This document shows, piece by piece, positions 1 through 64,000 of a stretch of DNA of 64,000 nt (position 1 is the first letter of the stretch; each line of letters starts with the position of its first letter). Source of the stretch: Mizuhopecten yessoensis (Eukaryota); contig NW_018405342.1 of NCBI RefSeq assembly GCF_002113885.1, positions 1,735,873-1,799,872 of the forward strand. Direction: 5' to 3'. The position numbers and the translations under genes are program-made. The notes beneath the pieces were generated by a model. The model was given only the letters and a program-made list of their open reading frames with translations, was not told where the DNA came from and searched no databases.

Positions 1-3000
1 AGGTAAATGTTACTCAAGACAATGCATCTTCATACATGTAATACTGTTTCCCATGTCTGAATATTATTACATTATATATTAATAAATCACAAATAGAACA
101 AGTTGGATACGTGTTAACAAATATATTGATGTGGTGTAACCAAAGACTCCTACTCTTAATTGGCATTCTCTAGAGTTCACGGAATAAAGAATGATCCTCT
201 TATGTTTTGTTGAAGCGCGATATGGAACCATTGCCAAAGGTCGTTTCCTACAGACACTATACTTAATGCACCTAAGTGCACGAATGGTATAAAACTAATC
301 ATCGATATCATGGCTCTTAAGGGCAATGTACGACAGAAGGCAAGGGAAAGTTAACTTTATTTGTAAAGTAAGTAGAAAAAATGTACCAACGTGTCCATGC
401 AGAAACCATATATCAGATTCGTAAGCGGAAGGGAAATCATATTGGCAAACATATATTGAACTAATACATTAAACTGCTGTGAGAAATGTAATTTAAATGA
501 TATAAAGATTAGAGATGATTACATATTGATGAGTAAGTGAGGAAAAACACTTTTTAGGATACGACACTAATTGTAAATTTGTTAAACCTAAGCAGATAAA
601 AATACGAAACGAACTCAATGCCGTCTTTGTGATAGATTAATGCTATTGAATCGTACATTGTATTGAAATATTGCTAGAGTAGTGAATGTCCGGTTGACCC
701 AACAGACCATGGACCGATACCACCCTCTGGCCTAGTAACTGTACTCAACTTAAAGACATATTGTAAAAGTTTCATGAACAATACGCTCATTTTATAGTTC
801 TAGTTCAATGTCAACAATGAACAATGTACGTGTGGTTTGGTTTAATTGAGCTGTGTCCTATAGTGCATTTTGAAGCCATTCATAAGGATTGGTGTTAAAA
901 GAAGTCGACAGTGCGTTGCATATTAAAAATAGAAATGAAAGAGAAAACAAACACCACAATGTTTACAGTTTTATCTCAATTGAAAACCCGATCAGGCGGA
1001 TAAGGTTTAGAAGGCATGTTAAGTTACATAAATAGGACATTACTCAGTAAAGATGGTCTAAACCAAAGTACACCTCACCAGGTAACCCCCTACCTAGAGT
1101 GCAGGTCTGGCAGGGGACATTTCCTGTAGTACACGTCATAAAGTCGACGGTGGACTGTAGGCCTGGCTGACAATGGGTCTGTCTTATACTACAAGTCACT
1201 TAGTCATAGGAAAATTTACAGGGTAAATTGACGTGGGGTCTGTCCTGTAGTAGATGTCACTAGGTTATCTAAGAGTGGCAGACACCCTGGTGATGAGGAC
1301 CGGATTATGTGAACAAAGGGATTATGTGAACAAAGGGAACAGTGTAACTAAACTTTGTGGAATTTTCTGTTATTTTTTCCTTTTTTTTTGCAATTGAGAA
1401 AATCTCGAAAATCTTATGTAAGCATGATTCATGCTAATTTTATATATAAGTGTAATTCACAACGTCATACCAAAATTATTCATTAATCAAACAATCCATT
1501 TATTCATGAATTTAATAAATACAATTACAATGTACAATGCAGTACAGTAGAGTACAAAGAAACCAACTTTATGATAACATTAAAAGTTTTTAGCAACAAT
1601 ATTTCTGCATAATGAATAAGACTTCGAATCTATGATTAAGTTATATACATTAATTGTCTTCTTTTTTATTTACATTTTTCCTGAATAAGCTCAATTTCCG
1701 TGTCAATTCGCTATTCATTCATCATTTATCATAATATTTTTAAATTAATAATATTTTCATTAATTTGATATGCAATTTAGTAATTTCCGTTTTACCTGAT
1801 GGGTGATCAATACATCATACAATACGTCTGACTAGGGGTGCGTGTCTGGGGCAATTATGTAGAGGAAATTTGATCGGGTTCTAAATATTTTAAATTATTC
1901 AGGAGCAGTCTTATACACTTCTTGCATGTTTAGTTATAGAAATAAATAAATGGGTCTTTACACCTGGTCATGGCCATCATTTTAAGAGAGGCCTGATGAC
2001 ACGTACCGTATACCGAGAACAAGAACGCGCAGTTGTTTTGTTTGGGTAAGATTAAATACAAGATAGCTATTGAAAAGCGTCCGAATTAAGCAGGTTGTTT
2101 AATCCCGGATTTATAATGTAAAACCTAACATTTTTCGATGTATGTTAGTATTTATAAGTATGTAGTGTGGGGAAGATACTAATTTAAACACTACGTCATT
2201 GTCAAAACGAGCATATTTTAAGAATCCCCGTACCACTGTCAAGAAACCGTAACTATGCATAGGAAATGTTTGGCTTGCATGATATGTCTTTAAAAACTAC
2301 GACGGGACCAGATCATTATTATAATCCCGGACCTTACATCATTAAATTGTCGCTGTAGTCAACCTAGATGTTTTATAAACGGAAGTACCATGGTTCAATC
2401 GCTCTACATTTATGTCCATAACGAAATTAAATTCTATTTATTTTCGTCATATTAAATATCGATAAAATCAAGCTTGTTCGTGAGCGTACTAACTGTACCA
2501 GTCAATCCTCTATCGAGGCCGTGTTTGCACTCAGTGTGCTCATATAGGTTTGAAAGCGAACAATCGTTGAACGTTCTCAATTTGCTTTTAATGTACAATT
2601 TACAAAACAAATGCCTGGTTGACTAAAATACATTTCGCACAACTTCTCAAAACAGTTTGTAACGAGATGTATTCTGCTGAAGCTTAGCAATCAAGCTTAA
2701 CTTGTTTCATATTGCATACGAGAAATTGCTTATTAAAGCATGTTTCAATGGCGCGATATACATGGTGCATTTGAGCGATTCATCATGTTGTATAAATTGC
2801 GGTCACCGCTGATTTTATGGCTGGTTAAATCACACTTGTTTTCTCGTTATAAACACATAGCTCAGAAATTACAACCCATGGATATCAATCACGTGACAAG
2901 GTAACGTCATCGGGCCAATAACATACGGGCAATATAGAATACATCTTATTTTTATGTTTTCTGCTACTTGAAAAGTCCACATTTTCATAGGGTAATCAAT

Positions 3001-6000
3001 ATTGCTTTCACCTGGGTGCTTTTCATGAGTAATGGATCTAAAAACATGTTTGGATAATGTAACTGGACAAGTCTAGAAAACGTCAAAAATATGTCAGCAT
3101 ACAGGATTAAGTGTAAATACCCCGTAAACTTACATATCAATAACACATTTACATTTCAGTATTACGATAGCTGGACAATAACTCGATTCCAGAGAATCTC
3201 CAAAACAGAACAGTTATGAATCGTCAAGAGCTTCAGTAAGGCAGCAATTCCTAATGGTAAATACATATATGCAAGTCACTATCTGAAATAGGTTACAATA
3301 AGAACGCTATTTCCATTTGAATAAACAGACGTCCAATTACAAAGGTAAATACAATTGTGTACCATGTGTTTGAATAACACTGCCTAAAGGAATATCACGG
3401 ACGATCTCTTATCACAATACATAGTCGTATGTCTATCACTGTATATTATCGCGTGTACTAAGCATGAAAATACTTTAATCATGTAAACGACCTTTGAACC
3501 AAACATTGAATAATAACAATGAAAAAGTCCATTTATGTTTATTATCGAAACGATATGCGAGTAAAGACATTAATCTTGACTAAAGTTTTTCAATTAAATT
3601 TCTTACCAAATGTTTTAATTTCAATAATTTCAAATGTTATGAAAATGAGGTCGACCGGTATCGATCAGTTAAGAAGGGATTGTACACCTTTTAAATGCAA
3701 TATTGGTAATCTACATGGTTAACTACGGATTCCAACAGTATACCCGAAATTAGGTATGATGTAACCCATGCAGTGGGTCAATATACAAACACTTAACTTA
3801 CACACTTTTAATTCCCTATTACAAAGTTACAAATGCATGTTTTTCCTCATAAAAATTAGTTTTCGTAGTTTTGAACTAATTATACACATACCTAGTTATA
3901 TTTTTTAAACCTGCAGTGGTTACCAAGTGATATCATGGAATTGGCCCAGGGAACACACACACACGTGCTAACTATTCATTATTAATCCTATAATCTAGAC
4001 AATAGATTAATCCGGTACGAAGTGCAAGCTGCATACTATGTCTACGTGTATATATTGCAATTAGCATGACCGAACGCGCCACATTACTTACGAGGCAGGG
4101 GCATTGGCGAGATATATGCGTCACTTGTTAGTGACTATCGTTGCGCCTAGAGACCGCTAACGAAAAAGTTCATTCATTCTTCCACTGTATATGATCAGGA
4201 GACGGATTTAAAATCCTTCCAGGTCAGCTGTCTAGGTGAAATGGCCTTATATCGGCCGACCTAATCAAGCTTCGATCTATTGTCATGACATTATATATTC
4301 ATTATGTTGCGTGCTTCATTCTAACGCTGGGCCAAACAAAGAGTTCGTTCGACCTCGAGTCATTCCGAAGTTCATTTGTGGATTGTAACTAGCTGTATTT
4401 AATTCCATTCCTTTATCTTCCGTACTTTCATTTTCATATCTGATTTCATAAGTACCATAATTTTCGGTCATATCCAATAGTACTACTTGAAGTAAAACTA
4501 TTGTCATTATATTTAACATATAATTATATACTAAAATGACAGTGGGTTATATTAGTGAGCAAGACAATTCAAACGTTGTCGTTCTTCGTTTAAATAGATG
4601 AAATATTAGATTTAAAAGAGGACTGACGCCATATCAAATTGTGTTCACAATCAATTATCCACATGTAGAAAAGCTAGACTAGGGCATGAACAATGAACAA
4701 GGGCGATCTGATAAATTATATATGGCAATTATGTTGCACTTTTATGGAACGTTAAGTTATGAATGACAACTACTATTAGTAACTACTCGTAAAGAGACTG
4801 TACACTTTTACAAATATTACGAACTAATCATAGTTGCATAATTTACATTTGCAATACGTAATTTAAACTATTCGTAATAATAAAATATGTGTGTACATAT
4901 ATTAAAATCAAACTACTTATAATTATATGATATTTAAGTACAGTTAGTAAACTAATGTATTCATCATTACCTAGCATATATTAATTAAACTACTCAACAG
5001 CACTTAGTAGACATTTTCTTATCAACATGGCATCGATGTTACATTTGACTTATTGATACTTCTTGTCGTGTTCATATTAATATTTCAGCCTGTGTATAAG
5101 TTTAAATATTTGCCTTATTTGATCACTGTTCCTGCATGACAACAGCATGAATATCATTCGACAAAGTCATTAAAACACAATCACTGAAACATAACGAATA
5201 CACTATAATAATGCTTCAAAATTTGCTGAGATTGCAAAATTACTCATTGAAGTGTTAATTCATTATGTATACAATATACCATATATGGGAGACAGGATTT
5301 GTCTAATGGTTTATATGATAATATAGAGTTGACAGCCCACAGGACTATAAATATTACAATTTATTGTCCACACCATTGAGTACCTCACAACCGCTATATT
5401 AACTATTTACGAAGTAGAACCGTTACACTGTGTATTACATACATGAGGCCATTCTTAATAAACGCGTCCGCAGCTAACAACACATTAACGCAATTTGAAA
5501 AAATTATTTAACCAGGGACTTGTGCCAGTAGATTAATATTCCCAAGGCACTTTTCTGATATTGATTATACCAAGCCCAGACACGTTTCATTTTAGCTCAA
5601 AATTTCAATACATTATGATTTTGTTATTAAAATTGTTTTTCTTTTGCGCATAGGTAATCTAACAGAGCCCTGAATACTGGGGTCCATTAACTTGGCTTTG
5701 TAAGAAGTTTATACCTGGCCATTGTTATCGGGACCTCATCAGTCTACCTTTAACAAAGGTGCGATCTACTGAACTAGGAACAATGTACTGGTAATTATTT
5801 TTAACAAAATTGTCATATCTTAACGGGAATGGCATGGGACAAAAACTGACTTATATTCTACCCCAAGTGGCACGAGACAAGAAAAAGGTCACATTGTGTT
5901 ATCTTACAACAGCCAACAACGTTATCACATTAGGAACCTGGTGAATAAGCGCTATCATTCCAAAGGCGTAAACATTGATATATCGAAAAGGACTAAAGCT

Positions 6001-9000
6001 TGTAGAACGATTGCCAAACACACATTTATGTGTATTAAAGTGATTCATCAGACTAGCACCTGCTATACACGAATTACAGCCCATTTTTATATCTTATGTT
6101 TTTGTCCAGAACTAAAATTATTTAGCAATTTAAGTAGTGGGTATGAAGAAATATTGAATGAAAATATTTATGATATGGTTCAGTGAACATTGTTTTAATG
6201 TTATGTTCATTGTATTAGTTTATGTTGTATTACAGCTACATTGTTTCTAACCTAGCTACCGTTGTACACGGGTTTACAACATATCTCTATCTGTCTTGAT
6301 TATGTCAACGTCTTTTTAAACTAATTGACATTTAACAATTGATGTACCTGTAGTTATTACTACAAATTAAGTTTAATAATATTTCATTGCATAGTTCAGC
6401 GAATCATTATTTATATACTTTTATATTCATTGTACTAGTTCATGTTATTACACTGCTGAATATCTATATACCATGTCTGTAGTTCATTCAAAATGATTTA
6501 TTTATCGATGAAATATGTTGAAATAATATGATTTATCACATAATATTTTAATGAAATTTATTTATTACTTTTTTATTGTACAAAGCTAAACCTACCATAC
6601 AGACCAACCGTCTTTCTAGCGATTTACATGTCTACGTTTTATACTGAACATGTTCTAATAAAGATATTAAATTCTGAGTAAATAATGTTACTTGACCTTC
6701 TAACCCCAACATATCCTAACTCAAAGGCTTGCTTTCACCTTCTTGTAAAAGCGTCTATTTTGTAAATCTTTATTATTATGAAATCCTTAAATATAGTATA
6801 GTGTGGGTCACGTATCTTATCTTAGGGTGGGTTGTCGGGCACAGAACATTATTGATTTGTGTGAAAAATTGTATTGTATTATATTTATCAACTGTTGTTC
6901 GGGCGAGACTATTCATAATTGGATTTAACGCGAACCCAGTTATTGTATTTTATTTGACGAATTTATTTCAAGTTTGATGTTTTTATCGCTACAAACACAT
7001 GTGGTATGATAAATATTATAGCATTATTTGCTTTCACATCGATTTCACCTGTTGTGGTATTGTTTGATTGGTAACAGTACGTCGACCTGTTCGCTTTCAC
7101 ATCCGTGATCAATTACAAGTTTGCTCCTTTCAAAGCGCAATGTAATTTTCAATTTGAATTTATCCTTGTTGTGTAAATATTGTACACGTACAAGGCGAAC
7201 TGGCTCCACAAACCTCAGCAGACATGTATAGGTGTAGTTTAATAATTCTAAGGTACGGCAGGTAGTGAATAGGATTTTAAATGGAGAAGAATTCAGCTGT
7301 TTGCATTTCTTCACTTAAGGTCTAGCTGTTTGAATTGGGTTAATCAGTGGACGAGGAGAGAAAGATTTGGGACCGTTTCCATATTCCAATACCCTCTTTT
7401 TTGAAACTTCAAAATGTACCTGTGTTTTACAATCTATAATATGTGGTGTTTTACAATCAATAATATGAACAGCAACATTTTCACTAGATTTTATTTAGAA
7501 ATAAAACTTATTACAATAGCTGAAGTGAGGAACGAAACCTCCAAATGCATAGCTATCATTTAGTTACCTTTCTTATGCAATACTCGAGTACATTATAGGG
7601 TTTAAACATTCTGTAGAACCTTCTGTTTGTCCTACACTGTTCGCATAATAAGAAATAATTAACACTGCAAACGTTTCAGATGGTGAGTTTTAGAAAACGG
7701 TAAAGTTTAACAATTCCATTAAATGATTGCAACACAATTATTACAGTGAAAATATGGAATATTTCATAACAACTTTAATTTGCCAGTAGGTCATACTTCA
7801 AACGCGTAGCTTCGTGACATCAAGATGTGCAATGTGTGGTATACCGCCGGAAACGTATCTCTCCTGTACAATGTGTATGGATCAATTCCTGTTGAAATAT
7901 GTATGATGCTGGTCAAATATGCAATGCTCCTCTTAAAAGCTTTTAAACTGTCCTTTTTTATCAACACTAGTTCCTACGGACATTCCAAACGATATATTTC
8001 CTCAAAGCAAAGAATCGTTCTTGAACAAACCAGAATTTTAATAGAACTCCACCGACTCAGTTTAACACATTTATGATACACCAAACAATCACCATATTTT
8101 ATGGCAAGACAGCGCATCCATGATACTGTCAAACAGAATCGTCAACCAAAGTCGACAACTTCCTACATGTTAGCTCCGAATTACATCTCCATTAGACATT
8201 AGTGGTTTAATATCTTTGCAGAAGTATGCGGTGACTTATGCAGTGATTGTATGACATGCTATGCAAACCTTCCGTCACTCAAATATTTAACAACCACAAC
8301 AATATTAAATGCAAATACAAATTTCCTCAAGAATAAGTTGCCTGTACACATTTGTGACGAATTGGATTAAAGTCAGCAGCTCGAAAAAACGGGCAACATT
8401 AACTGAAGGGTTTATGCAATGTGAGCTACCACTTGCCGTGTACCATGGTACTACCGCAGCGTTAGGCTAATATGCTGTCCCCGTATAGAGGCCCGCTTCT
8501 GGAATATTCAATCTATACCTGGCCTTATGCCATGTGCATTGAGTGACGTCTACTTAAGGTAGATTAAAAAGCGGCATTTGCATACCAAATGTATGACACC
8601 ATCCCATGTTCACCGACGTCAAAAAGAGAGATATACCATCTTGCAACTGTTACAACACCAGTGGAAGGTAACTTAACAGATTTTCTCAACGACAATACCC
8701 GACTTGGATATTCTCGAAACCTTCCAAAGGTTACCGATATGTTACCCGTTACCACTGATGTCAGATTTTCAGTACTATATTTGGCACTACGTTCTGGCAC
8801 GCGGCTTGTTGTTGGAGTTAAGGCTTCAATATCAGGTTACTATGCTGGGACACAATATATCTTATCTATGCACTCAACATTGAAACAAACTACAGGCGAC
8901 TTAAAATGAGTTGATGACTTGCAAGGTGTTATATATACTAAGGTATACACCAGAGAAATTGATATATATTTTGAGTTGTCGACCGTTCCCCAATATCTTT

Positions 9001-9183
9001 CTTTCGCGTTTTGAATTAAGGTCTATGTGATATTTAGTGTTTAATCTTGGCATGGATTTTGCATCTAAATATAATGTTTATTTTTATGAAGCAATTATCG
9101 ATGTTCAATATGTCAGGTCTGCAATTGAGCCTTTGCGTAATGACTTAAATTGCGACACTCTGACCAAGACACCTAGCGGTGGA

Positions 9184-9273
9184 TTAACCCATCTACCCCT
9201 AGGGTTTCAATTGAATATTACCATATCAAAGACTGGGCAGGTCCAGTTTAGAATGTGGGGGTGGATAAATTAA
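9184..9273. mobile_element. Short decayed TTAA-bounded MITE (piggyBac-like)
   Basis: Begins ttaacccatctacccc and ends gggggtggataaattaa: imperfect terminal inverted repeats with TTAA at both ends. Confidence 0.4.
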
Positions 9274-11896
9274 TGACTTCAGGCTGAACTACATGCCAGG
9301 GTAATAACTCTAGACACAAAAATAACAAACTTCGGAATGATTGAATACGTTCGTTATATGAAGTCGTCATCTTGAAGTCAAGGCACATTGTCCTAGATGT
9401 GTAACGGCGTTGAAGCAATGCAATCTAGGTTATTTTGATTCGACCAAATATTAAAACAATTTGCCAATAGTACTGACCACTGCCATAGTACGTTAGTGCC
9501 AAGTATCGACAATATAATACAGGGGAGATAATTACTGCCTGTTTAATATTCAGGTGGAAATTTGGTGTAGGAAATGTTGGGATCAATAGTCAGCAAGGCT
9601 GTGGATACCTGTTATTACGGCCGACTTTATTGCCATTGACGAAACCCTAATGAATGTCCCCTAGGGAATGTGCTGATACAAACTAGCTACACCATTAACC
9701 CATCGCTAGGATACCGCTGTAACGAGGTCGATTAGACATCCATAATTGATTGTACCAAACTTTTTCGGGATTGGATTTCATTACCTAGTTGGTTTGTTGG
9801 ATATATATATAGATGGTTACCATGCCAAGTATCGGGTAGAGAACTTCCTTGACAACGTCAACAAATCTTCCCTCTCTCTAAACCCCGAAAATGTACCTAG
9901 GCAACGGTTTCTTCTAAACTTATTTTTGATATGTGCATCAGGTGCACACTATAACAGATGAACGTAGCACACACCTTTGTTAGAAAAACGTAGCCTTGTT
10001 TTCAGAAATTTAAAACAAAACTGTTTAGAGATGATAACCTTCCTTTCATGAAGATGAATATAAATAGAATATTTCTTATCCAAACTACATCTTCGATATT
10101 TTCCGAACAAATAAAGACATTGTTATGTCCGCTATTAAGAAATGAAAAACGACTTTAAAATTTCCGTTATAAAATTGGCCGTACCTGTCACAACCAATCT
10201 CCCGTTACCTTCCAACATTTATATTTGAAATCAAACCAAAGATCGTAGTTACTGATATAAATGAAAGTCCAATAGAAGAATAGAGGCATTTAATCGAGTG
10301 CAAGTTTTAATCGAAAGACGAAACCTGACCACATTGACTCCGTCGATTGTAAACAACATTGGGTATAAATTTAACGTTGATATCTTCGAATGAGGTAACC
10401 CATTTTCGTTTTGGGACCTTGGAAACCAAGAGGAAATTAAGCTTTTGGTTTATCAATAGACCATTTCCAATAAGTTCTATCGCCTTCATATCATATTATT
10501 TCGACACACATGCTTTTATATTGATTTCCTTCTGTCCGTTCAGCAAATAATCTACCTCCACCATTTAAGTGAAATAGACGGTGGTCCCCTAAATGCTGAT
10601 CAATGGTCATTCGGTCAAACCTAATACGGTTACAATAGGATCAATACATATACACATACATATTGAAATGGGGATTCAATTCCGCGTTACAGTTGGTAAC
10701 CGCCGACCTACCAATCCCTCTACTTACCGAATTCTAATCTCATTTGCAATTTTCATGATAGTTCCAACCATTGTCTGACTTGATTGAAAACCTTCATGAT
10801 CGTGTACAATCAGGCTTGTACCGGGACCATTCGAAGGTAATCTGACCCTTACATTTATATATACACTAGTGGCTACTACAGGATTAGAAAGATGTTGACT
10901 CAACAGGAAAAATATGTGAAAGGTCCATACATTCTGGAACTTAATCGTGTAAGTTATATGTATTTGTTTGTTTAATTTCACTACTTAATTTATACCAATG
11001 AAGTATAGAGCCTAGTTGATCCAATCATGGCAAGTTTACAGACAGGTTAAAACAAGAATTCCAACCAATTTTAACAAATATTGAAATTCTCTGTAGAACA
11101 ATAAAATTGAAGGACTGAGTAGTTTGGAATTGGAGGAAAGCATGACCAAGGTGTCTATTTTGTTTTTGAAAAATTGACTTGATATCCGTTAAGCCGACAA
11201 TACATGGACCAACTACATGCCTTTTGTCTAAGTGTTGCTTTTAAACTGAAAGCATTGTTAGTATCAATATTCCTTAACCTTCCACATGCGTCGTGGTACA
11301 AATGTATATTTAATGATTTGTTTGAAAGAGACTATCATATCTAAAAACAAGCGTTGACATAGAATTATAATGGACTTTCCCGACAACACCTATTGTCCCT
11401 CCAGTAACCATTACATTATATCACTTTGTTCGACCGTGGTTAGCCATTAAAGATTTCGTTGCTTATGAATGTTAGCCTTATCTCTATGTTCGATCATACT
11501 TGCCGAGTGAGAGATTTCACAGGCAATAAATGTTATGAATCACCTGAAGACATAGGTCAACTACAGACATCTAAACAATTAATATAATATCAACCCCACA
11601 TGCCTCGGCATCAGGATACATATCTCCTAGGTGTGGCCGTAAACCTACTATATGTGAGCCACGATATTTAGTAGAACTAACCTTGGATACATAAACATCC
11701 TCTCTCTATTGTGCTTCGTTCTCATTTGAATGTATATGTTTTATTTACGGAGCCCTTTACCACCGCCAAAACTCTTTCCGTGCAATCAACGACCTCTGGG
11801 GAAAAACAAACCTTGCAAAACTTTTATGAAAAATGATCACGGAAAACAAAACTAGCAACGTACGTACTAATGGAAAAATGCAACAGTGTTAGACTT

Positions 11897-12020
11897 GGCC
11901 CAGGATCATAAAACAATCTTAGACTTAAGTTTTCGCTTAGGCAATCACGTATGACGTCACTTTTCATGACGCTATTTGTGATTGGCTAAGTCAAAACTTA
12001 GGTTTCATGATCTCAGGGCC
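11897..12020. mobile_element. Palindromic MITE with GGCCC termini (PIF/Harbinger-like) abutting a tRNA-SINE head fragment
   Basis: ggcccaggatcataaaac...gtttcatgatctcagggcc termini with a self-complementary interior. Adjacent 12021-12077 reads on the minus strand tcagttggttagag...cagggttcgaatcct (A-box-like and B-box). Confidence 0.55.
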
Positions 12021-15000
12021 AGGATTCGAACCCTGAATCTTCTATCGTGATATATATAGTGTCCCTCTAACCAACTGATATACCTAGGCAATGGTATAGT
12101 ACTCTGGCCGAGTCATGCAACAGTTATACACAAAATGACTTCAGGAGAAGTTATTTTTTATACGAAAAACCACAATGGAATTCTCTCTAGTGCTTTGTCT
12201 GCAGTGGGACATGGATCTTTCAGAGGAGAGATAAAACCCTACATCTGTAGCCCCGATATTTCCCTTTATAGTTAGGAAGGAAATTAATACACTCGATATT
12301 TTAAAGCCACTGTGCTTCCCACTTACGGTTATACAATAGAGTAGGTCGATCGAACTTACCAAGGCCTTATCTGTGATCGATATTCTAAAACCCTGCACCT
12401 AACCCAGTGTATCTAGTGTATTCAACTTATTGACTACGCCACTAGGAAAACGGAATTGACGCTCTTTTGTACTAACTCACGGAGGAAATGCTGCTCATTT
12501 TCTTACATGTTATCTACTTTAATCGATGTTTGTTAAACAGGACAAAAGTTCGTTATCTTAAATTAATTCATTTTCAAGGTAAATTAAATTAATGATGTTT
12601 TATCTGTCGTGCTTACGACTAAAGTAGCTCGCTTTAAATGGAAAAAAATGCAGCAAAAGTTTTCTTAAGTATTCAAATTTACTATACCAGTATTGTTTTA
12701 CCTATCGTAAATGTGTCAAAAAGTCAGTAAGCTATATTCCACTACTCCGACCCATTATTCTGCAATTTTTTGTCGGTAGATCATGTCAGATCTATCTTTG
12801 CATGGGCATAAGTGAATCTGGCAAATATATGCAAATTTTGGTGTTTAATTTAAATATCAAAAGCAGCTATGACACAAGCACTTATGACGGTTCAAAAGAC
12901 TTCAAACACGCCGACACTTGTACAATTTCGGGTCAGTAACCACATGCCTCTCTGGGCCGGTATATAGGATCAGGATGAAATCAGCAAGAGATATATATTC
13001 AAGAACAAAATAACAGATGACAATAATGGATTGCAATAATCAACAAAGCAAGAAAATGAGAACATCTATATGGTATAAGAAGTACACACTTTGTCTATGA
13101 GAGAAGAATTATTGTTTTTTATTACAGAATAAACTGGGATCTAAACAGAAAACTGTTTATCATATAGATTTAACAAAGTCTTCACTTACATCAATGTAAA
13201 CTTTGAATATTTCATATACTCTTAATCTAATCCATCGATAAATAATGGTTTATCGTTTAGACATGGCTGGTCTTGGGTACACTAGACAACGTGAAGACAT
13301 GGTCATTAATTATTCGGGCAAACTGGGCACAGTGAAGACAAAACTTTTGATCAGGAAAACTGGCTACCATTAGACATGACATCTGGCCCTGCAAATTGGT
13401 TATCGTGAAGAGATATTTTTTGATTGAGCAAACCGAATACGGAGCTGGTCATCGGACAATATGGCCACCAAGAAGGCATGACTAGTGATCAGGCAAACTG
13501 TTCTTCATGATTAGTGCCTAGTGGTTAGGTAAACTGTAACTATACAACTAAGTGTCAAAGGGAAAAAATGAGTTATAGATTTGTTTTGCCTGTCTACTCG
13601 AAATTCGTTTGACAGACTAGCGAATTAAGAAGCCTATCCAGTTAGATACCAGGACGCTCTGTACAGTGGAAGTAGGGTAGCTGATATAACTGGCACTCTT
13701 TCTCTCCCTCTCATTGATTACAGACCCCAGGTATGAAGTATTAAGGGGTTTGTGGTACACAAATCGAAGGGAATGAATACTACCTTTCATGGGCGCGAAA
13801 ACTTAGATAACATGGAATATTGACGGGACAGAGAAAAGAGAGTGTAGACATGATTTTAACCTTCCATAATCTTTCCTGTATATTTGATTTCTAATTTTGC
13901 TATTTCGTGGATTATTTGATGCAATCAGATTGTCATAAAGTAACTGACGTGTAAATAGTCGAACGTAAAAAGTGATATTCTTCAACAGGTTTGATAACTA
14001 ATATACTGAGTTTAGTAGCACATAGATATAAAAACCGATGTAGAATACACATGTTGCTATAGAGCTTTATGCTAAATAAATGATAAGCTTTGCACAATAG
14101 CACATACTGAGTTACGATTCAGTATAGACATAGAGCTTATATTGAATTAAATTGAACATAGAAATTAATTAAAATTTAAAATTCCTGACTTAATTCGATA
14201 TTTCAATTAGCATTTCAAACACATTAAGTGGTTTACCTGTAAATAATTTTGTTTGGTGAACTGCATGCATCGACAAACTCGATACTACAGAGTTGACACT
14301 TGATACCAGAGTCCCTTTAAATGAATTACACCAGCGTTTTAAAAACTACTTGTAGTGAACTTAACTTCAATAAGTAGGTAGAACGATCGAAATAATAAGA
14401 TAGTATGTATTTCATATAACATAACGAGAAATAAACATGGTTTCAATCGGAGAAATAGGAATCGCTCCTCTTACCTTGTGTAGTCTACGGCTAGCAGTCA
14501 GTAACTAACGACATGGCGTCCTGTTGCTAGGGTGCAGAAGCTCCATAGACACCCACACTAACGCCCCTAATACGAAAGCCGTGCGCAGTGGCGGCTTAAA
14601 AAATACACAATTTTCACTGCTAGGTATGTATTGTATATCATGATTAAAATGAAATCAAGTTAGCTTTCTTACCTCGGTGCACACCTGTCTACGTGAACGC
14701 TATCCTCTGCCTATAGAATCCCAGTTAGTGTCATTGGTAACTGGGTAGGAGAGATTTAGATTGACAGAGCGCGCTGACCCCGGACTTAAAATATATGCAC
14801 GGAGCGAAGTTCATAGGTATTTTTGTTTGAAACACATAATCGTTGTATCTATATAGGAAAACATATATAATCATTAAAAAGTAAAATGTCTTTTTAATTT
14901 ATTAATCAATCAATCAAATATGCATATGAAAAACTAGATTGTTATATTTTAATCTAAACGTTGACCCCCTTGGTCGGTATAAAGCCCACACACATATACA

Positions 15001-17837
15001 GCTTATATATGTACATTTTATACCTACACCGGCATTCTGTATAAATAAGCTCTCTACATTAACTATAAGCGGTAGTGTGATAAGTGAAGTCTTTGTTCCC
15101 CGTACATACGTTTCTAAAGCGCTATAAATTACCATGTTTGCTATCGATCTAACTCTATTGAAAAAATTGGTGTGCAATGTTAGTTTGTGAAATTGCATAA
15201 GTACTCTCTAGGTTTGTTAATAGTGCTCGGATCGACGATCAAATAGTTTCAATTTGCCGGAATTTTTTTAACGAATGTGTGAAAAGCAAATGATTTGCTC
15301 ACCAGCGATTCAATAAATATATCTATTTAAAGAACGTCAATACTCTGCCATTTTTGACCGAGGAAGTATTCCCATTTCATTTAAATACTAACATAGGCTT
15401 TAAAATGTGTATTGCCTGTTCGTTATTGAAAGTATAGAAAAATCAATTCAGGGGAATGCTAGTACAGAATGAGTATCGATTCACCCAGAACCTGTCGTGA
15501 ATGCGACTGCGACAATGCATTGAGGATCGAGCCAGCGTTTTATTTCGGGGATCTCTGTCTGCATTAAAGGAATTTGACGTGTGGCAATACTGTTGATAAC
15601 TGATACTACTGTATGTGCTCAGAATTCGCGAGGACATAAACTTACGAAGACATCGACTCGTTAGGTTATATATACATTTGCACTTCATTCGTGGTGGTAG
15701 TTTTGTATGACGTATGCATCTGTAACTGTTCTCGTGATACTTCGCAATAGATATATACCGTGAGGCGGGGTTAAACGTGAGGTAGAGCTCAACGGGGGTA
15801 GACAAATATGTACAAGATTGGCAGGGAGTTACTGCCAAAACAACCCTTAAAGACAGAAACGAGAAAGAAATGTTTAAACTGATAACAGGAAAATAACAAT
15901 TAAGAGTGAAAAAAGGGAAACAAGAGAGATTTTTTTATATTAGGAAGTGTAAGAAAAAATGAGTGAACACGCAAAGGACGGATAGGGAATAGTAATACAT
16001 AAAGAAAATGAACCATAAAAAATGGGGAATAAGGGAAGATGGAAAATGGGAGCAGAATATTTCATGCACTGTTTATTAATTTGATAGCCTACATCGTAAG
16101 TAATAACCGAATAAAAAAGACACCAAACAATGGCGAATAAGTTATAGAGGAGGGAAAATTGGGGGTGGGGATGGGGGATGGGGGAGGACACAAAGGTAGA
16201 AAGAAGAACATAAATATAAAAAATAATTAAAGGAAAAGGGACGGGGACAACAGATAAAGAAATGGTAAAATGGAAGGAAAAAATATAATAATAAAGAATT
16301 TGTAAAAATGAATTTTTAATATAAGATAAAATTAATTTATCAAAATCAACCCAGACCACAACGAGAACTACGAGAACTAAGGAGACACCAAAGGGAAAGG
16401 GAAAAACATCATAAACTCGCACAGAAACCTGGAGCTATTTAAGATGTTTCGGAAGGGTAAGCGTGTTTTTTTTTTACACAGAAGGCGACACCGGACATGT
16501 TTTCTCCTGCAAAATCCAGGAAAGCGTTTAGATATAAGACAATAAACAAATTGTAAACAAAGTTTTAATCAGTGAAGATTAAGGTAAACTTTATAAACAG
16601 GAAATTTCATCCTCTGTGTATTTTTTCTAGCTTTCATCGCAGTTTTAATCAAAATCAGTCTAGTTTTTTAGAAATCAATATCTATTTATATCTATGTTTT
16701 CATGTTTTAGAATAAGAGGACTGAAGTTCCAAATCTTCGACACGATTCAAATGTAGCCTGAGAAATGATTTGCAGAATTCAAGCGTTTTAACGTACGCTG
16801 GTTTTGACAATGATGGCATTCCAATGAAATTAAGGCATTGAGAGACTTGAATAGGCTATTTCTGTTGTTCAATGAACAATGAAATATTCTTAAAGTGAAA
16901 TTCTATGTTCATCCATTTGAATTAGGCCACTATCGTTTTAAGTATGTCTTTGACCACGGTTATAATCATTGTCAAAATCCAGCATATTTAAAGCATTTAA
17001 TTTTGGCTTTGTTGAACAAAGAGGGATATATGCAAAAACCCGTTATTGTAAGGGTTATTGAAAAAAATGGGGCTCAAATACAAGTTGTGCTAGTCTACTT
17101 CAGAGTTTTTATTTCATACATCAAATGATGTATACAGCCTATAGAAAATGCAAATTGCTCACATTGTCCAAGAAGCCTTTTACATTAGATTTTGACATAA
17201 TAACTTCTATTGGAAGACAATGGTTGCCAATTGCTTTGTCACTTGGTACGACTACGTAACTGTTATTGAAGTTGAGAATATTCTTTTTACACCAATATTA
17301 CGTCAAAAAAAACCCAATACATTAAAGGGAATATACAGTCTAATGATATGTATGTTTTAGCTGTTAGCTGAAGAAGAATGAAAGACTGAAGAGCATGGAA
17401 TGGCGATATCTCCAAGCACAACAAAAACAGCATGGAACGAAAGAATACAGACCAAAGCCTGGCATAGCTGTTGTTTAAGACAAAACAAAAGTGTACTATA
17501 AATCTGGATTGTCACCATTTAAATTATATAAACCAAGGCACATATGTACATTCCAAATTATAAGAAAGGTAAAAGACGTTTTCTTTGAAATATTTGAAGG
17601 CAGAAAAATCCCCCAAGGTTCGAAGTATGGGACTAATTTCAAGTTAGCTCAGTCAGTAAGTTGACTTTACAAATTGTGAAAACCGAAGAGGGATCATTGT
17701 GACATTTGTTATCTCATACGTGACGGCAAAAGACTAAAACGGATACCAAACAGCATCAGCAATAAACTAGAACCGGAGTTGTAAAAGCATATTTAATCAG
17801 ATGTTTGTGTCAAGAACTTATATTGTAGATAAACCAT

Positions 17838-18000
17838 ATTACAAAGTCTTATCCTTAATTAAAAGGTTTTATTTCCGGTCTATTATTACAAAGGTGTAAC
17901 CCTGTTCAAGCTTTGTTTCTGGTCTATTATTACAAAGTTGTAACCCTGTTCAAGCTTTGTTTCCGGTCTATTATTACAAAGTTGAATCATATTAAAATGT
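17838..18000 (+). repeat. ~160-bp direct repeat, copy 1 (built from ~42-bp subunits)
   Basis: attacaaagtcttatccttaatt...ggtctattattacaaagttgtaaccctgttcaagctttgtttcc recurs nearly identically at 22798-22960. Confidence 0.85.
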
Positions 18001-18543
18001 TGTTCCAAGTGGTAAAAGCATATTTAATTAGATGTTTCTGTCAAGAACTTATATTGTAGATAAAGAAAACAATAGTGTATTATCCTTATTTTTAGACTTC
18101 AAAGCATCTTTCGGCATTGTTCAATAGAAATCACAGCATGCTATATATATTTCTTTTGCAAAAGTCCTAGAATATCTACTGTCCGATAAGAGTCACCAAT
18201 GTATATATACGGAAAGATCAGGAGTATACATTATCTGTGAACGTGTAAAAAATTGTAGAGAATGGTCGAGGATCACAACTATGAATCGAAACGTACTCCC
18301 TTGGGAACAAATGGGTAAAAAGAGAACGGTCAACTGCGAGAACTTTTGAAGAAGTCGGATAGAGGAAGATGGAAAACTAGAGATAACAAGTGGTTAGCCC
18401 TATTTTCGTCGAGGATTTACAACCGTAATAGATATATAGACACAGGAAAGAGAACGTTCAATTAAACAAAGAGGCCAACAGGTGGTGCTTCAACTAATGT
18501 TAAGTGTCCGCGACGGTCTTCCTACGCTATGACTTTTTCAGTT

Positions 18544-21500
18544 CTATTCAAACTTGAAAGACAGTTTAGAGATAATAATAGAGGACGATTTAGAGAGCAG
18601 TACGGAGAACAGTTTAGAGAGAAGTATGTAGAACAGTTTAGAGAGAAGGATGTAGAACAGTTTAGAGAGAAGGATGTAGACCAGTTTAGAGAGAAGTATG
18701 TAGAACAGTTTAGAGAGACGGATGTAGAACAGTTTAGAGAGAAGGATGTAGAACCGTTTAGAGAGAAGGATGTAGAACAGTTTAGAGAGAAGTATGTAGA
18801 ACACTATTCAAACTTGAAAGACAGTTTAGAGATAATAATAGAGGACGATTTAGAGAGCAGTACAGAGAACAGTTTAGAGAGAAGTATGTAGAACAGTCTA
18901 GAGAGAAGTATGTAGAACAGTTTAGAGAGAAGCATGTAGAACAGTTTAGAGAGAAGTATGTAGAACGGTTTAGAGAGAAGTATTGAGAACGGTTTAGAGA
19001 GAAGGATGTAGAACAGTTTAGAGAGAAGGATGTAGAACAGTTTAGAGAGAAGTATGTAGAACGGTTTAGAGAGAAGTATTGAGAACGGTTTAGAGAGAAG
19101 GATGTAGAACAGTTTAGAGAGAAGTATGGAGTATAGAGAACGGTTTAGACATAAGCATGGAGAGCAGGTTAGAATGATGTATAGAGAACAGTTTAGAGAG
19201 AAGTATTGAGAACAGTTTAGGGATAAATATGGATAACAGTTTACAGATAAGTATAGATAACAGATTAGAGAAAGGTATAGAGAACGGTTTAGAGAGAAGT
19301 ATAGAGGACAGTTTAGAGAGAAGTATGGAGAACGGTTTAGAAAGAAGTATAGAGAACAGTTTAGAGAGAAGTATAGAGAACGGTTTAGAGAGAAGTATAG
19401 AGGACAGTTTAGAGAGAAGTATGGAGAACGGTTTAGAAAGAAGTATAGAGAACAGTTTAGAGAGAAGTATAGAGAACGGTTTAGAGAGAAGTATAGAGGA
19501 CAGTTTAGAGAGAAGTATGGAGAACGGTTTAGAAAGAAGTATAGAGAACAGTTTAGAGAGAAGTATAGAGAACGGTTTAGAGAGAAGTATAGAGGACAGT
19601 TTAGAGAGAAGTATGGAGAACGGTTTAGAAAGAAGTATAGAGAACAGTTTAGAGAGAAGTATAGAGAACGGTTTAGAGAGAAGTATAGAGGACAGTTTAG
19701 AGAGAAGTATGGAGAACGGTTTAGAAAGAAGTATAGAGAACAGTTTAGAGAGAAGTATAGAGAATGATTTAGAGAGATGAATGGGGAATAGTTTAGAGAT
19801 AAGTATAGAGAACAGTATAGAGAGATGTATGGAGAATAGTTTAGAGAGAAGTATGGAGAACAGTTCAGAGAGAAGTATAGAGAATAGTTTAGAGAGAAGT
19901 ATGGAGAACAGTGAAGAGAGAAGTATGGAGAACGGTCTAGAGAGAAGTATAGAGAATAGTTTAGAGAGAAGTATGGAGAACAGTGAAGAGAGAAGTTTAG
20001 AGAGAAGTATGGAGAACAGTCTAGAGAGAAGTATAGAGAATAGTTTAGAGAGAAGTATGGAGAACAGTTCAGAGAGAAGTATAGAGAATAGTTTAGAGAG
20101 AAGTATGGAGAACAGTTCAGAGAGAAGTATAGAGAATAGTTTAGAGAGAAGTATCGAGAACAGTTTAGAGAGAAGTATGGAGAACAGTTTAGAGAGAAGG
20201 ATGGAGAACAGTGAAGAGAGAAGTATGGAGAACAGTGAAGAGAGAAGTTTAGAGAGAAGTATGGAGAACAATTTGGAGAGAAGTATAGAGAATAGTTTAG
20301 AGAGAAGGATCGAGAACAGTTTAGAGAGAAGTATGGAGAACAGTGAAGAGAGAAGTATGGAGAACGGTCTAGAGAGAAGTATAGAGAATAGTTTAGAGAG
20401 AAGTATCGAGAACAGTTTAGAGAGAAGTATGGAGAACAGTCTAGAGAGAAGTATAGAGAATAGTTTAGAGAGAAGTATGGAGAACAGTTTAGAGCGAAGT
20501 ATCAAACAGTTCAGAGAGAAGTGTGGAGAACAGTTTAGAGAGAAGTATGTAGAACAGTCTAGAGAGAAGTATGTAGAACAGTTTAGAGAGAAGCATGTAG
20601 AACAGTTTAGAGAGAAGTATGTAGAACAGTCTAGAGAGAAGTATGTAGAACAGTTTAGAGAGAAGTATATAGAACGGTTTAGAGAGAAGTATTGAGAACG
20701 GTTTAGAGAGAAGGATGTAGAACAGTTTAGAGAGAAGGGTGTAGAAAAGTTTAGAGAGAAGGATGTAGAACAGTTTAGAGAGAAGGATGTAGACCAGTTT
20801 AGAGAGAAGTATGTAGAACAGTTTAGAGAGAAGTATGTAGAACGGTTTAGAGAGAAGTATTGAGAACGGTTTAGAGAGAAGGATGTAGAACAGTTTAGAG
20901 AGAAGGATGTAGAACAGTTTAGAGAGAAGGATGTAGAACAGTTTAGAGAGAAGTATGTAGAACAGTTTAGAGAGAAGTATGGAGAACAGTTTAGAGAGAA
21001 GTATGGAGAACAGTGAAGAGAGAAGTATGGAGAACGGTCTAGAGAGAAGTATAGAGAATAGTTTAGAGAGAAGTATCGAGAACAGTTTAGATAGCAGTAT
21101 TGAGAACAGTTTAGAGAGAAGTATCGAGAACAGTTTAGATAGCAGTATGTAGAACAGTTTAGAGAGAAGTATCGAGAACAGTTTAGATAGCAGTATTGAG
21201 AACAGTTTAGAGAGAAGTATCGAGAACAGTTCAGAGAGAAGTATGGAAAACAGTTTAGAGAGAAGTATGGAGAACAGTTTAGAGATAAGTATGGAGAACA
21301 GTCTAGAGAGAAGTATAGAGAATAGTTTAGAGAGAAGTATGGAGAACAGTTTAGAGCGAAGTATCGAGAACAGTTCAGAGAGAAGTGTGGAAAACAGTTT
21401 AGAGAGAAGTATGGAGAACAGTGAAGAGAGAAGTTTAGAGAGAAGTATGGAGAACAGTTTAGAGAGAAGTATGGAGAACAGTGAAGAGAGAAGTATGGAG

Positions 21501-22290
21501 AACAGTGAAGAGAGAAGTTTAGAGAGAAGTATAGAGTATAGTTTAGAGAGAAGTATGGAGAACAGTTTAGAGAGAAGTATAGAGAATGGTTTAGAGAGAA
21601 GTATCGAGAACAGTTTAGAGAGAAGTATAGAGAACAGTTCAGAGAGAAGTAAGGAGAACAGTTTAGAGAGAAGTATAGAGAATAGTTTAGAGAGAAGTAT
21701 GGTGAACAGTTTAGAGAGAAGTATCGAGAACAGTTTAGAGAGAAGTATGTAGAACAGTTTAGAGAGAAGTATGGAGAACAGTGAAGAGAGAGGTTTAGAG
21801 AGAAGTATGGAAAACAGTTTAGAGAGAAGTATGGAGAACAGTTTAGAGAGAAGTATAGAGAACAGTTTAGAGAGAAGTATCGATAACAGTTTAGAGAGAA
21901 GTATGGAGAACAGTGAAGAGAGAAGTTTAGAGAGAAGTATAGAGTATAGTTTAGAGAGAAGTATGGAGAACAGTTTAGAGAGAAGTATAGAGAACAGTTT
22001 AGAGAGAAGTATAGAGAATAGTTTAGACAGAAGTATAGAGAACAGTTTAGAGAGAAGTATGGAGAACAGTTTAGAGAGAAGTATCGAGAACAGTTTAGAG
22101 AGAAGTATCGAGAACAGTTTAGAGAGAAGTATAGAGAACAGTTTAGAGAGAAGTATGGAGAACAGTCTAGAGAGAAGTATAGAGAATAGTTTAGAGAGAA
22201 GTATGGAGAACAGTTCAGAGAGAAGTATAGAGAATAGTTTAGAGAGAAGTATTGAGAACAGTTTAGAGAGAAGTATGGAGAATAGTTTAT
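18544..22290. repeat. 24-bp tandem satellite (consensus gagaacagtttagagagaagtat[a/g]), roughly 150 units, with higher-order structure
   Basis: Directly visible tandem array. 8-aa periodicity in all ORF-track frames (ENSLERSM / EQFREKYV / YFSLNCSP). Confidence 0.98.
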
Positions 22291-22797
22291 AACAGTGTGT
22301 CTGATTGAATGATACTGGTCAGTCACATGACGGGGCAATAAGCCATCATGTCGATCTCACATGCTCAAGTTTCCTCGATTATATTTTCTTCGGAACCTCT
22401 CTAGAAAAAAATGGCAAGAGCCTATAATTGGCACAACTTAGTTCCGAATGACGGAAGCAGGCGACAACTACACGTATAGAGATGAGGTATAATACTTAGT
22501 AATTTAGAGAAAAAAAGATTCGTGAAGAAAAATATGAAAACAGTTTAGAAACACAGCAGAGGAAAACGAATGAAGAGTGGTATAATAAAGGAGTAATATA
22601 AAAGTTTGGAGAACAATGTAATAAATTGTATATAGAACAGTATATAGAATAGTTCGGAGAACAACATAGGAAACAAACCATTTACAATACATACAGATTA
22701 GAGTCACGATATAATTTGTAAAAGGATACGTTGATGATGAAATTCAGTAGCAACGACGTAACTGTTTGTTGTTGTTTGTGTCTTGTTTAAGACTCTG

Positions 22798-22960
22798 ATT
22801 ACAAAGTCTTATCCTTAATTAAAGGTTTTATTTTCGGTCTATTATTAAAAAGGTGTAACCCTGTTCAAGCTTTGTTTCCGGTCTATTATTACAAAGTTGT
22901 AACCCTGTTCAAGCTTTGTTTCCGGTCTATCATATTAAAAGTTGAACCATGTTGAAATGT
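22798..22960 (+). repeat. ~160-bp direct repeat, copy 2
   Basis: Near-identical to 17838-18000. Confidence 0.85.
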
Positions 22961-23865
22961 CTGTTTCCTGTCTATGTTTTACCTTATACGGTAACGCCTA
23001 TCGACGTCAATATCCTACCAATCACAGTCGTAATTTATTTACCTGTAGGTGGAGCCAATCTGCTGTCTGTCGATTCACTCAAACACATATATGACTCTAA
23101 TTAATATTCGGACCTGATGCGTGAAAAGTTCCCAATCCATACTATTCACAAAATATTATTAATTATCCCCAGTGCAAATAATTGATTAAGACACATAATG
23201 TCATCGTCTCCATGCTGATAACAAGGAAATTCGTGTTATCAGTAGCCATTAAGCTTTCGGTCGGGGTAGTAAATTGTTGCTGTGTGGCTATGGGTGTTTT
23301 ATGTGTGTACATCTTATCAAGAGGCGTTGTTAAGTACATACAGACAAATAAAATCAATAACTGTGCACCGTTACGTAATTCAGTTGCACTATTTGTTTTG
23401 GGTTGTTTATAAACTGTTATAAAATATATATCAATCATTTTAAAATGTGCGAAAACAATTATGTAATAAATATGGGCGCGGTACTGAGCAAACAAAAATT
23501 GATAAGCGAGATTTTTGAATATAATTGATTGCAAAAAAAGAGATAGCAGCTCTTAAATGACAGGAAACTTAACAATCACCACTTTATTAGTGAAACTGTT
23601 GGTTCCGGCTACGATTTATAATTCCCCACGCAATCAGTAACATACTTGCACTGATAGAATCAAGGAATATTAAGCTACTGAAAGGACTACAATCGACTAG
23701 GTATAGCGGGAATGATGTTCGTTATTTCAGAAACATTATTACATGTTTCGATATTTTTCTATTTCCAATAGATAAATCACCATCGAATCGATTTAGACAA
23801 TAATCCAGAGTTTTTTTAACATCTGTAAGAAGGGAGGTAACTCTTATATTGGCAACTGTCGTCCT

Positions 23866-24069
23866 GGGCCGTTTTCGGTTAAACGGTTGAACCGGTCAGA
23901 CCACTGTTGTTCGTTATTAAATTGGTCGGACCGAGACTAGTAATCTGATGCCGCTTTCAGGCGAGACTTGACAAAGCCTCGTAAGGCCTGCATAAACATT
24001 TGCAGGTCCGCCAGGATTTATACCCGAAATTGATACAATTACGTTGTTTTGCATAAACGAACAGGCCCC
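23866..24069. mobile_element. MITE with GGGCC termini (Harbinger-like), copy 1
   Basis: gggccgttttcggttaaac...ataaacgaacaggccc. The internal sequence is repeated at 26298-26488. Confidence 0.65.
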
Positions 24070-25437
24070 AGTAGACTGAATTAAAACCAGTATATATTGT
24101 GATCATGTTCGAAGCCTGGACTAGGGTCGGATGCAATTGTACCTGGAGTTAGGGTTGGGTTGAGGGGATGGCGAGTGTACCTCCCCATGAAATTTTCAAG
24201 ATACATTGTTTCTATTGACGCGGTTGGCTGACCTTATCTGGACCTGTCATGCTTAAAGTTCTATAGTTTCAACGGGCTTCGATTTTTGTATGATTTTTTA
24301 ATACTGTGAGAATGACCGCACAGTGAACCCGTGTTTACTGAAAGATTCCAAAATAATTAGTACACTTTAAGAATTTAATGTAAAAATGGTTTAAAAATAC
24401 TGTACTTAGTGTATAATGTTACAGGCAACTCGATACGATACACAAGAAAGTATCACGACACGATACGAGTTATTGTTTTAGCCCTAATACACGTACTGTG
24501 TATTATATTGCATTTCTTTAAGTCCGAAGAAGAGGAATGTCAAACCCTAGCCCTACTTTAACTCTAAGACTCTTAACATTAGGATCGGTCATTTAAAAAA
24601 GATTTGACGATCAGATCGGTCCATTGTAAAACATTATCAAATGAAATCACTGCATGGTCCCGAATCTACAGCAGTGATATTATTTTGTTTTATTTATGCT
24701 AAATCGAGAACAGGCACTAATATTATAAACATATTGATTCATGGTTGAATCTGCAATTAATTATATAGCAAACACATGATCACTGACTTTTAACTCGAAA
24801 CCGGAAGTGCTATTTTAGAGTGTGTTTCCACATCGTTAAGGTTTCCTTCCGTATAGAAACACCCATAGAGGAATGTCGACTGACATAGATAGACAAATAT
24901 GTCATGTAAATAAATTGTACTTACCGTAGTCTTGTGTGTATGCACGCGAAACTCACAGCATCATCTAACGTTATCTGTGTTACGCAAGCAGGAAAACACG
25001 ATGGTGGAGTCAACAATAGCAATGACGTCATACGTATTGTCACGTCATGGTCCTCGCAACCATTCATACGAGATTTGATGTGTGCTAAAATTAGATTATT
25101 TGATACGTGGAATTAATTTAACATAGTGTATGGCAGGTTATGACTTCAAGCGCCTGTTATTCGCAGATAAGCAGTCAGATCAAGGCATTTTGTTAATATT
25201 GCTTAGAATTTAACAAAATTATTTCGGAACTTGTTTCCTTATTAAAAGCAAGAACATAAAATTCTTATACTGGTCGGGTTATTCGAAGCCGGGTTAGCTA
25301 ACAAACTTTGAAAAAAAAAAAAAAAAAATGTATTTCTGTTTATTTGTCTTTGAACAGTAATTTATGTAATTTTAGCTTTGAGTTTTTGTTGAGTTGTCAT
25401 GTATTAAGCTGATCAAGCTTTCAACGACTGGGACATG

Positions 25438-25690
25438 GGCCCGTTTTCATAAAACCGTTCTCATGCTCAACCCCAGATTATTGTACAGTGAGTGATAGGT
25501 TAATAAAAAGTCATATTTTGTCAATATTGTACAAGAAATTTGGAAAGAATTTAAGCCGAATACTGTTTTCAATGTTTACAATTGGCTTTTTGACTATATA
25601 TATGTTTCAAGATTTAAGAGAGTTACAAGAAAGCCGGCTAGAGAACAGAATTCATGCTTGAGCATGAGAACAGTTTCATGAACACGGGCC
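25438..25690. mobile_element. MITE with 33-bp TIRs (GGCCC termini, Harbinger-like)
   Basis: Left ggcccgttttcataaaaccgttctcatgctcaa versus right ttgagcatgagaacagtttcatgaacacgggcc (30/33 complementary). Same TIR as 51990-52192. Confidence 0.8.
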
Positions 25691-26297
25691 GATGGCTCAG
25701 ATAGTGAAATTGATTTTCATTTAATTTGATAATCAGAAACCATGTATTTATCTCCAGAAATGACAGTAGTATCCTAGAATAAGTTATAATAAGGTGTTTT
25801 TTAAAGAAAAGTGACAAACACCTTATATATGTATGTGAATTTAGCACGACAAGGGAGGTAACTGCATCAGTTTTGGAAAACTTTGAAATACAGTGTATTT
25901 GGAAAAAATCATATAGATAGAAATATCAATTGAAAATATTTAATTTTAACTTACCGTTCTTTAAATATATAAAAAAACAAAACAATTGAAAGATGTCTAA
26001 GAACGAAAATAAAATACATGAATTATACATCCTGGTGAGTTGTTCTTTAATAATCGCATCAAAATGGAGTTTTTGAGGTATTTATCGTTTTATGATAAAT
26101 TAAAATAGAAATATATTTTCCCAAAGAAAATGAAATGACGTATATGCCATATATTTATCAACTATTCTGTGCGTAATAAGGGTAAGCGGTAACTATCGGT
26201 ACCTTCCGTAAAAGGGAAATATCCGGTGTAGGCTTCCATAGATCTCAAGTACCATCTAACCGTCAAAACGATGTGTTCCGAATACTTGGGCGATCAT

Positions 26298-26488
26298 GGG
26301 CCGTTTTCGTTTAAACGGTCAAACCGGTCGGACCACTGTTGTTCGTTTATAAAATAAGGTCGGACCTAGTAGTATTATGCTGCTTTCAGGCGAGCCTTGA
26401 CAAAGTCTTGCAAGGCCTGCATAAACATTTGCAGGTCCGGCTGGATAAACGGTCAAACCGGTTGTTCCTCATAAACGAACAAGCTCAG
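26298..26488. mobile_element. MITE with GGGCC terminus, copy 2 of the 23866 family
   Basis: Shares gaccactgttgttcgtt...gctttcaggcgag...aaggcctgcataaacatttgcaggtccg with 23866-24069. Confidence 0.65.
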
Positions 26489-27735
26489 GTAATCGACAAT
26501 AGGGCGTTTTCAAGAATGTTAGATCTAATACAAACCCGAGGTCATGTGTATTTGGTGAGAAAGAAAGTATCATTTTAATTGTTGAAAACCTTAAGAATCG
26601 GTTCAGATGGCAACAAGTTAACAGCATCTTATTGTTTAGTGAAAAACTCACAAAACCTGTTAATTTGTTCACAAAGTAGTAGAATTTGTGTGTTTGGTGA
26701 TCTGTGTGTCAAAAGGATTTTGCCTAATAAATCATCACGAGTGCTTCCCCTTGACACGACTCCGTAAGAGCATACGCGTTCGCTCGTGTAGTTACGCCCT
26801 TATGTCAAACTAAATTATATTCAAAAAACGTGTTTATATATATATATATGCTAACTTAGCAAAATTTGCCGATTCAATACATGAAGTGGTGTATACAACG
26901 ATACATTGTGGAGTTGCTGAAATCGTCGTTCTCATTCTTATTAATCGTTCACTGAATCACACAATCATCAGGTGTAAAGATATGAAATTTCATCCGTGAC
27001 AATATACGTGCAATTATACACTTTGTGCAGCCTGATAGTATGGTACGAAATCGTGAGATCTTTCGGTCCGGAATGTATAACAGCTTGATATATAGCGCTG
27101 ATAAGCTTTACGGCTATGAACATAGTTATTTTTTAACTTTTATATTTCACAATTCTTAATTTAACTCAATGTGTTTATATTTCAACTGACTAGTAGGAAA
27201 AATGGTTAATTCCCTACTATATGATATCTTAAGATCGGGGTAAAACTATTGCCAACTTACATAGTAGGTCGCGAAAAAACCCCGTTACAACTCGGCAGAT
27301 TCTGTATTTATACACAACCTCATCGCTGAGCTCGAGGTTTCGTTTACGGAAAGTGCCGACAGTTCCCGATTGATAATTTCTCTTTTCCAGCTAATAACGA
27401 CGGTTACCGATATACGCAGTGTCTTCAGAGACTATGCAGTACGGTGGCTGATTTGTGCCATTTCCTTGTTTTGTCTTCCCGAGGAACACTTCGCTCTTGT
27501 TGTTTCGATTTTCGTCCCGAAATGATCAGAATCTTAATTTTTGTTTTCATTTCTTTTTCATTTTCATTTCACCGCGGCGAAAAGATTGGAATCAATAAAC
27601 TTAATTCCAATTCTTTTGTCATTTTGGAGAAACAAACTTTAATTCTCATTCTTTCGTCTTTACGCCCAAGCGAAATGGCACTGATCTGGCCACCGTAATT
27701 GACCTTACAATCAAATATCACCGATAAGGGACTAT

Positions 27736-28725
27736 AACAATTAGAGTCCTATTGGCCTTAACAGTCACCTGAGTTGTAATACCACAATTGATATTTGTTG
27801 TCGTGATACTGTCAGAAAAAGAATATAGTAAAATAATAGAATGTAGTAAAATCATCCCCCTCCTCAGAGAGTAATGGATGATCCGGGGGTTGTTGAATTC
27901 ACTTTCAGACCATTCAATGAAGAGGATTTTGATTTTAACATATTTTGTCAGAAGAAGAAGATTGTGGAAATTTTTGCCAATGACCCCCTTTGGCCAAATC
28001 CCTCGAGCCCTAACAATTAGTAAAGTTCGATATTTTCAAACCATCCAACTGCAATCAAGCCATCAAACTCCAAATAAATTTAAATTCTTTCCCCCTGAAA
28101 ATAAATAGTTATAACATTAAGTCTCATTACCTTATATAAATAAAGTAGCTTTACCCCCTTCCCCTATATTTCCCGTCGATAATAAAATTCACAAATTTGA
28201 TAAGGCATCTTCAGACCTTTACATCCATGAAGACCACTTAAACCCAAACTATCTGGGTCCCGTGGAGAAGAGAATTGTTGAACGTTTAGCCAATTTGATC
28301 CCTTTTGGCCCCACCCCTCAGGTAGGTCAGGACCTTCATTTTCATACCATCAAACTGCAATCCCATGTTCATAATTCCAACCAGGTTTAACTTACATTCC
28401 ACTGAAAATAAGTAAAATATATCCAAAAGCGTCCTTCCTCTAGATAAACGATAGTGAACTTTAACCCCTCCCTCCCCTTTGGAAATGGAAGACCCCGGGG
28501 GCCTCGGAATTCACAATTTTGATACAGCACCTTAGGATCTTTCATCCATGAAGAGTATTTGATTCCGGTATATGTTGGTCCCTTAAAAAGAAGATTGTTA
28601 AAGTTTTAGCCAATTTGAATCCTTTTGGCAACACTCATCGGGCCCCAGGGGGCCACGCACGACAACGACACACAAAAGGCAATCGCAACAGGTTAACTGA
28701 GACTTCGGCTTAGGTGACTGAACAA
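27736..28725 (+). mobile_element. Non-autonomous Helentron/HINE-type element with internal tandem subrepeats
   Basis: 5' aacaa...ggccttaacagtcacctgag, 3' degenerate gac-rich tract then ctgagacttcggcttaggtgac hairpin/subterminal inverted repeat. Internal cat(t/c)c(a)atgaaga...tttggcc units near 27910, 28223 and 28542. Family assignment is from recalled bivalve HINE architecture. Confidence 0.6.
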
Positions 28726-29337
28726 TGTTAAAGCAACAAAGTTTCATTTTATACACGAGTTTATTAGTGTAAATTTTATTAACAAGTTAGTAATTTTGAA
28801 CAAATATGGTAAATGTATTATAGATTAAACAAACAATATCTCAATCCCTCGATCTAGGGGTATCACCCCGAGTCGTCCTTCAAATGTGCGCAGACTATGC
28901 ATTGGTTTACAGTAAGAAAAAACAAGTTTTGATTGAAATGTGAACAAGTGTAAAAGACCATTATGAAAATAATTTTGATTAGTATAACGATGTACTGCCA
29001 ATACATCTTGTTACACCTCAAGTGAATTTCTAGCTATTTGATTGGTTGGGAGAAAATTAAACAAACAACCTCTGTCACCCTCCGAAAATACAATGGTTTT
29101 AAGGGGCGCGTGAAATTGCCATGAGACAGTGAAAAATATCACATGCGCGAAAAACATGCGTTCACCGCTTCATTTCCCCACCGTGATGGTCACAAGAACG
29201 TTTGACGGCAACAGCCGATTTTATCAAGCGCCGATGCGATAGCGATTGTAAACAGCAAACTATAAACAAACAAGATGTCATTATCAAGGTTTGCTGCCGT
29301 TTCTGAGCTACAAAGACTTTTGGTGTAACAAAATAGA

Positions 29338-29460
29338 TATGACATTCATTAGCAGGTGACAGTGAATATTGTCAACCCTCAAAAACCCATTGTCACCCTC
29401 GGCTTCGCCTCGGGTGACAATGGTTTTCTCGGGTATTCATAAAAGCTAATGAATGTCATA
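29338..29460. repeat. Long hairpin, likely the terminus of a non-autonomous DNA element
   Basis: Perfect 16-bp arms tatgacattcattagc / gctaatgaatgtcata enclosing ccattgtcaccc-tcggcttcgcctc-gggtgacaatgg. Confidence 0.75.
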
Positions 29461-29475
29461 CTTATATAATATCGC

Positions 29476-29720
29476 TTCTGATACACAAAACCTGATTGAC
29501 TATAATACTGTACATCTTAAAGCTTTTGATACACCAAACCTGATTGGCTTATACATCCTTCAGTGTCTGTTACAAAACCCCTGATTGGCTATATTACATG
29601 TACATCCTATCATCTCTGATACATAAAACCTGATTGGCTTATACATTCTTTAGTGTCTGTTACGCAAACTCTGGTTGGCTATATTATTTCCTATAGCATG
29701 TGATACACAAAACCGGTTAA
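29476..29720. repeat. Degenerate ~40-48-bp tandem repeat (ctgatacacaaaacctgattggct...)
   Basis: About 5-6 recurrences of aaacctgattggct. Confidence 0.7.
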
Positions 29721-30844
29721 CTTTATAAAAAAAAACACCATAACATCTTATTCTCACACACTTCAAATGTACAGGAACGTATCTGCAAAGGGAAATATAA
29801 ACCCGCCTTGGTCTACCTAAATAAAAACAGTTCAGAAGCGTATTTATAGAATCGCCACTTAATAATAGAATCGTGACATCAGGTAGGATCGCTGTCAACA
29901 ATATGTCATGCGTCAATACTTTAATAATGGCGCGTTGCATGGGATAATCCATTACAGCTTAAGAGTTAATGACGACGGGAAAGTGTTGAAGGAAAAAAAT
30001 GTAAATCACTTCTGTATGTGATAGACCAAGAAATATCAACCATTGGAAAAGCTGTTAGAAGTACAGCCCTCAGTAACGCTTCGTGCTTTAACACACTGAA
30101 CCTTAACATTCGTGCCCTAGGTTTGAGGATGACGTCATGGTATAGCTGTGGACTAGTTATCCTATACATTTTTAAGTGACAGAGAAATGCAATCATGGGG
30201 TTGACAAAGAAAATCTCAACCGTCGGGGTAAGCGTCACACGTGTCAATACCCTAGCATAGCCTTGGGATGGATATTAAATTATCCCACCCAATCGATTGA
30301 AATGTTTCTGTCTTAAATGTACCCCATATTGAAGGAATATTTCTATCAAATTCATCATCTCATAAATACATAAGTTTGATACTGTACAATGTACAGTGTT
30401 GAGCCACAGGGAACAGACACAATGATACAGTCGAAATAGTAAATACTATACGTGTTAATCCCATGTGTGTTTTGGGATCACCACGAACTGACAGCTCGAG
30501 TTCGGGTGTTGGCTGTACAAGTCGATTTGTCACTACTGTTGTCATTTAACAAAAAGTCAATACACTATGTGTACTTCTTTCGATCCAGAAACGTAGGTTA
30601 TCAGGGTGTTTAAGTAGAACATGGCTTTTAAAATGAATAAACTTATTTTCAGACAAACTCACCCCACCTAGATATACATAATATGGCGAGACAGAAGTAG
30701 TGTTAGACAAATATAGATGGAATTAATTTTATATATTAGTTCTTATGAAATGGTGACACATATTTTCATGAAAATAAAATCACCCTGAGCGCACCCAGAA
30801 CCCATCTCACAGGTCAATGTGACATACCTACAGCACTGATGCCA

Positions 30845-30960
30845 TACATAGAAATATTGCCGGGCCCCCGTGATATTATTAAGACACATGCAGAAATATT
30901 GCCGGGCCACTGTGCTATTATCAAGACACATGCAGAAATATTGCCGGGCCCCTGTGACAT
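30845..30960. repeat. 42-bp tandem repeat, three copies
   Basis: acat(a/gc)agaaatattgccgggcc occurs three times; ORF-track repeat ARQYFCMCL. Confidence 0.8.
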
Positions 30961-31070
30961 TAACATGCAGTTTAAAGATACATATAGATTTTTCCGGGTC
31001 CCTGTCACATGCTGGCTTAGAACATACGAGAATTTTTGATCTGGAAGAATATATATCAAATGCAATATTC

Positions 31071-31275
31071 ACACAGGGACCTGCAAATTTGTTACAGCTA
31101 TATTTGGACCAAAATTGAGGTGTTTAGATTAATTTAACAGGTATATACAATCATTAGGGGTGGCGTTTGTACCGAAAATTGATGTTAACCCCTAAACCGT
31201 GCAAAATTACTTTGAACACCTCAATTTAGGTTCAAATACTGTACATGTATAGTACAAATGATCAGGTCCCTGTGT
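31071..31275. mobile_element. MITE with ACACAGGGAC termini
   Basis: acacagggacctg...aaattgaggtgtt / aacacctcaattt...caggtccctgtgt inverted arms. Confidence 0.7.
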
Positions 31276-31560
31276 TTGTACACTATTTTAAATGATCATC
31301 GGCTTTTCACTAGTTTTCAAAACTTTTGTTCTCTTTCAGATCAACGAAAACAGCAGTGACAATGGGAAAAACCTCTTTTGACACCAATCCGTAGATTGAT
31401 ATCATTTTGGCGAATAACAGCTTCCCTTGATGATCAGGTACGAGACCTTGATCCATGCTACCAAGCAGCTTCAAGTTCCATGTTGTTTGTTAAGTGAACA
31501 AATATAAATGAATTATTGGGTTTAAATTTAGAATTGCTATTTAGTATGTTTGGATTTACA

Positions 31561-31641
31561 TAGAATGCGCCTCATACCAGGAAGTGGGTTACAAAGTATA
31601 TACTGTGTAACCCGCTTCCTGGCATGAGGCCACGCATTCTA
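31561..31641. repeat. ~80-bp palindrome/hairpin
   Basis: tagaatgcg.cctcataccaggaagtgggttaca...tgtaacccgcttcctggcatgagg..cgcattcta. Confidence 0.75.
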
Positions 31642-31840
31642 CATACCCGCTGCATGAAAAGATCATTCTATACACCAGGCCTCACTGAACACAACGGAAA
31701 GTATCGTCGAATATCCGCCAAATCTGTAGTTGATACTAAAACAAGTTAGTACCACGGAAGTTTGCTAATCCAGGATTCTTATTTAGATAAAAAACGACTT
31801 TCGTGATTAATGAAAAAATGGATTACCGAGGTGTCACTTT

Positions 31841-32050
31841 ACACAGGGACATGGGAATTTGTTACACCAGCTGTATTTATACCTATAAACTGATGTATTC
31901 AGTTGTGGTTTAGATCAACTCTCGGTTAACCTGCCCCTGTTCAGTGATATGGGGTGTTGATGTTAACGTCCATTACTTCTAGCATTACACCCTGTACATT
32001 ATCATAGGTCTCGACATACCAACTGTAACACTGATTCTCACGTCCCTGTG
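31841..32050. mobile_element. Second MITE with ACACAGGGAC termini
   Basis: acacagggacatgggaat...attctcacgtccctgtgt. Confidence 0.6.
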
Positions 32051-32220
32051 TCACTGTACTCTTGTTCCGTCAAAAGTCGTGTCACAGTTAGTAGGATCAT
32101 TTTTTATGCAAACTAGATACAGAATGTTAAGAACACAGTTACATAGAATAGTCATTCTAGTACAGTAAAGCTCCTTTAAACTGAATTGTCTGTTTTCTCA
32201 AATATTTCATTTCAAAATAT

Positions 32221-32226
32221 TTTATT
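32221..32226 (-). terminator. Candidate polyadenylation signal (AATAAA) of the eEF2-like gene
   Basis: tttatt on + strand about 430 nt downstream of the stop codon. Confidence 0.4.
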
Positions 32227-32658
32227 ACATCAATCAGATTTAATGGGAATTGGGCAACATGCAAAGCATATACAAGCCCTCTCCCTCTCTCAAATATTAT
32301 CGAATAACAAGTTTTCTGGGTTATAATGACAAGGGAAGTGTAACTTAGACGAATGGTTCAGTTTCACCTTTATCCATAAAGTGTATAACAAAAGTGTTTT
32401 TGGAATATATGGTGCCGTATAAACGAGATTCCATTGTATAAGACCCCATAATATTAGGCTACATAATCGATTACACATAATCCGGATTCTAAGTATACAA
32501 TCCAGGCAAGGGGTAGATAACCCGTGAACACACACTGACGCCCCCCAAACCAATGACGAAAAAATACACAATATGCAATATTGTATGAGAGGTTGATTGT
32601 CGTTATCAATTTTGAAAATTAATCTCCTGGTTTTCATGTCAACCCACATGAATTACAA

Positions 32659-35261
32659 TCATGCGGAACTTGCGTGTGATCCGGGAATATCAGAAGGCAG
32701 TCCCTTTCTTGCCCTCGTTTCCATGGCAACAAGTGCAGCCGCCGATTCAGGATCAAGAGGGTCACTGTTCATTAGTTCCCAATGGTCAAATGCAACTTCG
32801 ACACGCTTAGCGGAACTGCCCAGCTCACCACTGATTCCTAAACACTTTTCACCGGGAAGGAAACAGCAAACAACCGACATTGGGGTGCGTCCCAATCGTC
32901 GTTCCTCGAGTAATCTCCCCTGTCTATTCGTAAACGTCTCCCTGACAGTGCGCGTGGCCTGGTGAGAGCAGATGACCTCCACGCGGAACAGAGCCTCCAT
33001 TAGACGTGGAACAGACGCAATGATACTGCCTTGTATCGCTCGGCGGATCGCTACAACAACGTCCGAATCGTCCGCGAGCTGCCATTTTGCATAGCGCACT
33101 TCGATCCTGACACCCCGCATGCTCTCTTCACATAAAATACCTTCCCGAGCGGCCCACTGGAAACCGGATATAATGCTGTCCTTAATGTGCCCTTGGTCGC
33201 GAACCTGTTTAGAAATGTAGTACAGCAAATTCAAGCCAGAACTACCAGGACCAAAAGACCATAGTCTGTCGGCCTCACTGACATCATATCCAAAGTTTTT
33301 CGCGAGGTATTCAGCCCTTGCTTCAGGATCCTGGTCGGCTGAAATAAATCCCTCCTCAATACATTCACATAGACCATTCGGCAGAGGTTTTGTCTTGATG
33401 GAGATTTCGTTTTTCTTATTGTTCGGGCAAACTGCAGTACACAACATTTCCGGTTCCTCTGTAACGGTTTCCCGGTAAGCCACGTGCAGTTTAGTTGGTT
33501 TCAAAACCATCTGTTTTTCCAGGTAGGACTTGCACCTCAGCATGAGATGCTCGCTAGTACCAGTGAGAATGTGAAGGCCGGACGCCGCTATCGAGCATTC
33601 TAGTACCGGATGCAGCTTCATAAGTCTCTTGATTTCGATCAAAAGGTTAGGAGCATCTCCTGGATTTTTTTGATCAATGTCCAGTTGAACAACTGGGCTG
33701 ACACTATGTCTAATATCGGTAAACACAACCGGGCTGCTGTGTGACGTCACTACCCCCATCTTGGCGATCATCTGTTCAACGCCACGTATTGCACACAAGT
33801 TACCACAGATGACTTCCGGTACTGGACATATTTTGTCCCCAATTACAATTGAGGTTTCACTTATTTTGGTTTTTCGTTGAGATTCTTTTATTTCCGATCC
33901 GGACACGATCGACCCAGAAAACACACGACCGATCGCGTACAATGTATTTGTTTCTCCGATCTGGTACCATTTTGTTACGTACATGATCAATGGACCTGAA
34001 GGGTCACATGTTTTAACAGCGGAAGTGCCGACTGCGTCTGTCTTACGACTGACTAGCAGTTCGGATCTGTATCGCTGAGATGTTTGCGGTGAAGGGAGAT
34101 GAATAACGATCATTGTCAACAGGGAGTTTGATATCGGTAGCCATTGACACATCATTTCTTGAACATTTGTTCTCGTGTTTGTCTCGTTGTTGTCCAAACT
34201 CATCTGCACACCTAGATTCTCGATCAAATCAGGTAGCGCGCTTCCCTGAACATTTCCGGATGCTTCAAACAACTTAAAAATTGGGTCAAGGACAAAGAGG
34301 TTGAACGCCCGGATGTAATCTTTACTTGGTTCATTCTTCCACTTCTTTTGTGACGAGTTATAGAAGTTATCGCCCCACAGCTTACTGAGAAGCACACTAG
34401 GTGCCACTTTTAACTTCTCCGCCTGCTTCGCTGCTATTTCCCCGAGAGTAACCCCCCAGCTTTGTGATGCAGATCCAAACAACACGTTACCTTTGACCGG
34501 TGAAAATTGGACGCTTCCCATTGGTCCAGACTCGTCGCTGTACGTTGCCATGACACCCTTGGCAGCCTCTACGACACTGTGGATTGTCTGGTACAAATCT
34601 TCCTGCGAAAGTTTATGCTCCATGATAGCGCGGTCAATATTGTTTACGAATAGGACTGGTTTGACCCTCTCCCGGATGGACTGTTTAAGAACTAGTTTAG
34701 TATCCAGTGTTACACCGGAAATACAGTCAACCATTACCACGGCTCCGTCCATCATTCGTAAGGTAGTATCCACTTCCGCTGAGAAATCCACACTTCCGGG
34801 TGTGTCCAAAATGTTAATCACAAAGTCAGTATTGCCCTCCACAGCTTCCATACCTGGGAGATCGGCCGGAGCGCACGTGTGGTAAAGGCAGGTTAGATTG
34901 GCTGCCATAGGGTCCACGTCATACTTTCTACACCGGCCACTCTCTTCAGCGGTCAAATTCGGGCCGGCCTTTCTATTGAGACCATTCATTAGCGGTACCA
35001 TACCACTATCGGTCCCGCCTATTACAGCCACATTTCTTACGCTTTCCGGAATCTTCATAACTCTCCGTACTTCCTCCATTCCTACGCCCGCCATCTTGAC
35101 TGTACCTACGTGTGTAATACCAAATGTCAATATTCCGCCCTCACTCGTACTAAACGTCTGGCAAACGAGCTCGCCTTTGTTCATGTGTCGCTAGATTTTT
35201 ACCTTTACTTTTGTGCCTGTATTATATTGAGTGAACACCATCACATACCGTAGTCAGCCAT
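32659..35261 (-). CDS. Divergent elongation factor 2-like protein (eEF2 paralogue, predicted GTPase-dead, no diphthamide His). Model: exon 1 35249-35261 (MADYG), exon 2 32659-35105; alternative start ATG 35094
   Basis: 841-codon uninterrupted ORF colinear with eEF2 over domains G to V: VRNVAVI, INILDTPG-VDFSAEV, DGAVVMVDCISGV, ERVKPVL, DESGPMG, LWGDNFY, LDPIFKLF, IHLPSP, GRVFSG, SVSPVV, YRETV, WSFGP, GFQWAAREGILCEESMRGVR, PRLME, FDHWE, ETRARKGL. M31 (gtcaagATGG, 35094) aligns to the eEF2 start. In-frame phase-1 intron G|GTATGT...TAG|GT at 35106-35248. Confidence 0.93.
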
Positions 35262-35311
35262 GCGGAAACGAGCAAAGCTCGTATCGGTATACAAAGCAAC
35301 CTACTGGTCTA

Positions 35312-35319
35312 TTTATATA
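35312..35319 (-). promoter_or_regulatory. TATA box (TATATAAA) of the eEF2-like gene
   Basis: About 50 nt upstream of the proposed first ATG at 35261. Confidence 0.5.
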
Positions 35320-35501
35320 CACCTACCCGTAACTGGGACAGAGTTAATTACCGAGCATTGTGCTGACAAATATCAGCTATATCTGCCACACCTTTCAGCT
35401 GATAAAGAAGTCGATTTTACGTTAAGTCTGGCTCCTAAATAAAACTGCAAATCCCCTCATTATTCCGGTTTCTAATATAAATAATCCGGGAAATGCCATT
35501 G

Positions 35502-35930
35502 CGGACGCATATAAACAGCAGTGACGTACACGTTTCGACATTCCGGACGCATGTATAGAGCAAGGACGTACGAGGTTCGACATTCCGGGCGTAGATGTAG
35601 GGCAGAGACATACAAGTTTCGATATTCCGGACGCGTATATAGAACAAGGACGTACAAGTTTCGACATTCCGGACGCATATATAGAGCAGGGACGTTCAAG
35701 TGTGGACATTCCGGACGCATATATAGAGCAGGGACGTACAGCTTTCGACATTCCGGACGCATATATTGAGCAGGGAGTACATGTTTCGATATACCGGACG
35801 GTTATATATAGCAGGGACGTACAGGTTTCGATATTACGGACGCATATATAGAGCATGGACGTTCAAATTTCGAGATTCCGGACGCATATGTAGAGCAGAG
35901 ACGTACAAATTTCGATAGTCCGGACGCACA
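35502..35930. repeat. CpG-rich 42-bp minisatellite, ~10 units (gtttcgacattccggacgcatatatagagcagggacgtacaa)
   Basis: Visible tandem array; 14-aa periodicity in the ORF track. Confidence 0.93.
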
Positions 35931-35992
35931 TACGCATACGTTTCAATTGACTGCTCCATCCTCCTATACTTTCGTAGTGTATTTGTTTGAAA

Positions 35993-38900
35993 TGTATCAT
36001 TGCATTGACTGTATGATATGTATATAATCCCTGTGGTATTAATGACGGTACAATACGAGACCCATTCTAAAGCAATTGGGAGATACATAGTGCTTAGATA
36101 AGTTTTCACCTCAATTTGAAATTAAAAAAACCCACATACAGATTAAAGCAAAAACGTGATCGTCTAATTAAAAATTGTTTATGTGACTCAATATGAGGGA
36201 ATCCCTAGATTTAAATCCCATGTATTTTTAGTCTAATTCCCAGACCCCTGTCAACCAAAATGAATATGATGTCGGTTTAATTAACCACAGGTCCATGTGG
36301 GATATTCTGCACCAGTCTTGTTCCATCCCCGGACTAGTACCAGTCAGCCTGATTTTCCCATGTAGTCAAAAATAACTGTCTCCCTTTGAAAAAAAGATCG
36401 TCCGGAGATAGACTACGTTCCCTTCATTCTATAAAGGGGAAAAAAATAGTTATTAAAGACTTATTCCCATGCGCCTGTGTGAACTGAACCCAGTGTTGTC
36501 CCTGTTTCCGATGACTGCACAGTCAGTTCCCTTTGCAATAGAATCAGTCAAATTTCTAGCCCCTACGGCAAGCCGTTTAGACATTTAATACTATTTCATT
36601 TTAAGGTAATCGGGATATGCTTTTTTTCAAATGTGAAGAAAAGAATTAGGTTCTAGATACGCTCAGCCTCTTCTCCGAATTTTCACATTACGTCCGATTA
36701 TGATAATATTCCTGTAAAGACACGGACTTTCTCAGGGTAATGTAAATTGTATGGTGATTCTGAGAGTTTCACAAGTATTATTTGCATAACACCTCGAATT
36801 CCTTTCACGGCCTAAACTATAACTAGAGCCGCGGGTCCCACTTTTAGATTTCTAAACGCGATCAACCGACTTTGGGCCTCAGATTACCGTAGGTACTTAC
36901 ATAGAAAAGGTTGTGTTCGGTCATTTTGTGTTTTATTGGGGGATGTTTCATAAAGAATAGAATTGTATACGTTCATGACTTACGAAGAAAACTAAGTTTA
37001 GAGTTTTATAAACTGATATATCTCTCTTGTGTTCCTCTGATGGGACGGAATTTAATTAAAATAATAAACATTAAATGTTATGTTAAATCAAACTAATAAG
37101 AAAACCGTATGATCTTCTGGAGTTGTTCGGGATCATGGCTCTGGAGGAGACGATACTTGTCTTCATCATTTACACATCTCGATACTGCAATTTCATATTT
37201 TGGACTTGTTAACTGTTAATGCTACATAGGGCCTACAACTAATTTCGAGACTGTTTCTACAATAACGCACGAAGGGAGGTAGTTCAAGGTACACATTCAA
37301 CGTTTACTTCGTGGTATCCTGAACACGTTTTGATCGGCAGCTCCAGCCTCTTGTACTTTTGTCATGCATTTTTGTTTATAAATGTATAATTGCATTGACT
37401 ATATAATATGTACAGGACAGTCCGATGTTCATGTCCCTGTGGTAATGACGTACACTACGAGATCCGCCTGATTCCGTCAAGCTGAAACCTTCTAAAGCAA
37501 TTTGAAGATACATAGTGCTTAGATAAGTTTTCGTCTTAATTTTGAAATATAAAACACATACAGCTTAGAGCAAAAACGTGATCGTCTAATTAAAAATTGT
37601 TAATGTGTCTAAATATCAGGGAATCCCTAGATGTGAATCCCATGTATTTTTAGTCTAATTCCCAGACCCCTGTCACCCAAAATGAATATGATGTCGTAAC
37701 CCCGTGTGCATGTGAGATATTCTGCACCAGTCTTGTTCCTAAGTCGATACATGATCGACTCCAAATCACTATGCTCAGTTTGATCCCCAGACTCCTGTGT
37801 TTTTATATATCGTTATGAAAGTACAAGTCAGCCTGATTTTCCCCATGTAGTCCAAAATAACGATCTCCTCTTAAAAAAAGATGGTGCGGAGACAGACCCT
37901 ATGGCAATTCAATTAATACTTATTCATCTTAAGGTAATCGGGATATGCTCTTTTTCAAATGTAAAGAAAAGAATTAATTTCTAGTTTTATAGATAGCTTA
38001 GCCCCAAAGCTCCCTTCTCCGATTTTCACACTCTGAATTCAACAGGTATGTTCACATTACGTCCGATTGTGATAATATATCTGTAAAGATACGGACTTTC
38101 GCAGGGTAATATAAATTGTATGGTGATTGAATGAGAGTTTCACAAGTATTACATAACACCTGGAATTCCTTTCACGTCCTAAACTATAACTAGAGCCGCG
38201 GGTACCACTTTTAGATTACTAAGCGCGATCAACCGACTTCGGACCTCAGATTACCGTACGTACTTACATAGAAAAGGTTGTGTTCGGCCATTTTGCGTTG
38301 TATCGGGGGATGTTTCATAAAGAAAAGAATTCTATACGTTTATGACTTACGGAGAAAAACCAAGTTCAGAGTTGTATTAACTGATTTATATCTCTCTCAT
38401 GTTCCCATCGACGCCAAAGCAGGGACAGAATTTAATTTAAGAAAAATAAACATTATGTTAAATCCAATTTATACGAAAACCGTGAGATCTTCTCGAGTTG
38501 TTGGGGATCATGGCTCTGGTGGAAATGATATTTTTCTTCGTCATTTACACATCTCGATTCAGCAATTTCATATTTTGGACTTGTAAACGGTTAACGCTTC
38601 AAGTGTTTTATACTGCACGTCTTTCATAGAGCCTACAACTAGTCATTTGATTCAGAAATGAACTTTGAACTGTTGTGTCACCCAATGTCGTCCCTGACTT
38701 AAATTTAGTATCATAACATTGCCGATGGTAGAAATTAAATTAAATTCAATGGTATGCATATGCATGAGCTAACGGTTACGTGTCATCGGGGAAGATGTCA
38801 GGTGACGTAGGGTTTATGTAGTGTGTGCACGCGCTAGTGCGCTCTTTCGAGTTCGTTGCTCAACACAGTACTACGTACGGCTTAATTACGAAACTTTCGA

Positions 38901-39110
38901 ATGAGCAACGAGCTATAATCCCATTTATGTGTTTGTGTTATCAATTGATTTTTTTTTTTTTTTTATATGCGGACGATTGGTATGAGGGAGAATATAAATA
39001 CATGTTATGATGCGAAGCTTAAGTCTGTTGTGTTACAAGTTCCACAATAACGTATGAAGGGAGGTAATTCATGGAACACACAAAAAGTTTACCTTGTGGT
39101 ATCCTGAACA
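35993..39110 (+). repeat. Diverged tandem duplication: copy 1 ~35993-37326, copy 2 ~37383-39110
   Basis: Colinear shared blocks such as gagatacatagtgcttagataagttttc, agtctaattcccagacccctgtca, cctaaactataactagagccgcgggt, gcaatttcatattttggacttgt, gaagggaggta..gtggtatcctgaaca. Paralogous spurious ORFs at 36911 and 38278. Confidence 0.9.
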
Positions 39111-39480
39111 TTGTTTCTGATTACTTCTTTAAATGTTGTTTAAAATGATGTCGCTAAATTCATTTTGTTCATGTTTGCATTTTGATTGTCTTCCCTTAAT
39201 GCCTTTCAATATTTAAAACAGTAATTGGTAATATTGTATAATTATACTTACAACATCGACATCGCTTTAGTTACCAGCCCCTGAATTCTAACATTTACTT
39301 GTAAACATATCTTGTAACTCATTTTAAAACTGAATTTACATGCATTAAATGTTTAGTATCCTCAACACAAAAAACACGAATGTTTAATATAAATTAAGCA
39401 GGTAATTTACAAGACATTACAATCTAAGTTGCTTTCACAGACAGTTTATGAACATTTGTTTATTGTTTCAGACTGGTTAT

Positions 39481-39670
39481 GTAGAGGTTACCAGACGATT
39501 GATAGATAGTTATCATGTTATCTAACTCGTGTTAGTTAATCTTCAAGTTGTATTAAGACACGAGGTTTACTGGGTGTCTTTAACAATTCGAAAACTAGAG
39601 TTAGATAAACATGGTAACTAATCATCACGAGTTTGGGGACCTGTTTCTCCAATAACGTTCGTATTTTATC
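39481..39670. mobile_element. Hairpin-forming dispersed repeat, copy 1
   Basis: tagaggtt...ttatctaactcg...gaggtttac...cacgagtttggggacctgtttctcc matches 51109-51275. Confidence 0.7.
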
Positions 39671-40025
39671 TGAAAAACAACATTTTGTTATCCTGACTTT
39701 TGGCAATGTTGATCAATATATATATAATTAATTTGTAGAGATAAATTTGGATTGTGTTACCTAAAAGGCATTTCATACATGCCAGATGCATGGTAACATC
39801 ATGTACTTTATTTCTATTTAAATATAAGATTTGAAGGAAAACAGATATTTATTTAATGTGATAAATAGCGATAACAATCGTTAACTCTCATAATTCAAGA
39901 TGGCCACACGTCGACCGTCTTTGTTTTCTCATATTACGGAGCATGCTTAACCCACGTGCGATACACAGGAAAAATCCTTTAGGCACTTTCTTAAAAAAAA
40001 TAGCGCCAACAAATATTGTTTAAGA

Positions 40026-40153
40026 ACGGACCATAGACCACGGATGGTCACGGACCATAGACCACGGATGATCACGGACCATAGACCACGGATGATCACG
40101 GACCACTGACCACGGATGACCAAGGACCATAGACCACGGATGAACACAGACCA
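40026..40153. repeat. 24-bp minisatellite (acggaccatagaccacggatgatc), ~5 units
   Basis: Visible tandem array; IRGLWSVI periodicity. Confidence 0.9.
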
Positions 40154-42910
40154 TCAGATGTTGATTGGTTGATAGGAGCTTCGAGAAAATCACAAAGCTG
40201 AAAACAAGCGTAACTGTATGTTTAAACCGTATAACACTGATTCCAAGATCTAGTTGCTGTTACATGTATATTGATCGATGTTTTGTAAAACCTCACTCTA
40301 GTTCCACAAAACATTTGGTAATACGAATATCTTTTGAATGAGATAAATGGCTCGGTTTTAATGAAAAATAAATAAAAAAAACAACAACCACAGACTTGTC
40401 AATAATATTTATAAAAAAAAAAATGATATTTTCAGTGTTACATAATTTATTGTTCTCCGTTTGACAATAGAAAGTTAACATGTCATAGTGAACATACTTG
40501 TGTTACTAGAATTTGTTAAGAAGGAAGTATCCTTTTAAATAGTTCGGTATTTCAGCAAATACTCATTTAACATTTCTATCCACAAAACCATATATACATG
40601 TACATTTTTTTCCAAGTTTAAATTATTATATTAAATTGAAGTTATTTCCGTTGTGTCTTATTCAATTTCCAAAGCGAATTACTAGCTCAACACAGAATAA
40701 CAAAAACACTTGATAGAACCTACATATGCATAGCATAAAAAATGAATGAATAATAATAACAGGCATTGAAAAATGTCATGAAAACATTAAGAACTGTTGT
40801 AAAAGGTTGACATTAGTCTGATTAGTCTAATCTTACCAAACCTTTAAGCTTTAGTTTCCAAAAATTCTACAACCTGTATATATTACATTGTATCTACCCT
40901 AACGGAACATCTTTATCTTCTTAATCCTTACCCCTGAACTAAATGTTCTGTCAAAGTCTTTCTGCATTTCTTTTATATGATCTTTCACTATCTGGCTGAA
41001 TGTACGAAAATATAGTACAATATATTTATGGCTTGGGTCCCTATCAATAAAATTACTTCCAACCCCATGTAGCAAAAAAGTGCGGTATAAACTATTCACT
41101 TAACACAGATAGAGAGCTAACGTGGATGAGTGAAAATCAGTTCCTCCAATATCAAGGAACTGCCTGTTATGTATTGCAGAATACAGGTTGTTTTTCCCTG
41201 TATAGTTAAGTGATCCGTCTCTTTTCAATATGGTGTTTGGTACTGGGATTTGAAGTCTGTCCCAGAAGCATGAGTTTCACGTGTATATACAGTTTGAATT
41301 TAGACCTTTCCTAGTGTAAACTTCTACATTATATAAGTCATCATAGAGCAATTCTGTGTCATGCCTCAAAACTGGTATCAGATCTGTCGATGTGTGGAGT
41401 GAATTAGGACAGGTTCCTGTATAGCTCCGTATATGTTTTTACATTGCTATATCGTCAAAGTTTCGGTGGCTAAAATCACCACTCACTGCCTCCTTGAAGG
41501 CAAGGAAGGACACTAGAGGCAAAACAAATCCAGTCAATGATTTTTTTTTTTTAATTTCGCATATATTGTTCTTTGGGGTGTACCTAACAAAATATCAAAA
41601 TTTGAGAATAGGTTTCCAGGCTATTTTTTTAAAATATTCTTTGAAAGAATTATCCCCCTTTGAAGTCTGAAAAATGTCATTTTTTTGCCCTTTTTAAGTC
41701 ATTAAGGTTCCCGCCAAAAAATGCATATATATCTTTTTTGAATTTATCTGAGAACAATATGATAAATGTCTATTTTTGACATAATATTTTAAAACAAAAA
41801 TCTTTTTTTTTTCAAAATGGCTACCCTTTGGTAAAAATTCGCAAAAAAAATGATTGTAAAGTCGAATAGAATTATTTTTTTGTCAATGAATTCTTTTTGA
41901 AATTGGTATATAAAATAACTTATATCCAAGCTACAAATCATAAAAAAATAAAGATTTGTTTCTAGGGAAAACAAAAAGTTAGAGGGAATAGAACGACACC
42001 CTGTCATACACCTTTTTATGCAGATTTCATGAAAAAATTCCAAATTTTTCACTTGTTTTTACTCTTTTAACTAAAGATGCGATTGATTCTTAAATTTGCA
42101 TTGGTTTTGCAGCAGCCATGTTTTTGTAATATTATTTTATCCTTTCAGGTAACCTTCTTTAGGTTTATTCAAGAAGTTGGCATTTGACCTCAAAGAGAAA
42201 TCATCATTTCATCGGTTAATAATCTTTGTTCAATATAGTCTCATCTTTCACAATAATCAGACATAAGACTTGGAAAGGATATATATCTTATTTCAATCAA
42301 CAATAATTATTGAAAACAATATTTATTTGACCTTTGTTTTTGACCTCATGTTAAAAGGATTGTCCGACCAATTTATCTATCATTACAGTGTATTGAGTGT
42401 TTGGTCATGTTATACCTGTCCGTCTCTTCCTTAACTCATTACCATTGCTATTTAAAACCCTTAGGGTGCAAATTCTTCAAGACTAGGATTAGTCACAACA
42501 TTTTTTATTGTTGGAGAAATATCACCCATTTATCTTATTCTCATAACAGTTCAGCTCCAGTTCCCTAGTAGAAAGTGCTGGCTTCACATCTTACTACAAC
42601 GATGCCGTATACACAGATTTTCTCAGCGAATCGTCTTCTTGACTACTAGCACTTTATTTTATTTTGATGTCATAAGCAGAATATACCTTAAACTATCTCA
42701 ATATTTGACACTCATTATGCCGACTGTGAAACTTGTATATATGCCCGTTATAAAATGTAGATAACAAATACATGCATACCTATCAATTAAGAAGAAATCC
42801 CGTGGAAAGATAAAATTGTTATACCATTGAAAAGAAATGAAATATTTTTATTATGTTTAGATAATTAACCTATTCAGTTTTAATAAACTTATTCATCGGT
42901 GTCAATTATG

Positions 42911-45900
42911 TTACATGAATGTCGCAGAGACGTTGACCCGAGCCCCCAGGTCACTTAGGTCGTCTAGTTGCTGCGCTTTTTGTTGCCAGTAGGCGACTGA
43001 TTTGTCTTCGTGGTCATAGTCCGTTTTCTCTGTAAACATGGTCAGCTGACCGATCCCCATCACCATGGCGATTATGAGTGACACGGCGGCAGCAGCTGAT
43101 GACAGAATCAGCGGCCACCCTGTCGCGCCGTCACGTGTCTCAAGAGCCTCAAGGGGAGTTAATCCGGCTTTCTTTTTCACGAACAGCAGGATACCAATGA
43201 TAATGACACAACCTATTGGTACAAAACAACAAATACCATGTATTTATACAATGTATATATTTAACTTTAACCCATTATATTGTAAATATACTTCTAAATA
43301 ATCTTCATATTTGAAGATGACAAACTTGAATTGGAAGAATGTAATTAAATAAGTGCGCAAATTGATATCATTCCTTGATCAGCGCCCTTTGAATAATTCC
43401 ATACTGTTTGCGGCGAAACAATTTTCATTAATACTGGTTACGATATTAAATAGCTCTAATAGATAGCCATCAACAGTGATTCTCCTTCGTTTATGTATTC
43501 ATACGCATTGTGACCAGCCCATGTATCTTCTGTTATTACTTTTAACCATACCAGTTGGTCATATCAAAATCATCTTGAGTCGATTCAAGTTTGCACATTG
43601 AAGTAGTTTAAAAATGTATAAAGTAATAATCATAAGCATGCAGGACAATGAAGTTTCATATGAATAGTTGTGTTGTTAACCATTTTTGTCGTACTGACCT
43701 TGACCTCATCTTAAACTTTTACCTGTTACTGAGCTATTTATAAGTTTGAAACTGACACTGAATTATCCATACACCTTGATTCCATTCATTGTTTTACAAA
43801 AGACTATCCCCATCGACCGTGACCTTTATCTGACACAGAAATCAGCCCTTACATAACCTTGACCTTACCTGAACGCCCCAGTATTTGCCAAACATACGTT
43901 GTCAAAATAATGGTTACAAGGTAACTCACCTGCTCCAGACGTGAGAATAACCACCAGCCGCCTGAGAATGGACACAGTCTTACACTGGCGGACCAGCACA
44001 AGCTGTGTGGCAACGTTAAACATAAGTAAGATGGCCGCAAAGGTCTCTACCACCGCCACGCCTTGTAACCAAGCTGTAACAAAAAAACCGGACGCTTGTT
44101 AATCTGTCATAGGGTAAAAGTTCAACTTAAGTTATTATCATTTACCAGAGTAATTATCCTTCCTTATATCTTAATTATATCAATTTCATTTAAACACGCA
44201 TAATTAGTTCCTAGTACAATACAGTTTTACCTGTCCCTACAATATTTCGTAAATAATGTATGATAGCTATAGTATATTGTATATTAACATATGTAATGGA
44301 ATACAATGTTCTGTCACCTGATGAAAGGGATGCTAAGGCAGCACCTTGTTACAACCAAACACACACAACTACCATACCCCGATTATAAATCGTTCCATTG
44401 CACATTTTGTTAAAATTGTTTGCAACATAAATAGGCCAAAGAAATTAACAATAAGTTATTTTCAATTCAATTAAATGTGAATGCATGCACAAGTAGAAGT
44501 GACAGAGAGGAAGTCGTTCTCACGTAACTACACAAAACCTATAACTACATCACGAATGCTTTCTTTTTAATAGATGAATATCAGTCATATTGTCATGTCA
44601 GTGACGGCTCATTCCCCGAACACCAACTCTGGAGAATTGAAAGGAAGGTGTTTATATAGGAAATCCTTTGAAGTGTAGTTATAGCCTGTTTCAACTAAGA
44701 ATGTCAACTCATTTTGTAGATATGATACTAAAGTCAATAATAAAAATAATAAAATGGATAAAAAGTTTTTATTTCCTACATATAACTGTAATACACATTT
44801 AACACAGAACTAAGTAATAGAAAATAATCATTAAATAATAATTTTTACATTATAAGAAAAAGAAAAATAACATTACATTATATGAAAAACAAAATTCCTT
44901 AATTTAAGCCACATTGATACTAATGTCAGCAATAAAATACTGTTTCTATTCCTACATATAACAGTAATACACATTTAATACAGCAATAAAAGATAGCCAT
45001 TATTAAACATGAATATACACAGTAAACCTTTCTGGAGCTAAAGTAGATGAAGATTTTTGCATGAATCATGATGATTTTAGTTGGAATTGATTTTTGGAAT
45101 TCAGAAGTTTTGCCAAAAAGTATAATATTTTCCTTTATTTCGAACGTTTGGTCAGTTTTTAAGTATATCCATCTACGTATGTCTTGCCAGAAGTTATTTG
45201 TTATTTGACACTGTTAAAAATGATGTTCTATAGTTTGTTTGCTTTCTTGGCATACATTACATAAATCACATTGTTTGATTCCAATTATTTTTAAATAATG
45301 ATTAAGTGGAAGTATTCTTGAAAGAAGCCTGAAAGTGACCGATTGAATGCTAGTTTTAAGTCCATATATAAAGTTTTCCAAATCAATAATTTTGAGTTCA
45401 CCCTCACTATGGTCTTGAACAATTGTTGAGCGGTTTATTTTTTTTGTTCAATGATTGAATTATGTCTTTACTTTGAGTAGGGAGAGATATAAACAGGTGA
45501 TTCATTTTTGCAATGATAAGTTATTCTCCGTGAGAGCCTGTGTTCTTTGTTATTTATGTTTATGCCCTAGAGTTTTTATTGTTTTTTTACCATGATAGCT
45601 AATATTTCAACTACCAAAAGAAATAAGTAAGATGATACCGGATCCCCTTGGCTACAGACCCTTTTTATGTCTGAAAACTGTTCTAAATATTGATCAATAT
45701 TTTACAATTATTAGCAGTTATTGATTATCTGATTAGAAGTTGATTTACCTGTGCAATGTACCTGTACACCATTTCTGCTATAGACTATAACTCACTATCA
45801 TCAACTGACCACCTATGTAAACATGTGATTTTAAGCCGAGTTGGTGGTCGGGGAAGACCCCGTCAGTGACCAACCATTCACAGTTAAACATTTCATGATT

Positions 45901-48900
45901 GATTTGAAACCAATGCGAGAACAACTCTTTAACTTAACGAAGACCATTTGTTTGATGCATTTTCAGTGATTATTTTATTTAAACTGAAGAAAATATATGC
46001 TTTTCCATCTTTAAAAGTTTATACCTGGTAGATTAATGTTTATATATTCCTTTCTGTGAACGACTAATATTAGTGTTCTTCGCCCTAAATGACATGTACT
46101 TTCGTAAACTGTCAATGGTAAATTAATATCTGAATTAGTATGATGTACAGCTTCAATATCATGCTCGTTAATATTTATGAAATTACTCCAGGGCGCTTTT
46201 ATTACTCTTAATCAATTGAATAATGGATTAACTTAACAATTTATAAATGAAATACTTTTAAAGTGCAATTAGAGACAAAGGCTGAAAGTCAGCCGTGTTT
46301 ACGGCGAACTTGTATGAGTGTATGAGAAGATGACGATTCTTTATTTTGTATGCAAACTGCGTACAATTTTCAATTTTGTTGCCACCGTAAAATCACCCAT
46401 ATCATCAATAATACAAATAAAAAAATCTAATAGAATCATTTCGCATCCATTGTGAATCTATTCAGTTTTACAATGTACATCAAACATTTGCCATCCATAC
46501 AGAATTGTTTGAACATTCAACGGAATAGCATCACTCAGAACTGAAATTTATTTAACGAGAAATACTGGTAGTTTTTGATGAAATAGAGAGAACAGTAGAG
46601 TAAGTAGAAATCACAATCTATGTATATCGTTTAAGGGGAAGTCAATAGACCAGATATTTCGAAACATTTCCTGCAGGTTTGTAAGTATTGGTTTTGACAA
46701 GTTCTTTTTACACAACCAATAAGCGTTTCTATGTGACGTTTCGATGACTAGTACGGTTTGTACACTGTCACCTCCATCAGACAAATGACCAGTGAAGCGT
46801 ATACACACACAGATGTAAAATGTGTACGAGTTGTCCACATAATCGATGTCGATTCGGCTACGCTGTAGGCGTATGTACAATAGTTGGTATGTCAGTACCG
46901 AAATGACTCGATTCAGCTTCACTTTGTTTAAACGTCATAGAAACTCTTTTTGGTTGTGTAACAAGAACGTGTCATAATAAATAGATCAGAGTTTGAATAA
47001 CTGGTATAATTTCTTAATTGACATAGGATTAAATGAACCTTTCTGCCACCATGATATTTAAAAAAAATATCAAAAGTACATAGGGAACATCAATATCAGT
47101 TAAATATCAGAAAATTAGTTTTAAGTTTCAATTGACGTTATTGTGTTATTGTGGGAAACAAACAAGTTTTAGTGTTACATTAATACATAACTTTCAAGGG
47201 GAAGCTAGTATTATATATAGTTCTTGATAATGGCAAATCAAATACACTACTGAGACGAAAATTGTATTCATGCTATTTTAATACTTGTTAATAAAGATAA
47301 TGTTTTGCAAAGAAAATGATATGTATTTGATTAATAATATTTTTTGAATGAATAAGTATGTTGCTGGATACAAAAATATTTTTAATAACGTTGACCTTTT
47401 TATAGAAATCTTGATAGCTGAAAGGTTCAATTTCAATAAGCCGTTTACGGCTCTTCTGTAGATCTTTTGAAGCGTCTAGCTCTCTATGCCAAACATCTGA
47501 TGCTGAACCCTTTTGTTAGGGTTGTTATTTTGGAATACAAACTTCATTATATTTTTTTTTCTTACGAATAAATACAATAATACAAGAGAAAAAAGATGAA
47601 ATGGTCACTTGATGCTTGAACATTGAGATTTGGCAATCCTATTAATATTTGGCTATTCTAACTTAACTTGAGGTAATCAAAATTAAGAACTGTATTGTAT
47701 TAGCTGTATAAAACTTAACTTAACTGAGGGACACTATGTCTTTACTGCAGTAAGTAGGCCTGTTATTGGCAAGTGGTACAATGTACATGTTTTTTGCCAT
47801 ACCTTACGTCTGTTCGTTCGTTCGTGCTTTGTAGGAGTTGTAAATTATACCTAAACGTTTGTTTATAAATTGAACGTTAGAATTCAGCTGAAACTGGGTT
47901 TTTTGTCTGTAGGCGGATTGATGTAGGTTCTATGTTCTAATCTGGGCCTCCTGTTTTACTGTAAATATAGATAATGCCATGCTGTGTTTGTCATAAATTT
48001 GCTATTGTCGTGTTTGTGTATTATGATTTGTAAACTATATTAAAAGTCATCATACGGTGACCATATTCATTCATATATTCTTCTGGTTGTTAATGTATTA
48101 TTTATTTTTTTGCATTTTGCGTCGTCGGTCCAATTCTTGAAAACAGGTGCTTCCATCGTTGTTCTATTGATTATTTTAGTCAATTTTTGAGACAAAAAAC
48201 AACAACAAAAAATCAAGATTTAAGAACTATTTTCTATGGCTGTATTCCTCAGTAAATGAAAACCCATATTATTGCTTATGCAACCAATCTAATTCAAATC
48301 ATATCTTCACATCGCCCCCGTTTACTGATCTACGCGACATATCAGTAAACGGGAACGATATGAAGATACAATTTTGATAAGATTGTTTTTTAAGAAGAAA
48401 ACTCCAAACTTCAACAATTACTAGCTGTTAAATGTAAATGACATGTCCGGGAATACAACGTCTGATAGAACATTTGGAATGAAGTACTTACATGCTAGAT
48501 CACAACATAAAGTAAGTGATCTTTCATTCTATATTTCCTTTCCCACACTTAACCCTATTCCTCCGACTCCAAAATGTTCCAGTCACCCGGAGAATCAAGA
48601 AATACATGTATAAATACGTTATATTTGTTATAATTTGTCAAAACTTGTTGATTGGTCCTTTGGTGTCGTTTAATCAATAGCATTTGTGACATCAGCATAC
48701 GATGTCTGATTTTATTTTGTAGAAAAATATATTACCTTCCATCACTGAAATAGTACAAATAATCGAAGCTTTAATTTGAGTGCATTTATTCCTCTTACTT
48801 TATATGTAAGACTCCAATACGTACCTCTACTGCCAGATCTATCCGAACTTGTTGTTATGCAGGTGCTGTTTTGGCACGTCACTGTTGCCCAGATTCCAAA

Positions 48901-49044
48901 GTACGTGACGTCATCGGTTCCCACGTTGTTCGGGTCGTCGATGTACCACCATGCAGGAAACACAAGCCCAAGCACGTGGAGACAAGTTCCCACCACGCCA
49001 AGCAAGAGGAGTATCACATCTACTATTCTCACACGGTGAGACAT
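42911..49044 (-). CDS. Claudin/PMP22/EMP-superfamily four-pass membrane protein A (~221 aa); exons 48825-49044, 43930-44073, 42911-43212
   Basis: TM1 followed by WW...YFGIW-x4-C-x4-C extracellular signature. GT/AG phase-1 junctions join in frame (SGSR|AWLQGVAVVETF...TSGA|GCVIIIGILLF...GWPLILSSAAAAVSLIIA...SATFM*). Alternative upstream ATG at 49083. Confidence 0.85.
44700..45690 (-). mobile_element. Decayed L1/Tx1-clade LINE ORF2 fragment in intron 1 of claudin-like A
   Basis: Minus-strand translation IKRVCSQGDPVSSYLFLLVVEILA (RT QGDPLSPxLF motif) and KRSTIVQDHSEGELKIIDLENFIYGLK, with stops and frameshifts. The left boundary is approximate. Confidence 0.75.
46695..46974. mobile_element. MITE with ~45-bp imperfect TIRs
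   Basis: tgacaagttctttttacacaaccaataagcgtttctatg / catagaaactctttttggttgtgtaacaagaacgtgtca. Confidence 0.6.
48302..48368. repeat. Hairpin
   Basis: tatcttca.atcg..cccgtttactgat...atcagtaaacggg..cgat.tgaagata. Confidence 0.6.
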
Positions 49045-51108
49045 CTTCAAAGAGAGGCTCTTGGATTCTGCCGTCTCGGTCATTACGTCAATCCCGCTAA
49101 GGTTTATGGCAACGTCGGTCGATACTGATAGCCAAGGATAGCCAATTCCTCTCAATATTTGCTAGGACGGGGTATTTTTTTTAAAAATCATTCGCCAACC
49201 AAACTGACAATTCTTACGGCAAAAAAACAAGATGACGTTATGTGCACATGTAACGGCAATCGAAAAGAATAAGTAATCAGTTCCAGAAAAGTTACTTATG
49301 ATAAAATGAGATTATGACGAGATCTTCATTGGTACTTTGGAATGATGTTGGAAGATAATTATCAAGAAAAAGAATATTGTCTTTAAGTTGTCATGCACGT
49401 AACTTTGATGACGCCACAGATTCTGTATTTCTTCCCAGATTACGATGCTATAATATGTCTACGATGAAAATAACACCGCGTTGTCCGTATTACCACACAG
49501 CATGATCACATAAACTGATGACGTCAGTACTGATATCATATGTACATGTAAATGTATTACCTACCTACTTAACACTCACACACTTGTAGTATATAGTTAA
49601 TGAGAGGTTTAAATCTATATCACAGAGTAATACGGAGTTTCCTGTAATATTTCTGATGCGTAACGATGACGTGTATTCTGTCATAAAGATTAGACTAGTT
49701 TGATATAATCTGACATACATCCATTCTTAGCTGTGGCTGTTGCACAACGTTTTCATTAGTTATATTCACGTTCCTGCAGCTGATCGTCCGAACCCAATCC
49801 AGTTATTGCTGGTCGAGAACATTCAAGAGTTTTATATGCGGCCGATAATACGTTATGGTATATTTGCGTCATAAACAGTCTGTTTGTCTCCCTAATCTCT
49901 TCAACAGACTTGAAGAAAACAAACTTCAAAAGTCAAATAGAAAATTTTAAATGATATATTACTCTAGATCCGTAAAACGTGTTGAAAATATTGTCCACAT
50001 ATCACAGGGTGAAGGGCGAGCTGTCATGTTGTCTTACAACATCAAAGAGCGCCGTCTTGTGTTGAGTGTCAGATTTATAATATCACGTGTACCTATCAAC
50101 GTTACGTCTCAAGTTTATGGCGGGTGTAAGTGGTCAGTGTGGGTAAATTGTATAAATTATGGGTTTGGGAGCAATGACGCAGAACCTCCCAGGGGAATGG
50201 AAGAGAATGTGGACGTACGTACATATGTAGTTTGATACTGGGGTAACCGATGTGTCGCAATACGCCTGGATCGAGAGTATCACGATATATTGCATATAGG
50301 AGGAATGTATTGTGATTCGTATCCGGCTTTATTGTCACAGGGGGAAAAATGCTAAATTTAAAAAGATACTGTTATCAGAATTTAAACAAACTTAATCATA
50401 TATTAAACGGATCACAGAGAGTTCAGATTTTCGTTCAACCAACCATCGATTATGAAATTTCATCTTAATTTCACCACTACTATCTTGTGAATTCAGTTTT
50501 CCGATGTGACAGCCCTGTTGATACCGTCAACTTTAAGTAGTAAACCGGTGGGTGATCGTTAGCATAATCAGTTTATGATTTTATGGACCTTAATACCCAA
50601 ATAAAGTGAGAACGCTATTTTCAAATCAATAGACGAAGTTGTTAACTATATCTTATGTGTCGTTCTTTAAAAATGTGTGGATTTCAAGCAATCGTTTTGC
50701 ATTTTGTTTAATTTTTTCTACATTAGTAAAAAATATTTTTTTTGTCAATTTTAGTTCTGTTAGAAACCGATTATATCGATGATGGAATTTGTAATCGATC
50801 ATCGGACTTGAAAAGGGCGAACCGATCGATTTTCGATTATATTAGATCATCAGTCCATCACTACGGCGTCAACATTTGCCGAAATAAAGGTCTGTGTTAT
50901 CACAATCGATATGTGATCGGTAAGAGTATAAATTGACATTACACCACGGCCTTGAATTTCGCAATACCCATTGATTCAGGCGCGAAACAAGTGAACGTAA
51001 CGAATGAGGTAGTATGTCAGTATGATACAGACTGTGTATCACATAGTTTTACGAGAAGCTTGGCTACTGTTCATAACAATTAATATCATACTAATTTTAT
51101 TGTGTTAT

Positions 51109-51275
51109 ATAGAGGTTCCCCAACGAGTGATGGTTGGTTATCGTGTTTATCTAACTCGAGCTAGTATATTTTCAAATTGTACAGGAGGTTTACCGAGTGT
51201 CTTTTACAATGAACATGATAACCAACCATTACGAGTTTGGGGACCTGTTTCTCCCACATCGTTCATATATTATAA
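51109..51275. mobile_element. Hairpin-forming dispersed repeat, copy 2
   Basis: Homologous to 39481-39670; arms gatggttggttatc / gataaccaaccatt. Confidence 0.7.
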
Positions 51276-51989
51276 CTAGAAAACCATATATTTCCTTTGT
51301 GAATGTGAATCAAACTATGACGTCACAGTGGAAGATGACATCGCAAAGCATTGCATTGCTACTTGTGGGGTTAACAAACATGTTTACCAACTCCTAGCGG
51401 GTTATTAAATGAGTCGGGAGATAGGAAACCTACAGCGTGAGAGAAAAGCAAGTTACAGACAACCGGTAATATGTTGCAGCGTACCATTCCATACCTTTAA
51501 CTTTTATTATAACAAGCCCACTACTGAAGAAAAATCTACCCCTTCAGGTTCGGGGAAAGAAAAGACCCGTGTAACCTACTGCATACTTCTATAAGTTTTT
51601 CTTTTGTGTCTTTTTTTTAAAAAGACATCGAAGAAAGCAGAATTGATCTCGACCTTTTTATCCTTTTTTCCCTACTGTTTCTTTATACTCATATTATTGT
51701 CTTTTCTTTTCTGCGTTGTTTCCGTCTTCATGCGAACTTATCTGTTGCGGGGACGTTAAACTCCAAACAAACGAATAACAAGGCTTCTATCTAAGAAAGA
51801 TAGGGTCATTGTTATGTCCTGATCTAAATACTTTAAGAGGTGTCTGCGATTCATTGGCTTTCAAAAGATTGTTTTCTCTGTTGAAATATTGGCGTTTGCA
51901 ACGCAGTAGTAATATTTGTGGCATAGTGTGCTTCTATCGAAGAGCATAAACGCAAGTAAACATTTAACCAGTATATTTTGCTTGAACAG

Positions 51990-52192
51990 GGCCTGTATTC
52001 ATGAAATTGTTCTCATGCTCACTTGAATCATTTTAAACGATCAAAAAGTCAAATGCCAAGATTGAAAACAGTTTCTTCAAAGTTTTTCAAATCATTGACA
52101 AAATAAGATTTTATTAAATAACCGGAACGAGAAATTAGGCTTGAAAGCAAAATCCTTGCTTGAGCATGAGAACGGTTTCATGAATACGGGCC
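51990..52192. mobile_element. MITE sharing TIRs with 25438-25690
   Basis: ggcctgtattcatgaaattgttctcatgctca / tgagcatgagaacggtttcatgaatacgggcc. Confidence 0.8.
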
Positions 52193-52239
52193 TTGTACGT
52201 TTAGACGTCCTGATATTGATACAGAAGACGCTAAATTAA

Positions 52240-52867
52240 GGGGGCCGTGGTGGCTGAATGGTTGGGGGCCGTGGTGGCTGAATGGTTGGGGTCCGTGGTG
52301 GCCGAATAGTTGGGGGCCGTGGTGGCCGAATGGTTGGGGGCCGTGGTGGCCGANCTGAATGGTTGGGGGTCGTGGTGGCTGAATGGTTGGGGGTCGTGGT
52401 GGCTGAATGGTTGGGGGTCGTGGTGGCTGAATGGTTGGGGGTCGTGGTGGCTGAATGGTTGGGGGTCGTGGTGGCTGAATGGTTGGGGGTCGTGGTGGCT
52501 GAATGGTTGGGGGTCGTGGTGGCTGAATGGTTGGGGGTCGTGGTGGCTGAATGGTTGGGGGTCGTGGTGGCTGAATGGTTGGGGGTCGTGGTGGCTGAAT
52601 GGTTGGGGGTCGTGGTGGCTGAATGGTTGGGGGTCGTGGTGGCTGAATGGTTGGGGGTCGTGGTGGCTGAATGGTTGGGGGTCGTGGTGGCTGAATGGTT
52701 GGGGGTCGTGGTGACTGAATGGTTGGGGGTCGTGGTGGCTGAATGGTTGGGGGTCGTGGTGGCTGAATGGTTGGGGGCCGTGGTGGCTGAATGGTTGGGG
52801 ACCGTGGTGGCTGAATGGTTGGGGCCGTGGTGGCTGAATGGTTGGGGGCCGTGGTGGCTGAATGGTT
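52240..52867 (+). repeat. G-rich 24-bp minisatellite (ggggg[c/t]cgtggtggctgaatggtt), ~26 units, derived from a SINE head
   Basis: Visible array containing an N at 52354. The last unit runs directly into the SINE body. Confidence 0.97.
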
Positions 52868-53060
52868 AAGGCGCTGGCCGTCTTCGATCACCTAATCCTC
52901 CATCACTGGGTCGCGGGTTCGAAGCCTACGTGGAGCAGTCGCCAGGTACTGGTCGGAGGTTTTCCTCCGTGCATTCCGGATTTCGACCACCACCAAAACG
53001 TAGCACGTCCTTAAATGACCTTAGGTGTGAGTAGGACGTCTAATACAAACAAACTAATCA
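52844..53060 (+). mobile_element. tRNA-derived SINE (V-domain-like core)
   Basis: tRNA-like head ggggccgtggtggctgaatggttaaggcg (A box TGGCTGAATGG), B box GGTTCGAAGCC at 52916-52926, core ggttttcctccgtgcattccggatttc, tail gcacgtccttaaatgacc...taggacgt...caaacaaac. Confidence 0.8.
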
Positions 53061-53708
53061 CTAAATGCGGTCTTTCTTTTATGTATTCCGTTTTAGATAA
53101 TTTGTTAATGCAGAATATTGACCTAGAATCATGCGCTGTGTTCGATGTTATTGACATTTTCACTTTGATCTACCTTATACACTGTATGACCTCACTGTAC
53201 TGCTGGACAACAAAAGCTAAATATAGAACTTGACCATCAGCGCAAATATGTTTCGGCCGCACGGCATTAGTTTAAGGTTCGGGAAAAATAAACATAAAAA
53301 CTGTTTTATTTACATGAGCTTGATATTTATTACAATTACTTTAATCCAAACATGTACTTCTCATCCAAATAGGAGTAAGAATCAAGATGTGGGATATTTA
53401 GGCATACATAATTTAAATCTTATATACAGTCGAGTTTTGGTAATCAATCAATCAATAGCCCTCTAGTATCACTGCTATCCAGCTGACCCATACGGTGAGT
53501 AAACTGTCAGAAAAACGTTTTTAACCGCAGAATACAATTCATAACTTTCTGATATATATAAAAAGTGTGAGTTTTATTTGCATGAAAATTTGCTTCAGGA
53601 TGCTCTGTAGAATCAAATAATGTATCATTTTTTATAACAGTTCTACCAGTTTAAGAGCATGTTCAACGTTATGATGAGTAAAAACTACACAGATAAAAAA
53701 ATGCTGTA

Positions 53709-56700
53709 CTAACGCCGTACATCCATAGACACGAGAGCTATATCTTCCTTAACCTTCTTCATAGAGTTACTGCCCTTGTGTTCCGGTGCATTGTCAAGCT
53801 TCATTAGTGTGAAGAGGGCGCTGACCATGCTTGCGATACCCGAGAAGACGAAAAAGAAGATGACCACTGCGTTGTAGCAGAGAATTTCATTATCTGGGGT
53901 CTGAACTAACTCCCGTGCTCTGGTCCAGGCCCAGGAGATACTGAGGTACTCTCCCATTAGTACCACCATCACCAAAAACGTGACGCACCCTTCAAAACAG
54001 ACAAATGAAGAAATTACATACATACTTGTAATACAACTTATAACATTACATATAAAAAAAACACCTGATGATGACGTTAAATTAAGTTACTTTTTATCAA
54101 CGTTATGTCATACACAACATGTTGTTAAATCACGCGGGTTGATTTATGACGTTACTGGTTTGAATATGTGATGAAAAACACATCTTATGACGTCATTAGT
54201 TTTTATCCGTTATTATAGACAAATCGTATGACGTCGTTTACAATATATTTGTACCCTGATATACATTTTATATTTTCACAGCACTTATAACATTATGTGT
54301 TTGCACCCGTGACAACTCTTCCAAATATGCTCGTACCCGTGATATATAAAGCAAATAATATGACGTCATTTGATTATATCCGTGACAAAACTCACGTGCA
54401 TTGCTTACCCTCGACATATAACATAACACTTATGACGTCATTGGTTTGTACCCTTTACGACACCCACGAGGGTTGCTCGTACCCTCGACATATAACACAG
54501 TACGTGTGTGGTGTCTGTACCCGTTAAATTACGCTTACCATTGAAAATAGAGAACACGCCAGTCACGTAGTTGAAGAAGGTGTTTCGTTTCCATAGATAA
54601 ACAACAGTAGACAGTAAGGCACATATTGTCAGGATAATACCGAAAACTCCAGCAAAGCGAATAAACATCAGGAATCCTGGAAAAGATAAAATAAAACGTC
54701 CATTACTATTGTTTTAGCATCCTATCCAGTTAGCTTGTACAATAAACAAAATATGGCGCAGTTTTTTATCACATACTCAGCGCCATTTTGTACGTTCGAT
54801 TGTTTTTGCAATGACCATTTTTATTTCCTGAACAATGTCTGTAGGCAAGTAACTTGCAAAATTCCATTTGAAAAATGGACGCGTTATAACCAAAACATCA
54901 ATGGTACATTATTCCGACAAATGTACATACTATCTATTTAGATATGAATTTATAATTGATAACAGTTGTATATTTTGAAGGGCAAAGTTTAATTAAGAAA
55001 CTTTTATTACAAACACAGACGCTTTACTTGATAAAGAAGCTTGTGTCACATGCTTGTGTGCAAGACACCATTTAAAAATAACATCTCCGTTTATGACAGA
55101 CGTAAATCTTACACACACATATACACAAAAATGTATATAGAGAATCTGTCATAAGTTTCTCTTCATATTAAATTTATGATACACGTTTAGGATTTTTCAT
55201 GTTTGCGAGCCTCTGGCGAGCAAATATGAAAAATCCAAAACGAGTATCATAAATCTTATATGAAGGGAAACGAATGACAGATTTGTTTTAACATATAATA
55301 CAAAATAAACTGTATAATTGTGATCTGAAACGAATATTTTGCACTTAGCCGCCTCTGAAACGATGAAAATTGCGTCCGCTTCACAATGATGTGACGTCAT
55401 ATTGATTTTTCCTATTCGATTGTGACGTCATTTCCGTAAACACGTTTCATAAACATAGTTTATGTAATGGCTTTATGACACTGCATAACACGGTATTCAT
55501 ATGATACATAAGGTATATAGTATGCCACATTCTATCAGAGACTGCTTGATCCATAGACAAAAATGCATCAAAGCATAAAATTCGATATTTTTGCCATAAG
55601 GACCTTTCTCCGTGGCGCGCCTTATATAGAATGATGTGCTCTGATAATGTGACGTCATCATTTTATTCACAACAGCCTCGCATTAATATAAATTGTTGAT
55701 ATGTAATAAAATCAATACAACATGTATGTGTATATGACGCCACAAATACGCTTGTTTACTCCGCTAAATGTACACATCGACCCTTAAAATCCTGAGTGTT
55801 ATAACCTTCCGCATAGTATACTCATGTCATCTGCAAAGTCTGTCTGTTTGGATTTGGGATTCTATCGACAAGCTAAGGTCCTGTGACGACGGTGTGCATA
55901 GAGAATCGCAGCCGGTCAATGACCAGTTTTAAACGTCATTTTGATAAAATTAAATAGCAAAAACATAGCAGAATGATACTCAAACCGGTCAATACGCTAA
56001 CCGGAAGTGACGATGATGACGCCATCAAAACGGAAATTAAGGATGAGAGAGACAAAAATGAGTGTAAAAGGCTGCTACTTTAGGCCCCTTGTAGGTTTTT
56101 TTCTTTGTTAAGAGAAATATTTAATTGTCCAAAATAAAGCCGATGCTGCGTTTCTGTCCTTTAGATGGTTGCAGTGTTTTTCTATTTTCTACTCTTCTAC
56201 GTTAATATGTCTCGTAACACCTCTCATATCAATATATAAACGTTTATTTGCAACAAACAATATTAAGACAATTTTCATCGTCCAAGACATATGACATCAC
56301 CAAAAAGACGCATACATGTACCCTCACAATTAAGAGATACTTCATGTCATCACTACATAGACACGTGTCCTCTCTATTAATACATATTTTATCACTATTA
56401 ATACACATAAAATTTCTTGATGGATATCTGTCGCCATTCTCCATTCTCTCTAGGCGCATATCATCACTATCTTTAAACCTGTCATCATTATATAGACACA
56501 GGTCATCTCTCTCTTTATACCTGTCATCTCTAGATTGACAACTGTCATCTCTTGATTGACACCTGTCATCTCTTGATTGACACCTGTCATCTCTCTATGG
56601 ACACCAGTCATCTCTCTCTAGACACCAGTCATCTCTCTATTTACACCTGTCATCTCTCCCTAGACACCTGTCATCTATACCTAGACACCTGTCATCTCTC

Positions 56701-57758
56701 TCGAGACACCTGTCATCACTCTCTAGACACCAATCGTCTCTCTCATTACGAAAATCATCATTCTGAAGACACCAGCCATCTCTCTAGACACCAGCCATCT
56801 CTCTAGACACCTGTCATCTCTCTAGACACAAGTCATCTCTCTCTTTACACCTGTCATCTTTCTAGACAACTGTCATCTCTCTAGACACCAATCATATCTC
56901 TCTTGACACAAATAATCTTTCTCAAGACACCAGTCATCTCTCTAGACACATGTCATCTCTCTAGACACATGTCATATCTCTCTTGTAACGTGTCATCACT
57001 CTCACGACAACTTGTTATCACTCACTTGACGCCTGTCATATCTCTCTACACACCAGTCATCTCTCTTTAGACACCAGTTATCTCTCTCTTTATATCTGTC
57101 ACCTCTTGCTTGACACCTGTCATTTCTCTCTTGTAACGTGTCATCTCTCTACACACCAGTCATCTCTCTCTAGACACCTGTCATCTCTCTCCTTATACCT
57201 GTAACCTCTTGCTTGACACCTGTCATCTCTCTCTTGACACCTGTCATCTATCTACACACCAGTCATCTCCATAAACACCAGTCATCCCTCTTTAGACACA
57301 TGTCATCTCTATCTTGACACCATTCTCTACCGTCCTGACCCTGCCTGTTGAGGGACGTTAAGCCACAAACAACCAAACAAACATCACTCTCCAGACACCT
57401 GTCATCTCTCTATTGACACCTGTAGTCTTTCTTTAGACAAAGGCACCAGTCATCTCTCTCTTGACACTGTCATCACTCTATTAACACTAGTTTGACACCT
57501 GTCATCATTTAACGGATATATGCGACGCTGAAAAATCAAAAACAAAAAAAGCAAACAGAGCTTACCAGAACTTTCCCCGGTGGTCAGTTGACAAACTCCA
57601 TCCGTACACAGGACGCGATCCCAAAGACCGTAATTCTGGAGAGTGTCATCATGACCGCTTGACCACCAGATTTTCAGGAAGATCCCAAGGATGATGAATA
57701 GGACGGCAAGGAATTCCACTGAGAGCAATACCTTGTGTTTGATATAGTCGAGTTTCAT
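53709..57758 (-). CDS. Claudin/PMP22/EMP-superfamily four-pass membrane protein B (~203 aa); exons 57566-57758, 54539-54676, 53709-53989
   Basis: TM1 followed by WW...NYGLW-x4-C-x4-C. Canonical GT/AG phase-1 junctions in frame (GESS|GFLMFIRFAG...SIFN|GCVTFLVMVVL...DVRR*); four hydrophobic segments. Confidence 0.87.
56470..57505. repeat. Degenerate 21-23-bp minisatellite (gacacc[t/a]gtcatctctctcta) in intron 1 of claudin-like B, interrupted by a SINE tail at ~57335-57382
   Basis: Roughly 40 visible units; embedded ccctgcctgttgagggacgttaagccacaaacaaccaaac. Confidence 0.9.
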
Positions 57759-59792
57759 TCTGAGTTTGCTTGTGTCGTGGGGGCGTCTTGTCTAACACTT
57801 TGGTTGATGTTTGTAGAAACGTCTTCTCATATACACTCCGTGTATAACCTTGTACAAAACTTACAGTCTGAACTATCTAAAATAATTTGGTGAGATAAAG
57901 TAGAAATAAACTGATAAACAAAATAATAAAATATGTACATAGGTCCTACTAGCTTAATCCGTGAACATGAAACCTTTGCTATATAATCGCTGAAACCTAG
58001 TGTGTACTTCCGGTTTGTATGTACGCGTTGCTTCCGGCCAGGCCATAGACTCGTGCAGATACACTCTGGGAATATGGTTTGTGTTAAGTACATGTACACA
58101 TACACAAGAGAGACATTTAATGTATATATGCATATTAAACATATGTATATACGTATATGGATCGAACGTAGTTTTAACTCTCATACTGGCTCCGGCGTTG
58201 CAGGGATATCTGCACAAAGCAGTAAAGCGTTCTTCCGTCCGATTTACAACCTTGTCAGCGCAAAAATGTAGCATCTGTTCGTCCAATTTCACGCAAACTT
58301 GGTACAATGATTGACCTTGACAAGAGGATGAATCTAATCGAAGACAGAATTGATAGAATAAAGGTCAAAGTTATAAGAAACGCTTTTTATATTTATTAAA
58401 TTTTGTATTTGGGAGAGAGCTATGCACCAATTCACAAGTTAGAGAAGCTGGTTTTCCAATCCCTTTGTATCATTGATTGGTAAAACATGTCAAAACTAAG
58501 GTGAAACTTATGTTTTCTTGAACGTCCTCTAGGCATTCTCCTATTCACAACAGCTCGGCATTGATCTCAGAAAATTCTCAAATCTTAAATTTAAGATTTG
58601 TATTTAAAGCAATACTGAAAGATTCCACCATTGTCAATCATTTGACCTTTTTAGAAGATGTACTCTATCAAAAGTCAATGTCATACAATGAATGTCAATG
58701 GCCAAGGTCACTGGGACTCATGACACTCACGCTTAATTATCGTTCAAGCAACTTCCTTTCTGAATAGATTTAAATGAACCCAGTCATACGCTGGTCTCGT
58801 ATCAGATTACTCCGAAAAAGTTTGTGTTTCTCGGTATCAAAATTAGGTACATGTGATCGCTACTGTTAAATTTAAGTGAGTAATTACACGTTGTGTCGTC
58901 CCCCTCTCCCTCTGATTATAGTTCCCCCGTGATTGTTAACAGATGGAGTCTCGGAAGGATTTTCTCGAGGCCTGCGTTTCGTGAACCTAACCAACATTTG
59001 AACAGTTAGGCCACTCGTATATACATGTGTGTCAGGTTTTCTGCTTCGTCATTTTTTGATTTGTAGTTTGCAATCCGTGTTTTTATTGGTCAAATCAGCG
59101 AAAGTGATCTTTGTCACCAGTGAAACTTTTACAGAATAAATGAGTTTCAATATTTCACTGGCAAAAATAACATTTGACTCCATATCTGTTATTACAAATG
59201 CCGTGCGTTATTTAACTTTTGACAAACTCCCAATTTTATCTCAAGAAGTAACTTTTTCTGTAGTTCATTATATTTCATACTATACTTGACGTGTCTACCA
59301 GACAAGCTCTTGTTGGCTAATACTTTAATGCAAACATTTTTGTATTTTACATAAACATGTTAAAAAGTGAATGACCACGCGATGAGACGTCATCTCCTTG
59401 CCAGGATATCGTTGGGAAGGTACCACGGTCTGTAGGGGGTAGCTGAACCCGGGTATACCTGCAATGATCAAAGGTATGCTCCATAAACATAGGACTTTCA
59501 TTATGTTTAACTTGAAAAAGGTTAAAAAAAATCCGCAGTAATTTTATGATATAGTTTTCGTGAATCTAAGGACAAACATATCACAATTATATCCACAATA
59601 TTAATGCAGGCATTCTTATTTTGAACATTTGTAATTGACGAAAACAAATATATCTTAAATGCATGTTTTCCAAAATTTCTCTATGAGTTCCAATTGACAT
59701 CCGAGGATTATCTTGTCTTTCGAAATTGCCGAGGAGTTCCGATTGCCATGTTGTGACAGACGATATGAGAACAACGTTAAACCTACAGGATT

Positions 59793-60389
59793 GGTTTGGT
59801 TTAAGTTTGTTTTACCTCCTATTAACAGCCAAGGTCATTTAAGAACGTGCCTCCATGTGCGTAGTGTATGCGTGCTTGCGTGTATGTATGCAGGAGACAG
59901 GGTGTGTTGGTGTGATGCCGACTGTATAGTGCTATCTCGCTAAACTACCATGCCGAAGGCACGCAGCACAGCATTTTGCCCGATCTCAGTATACTGACAA
60001 CGGGTGAATCAGTTGTTGCCATTCCACTTAATGCTGAACGTTAAGCAGGGAATTACAACTACCATTTTTTAAGGACTTTGGTATGTCCCGGCCAGGGGCC
60101 AGAACTTATTGCCTTCCTCACCTGGGCGAACGCTCTACATTAAGGCCAAAAGTGAGGTGTTGCCAAGCAAGGCGCTAGGAAATAAAAGGTAGTTAGAAAG
60201 AAAGATAAAGATCCCAAATATTGCAATGGGTGCAGCAGATTTATTTTGGTCGCTTTTGTGTCCCCAAATAGAAGACACCAAAGCAAATCCCCAATTCTGC
60301 AGGGGGTTCAAACATTGGTCGCCTCCTACGGTACATGCAGTGGGTAACAGCAGGTGTATTCTTTATTCGATCCCAATCCTGCCGGGGTG
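59793..60389 (-). mobile_element. Full-length Meta-domain-like SINE with 14-bp target-site duplication
   Basis: TSD aaacctacaggatt at 59779-59792 and 60390-60403. Meta-like core (cagtatactgacaacggg...ttaatgctgaacg...accattttttaaggactttggtatgtcccggcc on +). Tail gcacgttcttaaatgaccttggctgttaatagga...caaaccaa on the minus strand. Confidence 0.8.
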
Positions 60390-60791
60390 AAACCTACAGG
60401 ATTCACGCAATTTAACCACCAAGCTTACTAAATAGCATTTACTTGAAGTTAAACACTTTAATGAAAACTGTCTAGATTTATAGACATATACCTCACAAAG
60501 GCTTCAACAGACATTTCTGATCAGTTTAATGGCATATGAGAATGTCACGGCCTTCAGTTTTTGACCAAGCCAAACCGGTGAAACGGGACGATAACTTCTC
60601 CTGATTGTTTTACTCCTTTATATATCCACCATCATAATTTAAATTCTACTTAAAGTATATTTGTTTCCAAATTTTGATACATTATTTACATGTAAATTTA
60701 ATTCAATTCACAAACACAATCAGAGGCACTTTATTTAACGGGCAAATTTTGGGTAGAGATCACAGTCGTATGTAAAACACTTGTTCATTGG

Positions 60792-62998
60792 CTAATCTAG
60801 TTGATATTGAGGTGAACTAAAGGGAAACAAAGTACATACCGGGCCAGATTGTGGACATGAAGAAGGGATTTGGAAAGGTGATGACGGGACGCTTCCTCCT
60901 GTAATGTTCTCGTAGACCCCGAACGACAGCATATAATCTACAAAAGAAAACATTATAGAAGTTCGTGTGAAATTTATCTAAACTATTAGTATATGTTTAA
61001 AGGGCAGAGTAATGAACAGCTGTATATGAAACAGTTTGTGATATCATTAGGAGATGTATGGCTATCTGCCGTGTAATGAAGGTTCGAGTAACGTTTGACA
61101 TATTTAAATCGCGATTTTAAGACGGATTTGCAAGAGTACGTCTTATATGTATATATACTGTACATGTACTTATACAAACGTTTTTATATTGAAATGTTGT
61201 CATCTTTTGGACATTGGGTTTTATAACTACCTGGACCGCTGAGGATGCTTAGGGAGGTTTCGGTCACCAGAAGACAATTATCTTTGGCGACAGTGGACCG
61301 GATGTTCCCGCCGTCACTAAACTCTTTGTACCATACTTGGACAGGTAGCTTGTAGATCATGTGGTTTCCGAAGGAAGAAGCGCCATCTGTTTAAATAATT
61401 CAAGCTATATCTTTAATAACAGTGCACCATGCGATTTATTTACTTATTTATTGTTTAATTTTTTCTTCAATGTGCAAAGTCAGAATATATTTGTTGATTC
61501 CATCAATGCGAAATCCTGTTCGCAGTCACCAAAATGTACTAATTAGTGGACGTGATTACCGCTGTTCTGTCATTTAGTTCGGATAAGGATAAACGGTGAA
61601 GCTTCCATATAAATATACCAATCACACTCTACTTCAGGTTTTATTTAAAATTTGACAGGAACGGCATCATGGGAATCTAACAAATGAGTTTTATAGGGGT
61701 CGTAGTAATCTCTATATGTACTATTACCCCTATACTGTATCAAATTCCATATCTGATAAGTCCAGCCTCTGTGGTCATAACGTCACACATACTGTGCGTT
61801 CGATTGACTTGTCCATTTACACGCCATATACATATTTCTCCTCTTCTCGAATTAAGATGTTATATTTTTTTCATAGCTCAACCAAGTTTTAAGATACAAT
61901 TGTTTGGATTTCTTTTGGTGCAAGAAAGCATGGATACCAAAGTAGTTCAAATTTTGAAGAAAAATGCTCACCCAGGAAACACGGAGAAGGCATGACCTCC
62001 GTGACCTTGTGAAGTGTACACACTTTTCCCACAATCCTCCATTCTAAACCCTGCAATGACAAATAAAAAAAATCTGATTTCAAAATGCAGCCAAATCAAT
62101 CCGAACAGAGTGTTCCTCAACTTGTTTGATACGTAATGATATCAGTGCAAGTTTGTCTCTTTAATTTGAATGCAATAGAAAATAGAATTTTCACAAATTG
62201 CATCTAATTTATTGATATTTTTTAAATTATATGAAAAGTATTTGCATGCTGTATATGAATACTTTAAAATGACACAAGTTCAAGGTCATGATCATAAATT
62301 GAGAGTGACAAGGACAATAATGAATTGAACATGTTTGTACTGAAAGCTCCTTGAAATCAAGAACAAATTTTTAAATAGATAAGTTCCATATTCATCAAAA
62401 TGAAAATAAAAAACAATGTCTTGGGATTCTGAGAGAAAACCCTTCAGATATACTAAAACAGTATTTTTTTCCCTTCTTTCGATTTCTCAGAGCCATATCA
62501 TATACCATAACAATTATCATCAGGAACATTGGCGTTAACTTGTATCGCTGTTTCATGTATATCATTACATGTACAAATAATCATAGATCCAATTTTCTGG
62601 AATGCCTTGCCATTTTCTCACATTTTTATCTTTTTAACTTATTTGGTATCTTTAACCAGTGGATTCTACGTCTTTCTAGACACCGGAAGTTCTCTTAGGA
62701 GATTACCGGAAGTAAACATCCTTACTTTGCTGTAATTGATGATACGTTGGACTGACGTCCGGTTATCGGTTGTCTGGTTGTACACATCGTGCAAGGTGGC
62801 CAGTCTGCGGCCAGGGTGGTCGTAATATATAAACGTGCTGACGTCAGCCTTGGAAGCTGTGTCTACCACCCTGTTATACTCGCCCGTATTCTGTAGGAGA
62901 TGTCCAGTCCATTGGTCAGGCGAGCAACACGGAGTCTGACCATTGGTCACTCCAGCAAATAAGAAAACCACACAAGTAAAAACAGTCCAAGTGATCAT
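60792..62998 (-). CDS. Ependymin-related protein (secreted/lysosomal EPDR family); exons 62726-62998, 61972-62050, 61231-61386, 60792/60840-60937
   Basis: Signal peptide followed by CCSPDQW and IYYD..RR. Downstream exons splice in frame via canonical sites: GLEWRIVGKVCTLHKVTEVMPSPCFL|DGASSFG...VQVW...TVAKDNCLLVTE...GP|DYMLSFGVYENITGG...PFQIPSSC. Typical Cys spacing and N-x-S/T sites. C-terminus is either read-through to TAG 60792 or a further exon after the GTATGT at 60839. Confidence 0.88.
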
Positions 62999-63577
62999 TT
63001 TAAGTGTTGTTCTGTGTCTGTTACTGAATATATAGGTTATGCATGTTATCGCCTCGTTATTACATCTGATAGAGTGTGTACGGGTGATAAGTGGCTATCT
63101 CACTGACCCCCACCTCGTATCTTGATTATGCTCCCTATAGATTAATTCGTCTTGTATTGTTTAAAGTATGTTATCGGTATACGATCCAATGTACCTTCTG
63201 TACGGATGATTACATACATTATTGAGGAAATCATGCACTATACAAATTCATATATACCAAACTATTTAAAACTTTTACTGTGTAAGAATCCATTAAAATT
63301 ATCCAAACATTTTTAATAGGTTTGAATATTTTTTTAATTTTTTTAGAGTATACAATACAAAACATTATGTGTCTCACCTAGAATTACTAGAAAGATGTGA
63401 CTATACACAGGCATATATTTAACACAGATTCGGAAAAAATGTTCTTAACTAATTTTTGTTTTTGTTTTTACTATTAAAGTTCCTTGTCCCACTGCACTGT
63501 GGGTTTTCTTATATACATTAACCTTTCGTAATTTTATTTTGATACATGTATCATAGTTAGCCCAAGACACTAACGTT

Positions 63578-63655
63578 GACCAGGTAGCTCAGTCGGATAG
63601 AAAGGTACATGTAAAATAACAAATCTAAGGTCCAGGGTTCGAATCACAGTCTAGC
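63578..63655 (+). mobile_element. Degenerate tRNA-SINE head
   Basis: gaccaggtagctcagtcggatag (A box) ... cagggttcgaatc (B box); no intact cloverleaf. Confidence 0.5.
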
Positions 63656-64000
63656 CCCACTGATTTTGTTTTCAAATTCAGAACACAGTCATTGCACCCA
63701 TCCCTCTGTCCTAATTTTGTTCCTGGCTGTTTTACCTCTCACCATCCCTCCCTGAACTTGACCCCCTTCCCCATCCACCACATATGCCATCCTACATGCA
63801 TTTTATTTCCTTTCTGTTTCAATAAAACCAGCGTTAAAAAAAATAACCGTTAATCGTTAATCATAATTTCTTCATTTCTTCGTTCTTACTTTTTAAGAAA
63901 GGTCCCGTAAGGTATTATAGCTAAAGTCATGCCAGAAAAACAGTTTCTAATGTGTAGCTTCAGCTTATAGCAGCGGTACGGGGATCTTTAAAAATCAACG

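What the first reader, a model, noticed from the sequence alone, without database searches (positions are those of the whole stretch)
33049..33093. Diphthamide loop rewritten: no target His for diphthamide synthesis or ADP-ribosylating toxins
Seen: after MRGVRIEVR the canonical DVTLHADAIHRGGGQIIPT is replaced by the shorter, acidic YAKWQLADDSDVVVA with no histidine. Established: the eEF2 His (715 in human) carries diphthamide, contacts the decoding centre, and is the substrate of diphtheria toxin, exotoxin A and Vibrio cholix toxin. Inference: the protein cannot be ADP-ribosylated there. In a filter-feeding host exposed to Vibrio it might act as a non-modifiable toxin sink, or the acidic tip may contact the A site differently.
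Basis: partly seen in the sequence, partly recalled or inferred. Interest (0 to 1): 0.72.

Follow-up and report, generated by a model that had tools for sequence, protein, structure and literature searches.

The report
Scallop GTPase-dead elongation factor 2 copy
Scallops carry an extra, intron-free copy of the protein-synthesis factor eEF2 that has lost its GTP-handling residues as well as the histidine that bacterial toxins attack, yet is kept intact across species, so it likely acts as a non-catalytic brake or parking factor on ribosomes rather than as a toxin decoy.

Summary
It belongs to an intact, intronless 811-aa eEF2 paralogue with three orthologue clusters (Ylistrum 80%, Argopecten 78%, unnamed 66%) and only about 38% identity to any true eEF2. 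The loop is not a special case: all four copies also lack the P-loop Lys/Ser, switch I with Thr56, the catalytic G3 His, the G4 Lys and the other domain IV loop. The protein is a predicted pseudo-GTPase, not a translocase. The loop is conserved at the protein's average level, with no sign of an arms race. The genome keeps a normal eEF2 with an intact loop and Dph1/2-family genes, so the toxin target remains. 'No ADP-ribosylation at this site' follows; 'toxin sink' has no support. RNA-type contigs cover the gene unspliced in three studies. Best reading: a retroposed, selectively kept, GTP-independent eEF2 look-alike that likely binds ribosomes; binding is unshown. Similar degenerate eEF2 copies arose elsewhere (Dictyostelium, Aspergillus), so this is a new variant of a known kind, not found described in the papers searched.

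The parts
33049..33093 (-). Rewritten domain IV tip (residues 668-682): His-free, 4 residues shorter than the diphthamide loop, Asp-rich
32659..35094 (-). Intronless ORF, 811 aa, eEF2-derived predicted pseudo-GTPase with all five eEF2 domains
34996..35019 (-). Degenerate P-loop (G1): GGTDSGMV; Lys and Ser/Thr lost in 4 of 4 orthologues
34792..34806 (-). G3 motif DTPGS: catalytic His replaced by Ser/Thr in 4 of 4
34633..34644 (-). G4 motif NNID: Lys lost, Asp kept, in 4 of 4
33559..33603 (-). Domain III segment (498-512), rewritten against eEF2 but among the most conserved windows within the clade (0.93 mean pairwise identity)
33409..33429 (-). Second domain IV loop: SPNKHN changed, His lost, 1-residue insertion
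32887..32931 (-). Domain V Arg-rich segment (722-736), rewritten, conserved within the clade (0.90), net charge +3 to +4 against +2 in eEF2
35095..35184 (-). In-frame upstream stretch with an alternative ATG (841-aa form P0122); a 7-residue stretch of it recurs in frame in orthologue P0005
35312..35319 (-). TATA-like motif about 220 nt upstream of the main ATG (consensus match only)
29405..32658 (-). About 3.2 kb downstream of the stop covered without splicing by RNA-type contigs; likely 3' UTR; its end runs into a repeat at about 29010-29430

Best explanation
The loop belongs to an intact, intronless, scallop-lineage paralogue of eEF2 that has lost every GTPase motif together with both domain IV loops, so it is predicted to be a GTPase-dead pseudo-enzyme that likely binds ribosomes without GTP and dampens or parks them instead of translocating. 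Shown: the ORF, the motif losses, their fixation in four lineages, unspliced coverage by RNA-type contigs, and a normal eEF2 elsewhere in the genome. Inferred: origin by retroposition; a burst of change on the stem followed by purifying selection; no GTP binding or hydrolysis; no diphthamide, no ADP-ribosylation at the tip and no eEF2-kinase control (Thr56 deleted). Least certain step: the partner. The ribosome is favoured because the back of the G domain and subdomain G' (the stalk-docking side) are the best-kept parts and the domain V face stays Arg-rich; the short acidic tip would then not reach into, or would be repelled from, the decoding site.
For: Motif losses in 4 of 4 copies. Same six or seven indels in all four, all in frame. 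ORF open across 20-34% protein divergence; at 0.1-0.3 neutral substitutions per site 10-29 stops would be expected (assumed rates). Among runs X1, X2, X4, 1 of 13 listed variant sites lies in the CDS and 12 in the downstream region (p 0.008; 0.03 if a cluster of four is counted once). Stem branch 1.64-1.68 against 0.14-0.30 terminal branches (LG+G4). Retention of canonical invariant residues: G 101-216, 43 of 83; G', 17 of 33; P-loop/switch I, 7 of 54; domain III, 14 of 60; domain V, 11 of 54 (region 161-326 against the rest p 0.0005, region chosen after seeing the data). The residues matching archaeal stalk-groove M167 and F205 (PMC5887453, passages; mapped by offset from G4 and G5, my inference) are kept in all four (L174, F213). 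Five-domain fold predicted (pLDDT 79.6, pTM 0.63), best Foldseek matches all eEF2. Precedent for eEF2 sitting on dormant ribosomes: PMC6226290 (passages), bioRxiv 10.1101/2021.11.03.467131 (abstract).
Against: No binding is shown. The segments deleted or rewritten (switch I, an 11-residue domain II hairpin, the domain III loop, both domain IV loops, a domain V loop) are those recalled, not checked on coordinates, as facing the ribosome, so canonical docking is likely lost. Only 27 of 67 canonical Lys/Arg positions stay basic in all four. The kept G-domain residues may only hold the fold. The structure model rests on 119 canonical eEF2 rows of 123 and leans to that fold; with 8 rows it was poor (pLDDT 45.5). 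eEF2 on dormant ribosomes holds GDP (PMC6226290), which this protein probably cannot. The one coding variant seen is non-synonymous (T543I). No protein-level evidence of expression; tissue unknown.
Confidence: 0.45

Rival explanations
1. The protein is a pseudo-GTPase that has left the ribosome and serves as a scaffold in another complex, as Snu114/EFTUD2 did for the spliceosome; the rewritten domain III, IV and V faces bind a new protein or RNA partner.
For: The surfaces were rewritten and then fixed in all four copies (111 fixed differences; top conserved windows 498-512, 722-736 and the new C-terminal tail 797-811). Retention is lowest in domains III and V.
Against: No candidate partner; no added domain such as the Snu114 N-terminal extension; domain order and length remain those of eEF2.
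Confidence: 0.33
2. The protein is a non-modifiable decoy that binds diphthamide-specific ADP-ribosylating toxins and protects the true eEF2.
For: No target His. The domain IV helix before the loop is fairly well kept (D659, G664, F665, W667, E671), and exotoxin A is described as docking on a helix near the diphthamide (PMC4549722, passages; which helix is not stated there). Cholix comes from an aquatic Vibrio and acts on crustaceans (same paper).
Against: That helix motif is also kept in Snu114-like and other divergent family members (F665 in 132 of 142), so it is probably structural. The start of the helix after the loop is rewritten. Loop conservation is average, not hypervariable. A decoy should resemble its target, yet this is 35% identical to the host eEF2. 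The toxins are catalytic and the canonical target stays. Loss of all GTPase motifs needs a second explanation.
Confidence: 0.06
3. The protein titrates eEF2's regulators or chaperone (eEF2 kinase, the Dph enzymes, Hgh1-type chaperone) and so tunes true eEF2.
For: The fold is kept while catalytic and modification sites are gone.
Against: The sites these enzymes recognise (Thr56 region, domain IV loops) are the very ones deleted or rewritten.
Confidence: 0.08
4. It is a decaying processed pseudogene with no protein function.
For: Intronless; 38% identity to eEF2; catalytic residues lost; protein not shown.
Against: Open frame in four lineages, all indels in frame and shared, fewer variants in the CDS than downstream, conserved N- and C-termini.
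Confidence: 0.04

Closest known systems
Canonical eukaryotic elongation factor 2 (eEF2)
   Same: Five-domain order, length and predicted fold; best PDB sequence match 593 bits; best Foldseek matches.
   Different: 35-39% identity; P-loop Lys/Ser, switch I/Thr56, G3 His, G4 Lys and both domain IV loops lost; no introns where the two host paralogues have 12 each.
Archaeal EF-2 paralogue aEF-2p (PMC6143161, passages)
   Same: A second EF-2 copy that has lost the SPHKHN and HxDxxHRG loops and is judged not to be a translocase.
   Different: aEF-2p keeps G1-G5 and occurs mostly in genomes without dph genes; this copy has lost the G motifs and sits in an animal genome that keeps Dph1/2-family genes.
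Snu114/EFTUD2 and EFL1/Ria1
   Same: eEF2-fold paralogues that do not carry the diphthamide His and took on new roles (roles recalled).
   Different: Much lower scores (331 and 215 bits against 593); Snu114-like hits keep GKT, DTPGH and most of the Arg-Gly-Gly-Gly-Gln loop end; the host has separate loci that look like both (C4096, C4357; labels from recalled motifs).
Undescribed degenerate eEF2 copies in other eukaryotes
   Same: 6 of 98 fully aligned divergent cluster representatives lack the P-loop Lys, G3 His and target His together; three are named Aspergillus lucknowensis, Dictyostelium discoideum and Bolivina argentea. Earlier AI notes report such copies in Naegleria.
   Different: No shared clade shown (the tree partner of the scallop clade changes); most keep the Arg and Gln of the loop (123 of 138 and 112 of 137 among all representatives), which the scallop clade has replaced.
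eEF2 with SERBP1/Stm1/Habp4 on dormant ribosomes (PMC6226290 passages; bioRxiv 10.1101/2021.11.03.467131 abstract)
   Same: Model for how a non-cycling eEF2 body can occupy the factor-binding site and store ribosomes.
   Different: There the ordinary GDP-bound eEF2 is trapped by a partner; here a separate gene product would do it without nucleotide, which is untested.

Membership tests
Canonical eEF2 translocase | Five-domain EF-2 fold (G, G', II-V) | tested here: met
   Pfam GTP_EFTU and EFG_IV above cut-off, EFG_C and domain 2 below it; model pLDDT 79.6 with an eEF2-rich alignment; Foldseek
Canonical eEF2 translocase | P-loop GxxxxGK[ST] | tested here: not met
   Lys replaced by Met/Ile and Ser by Val/Leu/Met in 4 of 4
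Canonical eEF2 translocase | Switch I with G2 Thr and the Thr56 phosphorylation site | tested here: not met
   7-9 residue deletion, Thr69 to Pro
Canonical eEF2 translocase | G3 DxPGH with catalytic His | tested here: not met
   His to Ser/Thr in 4 of 4
Canonical eEF2 translocase | G4 NKxD | tested here: not met
   NNID in 4 of 4; Asp kept
Canonical eEF2 translocase | Diphthamide loop HxDxxHRG and SPNKHN loop | tested here: not met
   Both rewritten in 4 of 4; motif present in 122 of 122 canonical hits
Canonical eEF2 translocase | Ribosome-dependent GTPase and translocation activity | not testable with these tools
   Needs biochemistry
aEF-2p-type paralogue | Domain IV loops lost | tested here: met
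   PMC6143161 passages
aEF-2p-type paralogue | G1-G5 GTPase motifs kept; host lacks dph genes | tested here: not met
   Motifs lost; two PF01866 loci and one weak PF01902 exon in the genome
Snu114/EFTUD2 or EFL1 | Closer to Snu114 or EFL1 than to eEF2; family-specific extension or insertion | tested here: not met
   593 bits to eEF2 against 331 and 215; 811 aa without extension
Functional retrogene | Loss of the parent's introns | tested here: met
   Single ORF, no splice joint in RNA-type contigs; host paralogues have 12 introns each; intron state of the orthologues not seen
Functional retrogene | Identified parent gene; poly(A) remnant and target-site duplication | tested here: inconclusive
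   AU tests do not reject joining C4226 (p 0.44) or its clade (p 0.49); best tree joins C1786 at support 84 with a long-branch warning; hallmarks not searched for and not expected at this age
Functional retrogene | Transcribed and under purifying selection | tested here: met
   dN/dS not possible without orthologue DNA
Toxin decoy | Binds the toxin and protects the true target | not testable with these tools
   No toxin sequence or complex was run
Toxin decoy | Mimics the target surface or evolves fast at it | tested here: not met
   Loop unlike the target and conserved at the average level; protein level only, 4 sequences

The most novel reading that the evidence does not exclude
Scallops evolved a dedicated, nucleotide-free eEF2 mimic that is deaf to eEF2 kinase, diphthamide synthesis and ADP-ribosylating toxins and that locks ribosomes in a stored state (for example in oocytes or under low-energy conditions): a gene-encoded stand-in for the trapped eEF2-SERBP1/Habp4 module, and the first animal example of an eEF2 pseudo-GTPase with its own job.
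Probability: 0.25. Interest if true: 0.8.

Novelty: new variant of a known kind. Interest (0 to 1): 0.5.

Why it matters
eEF2 is one of the most conserved eukaryotic proteins. A copy that dropped its whole catalytic and regulatory apparatus and was then held fixed across scallop genera is a natural experiment on what the eEF2 body does without GTP. If it binds ribosomes it would be a new kind of translation brake or storage factor in a farmed animal; if not, it shows a recent route from translocase to scaffold like the ancient one taken by Snu114. Degenerate eEF2 copies recur in unrelated eukaryotes, so one worked-out case could explain a class.

Tried and rejected
Testis-restricted retrogene: one marker test on the putative Dmrt1L locus (L026; chosen as the most divergent of 4 DM-domain loci; label by elimination from recalled motifs; testis-biased per PMC6113668, passages). 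Run X20, which the index does not list as holding the eEF2-like gene, has a spliced Dmrt1L contig at depth 182; holder X4 has one at 7.5; holders X1 and X2 show no cover of the exons. This gives no support for testis restriction, but contigs show presence, not absence or level, and only 4 of 24 listed runs were laid. No listed holder is on record as RNA; spliced joints show X4 and X20 are RNA; for X1 and X2 the lack of cover on flanking DNA, where X15 goes on, is a weak hint only. Stalk binding: complex prediction of residues 1-340 with the host uL10/P0 C-terminal 35 residues gave no answer (score 0.00, partner fold uncertain); no evidence either way. More orthologues: profile search, 50%-cluster search (no other representative above 43% among the best 150) and short-fragment search (13 hits, all 39% or less) added none. 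Parent gene: trees put the clade next to the outgroup, in an open fork, next to C1786 and next to a rotifer paralogue (P0133, Adineta vaga) in turn; the AU run did not finish and was redone with a simpler model. P0133 shortens the same loops but by different lengths and keeps the domain II hairpin, so common origin was not accepted. A spliced upstream mini-exon (ATG 35261, donor 35248, acceptor 35106) would be in frame, but no contig shows the joint. First structure model with 8 rows was unusable. Atlas search returned only EF-2 family clusters. Literature: no paper held all of scallop + elongation factor 2 + retrogene, eEF2 paralog + diphthamide or eEF2 + pseudoGTPase + ribosome; searches listed nothing on this gene (search listings only). 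The primary exotoxin A-eEF2 structure paper could not be read, so the eEF2-side contact residues were not checked. No supplements were consulted; scallop expression tables in them may bear on tissue and challenge response.

Full report
Observation. The 45 bases at 33049-33093 on the minus strand encode YAKWQLADDSDVVVA, residues 668-682 of an open frame that runs 35094-32659 (811 aa). Against canonical eEF2 the segment replaces the 19-residue diphthamide loop, is 4 residues shorter and has no His. All 122 full-length canonical hits examined carry the HxDxxHRG motif.

What the gene is. Pfam finds the EF-Tu GTP-binding and EF-G domain IV families above cut-off and domains II and V below it. The best solved relatives are eEF2 (593 bits), then Snu114 (331) and EFL1 (215). 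Among 792 hits (best 120 listed) three relatives stand apart: Ylistrum balloti 80%, Argopecten irradians 78% and an unnamed Logan protein 66%; everything else is 39% or less. A profile search, a search of 1.84 billion cluster representatives and a fragment search added no further member. The host is therefore taken to be a pectinid scallop (inference from the named relatives). The genome holds one copy, a canonical eEF2 on C4226 with an intact loop, and a second paralogue on C1786 that keeps the GTPase motifs and the His in an altered loop. Both have 12 introns in my reconstruction; the window gene has none, so retroposition is inferred. Its parent is unresolved: the stem is very long (1.64-1.68 under LG+G4), its tree neighbour changes between runs, AU tests reject neither the C4226 placement (p 0.44) nor its clade (p 0.49), and at 4 of 4 sites that mark the C4226-type group (group defined after viewing sequences) it has the other state, as C1786 does.

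The loop is one loss among many. In all four copies the P-loop Lys and Ser/Thr, switch I with Thr56 and the G2 Thr, the G3 His, the G4 Lys, the domain III loop and the SPNKHN loop are changed. Shared in-frame indels remove 7-9 residues of switch I, 11 of domain II, 3 of domain III, 4 of the tip and 2-3 of domain V. Of 477 columns at least 95% conserved in 122 canonical proteins, 158 are kept in all four, 111 are fixed to something else and 208 vary. By established GTPase chemistry such a protein should neither bind Mg-GTP normally nor hydrolyse it, and so cannot translocate.

It is nonetheless maintained. The frame is open in four lineages that differ by 20-36%; 10-29 stops would be expected at assumed neutral distances of 0.1-0.3. 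Nineteen of 24 listed runs, in 8 studies, hold 91-99% of its words. Contigs of X1, X2 and X4 cover about 29405-35190 without a splice joint, while the DNA-like run X15 covers the whole 15 kb; X4 is shown to be RNA by spliced joints at another locus. In these three runs 1 of 13 listed variant sites is in the CDS and 12 are downstream (p 0.008, or 0.03 with one cluster counted once; 14 rows of the table were not shown, but the per-contig counts leave no unlisted CDS site in these runs). The one coding variant is T543I.

The loop among orthologues. 9 of 15 positions are invariant, against 429 of 811 overall; the window ranks at the 57th-74th percentile, and 7 of 11 in the core is not above background (p 0.34). 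It is constrained like the rest of the protein, with no sign of either special importance or rapid turnover. A codon test was not possible without orthologue DNA. In the better model (pLDDT 79.6; alignment dominated by canonical eEF2) strand 662-670 turns after five residues into helix 676-693, a blunt tip with three Asp.

Toxin sink. The His is required for diphthamide and for ADP-ribosylation (PMC8807479, PMC4549722, PMC7354439; passages), so the site cannot be modified. But the true target remains, with two Dph1/2-family loci and a weak Dph6-family match in the genome. The helix before the loop is fairly well kept, which leaves toxin docking possible, yet the same motif is kept across Snu114-like and other divergent members, so structure explains it. 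The eEF2-side contact residues could not be checked in the primary paper. A decoy only 35% identical to its target, facing a catalytic toxin, and having lost its GTPase motifs for no related reason, is a poor fit: about 6%.

Mechanism. What is kept best is the G-domain core after G3 (43 of 83 canonical invariants) and subdomain G' (17 of 33); worst are P-loop/switch I (7 of 54), domain V (11 of 54) and domain III (14 of 60). In archaeal EF-2 the groove between G and G' binds the ribosomal stalk, and a G' groove is proposed for eEF2 (PMC5887453, passages); the positions matching M167 and F205 by offset are kept here (my mapping). The domain III and V faces were rewritten but are now among the most conserved windows in the clade, and the domain V stretch is more basic than in eEF2. 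I read this as a GTP-independent eEF2 look-alike that likely still reaches the ribosome and blocks or protects the factor-binding site, like the trapped eEF2 of dormant ribosomes (PMC6226290, passages; bioRxiv 10.1101/2021.11.03.467131, abstract): 45%. Against it, the deleted loops are those I recall as ribosome-facing, and only 27 of 67 conserved Lys/Arg stay basic; a non-ribosomal scaffold role is nearly as likely (33%). Tissue remains unknown; the one marker test is reported under tried and rejected.

Comparison and novelty. Loss of the His in EF-2 paralogues is known (aEF-2p, PMC6143161, passages), though those keep their GTPase motifs. Among 149 divergent representatives, 98 aligned at all four key positions; 29 lack the target His and 6 lack the P-loop Lys, G3 His and target His together, three of them named from Aspergillus, Dictyostelium and Bolivina. 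Two earlier AI notes describe GTPase-dead eEF2 copies in Naegleria (not tested here). Replacement of the whole loop end is rarer: the Arg is kept in 123 of 138 and the Gln in 112 of 137 representatives. No paper on this scallop gene was found in searches, which cover open-licence PubMed Central and bioRxiv only. Verdict: a real, conserved, lineage-specific eEF2 pseudo-GTPase; new variant of a known kind; interest 0.5.

Noticed in passing
L026:1348-1575 (G000:C2617, putative Dmrt1L, upstream of the DM exon): The main contig of run X20 differs from the genome at 17 places, 13 of them A to G and clustered, over nested inverted repeats at 1306-1514. This looks like A-to-I hyper-editing of a hairpin in the 5' leader; a divergent allele is not excluded without DNA of the same animal.
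   Followed up: partly
L013-L014 (G000:C1786:73071-81962): A second intron-bearing eEF2 paralogue, 58% identical to the main host eEF2, with GTPase motifs and target His kept but the Thr56 region, the SPNKHN loop and the diphthamide loop altered.
   Followed up: partly
L015-L016 (G000:C4226): The canonical host eEF2 is itself faster-evolving than its relatives (70-74% to other animal eEF2s, terminal branch 0.29-0.37).
   Followed up: no
L028 (G000:C47749) and L029 (G000:C49251): Tiny contigs with intron-free ribosomal P1- and P2-like ORFs that differ from the intron-bearing stalk loci; possibly contaminant or symbiont sequence, or retrocopies.
   Followed up: no
window 35095-35184 (-): A 7-residue in-frame stretch upstream of the main ATG is identical in the 66%-identical orthologue P0005, hinting at a translated N-terminal extension or a conserved leader element.
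   Followed up: partly
window about 18800-22350 and 52180-52890: Two long tandem repeat arrays with strong GC skew that give repetitive pseudo-ORFs.
   Followed up: no
window 48742-49161(-), 53709-54086(-), 62666-63094(-): Exon-like frames that by recall resemble claudin/PMP22-type membrane proteins and an ependymin-related secreted protein; Pfam gave no convincing match on these single frames.
   Followed up: partly
P0133 (Adineta vaga), P0202 (Dictyostelium discoideum), P0218 (Aspergillus lucknowensis), P0203 (Bolivina argentea): Unannotated degenerate eEF2 copies in unrelated eukaryotes, several lacking P-loop Lys, G3 His and target His: a recurring class worth its own survey.
   Followed up: partly

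Follow-up and report, generated by a model that had tools for sequence, protein, structure and literature searches.

What might the body of eEF2 still do once its GTPase engine is lost? eEF2 is among the most conserved eukaryotic proteins, and the residues at issue here are near universal; a copy from which every one of them is gone, but which remains under selection approximating that on an ordinary housekeeping gene, amounts to a natural experiment on this question. Such a copy lies in the window analysed here, a 64,000-nucleotide stretch of contig NW_018405342.1 from the scallop Mizuhopecten yessoensis, where the gene and its flanks are delimited as follows.

32659..35094, minus strand: coding sequence (CDS) of the eEF2-derived paralogue, intronless, 811 codons plus stop, starting with MAGVG and ending with SSA
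35095..35184, minus strand: upstream in-frame extension of a longer, 841-residue open reading frame, 5'UTR, non-coding
35095..35418, minus strand: conserved 5'UTR and promoter, with blastn colinearity extending to 35418 in Ylistrum and to 35397 in Argopecten
31677..32658, minus strand: 3'UTR at its minimum extent; one 3391-nt RNA contig spans 31677-35067, at a depth similar to that of the CDS

A sequence-only reading of the window had reported an eEF2-colinear frame of about 810 residues, without a stop, at 32659-35261. The unbroken frame stands, as an 811-residue, five-domain open reading frame at 32659-35094, but the upper bound does not, since 35261 belongs to an unrelated six-codon upstream frame in another phase. 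The full uninterrupted minus-strand frame, 32659-35184, comprises 841 residues; its N-terminal extension was considered as coding sequence and rejected, because the RNA contigs end at about 35175 and because the 30 additional codons, in a four-species alignment, are kept at the nucleotide level only, their frame being broken by non-triplet indels. The orthologous CDSs are each exactly 2436 nt in length and unspliced, and the annotated orthologue proteins have 811 residues. No introns are present in the CDS in any of the three genomes examined and the RNA reads show no splice joints; the canonical eEF2 gene of an invertebrate, the starfish, spans 15.4 kb in contrast. In the 5'UTR and promoter region a block of 16 nt (35119-35134) is invariant, three genomes share a TATA-like box (35310-35319), and the Kozak context is also conserved. 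An AATAAA hexamer is located at 32221-32226 in the 3'UTR, RNA coverage runs on to 31600 (the end of the stretch examined for coverage) and one RNA contig would extend the 3' end to around 29473; neither the 3'UTR nor the 3' flank showed conservation between species. A search of the whole window against Rfam gave no match.

The closest solved relatives of the protein by bit score are eEF2 (593), Snu114 (332) and EFL1 (214). Identity to eEF2 is 36-39%, and the match to Drosophila eEF2 (4v6w), with an E value of 6e-177, is far beyond chance. In a phylogenetic tree, the Snu114-like outgroup rows of which were picked by length and N-terminal offset, the scallop clade falls inside eEF2 and apart from these rows. 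Together with the lack of an N-terminal extension and of large inserts, this bears out the earlier view that the protein is neither EFTUD2/Snu114 nor EFL1. The motif DESGPMG had been taken to indicate a metazoan eEF2 parent, and the distribution of the animal-type GPMG insert in G' agrees: of the 116 best canonical matches, 115 carry it and every named one is animal, while the one plant sequence lacks it and only 3 of 149 divergent representatives have it. As judged from these comparisons the parent is eEF2 proper, probably of animal type; the tree places the scallop clade in an open fork, and the stem leading to it is very long (2.19 substitutions per site). Terminal branches of 0.15-0.34 within this one bivalve family compare with 0.05-0.2 for eEF2 across animal phyla. 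When starfish eEF2 served as the query, the named matches came from echinoderms, cnidarians, sponges and arthropods, with no mollusc among them. The absence of introns suggests that the duplicate is, most simply, a retrogene, in which a poly(A) remnant and target-site duplications would be expected to have vanished by this age.

The paralogue is confined to scallops (Pectinidae). Orthologues sharing 66-80% identity and the same degraded motifs are found in Ylistrum, Argopecten and a fourth species, the last represented by assembled read contigs only, and a search of 1.84 billion representative proteins gave no sequence intermediate between the scallop cluster (78%) and ordinary eEF2 (38%). The locus is syntenic, with flanking sequence that is colinear between species. 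An intronless Sec1-family open reading frame neighbours the Ylistrum orthologue and is missing from the Mizuhopecten window and the Argopecten locus.

The motifs of the G domain were located at the following positions.

34996..35019, minus strand: degraded G1/P-loop, GGTDSGMV (codons 26-33), against AHVDHGKS in eEF2
34897..34965, minus strand: former switch I/effector region, with a seven-residue deletion and loss of the G2 Thr in the alignment with eEF2
34792..34806, minus strand: degraded G3, DTPGS (codons 97-101; DTPGT in Argopecten), against DSPGH in eEF2
34633..34644, minus strand: altered G4, NNID (codons 151-154), against NKMD in eEF2
34456..34476, minus strand: G5 region, GSASQSW against GSGLHGW in eEF2, with Ser208 retained

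The degradation of G1, G3 and G4 originally reported for Mizuhopecten proved exact in position, and the degraded forms are themselves conserved in the orthologues. In all four species the P-loop Lys is replaced by Met or Ile and the adjoining Ser/Thr by Val, Leu or Met; K32 is 93% conserved among 59 other eEF2-like proteins and is changed in 4/4 scallops, and K152 of G4, which is 100% conserved elsewhere, is Asn in all four. The G3 motif has lost the catalytic His and kept Asp97 and Gly100. Switch I, previously described as unrecognisable, is indeed seven residues shorter than in eEF2 with no recognisable motif, and has the lowest confidence of the G domain in an AF2 model (pLDDT 66-73). The part of this segment that aligns with the target of eEF2 kinase is gone from the scallop protein. 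An intact G1-G4 set (GxxxxGK[ST], switch I Thr, DxxGH, NKxD) is absent in all four species. N151 and D154 of G4 are invariant in all 63 rows of the alignment, and with Asp97, Gly100 and Ser208 make up the part of the guanine/phosphate pocket that stays invariant; these retained residues leave room for some nucleotide binding. As in pseudoGTPases, a G-domain fold is retained while the catalytic and nucleotide-binding motifs are degenerate and their degeneration is conserved, a pattern that points to loss of GTPase activity.

Two further sites of change lie outside the G domain.

33877..33882, minus strand: domain II deletion site, where 11 residues, the RIMGPNYxPGK hairpin of eEF2, are missing in all four species
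33055..33096, minus strand: rewritten domain IV tip, YAKWQLADDSDVV, in place of the diphthamide loop H-x-D-x-x-H-R-G-G-G-Q and four residues shorter

The diphthamide loop, as defined in PMC6143161, which also describes the role of the domain IV loops in translocation, has changed from HxDxxHRGGGQ to YAKWQLADDSD with a four-residue deletion. Residues D668, D670, H673, R674 and Q678 are all changed in scallops, which share the newly acquired W, L and D-S-D residues without variation; this acidic, rewritten tip argues somewhat against an eEF2-like insertion into the A site. Three-residue deletions relative to eEF2 are present in domain III, where the GELHLE motif is rewritten, and in domain V, which is the most diverged domain (29% identity). 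G' is without its positive charge, and the protein has a new C-terminus, a PSDIPGSH-SSA tail that is kept among scallops. Of 92 near-invariant eEF2 positions, 67 are kept in all four scallops and 17 are changed in all four; among the latter are the lysines of the P-loop and of NKxD, together with five positions in the domain IV tip. The ribosome-facing surfaces of eEF2, namely the acidic tip (DDSD), domain V and G', rank among the most altered.

The protein matches the Pfam families GTP_EFTU (85 bits) and EFG_IV, with EFG_C and domain 2 below the cut-off, and gave no Pfam match to EFG_III or to the EFTUD2 N-terminal domain. AF2 predicts a confident five-domain eEF2 fold (pLDDT 86, pTM 0.86), the G domain being mostly at pLDDT 83-95, and switch I with the following segment (residues 41-110) at 66-83. 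The proposal that the structural motifs of the remaining domains are retained thus holds for the predicted fold, but only 23-50% of the eEF2-invariant columns in each domain survive. The AF2 model gave TM scores of 0.86-0.89 to spliceosomal Snu114 against 0.61-0.63 to ribosome-bound eEF2; a Snu114-like conformation was considered on this basis and dropped, since canonical starfish eEF2, modelled as a control with the same alignment, gave 0.91-0.93 against 0.65-0.69. Because the control behaves alike, this shape is a property of the method and not of the paralogue.

Between orthologues the NG86 estimate of omega is 0.08-0.11 and the maximum likelihood estimate is 0.117; fixing omega at 1 costs 574 log-likelihood units, giving a likelihood-ratio statistic of 1148 against neutrality. 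Omega is 0.05-0.17 in all seven domain segments, and the ratio of lineage-specific nonsynonymous to synonymous counts is 0.20-0.30 in each lineage. The attribution of the open frame to purifying selection is upheld by these values, which support, at the level of sequence, the designation of the protein as a pseudo-GTPase under purifying selection. The gene is transcribed. Summed depth in two RNA-seq runs is approximately 17-69x across the CDS and zero upstream, and no joint, frameshift or stop appears in the reads; coverage stops sharply about 80 nt 5' of the ATG, with a depth of around 0.3 past 35146 and the longest contig reaching 35175. Expression and purifying selection, by which a functional retrogene is recognised, are therefore both observed. 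The sequence-only reading had named dN/dS near 1, disrupted orthologues and a lack of transcripts as the marks of a pseudogene, and none of these was found.

The explanation that we favour, to which we assign a probability of roughly 0.6 as a whole, is that a scallop-restricted, intronless eEF2 duplicate arose, most simply by retroposition, and that a burst of change after duplication removed the machinery of GTP hydrolysis and translocation: the P-loop Lys and Ser, switch I, the catalytic His, the NKxD Lys, the coupling motif of domain III and the diphthamide loop. Since then strong purifying selection would have maintained it as a folded protein of five domains, with transcription driven by a conserved promoter of its own. 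Because both the G motifs and the diphthamide loop are lost, the protein would have no translocase function and would have to act without catalysis, probably in a new, non-enzymatic job. By way of mechanism, the protein might use its retained eEF2 shape to fill, with no nucleotide cycle, a site that normally binds eEF2, whether on the ribosome (the factor-binding site) or on an eEF2 partner; it would then block or regulate translation passively in certain tissues or stages. We infer that it may bind the ribosome; ribosome hibernation or a decoy role, as first suggested, is a guess. A nucleotide-independent “dummy translocase” derived from an eEF2 retrocopy, which would occupy the factor site and so idle ribosomes or block elongation in certain cells or stages, gametes or stress being examples, is a tentative idea that we consider rather doubtful.

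One rival is a decaying or merely transcribed retrocopy with a fortuitous frame, or a gene that is losing constraint in Mizuhopecten. Polymorphism in this species shows an amino-acid excess, with 18 nonsynonymous against 9 synonymous variants (pN/pS approximately 0.6; MK-type p = 0.004-0.005), and eight variants fall on residues conserved in all orthologues. The relaxed constraint that these figures might indicate is not borne out by lineage-specific substitutions, the Mizuhopecten ratio being as low as the others; moreover all four species keep the 2.4-kb frame open at a dS of about 1 or more, neutrality is rejected at an omega of 0.117, the promoter is conserved and the RNA reads are free of stops and frameshifts, so that this reading is already largely refuted. 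It is very improbable that the protein is instead a still-active GTPase or translocase with unorthodox motifs, serving as a specialised elongation factor. The invariance of Asn151/Asp154, Ser208 and the G3 residues Asp97/Gly100 and the preserved overall fold would suit such an enzyme, but it would have to work without the Lys and Ser/Thr of the P-loop, the Thr of G2, the catalytic His and the NKxD Lys, all lost together, and without the domain IV loops needed for translocation (PMC6143161).

Alternatively, the eEF2 fold may have been re-used off the ribosome as a scaffold, the protein being a subunit or adaptor of another complex through new conserved surfaces such as the acidic domain IV tip and the new C-terminus. 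The ribosome-contacting elements are the most rewritten, with domain V and G' strongly diverged, yet the replacement residues (W, L and D-S-D in the tip, and the PSDIPGSH-SSA tail) are conserved, and Snu114 and EFL1 are precedents for eEF2-fold proteins with non-translocase roles. Constraint is however equal over the whole five-domain body instead of concentrated on one surface, the analysis revealed neither a partner nor a domain fusion or localisation signal, and the compact, Snu114-like AF2 model is no evidence, given that the canonical control folds alike; we regard the scaffold as possible but less likely. It is unlikely that the protein is a decoy that spares the real eEF2 by sequestering factors directed at it, such as eEF2 kinase, the diphthamide enzymes or the diphthamide-specific ADP-ribosylating toxins that marine bacteria make. 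Such a role would fit a protein that has the shape of eEF2 but offers neither Thr56 nor diphthamide as a site of inactivation, and that has evolved faster than eEF2 on its terminal branches; a decoy should nevertheless keep the elements that are recognised, and switch I, the diphthamide loop and the stabilising Arg are gone. The SRL-facing catalytic residues and the GELHLE motif of domain III are rewritten as well, which weakens the case further, and the overall omega of 0.1 carries no arms-race signature.

Compared with eEF2, its closest sequence relative, the scallop protein has the same five-domain order and length, the GPMG insert and an eEF2-like AF2 fold, but lacks G1, G2, the G3 His and the G4 Lys, has a shortened switch I, an acidic loop for the diphthamide loop, deletions in domains II, III, IV and V and a new C-terminus, and is encoded by an intronless, scallop-restricted gene. 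A second EF-2-family protein, aEF-2p, is found beside bona fide EF-2 in Asgard archaea and Korarchaeota (Narrowe et al. 2018, PMC6143161). This archaeal protein likewise has neither a diphthamide loop nor the target His and is considered incapable of translocation, but it keeps the G1-G5 motifs that the scallop protein has lost and is thought still to be a GTPase; it also lacks loop 2 (SPHKHN), which the scallop protein partly keeps (CPNNKKN), and the two have independent origins, in archaea and in an animal family. Snu114/EFTUD2, the second-best solved relative (about 332 bits), is likewise an eEF2-fold protein outside translocation, but has an N-terminal extension of approximately 75-115 residues by alignment offsets, whereas the scallop protein begins at about eEF2 residue 5 and groups with eEF2; Snu114 is also reported to stay GTP-bound, a trait that the scallop protein would not share. 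EFL1/Ria1, a GTPase of 60S maturation, is similarly an eEF2-like, ribosome-binding paralogue, but the match to it (5anb, 214 bits) is split into four stretches over 1120 residues, in contrast to a scallop protein of 811 residues with deletions only. PseudoGTPases such as the p190RhoGAP domains and AAGAB (PMC5593906, PMC12490416) share a G-domain fold with degenerate catalytic and nucleotide-binding motifs, selected for non-catalytic roles, although these cases are small-GTPase-like domains and the scallop protein is of the EF-G/eEF2 class. Grouping within an already described paralogue family, which would have counted against the earlier reading, was not seen, the closest family in the literature searched being different from the scallop protein; the search yielded no paper on a scallop or other animal eEF2 paralogue or pseudo-GTPase, and no report of an animal EF-G/eEF2-class translational GTPase turned pseudoGTPase.

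If the paralogue binds the ribosome, it would represent a novel class of factor for silencing translation, and would provide a ready-made probe of the factor site that is incapable of hydrolysis; a dummy translocase, if true, would be the first animal translational GTPase converted to a pseudo-GTPase ribosome regulator. If it does not, it would be a second case, after Snu114, of an eEF2 fold recruited elsewhere, one that is recent and traceable. Expression is sample-specific: the stretch is present in contigs of 18 runs from six studies and almost absent from four other runs, one of which belongs to a study in which the remaining two listed runs contain 85-87% of the stretch. The annotation of such genes as “translation elongation factor 2-like” could mislead scallop expression studies, in which eEF2 may be used as a reference gene.

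A long minus-strand open reading frame (32659-35184, 841 aa) lies in an island of 44-46% GC, against ~35% around it. We rejected this frame as the true coding sequence in favour of one starting at the ATG at 35094, since the annotated orthologues are 811 aa long, the 30 in-frame codons upstream are conserved as nucleotides only and are broken by indels, RNA contigs stop near 35175, and the Kozak context of this ATG is conserved.

Coding sequence of the paralogue
32659-35094, minus strand, 811 aa (MAGVG...SSA)

The motif coordinates of the sequence-only reading were exact, whereas its upper boundary, 35261, belongs to an unrelated upstream ORF of 6 codons (MADYGM, 35244-35261). A conserved GGTATGTGATGG motif of the promoter/5' region overlaps with this ORF, which is probably outside the main transcript, RNA depth there being near zero.

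Pfam detects EF-G domain IV and the EF-Tu-type GTP-binding domain. Two further models, for domain 2 and the EF-G C-terminal domain, fall short of their thresholds, and the protein has no match to the one for domain III. Among solved structures, the eEF2s of fly, mammals and yeast rank highest (593 bits, E = 6e-177) and align colinearly with it from residue 5 through to its last residues; Snu114 reaches ~332 bits and EFL1 214 bits. By sequence criteria the paralogue is a member of the eEF2 subfamily, although it fails the functional criteria for eEF2, namely the G motifs and the diphthamide loop. The degraded catalytic motifs noted previously were confirmed by alignment, and all close relatives are degraded alike.

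Changes in the paralogue relative to canonical animal eEF2s, from alignment
G1: AHVDHGKS to GGTDSGMV; Lys to Met/Ile, Ser/Thr to Val/Leu/Met
Switch I: 7 residues gone, including the G2 Thr
G3: DSPGH to DTPGS/T
G4: NKMD to NNID
Domain III: GELHLE to SEHLML
Domain IV, first loop: HADAIHRGGGQ to AKWQLADDSDV, 4 residues shorter
Further deletions: 11 residues in domain II, 3 each in domains III and V
C-terminus: YLDKL to HxSSA

The lost switch I segment is the eEF2-kinase target region as well. Among 92 positions that are at least 90% conserved in 59 other eEF2-like proteins, 67 are kept by all four scallop proteins (the fourth species being known from assembled read contigs) and 17 are changed in all four, including the P-loop Lys, the NKxD Lys and five diphthamide-loop residues with the His among them; the losses are therefore targeted. 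Domain IV loops are important for translocation (Narrowe et al. 2018, PMC6143161). Judged from the alignment, the determinants of both GTPase activity and translocation are gone, and we have good confidence that the paralogue is unable to act as a translocase and, in terms of sequence, is a pseudo-GTPase. It may still bind guanine nucleotide to some degree, since the nucleotide-pocket residues Asn151, Asp154, Asp97, Gly100 and Ser208 are invariant.

A search of 5.8 billion proteins returned only three further clusters close to the paralogue, other matches being ordinary eEF2 at 36-39% identity.

Orthologues and their identity to the paralogue
Ylistrum balloti, XP_060083455.1, 80%
Argopecten irradians, XP_069133299.1, 78%
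Fourth species, two Logan contigs of 2.75-2.86 kb, 66%

Identity likewise falls from 78% in the scallop cluster to 38% in an index-free scan of 1.84 billion 50%-identity representatives of any length, among which, as sampled, there were no intermediate, fragment or fusion relatives. The orthologues carry automatic NCBI names, "(eukaryotic) translation elongation factor 2-like", and no papers on the paralogue were found in the literature searched; it appears to be an animal pseudo-GTPase, derived from eEF2 and lineage-specific, that databases know by automatic name only.

A tree of 52 sequences (LG+C20 PMSF, quick search) was rooted on five Snu114-like rows, picked for their length and N-terminal offset. 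In it the four scallop proteins group together with full support, on a stem of 2.19 substitutions per site. This clade falls inside the eEF2 group, apart from the Snu114-like rows, and joins a polytomy beside canonical animal eEF2s; together with the bit scores (593 versus 332 and 214), this upholds the earlier assignment to eEF2 and not to EFL1 or EFTUD2. Within the clade, branches (0.15-0.34) equal or exceed in length those separating animal phyla in canonical eEF2 (0.05-0.2), so the paralogue is still changing at several times the rate of its parent. All four scallop proteins have a GPMG insert in G', and so do 115 of the 116 top canonical hits, of which the named ones are all animals; a sunflower sequence lacks it, and among 149 divergent representatives only 3 carry it. 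This distribution supports the metazoan eEF2 parent previously proposed from DESGPMG. No canonical mollusc eEF2 was retrieved, and that the scallop's own eEF2 was the parent is accordingly something that we infer.

The Ylistrum and Argopecten coding sequences are exactly 2436 nt and intronless, and RNA reads and contigs span the entire coding sequence in the window without a joint; the canonical starfish eEF2 gene takes 15.4 kb for 840 codons. Because introns are absent, retroposition would be the simplest origin, although its classical hallmarks are unlikely to have survived at this age. The three genomic loci are colinear; they are positional orthologues of a gene older than the split of their lineages.

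Features flanking the gene
35497-35932, 42-bp minisatellite, ~10 copies, directly upstream of the conserved promoter
35310-35319, TATA-like box, within ~325 conserved nt 5' of the ATG
24935-25105, conserved non-coding element in three genomes (Ylistrum locus 17676-17887, Argopecten locus 17024-17168), ~7.5 kb downstream of the gene in the window (~4.6-7.5 kb over the three genomes)
23143-23401, second downstream element, common to the window and Ylistrum

The 42-bp minisatellite looks lineage-specific, since homology to Ylistrum and Argopecten ends earlier, at 35418. The element at 24935-25105 holds one TGACGTCA palindrome with a CACGTCA near-repeat close by, adjoins a minus-strand splice-donor-like site, and probably represents the next gene's promoter and first exon. 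An apparently intronless Sec1-family ORF (634 aa) lies at 2457-4361 of the Ylistrum locus, 5.6 kb upstream of the orthologue, with no counterpart in the window or the Argopecten locus.

Transcription was examined in raw reads of two runs recorded as RNA-seq (~19% of each; libraries unstranded, the transcript strand being taken from the gene). Reads cover the coding sequence, with a summed depth of ~17-69x per bin over 31600-35145 that drops to essentially zero from ~35150 to 37500; this sharp 5' edge excludes DNA contamination. One RNA contig spans 31677-35067, giving a 3'UTR of at least 1 kb, and another would reach ~29473. In 18 runs from 6 studies, contigs cover 85-96% of the stretch, and in four runs almost none of it; for one of these four, the other two listed runs of its study cover 85-87%. 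This pattern suggests that expression is sample-specific.

Purifying selection, proposed earlier from the unbroken frame, was borne out. Pairwise NG86 estimates gave dN of 0.11-0.24, dS from 0.96 to saturation and omega of 0.08-0.11 (bootstrap upper bounds at most 0.144). A GY+F3X4 codon model gave omega 0.117, and fixing omega at 1 lowered lnL from -8270.2 to -8844.3 (likelihood-ratio statistic 1148, 1 degree of freedom). Constraint is even, with omega of 0.05-0.17 across G, G', II, III, IV, V and the C-terminal segment, and lineage-specific nonsynonymous/synonymous counts, from single-nucleotide codon changes only, were 20/67 in M. yessoensis, 22/83 in Ylistrum and 24/119 in Argopecten. With this omega, intact orthologues and transcripts, the gene does not behave as the pseudogene that dN/dS near 1, disrupted orthologues and lack of transcripts would have indicated.

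The two RNA-seq samples contain 27 coding variants (18 nonsynonymous, 9 synonymous) and no stops or frameshifts; pN/pS is ~0.6, departing from the divergence ratio (p = 0.004-0.005). At 7 of the 18 nonsynonymous variants the alternative allele equals the orthologue residue, and eight fall at residues conserved in all orthologues. We read this polymorphism as segregating mildly deleterious variation and not gene decay; a high genetic load of this kind is common in bivalves. High-frequency derived alleles occur at conserved residues (e.g. D472G), and M442 and N383 are reference-specific derived residues.

AF2, with a 63-row alignment, predicted all five domains to be formed (pLDDT 86, pTM 0.86), confidence dropping in part of G' and, to 66-73, where switch I used to be. 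Foldseek placed eEF2 top by E-value, with Snu114 as the best global superposition; a control fold of canonical starfish eEF2 likewise superposes best on Snu114, and the Snu114-like shape was therefore rejected as a clue to function. Without templates, AF2 gives both proteins the compact domain arrangement of Snu114 in the spliceosome and not that of ribosome-bound eEF2, a caution against inferring function from such models. Net charge shifts are modest, G' being less positive and the C-terminal segment now acidic.

The paralogue is scallop-restricted, intronless, transcribed and eEF2-derived, with its whole body under purifying selection. It is possible, with a probability of about one in three, that it still binds at the docking site of eEF2, serving there as a passive occupant or regulator. 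Such docking is plausible because canonical eEF2 sits on inactive ribosomes with SERBP1, according to structure entries and PMC6226290; docking identical to that of eEF2 is disfavoured by the divergence of domain V and G' and by the acidic tip of domain IV. That the protein has been re-used as a scaffold away from the ribosome is almost as probable as a role at the eEF2 site. The idea of a decoy for eEF2-directed enzymes or toxins is weakened, as the elements that these recognise are the ones replaced in the paralogue.

The nearest described analogue is archaeal aEF-2p, which is without domain IV loops but keeps G1-G5 (PMC6143161). Snu114 and EFL1 are other cases in which the fold was put to new use; unlike the paralogue, both retain nucleotide-binding motifs and carry extra segments. 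The paralogue is of interest for having lost many near-universal residues while strong constraint remains, though its narrow taxonomic range and the absence of a functional clue temper that interest.

Repeats are found elsewhere in the window.

Repeat arrays
18561-22289, 24-bp unit, ~155 copies, purine-rich on the plus strand
17868-17984 and 22827-22975, two arrays of one 44-bp repeat bracketing the 24-bp array
52240-52867, minisatellite, 24 bp x 26, 96% identity
56461-57321, minisatellite, 21 bp x 42

The first array accounts for an extreme GC/AT skew and a spurious 1074-aa 'ORF' at 19114-22338, and looks as if it were carried by a mobile element.
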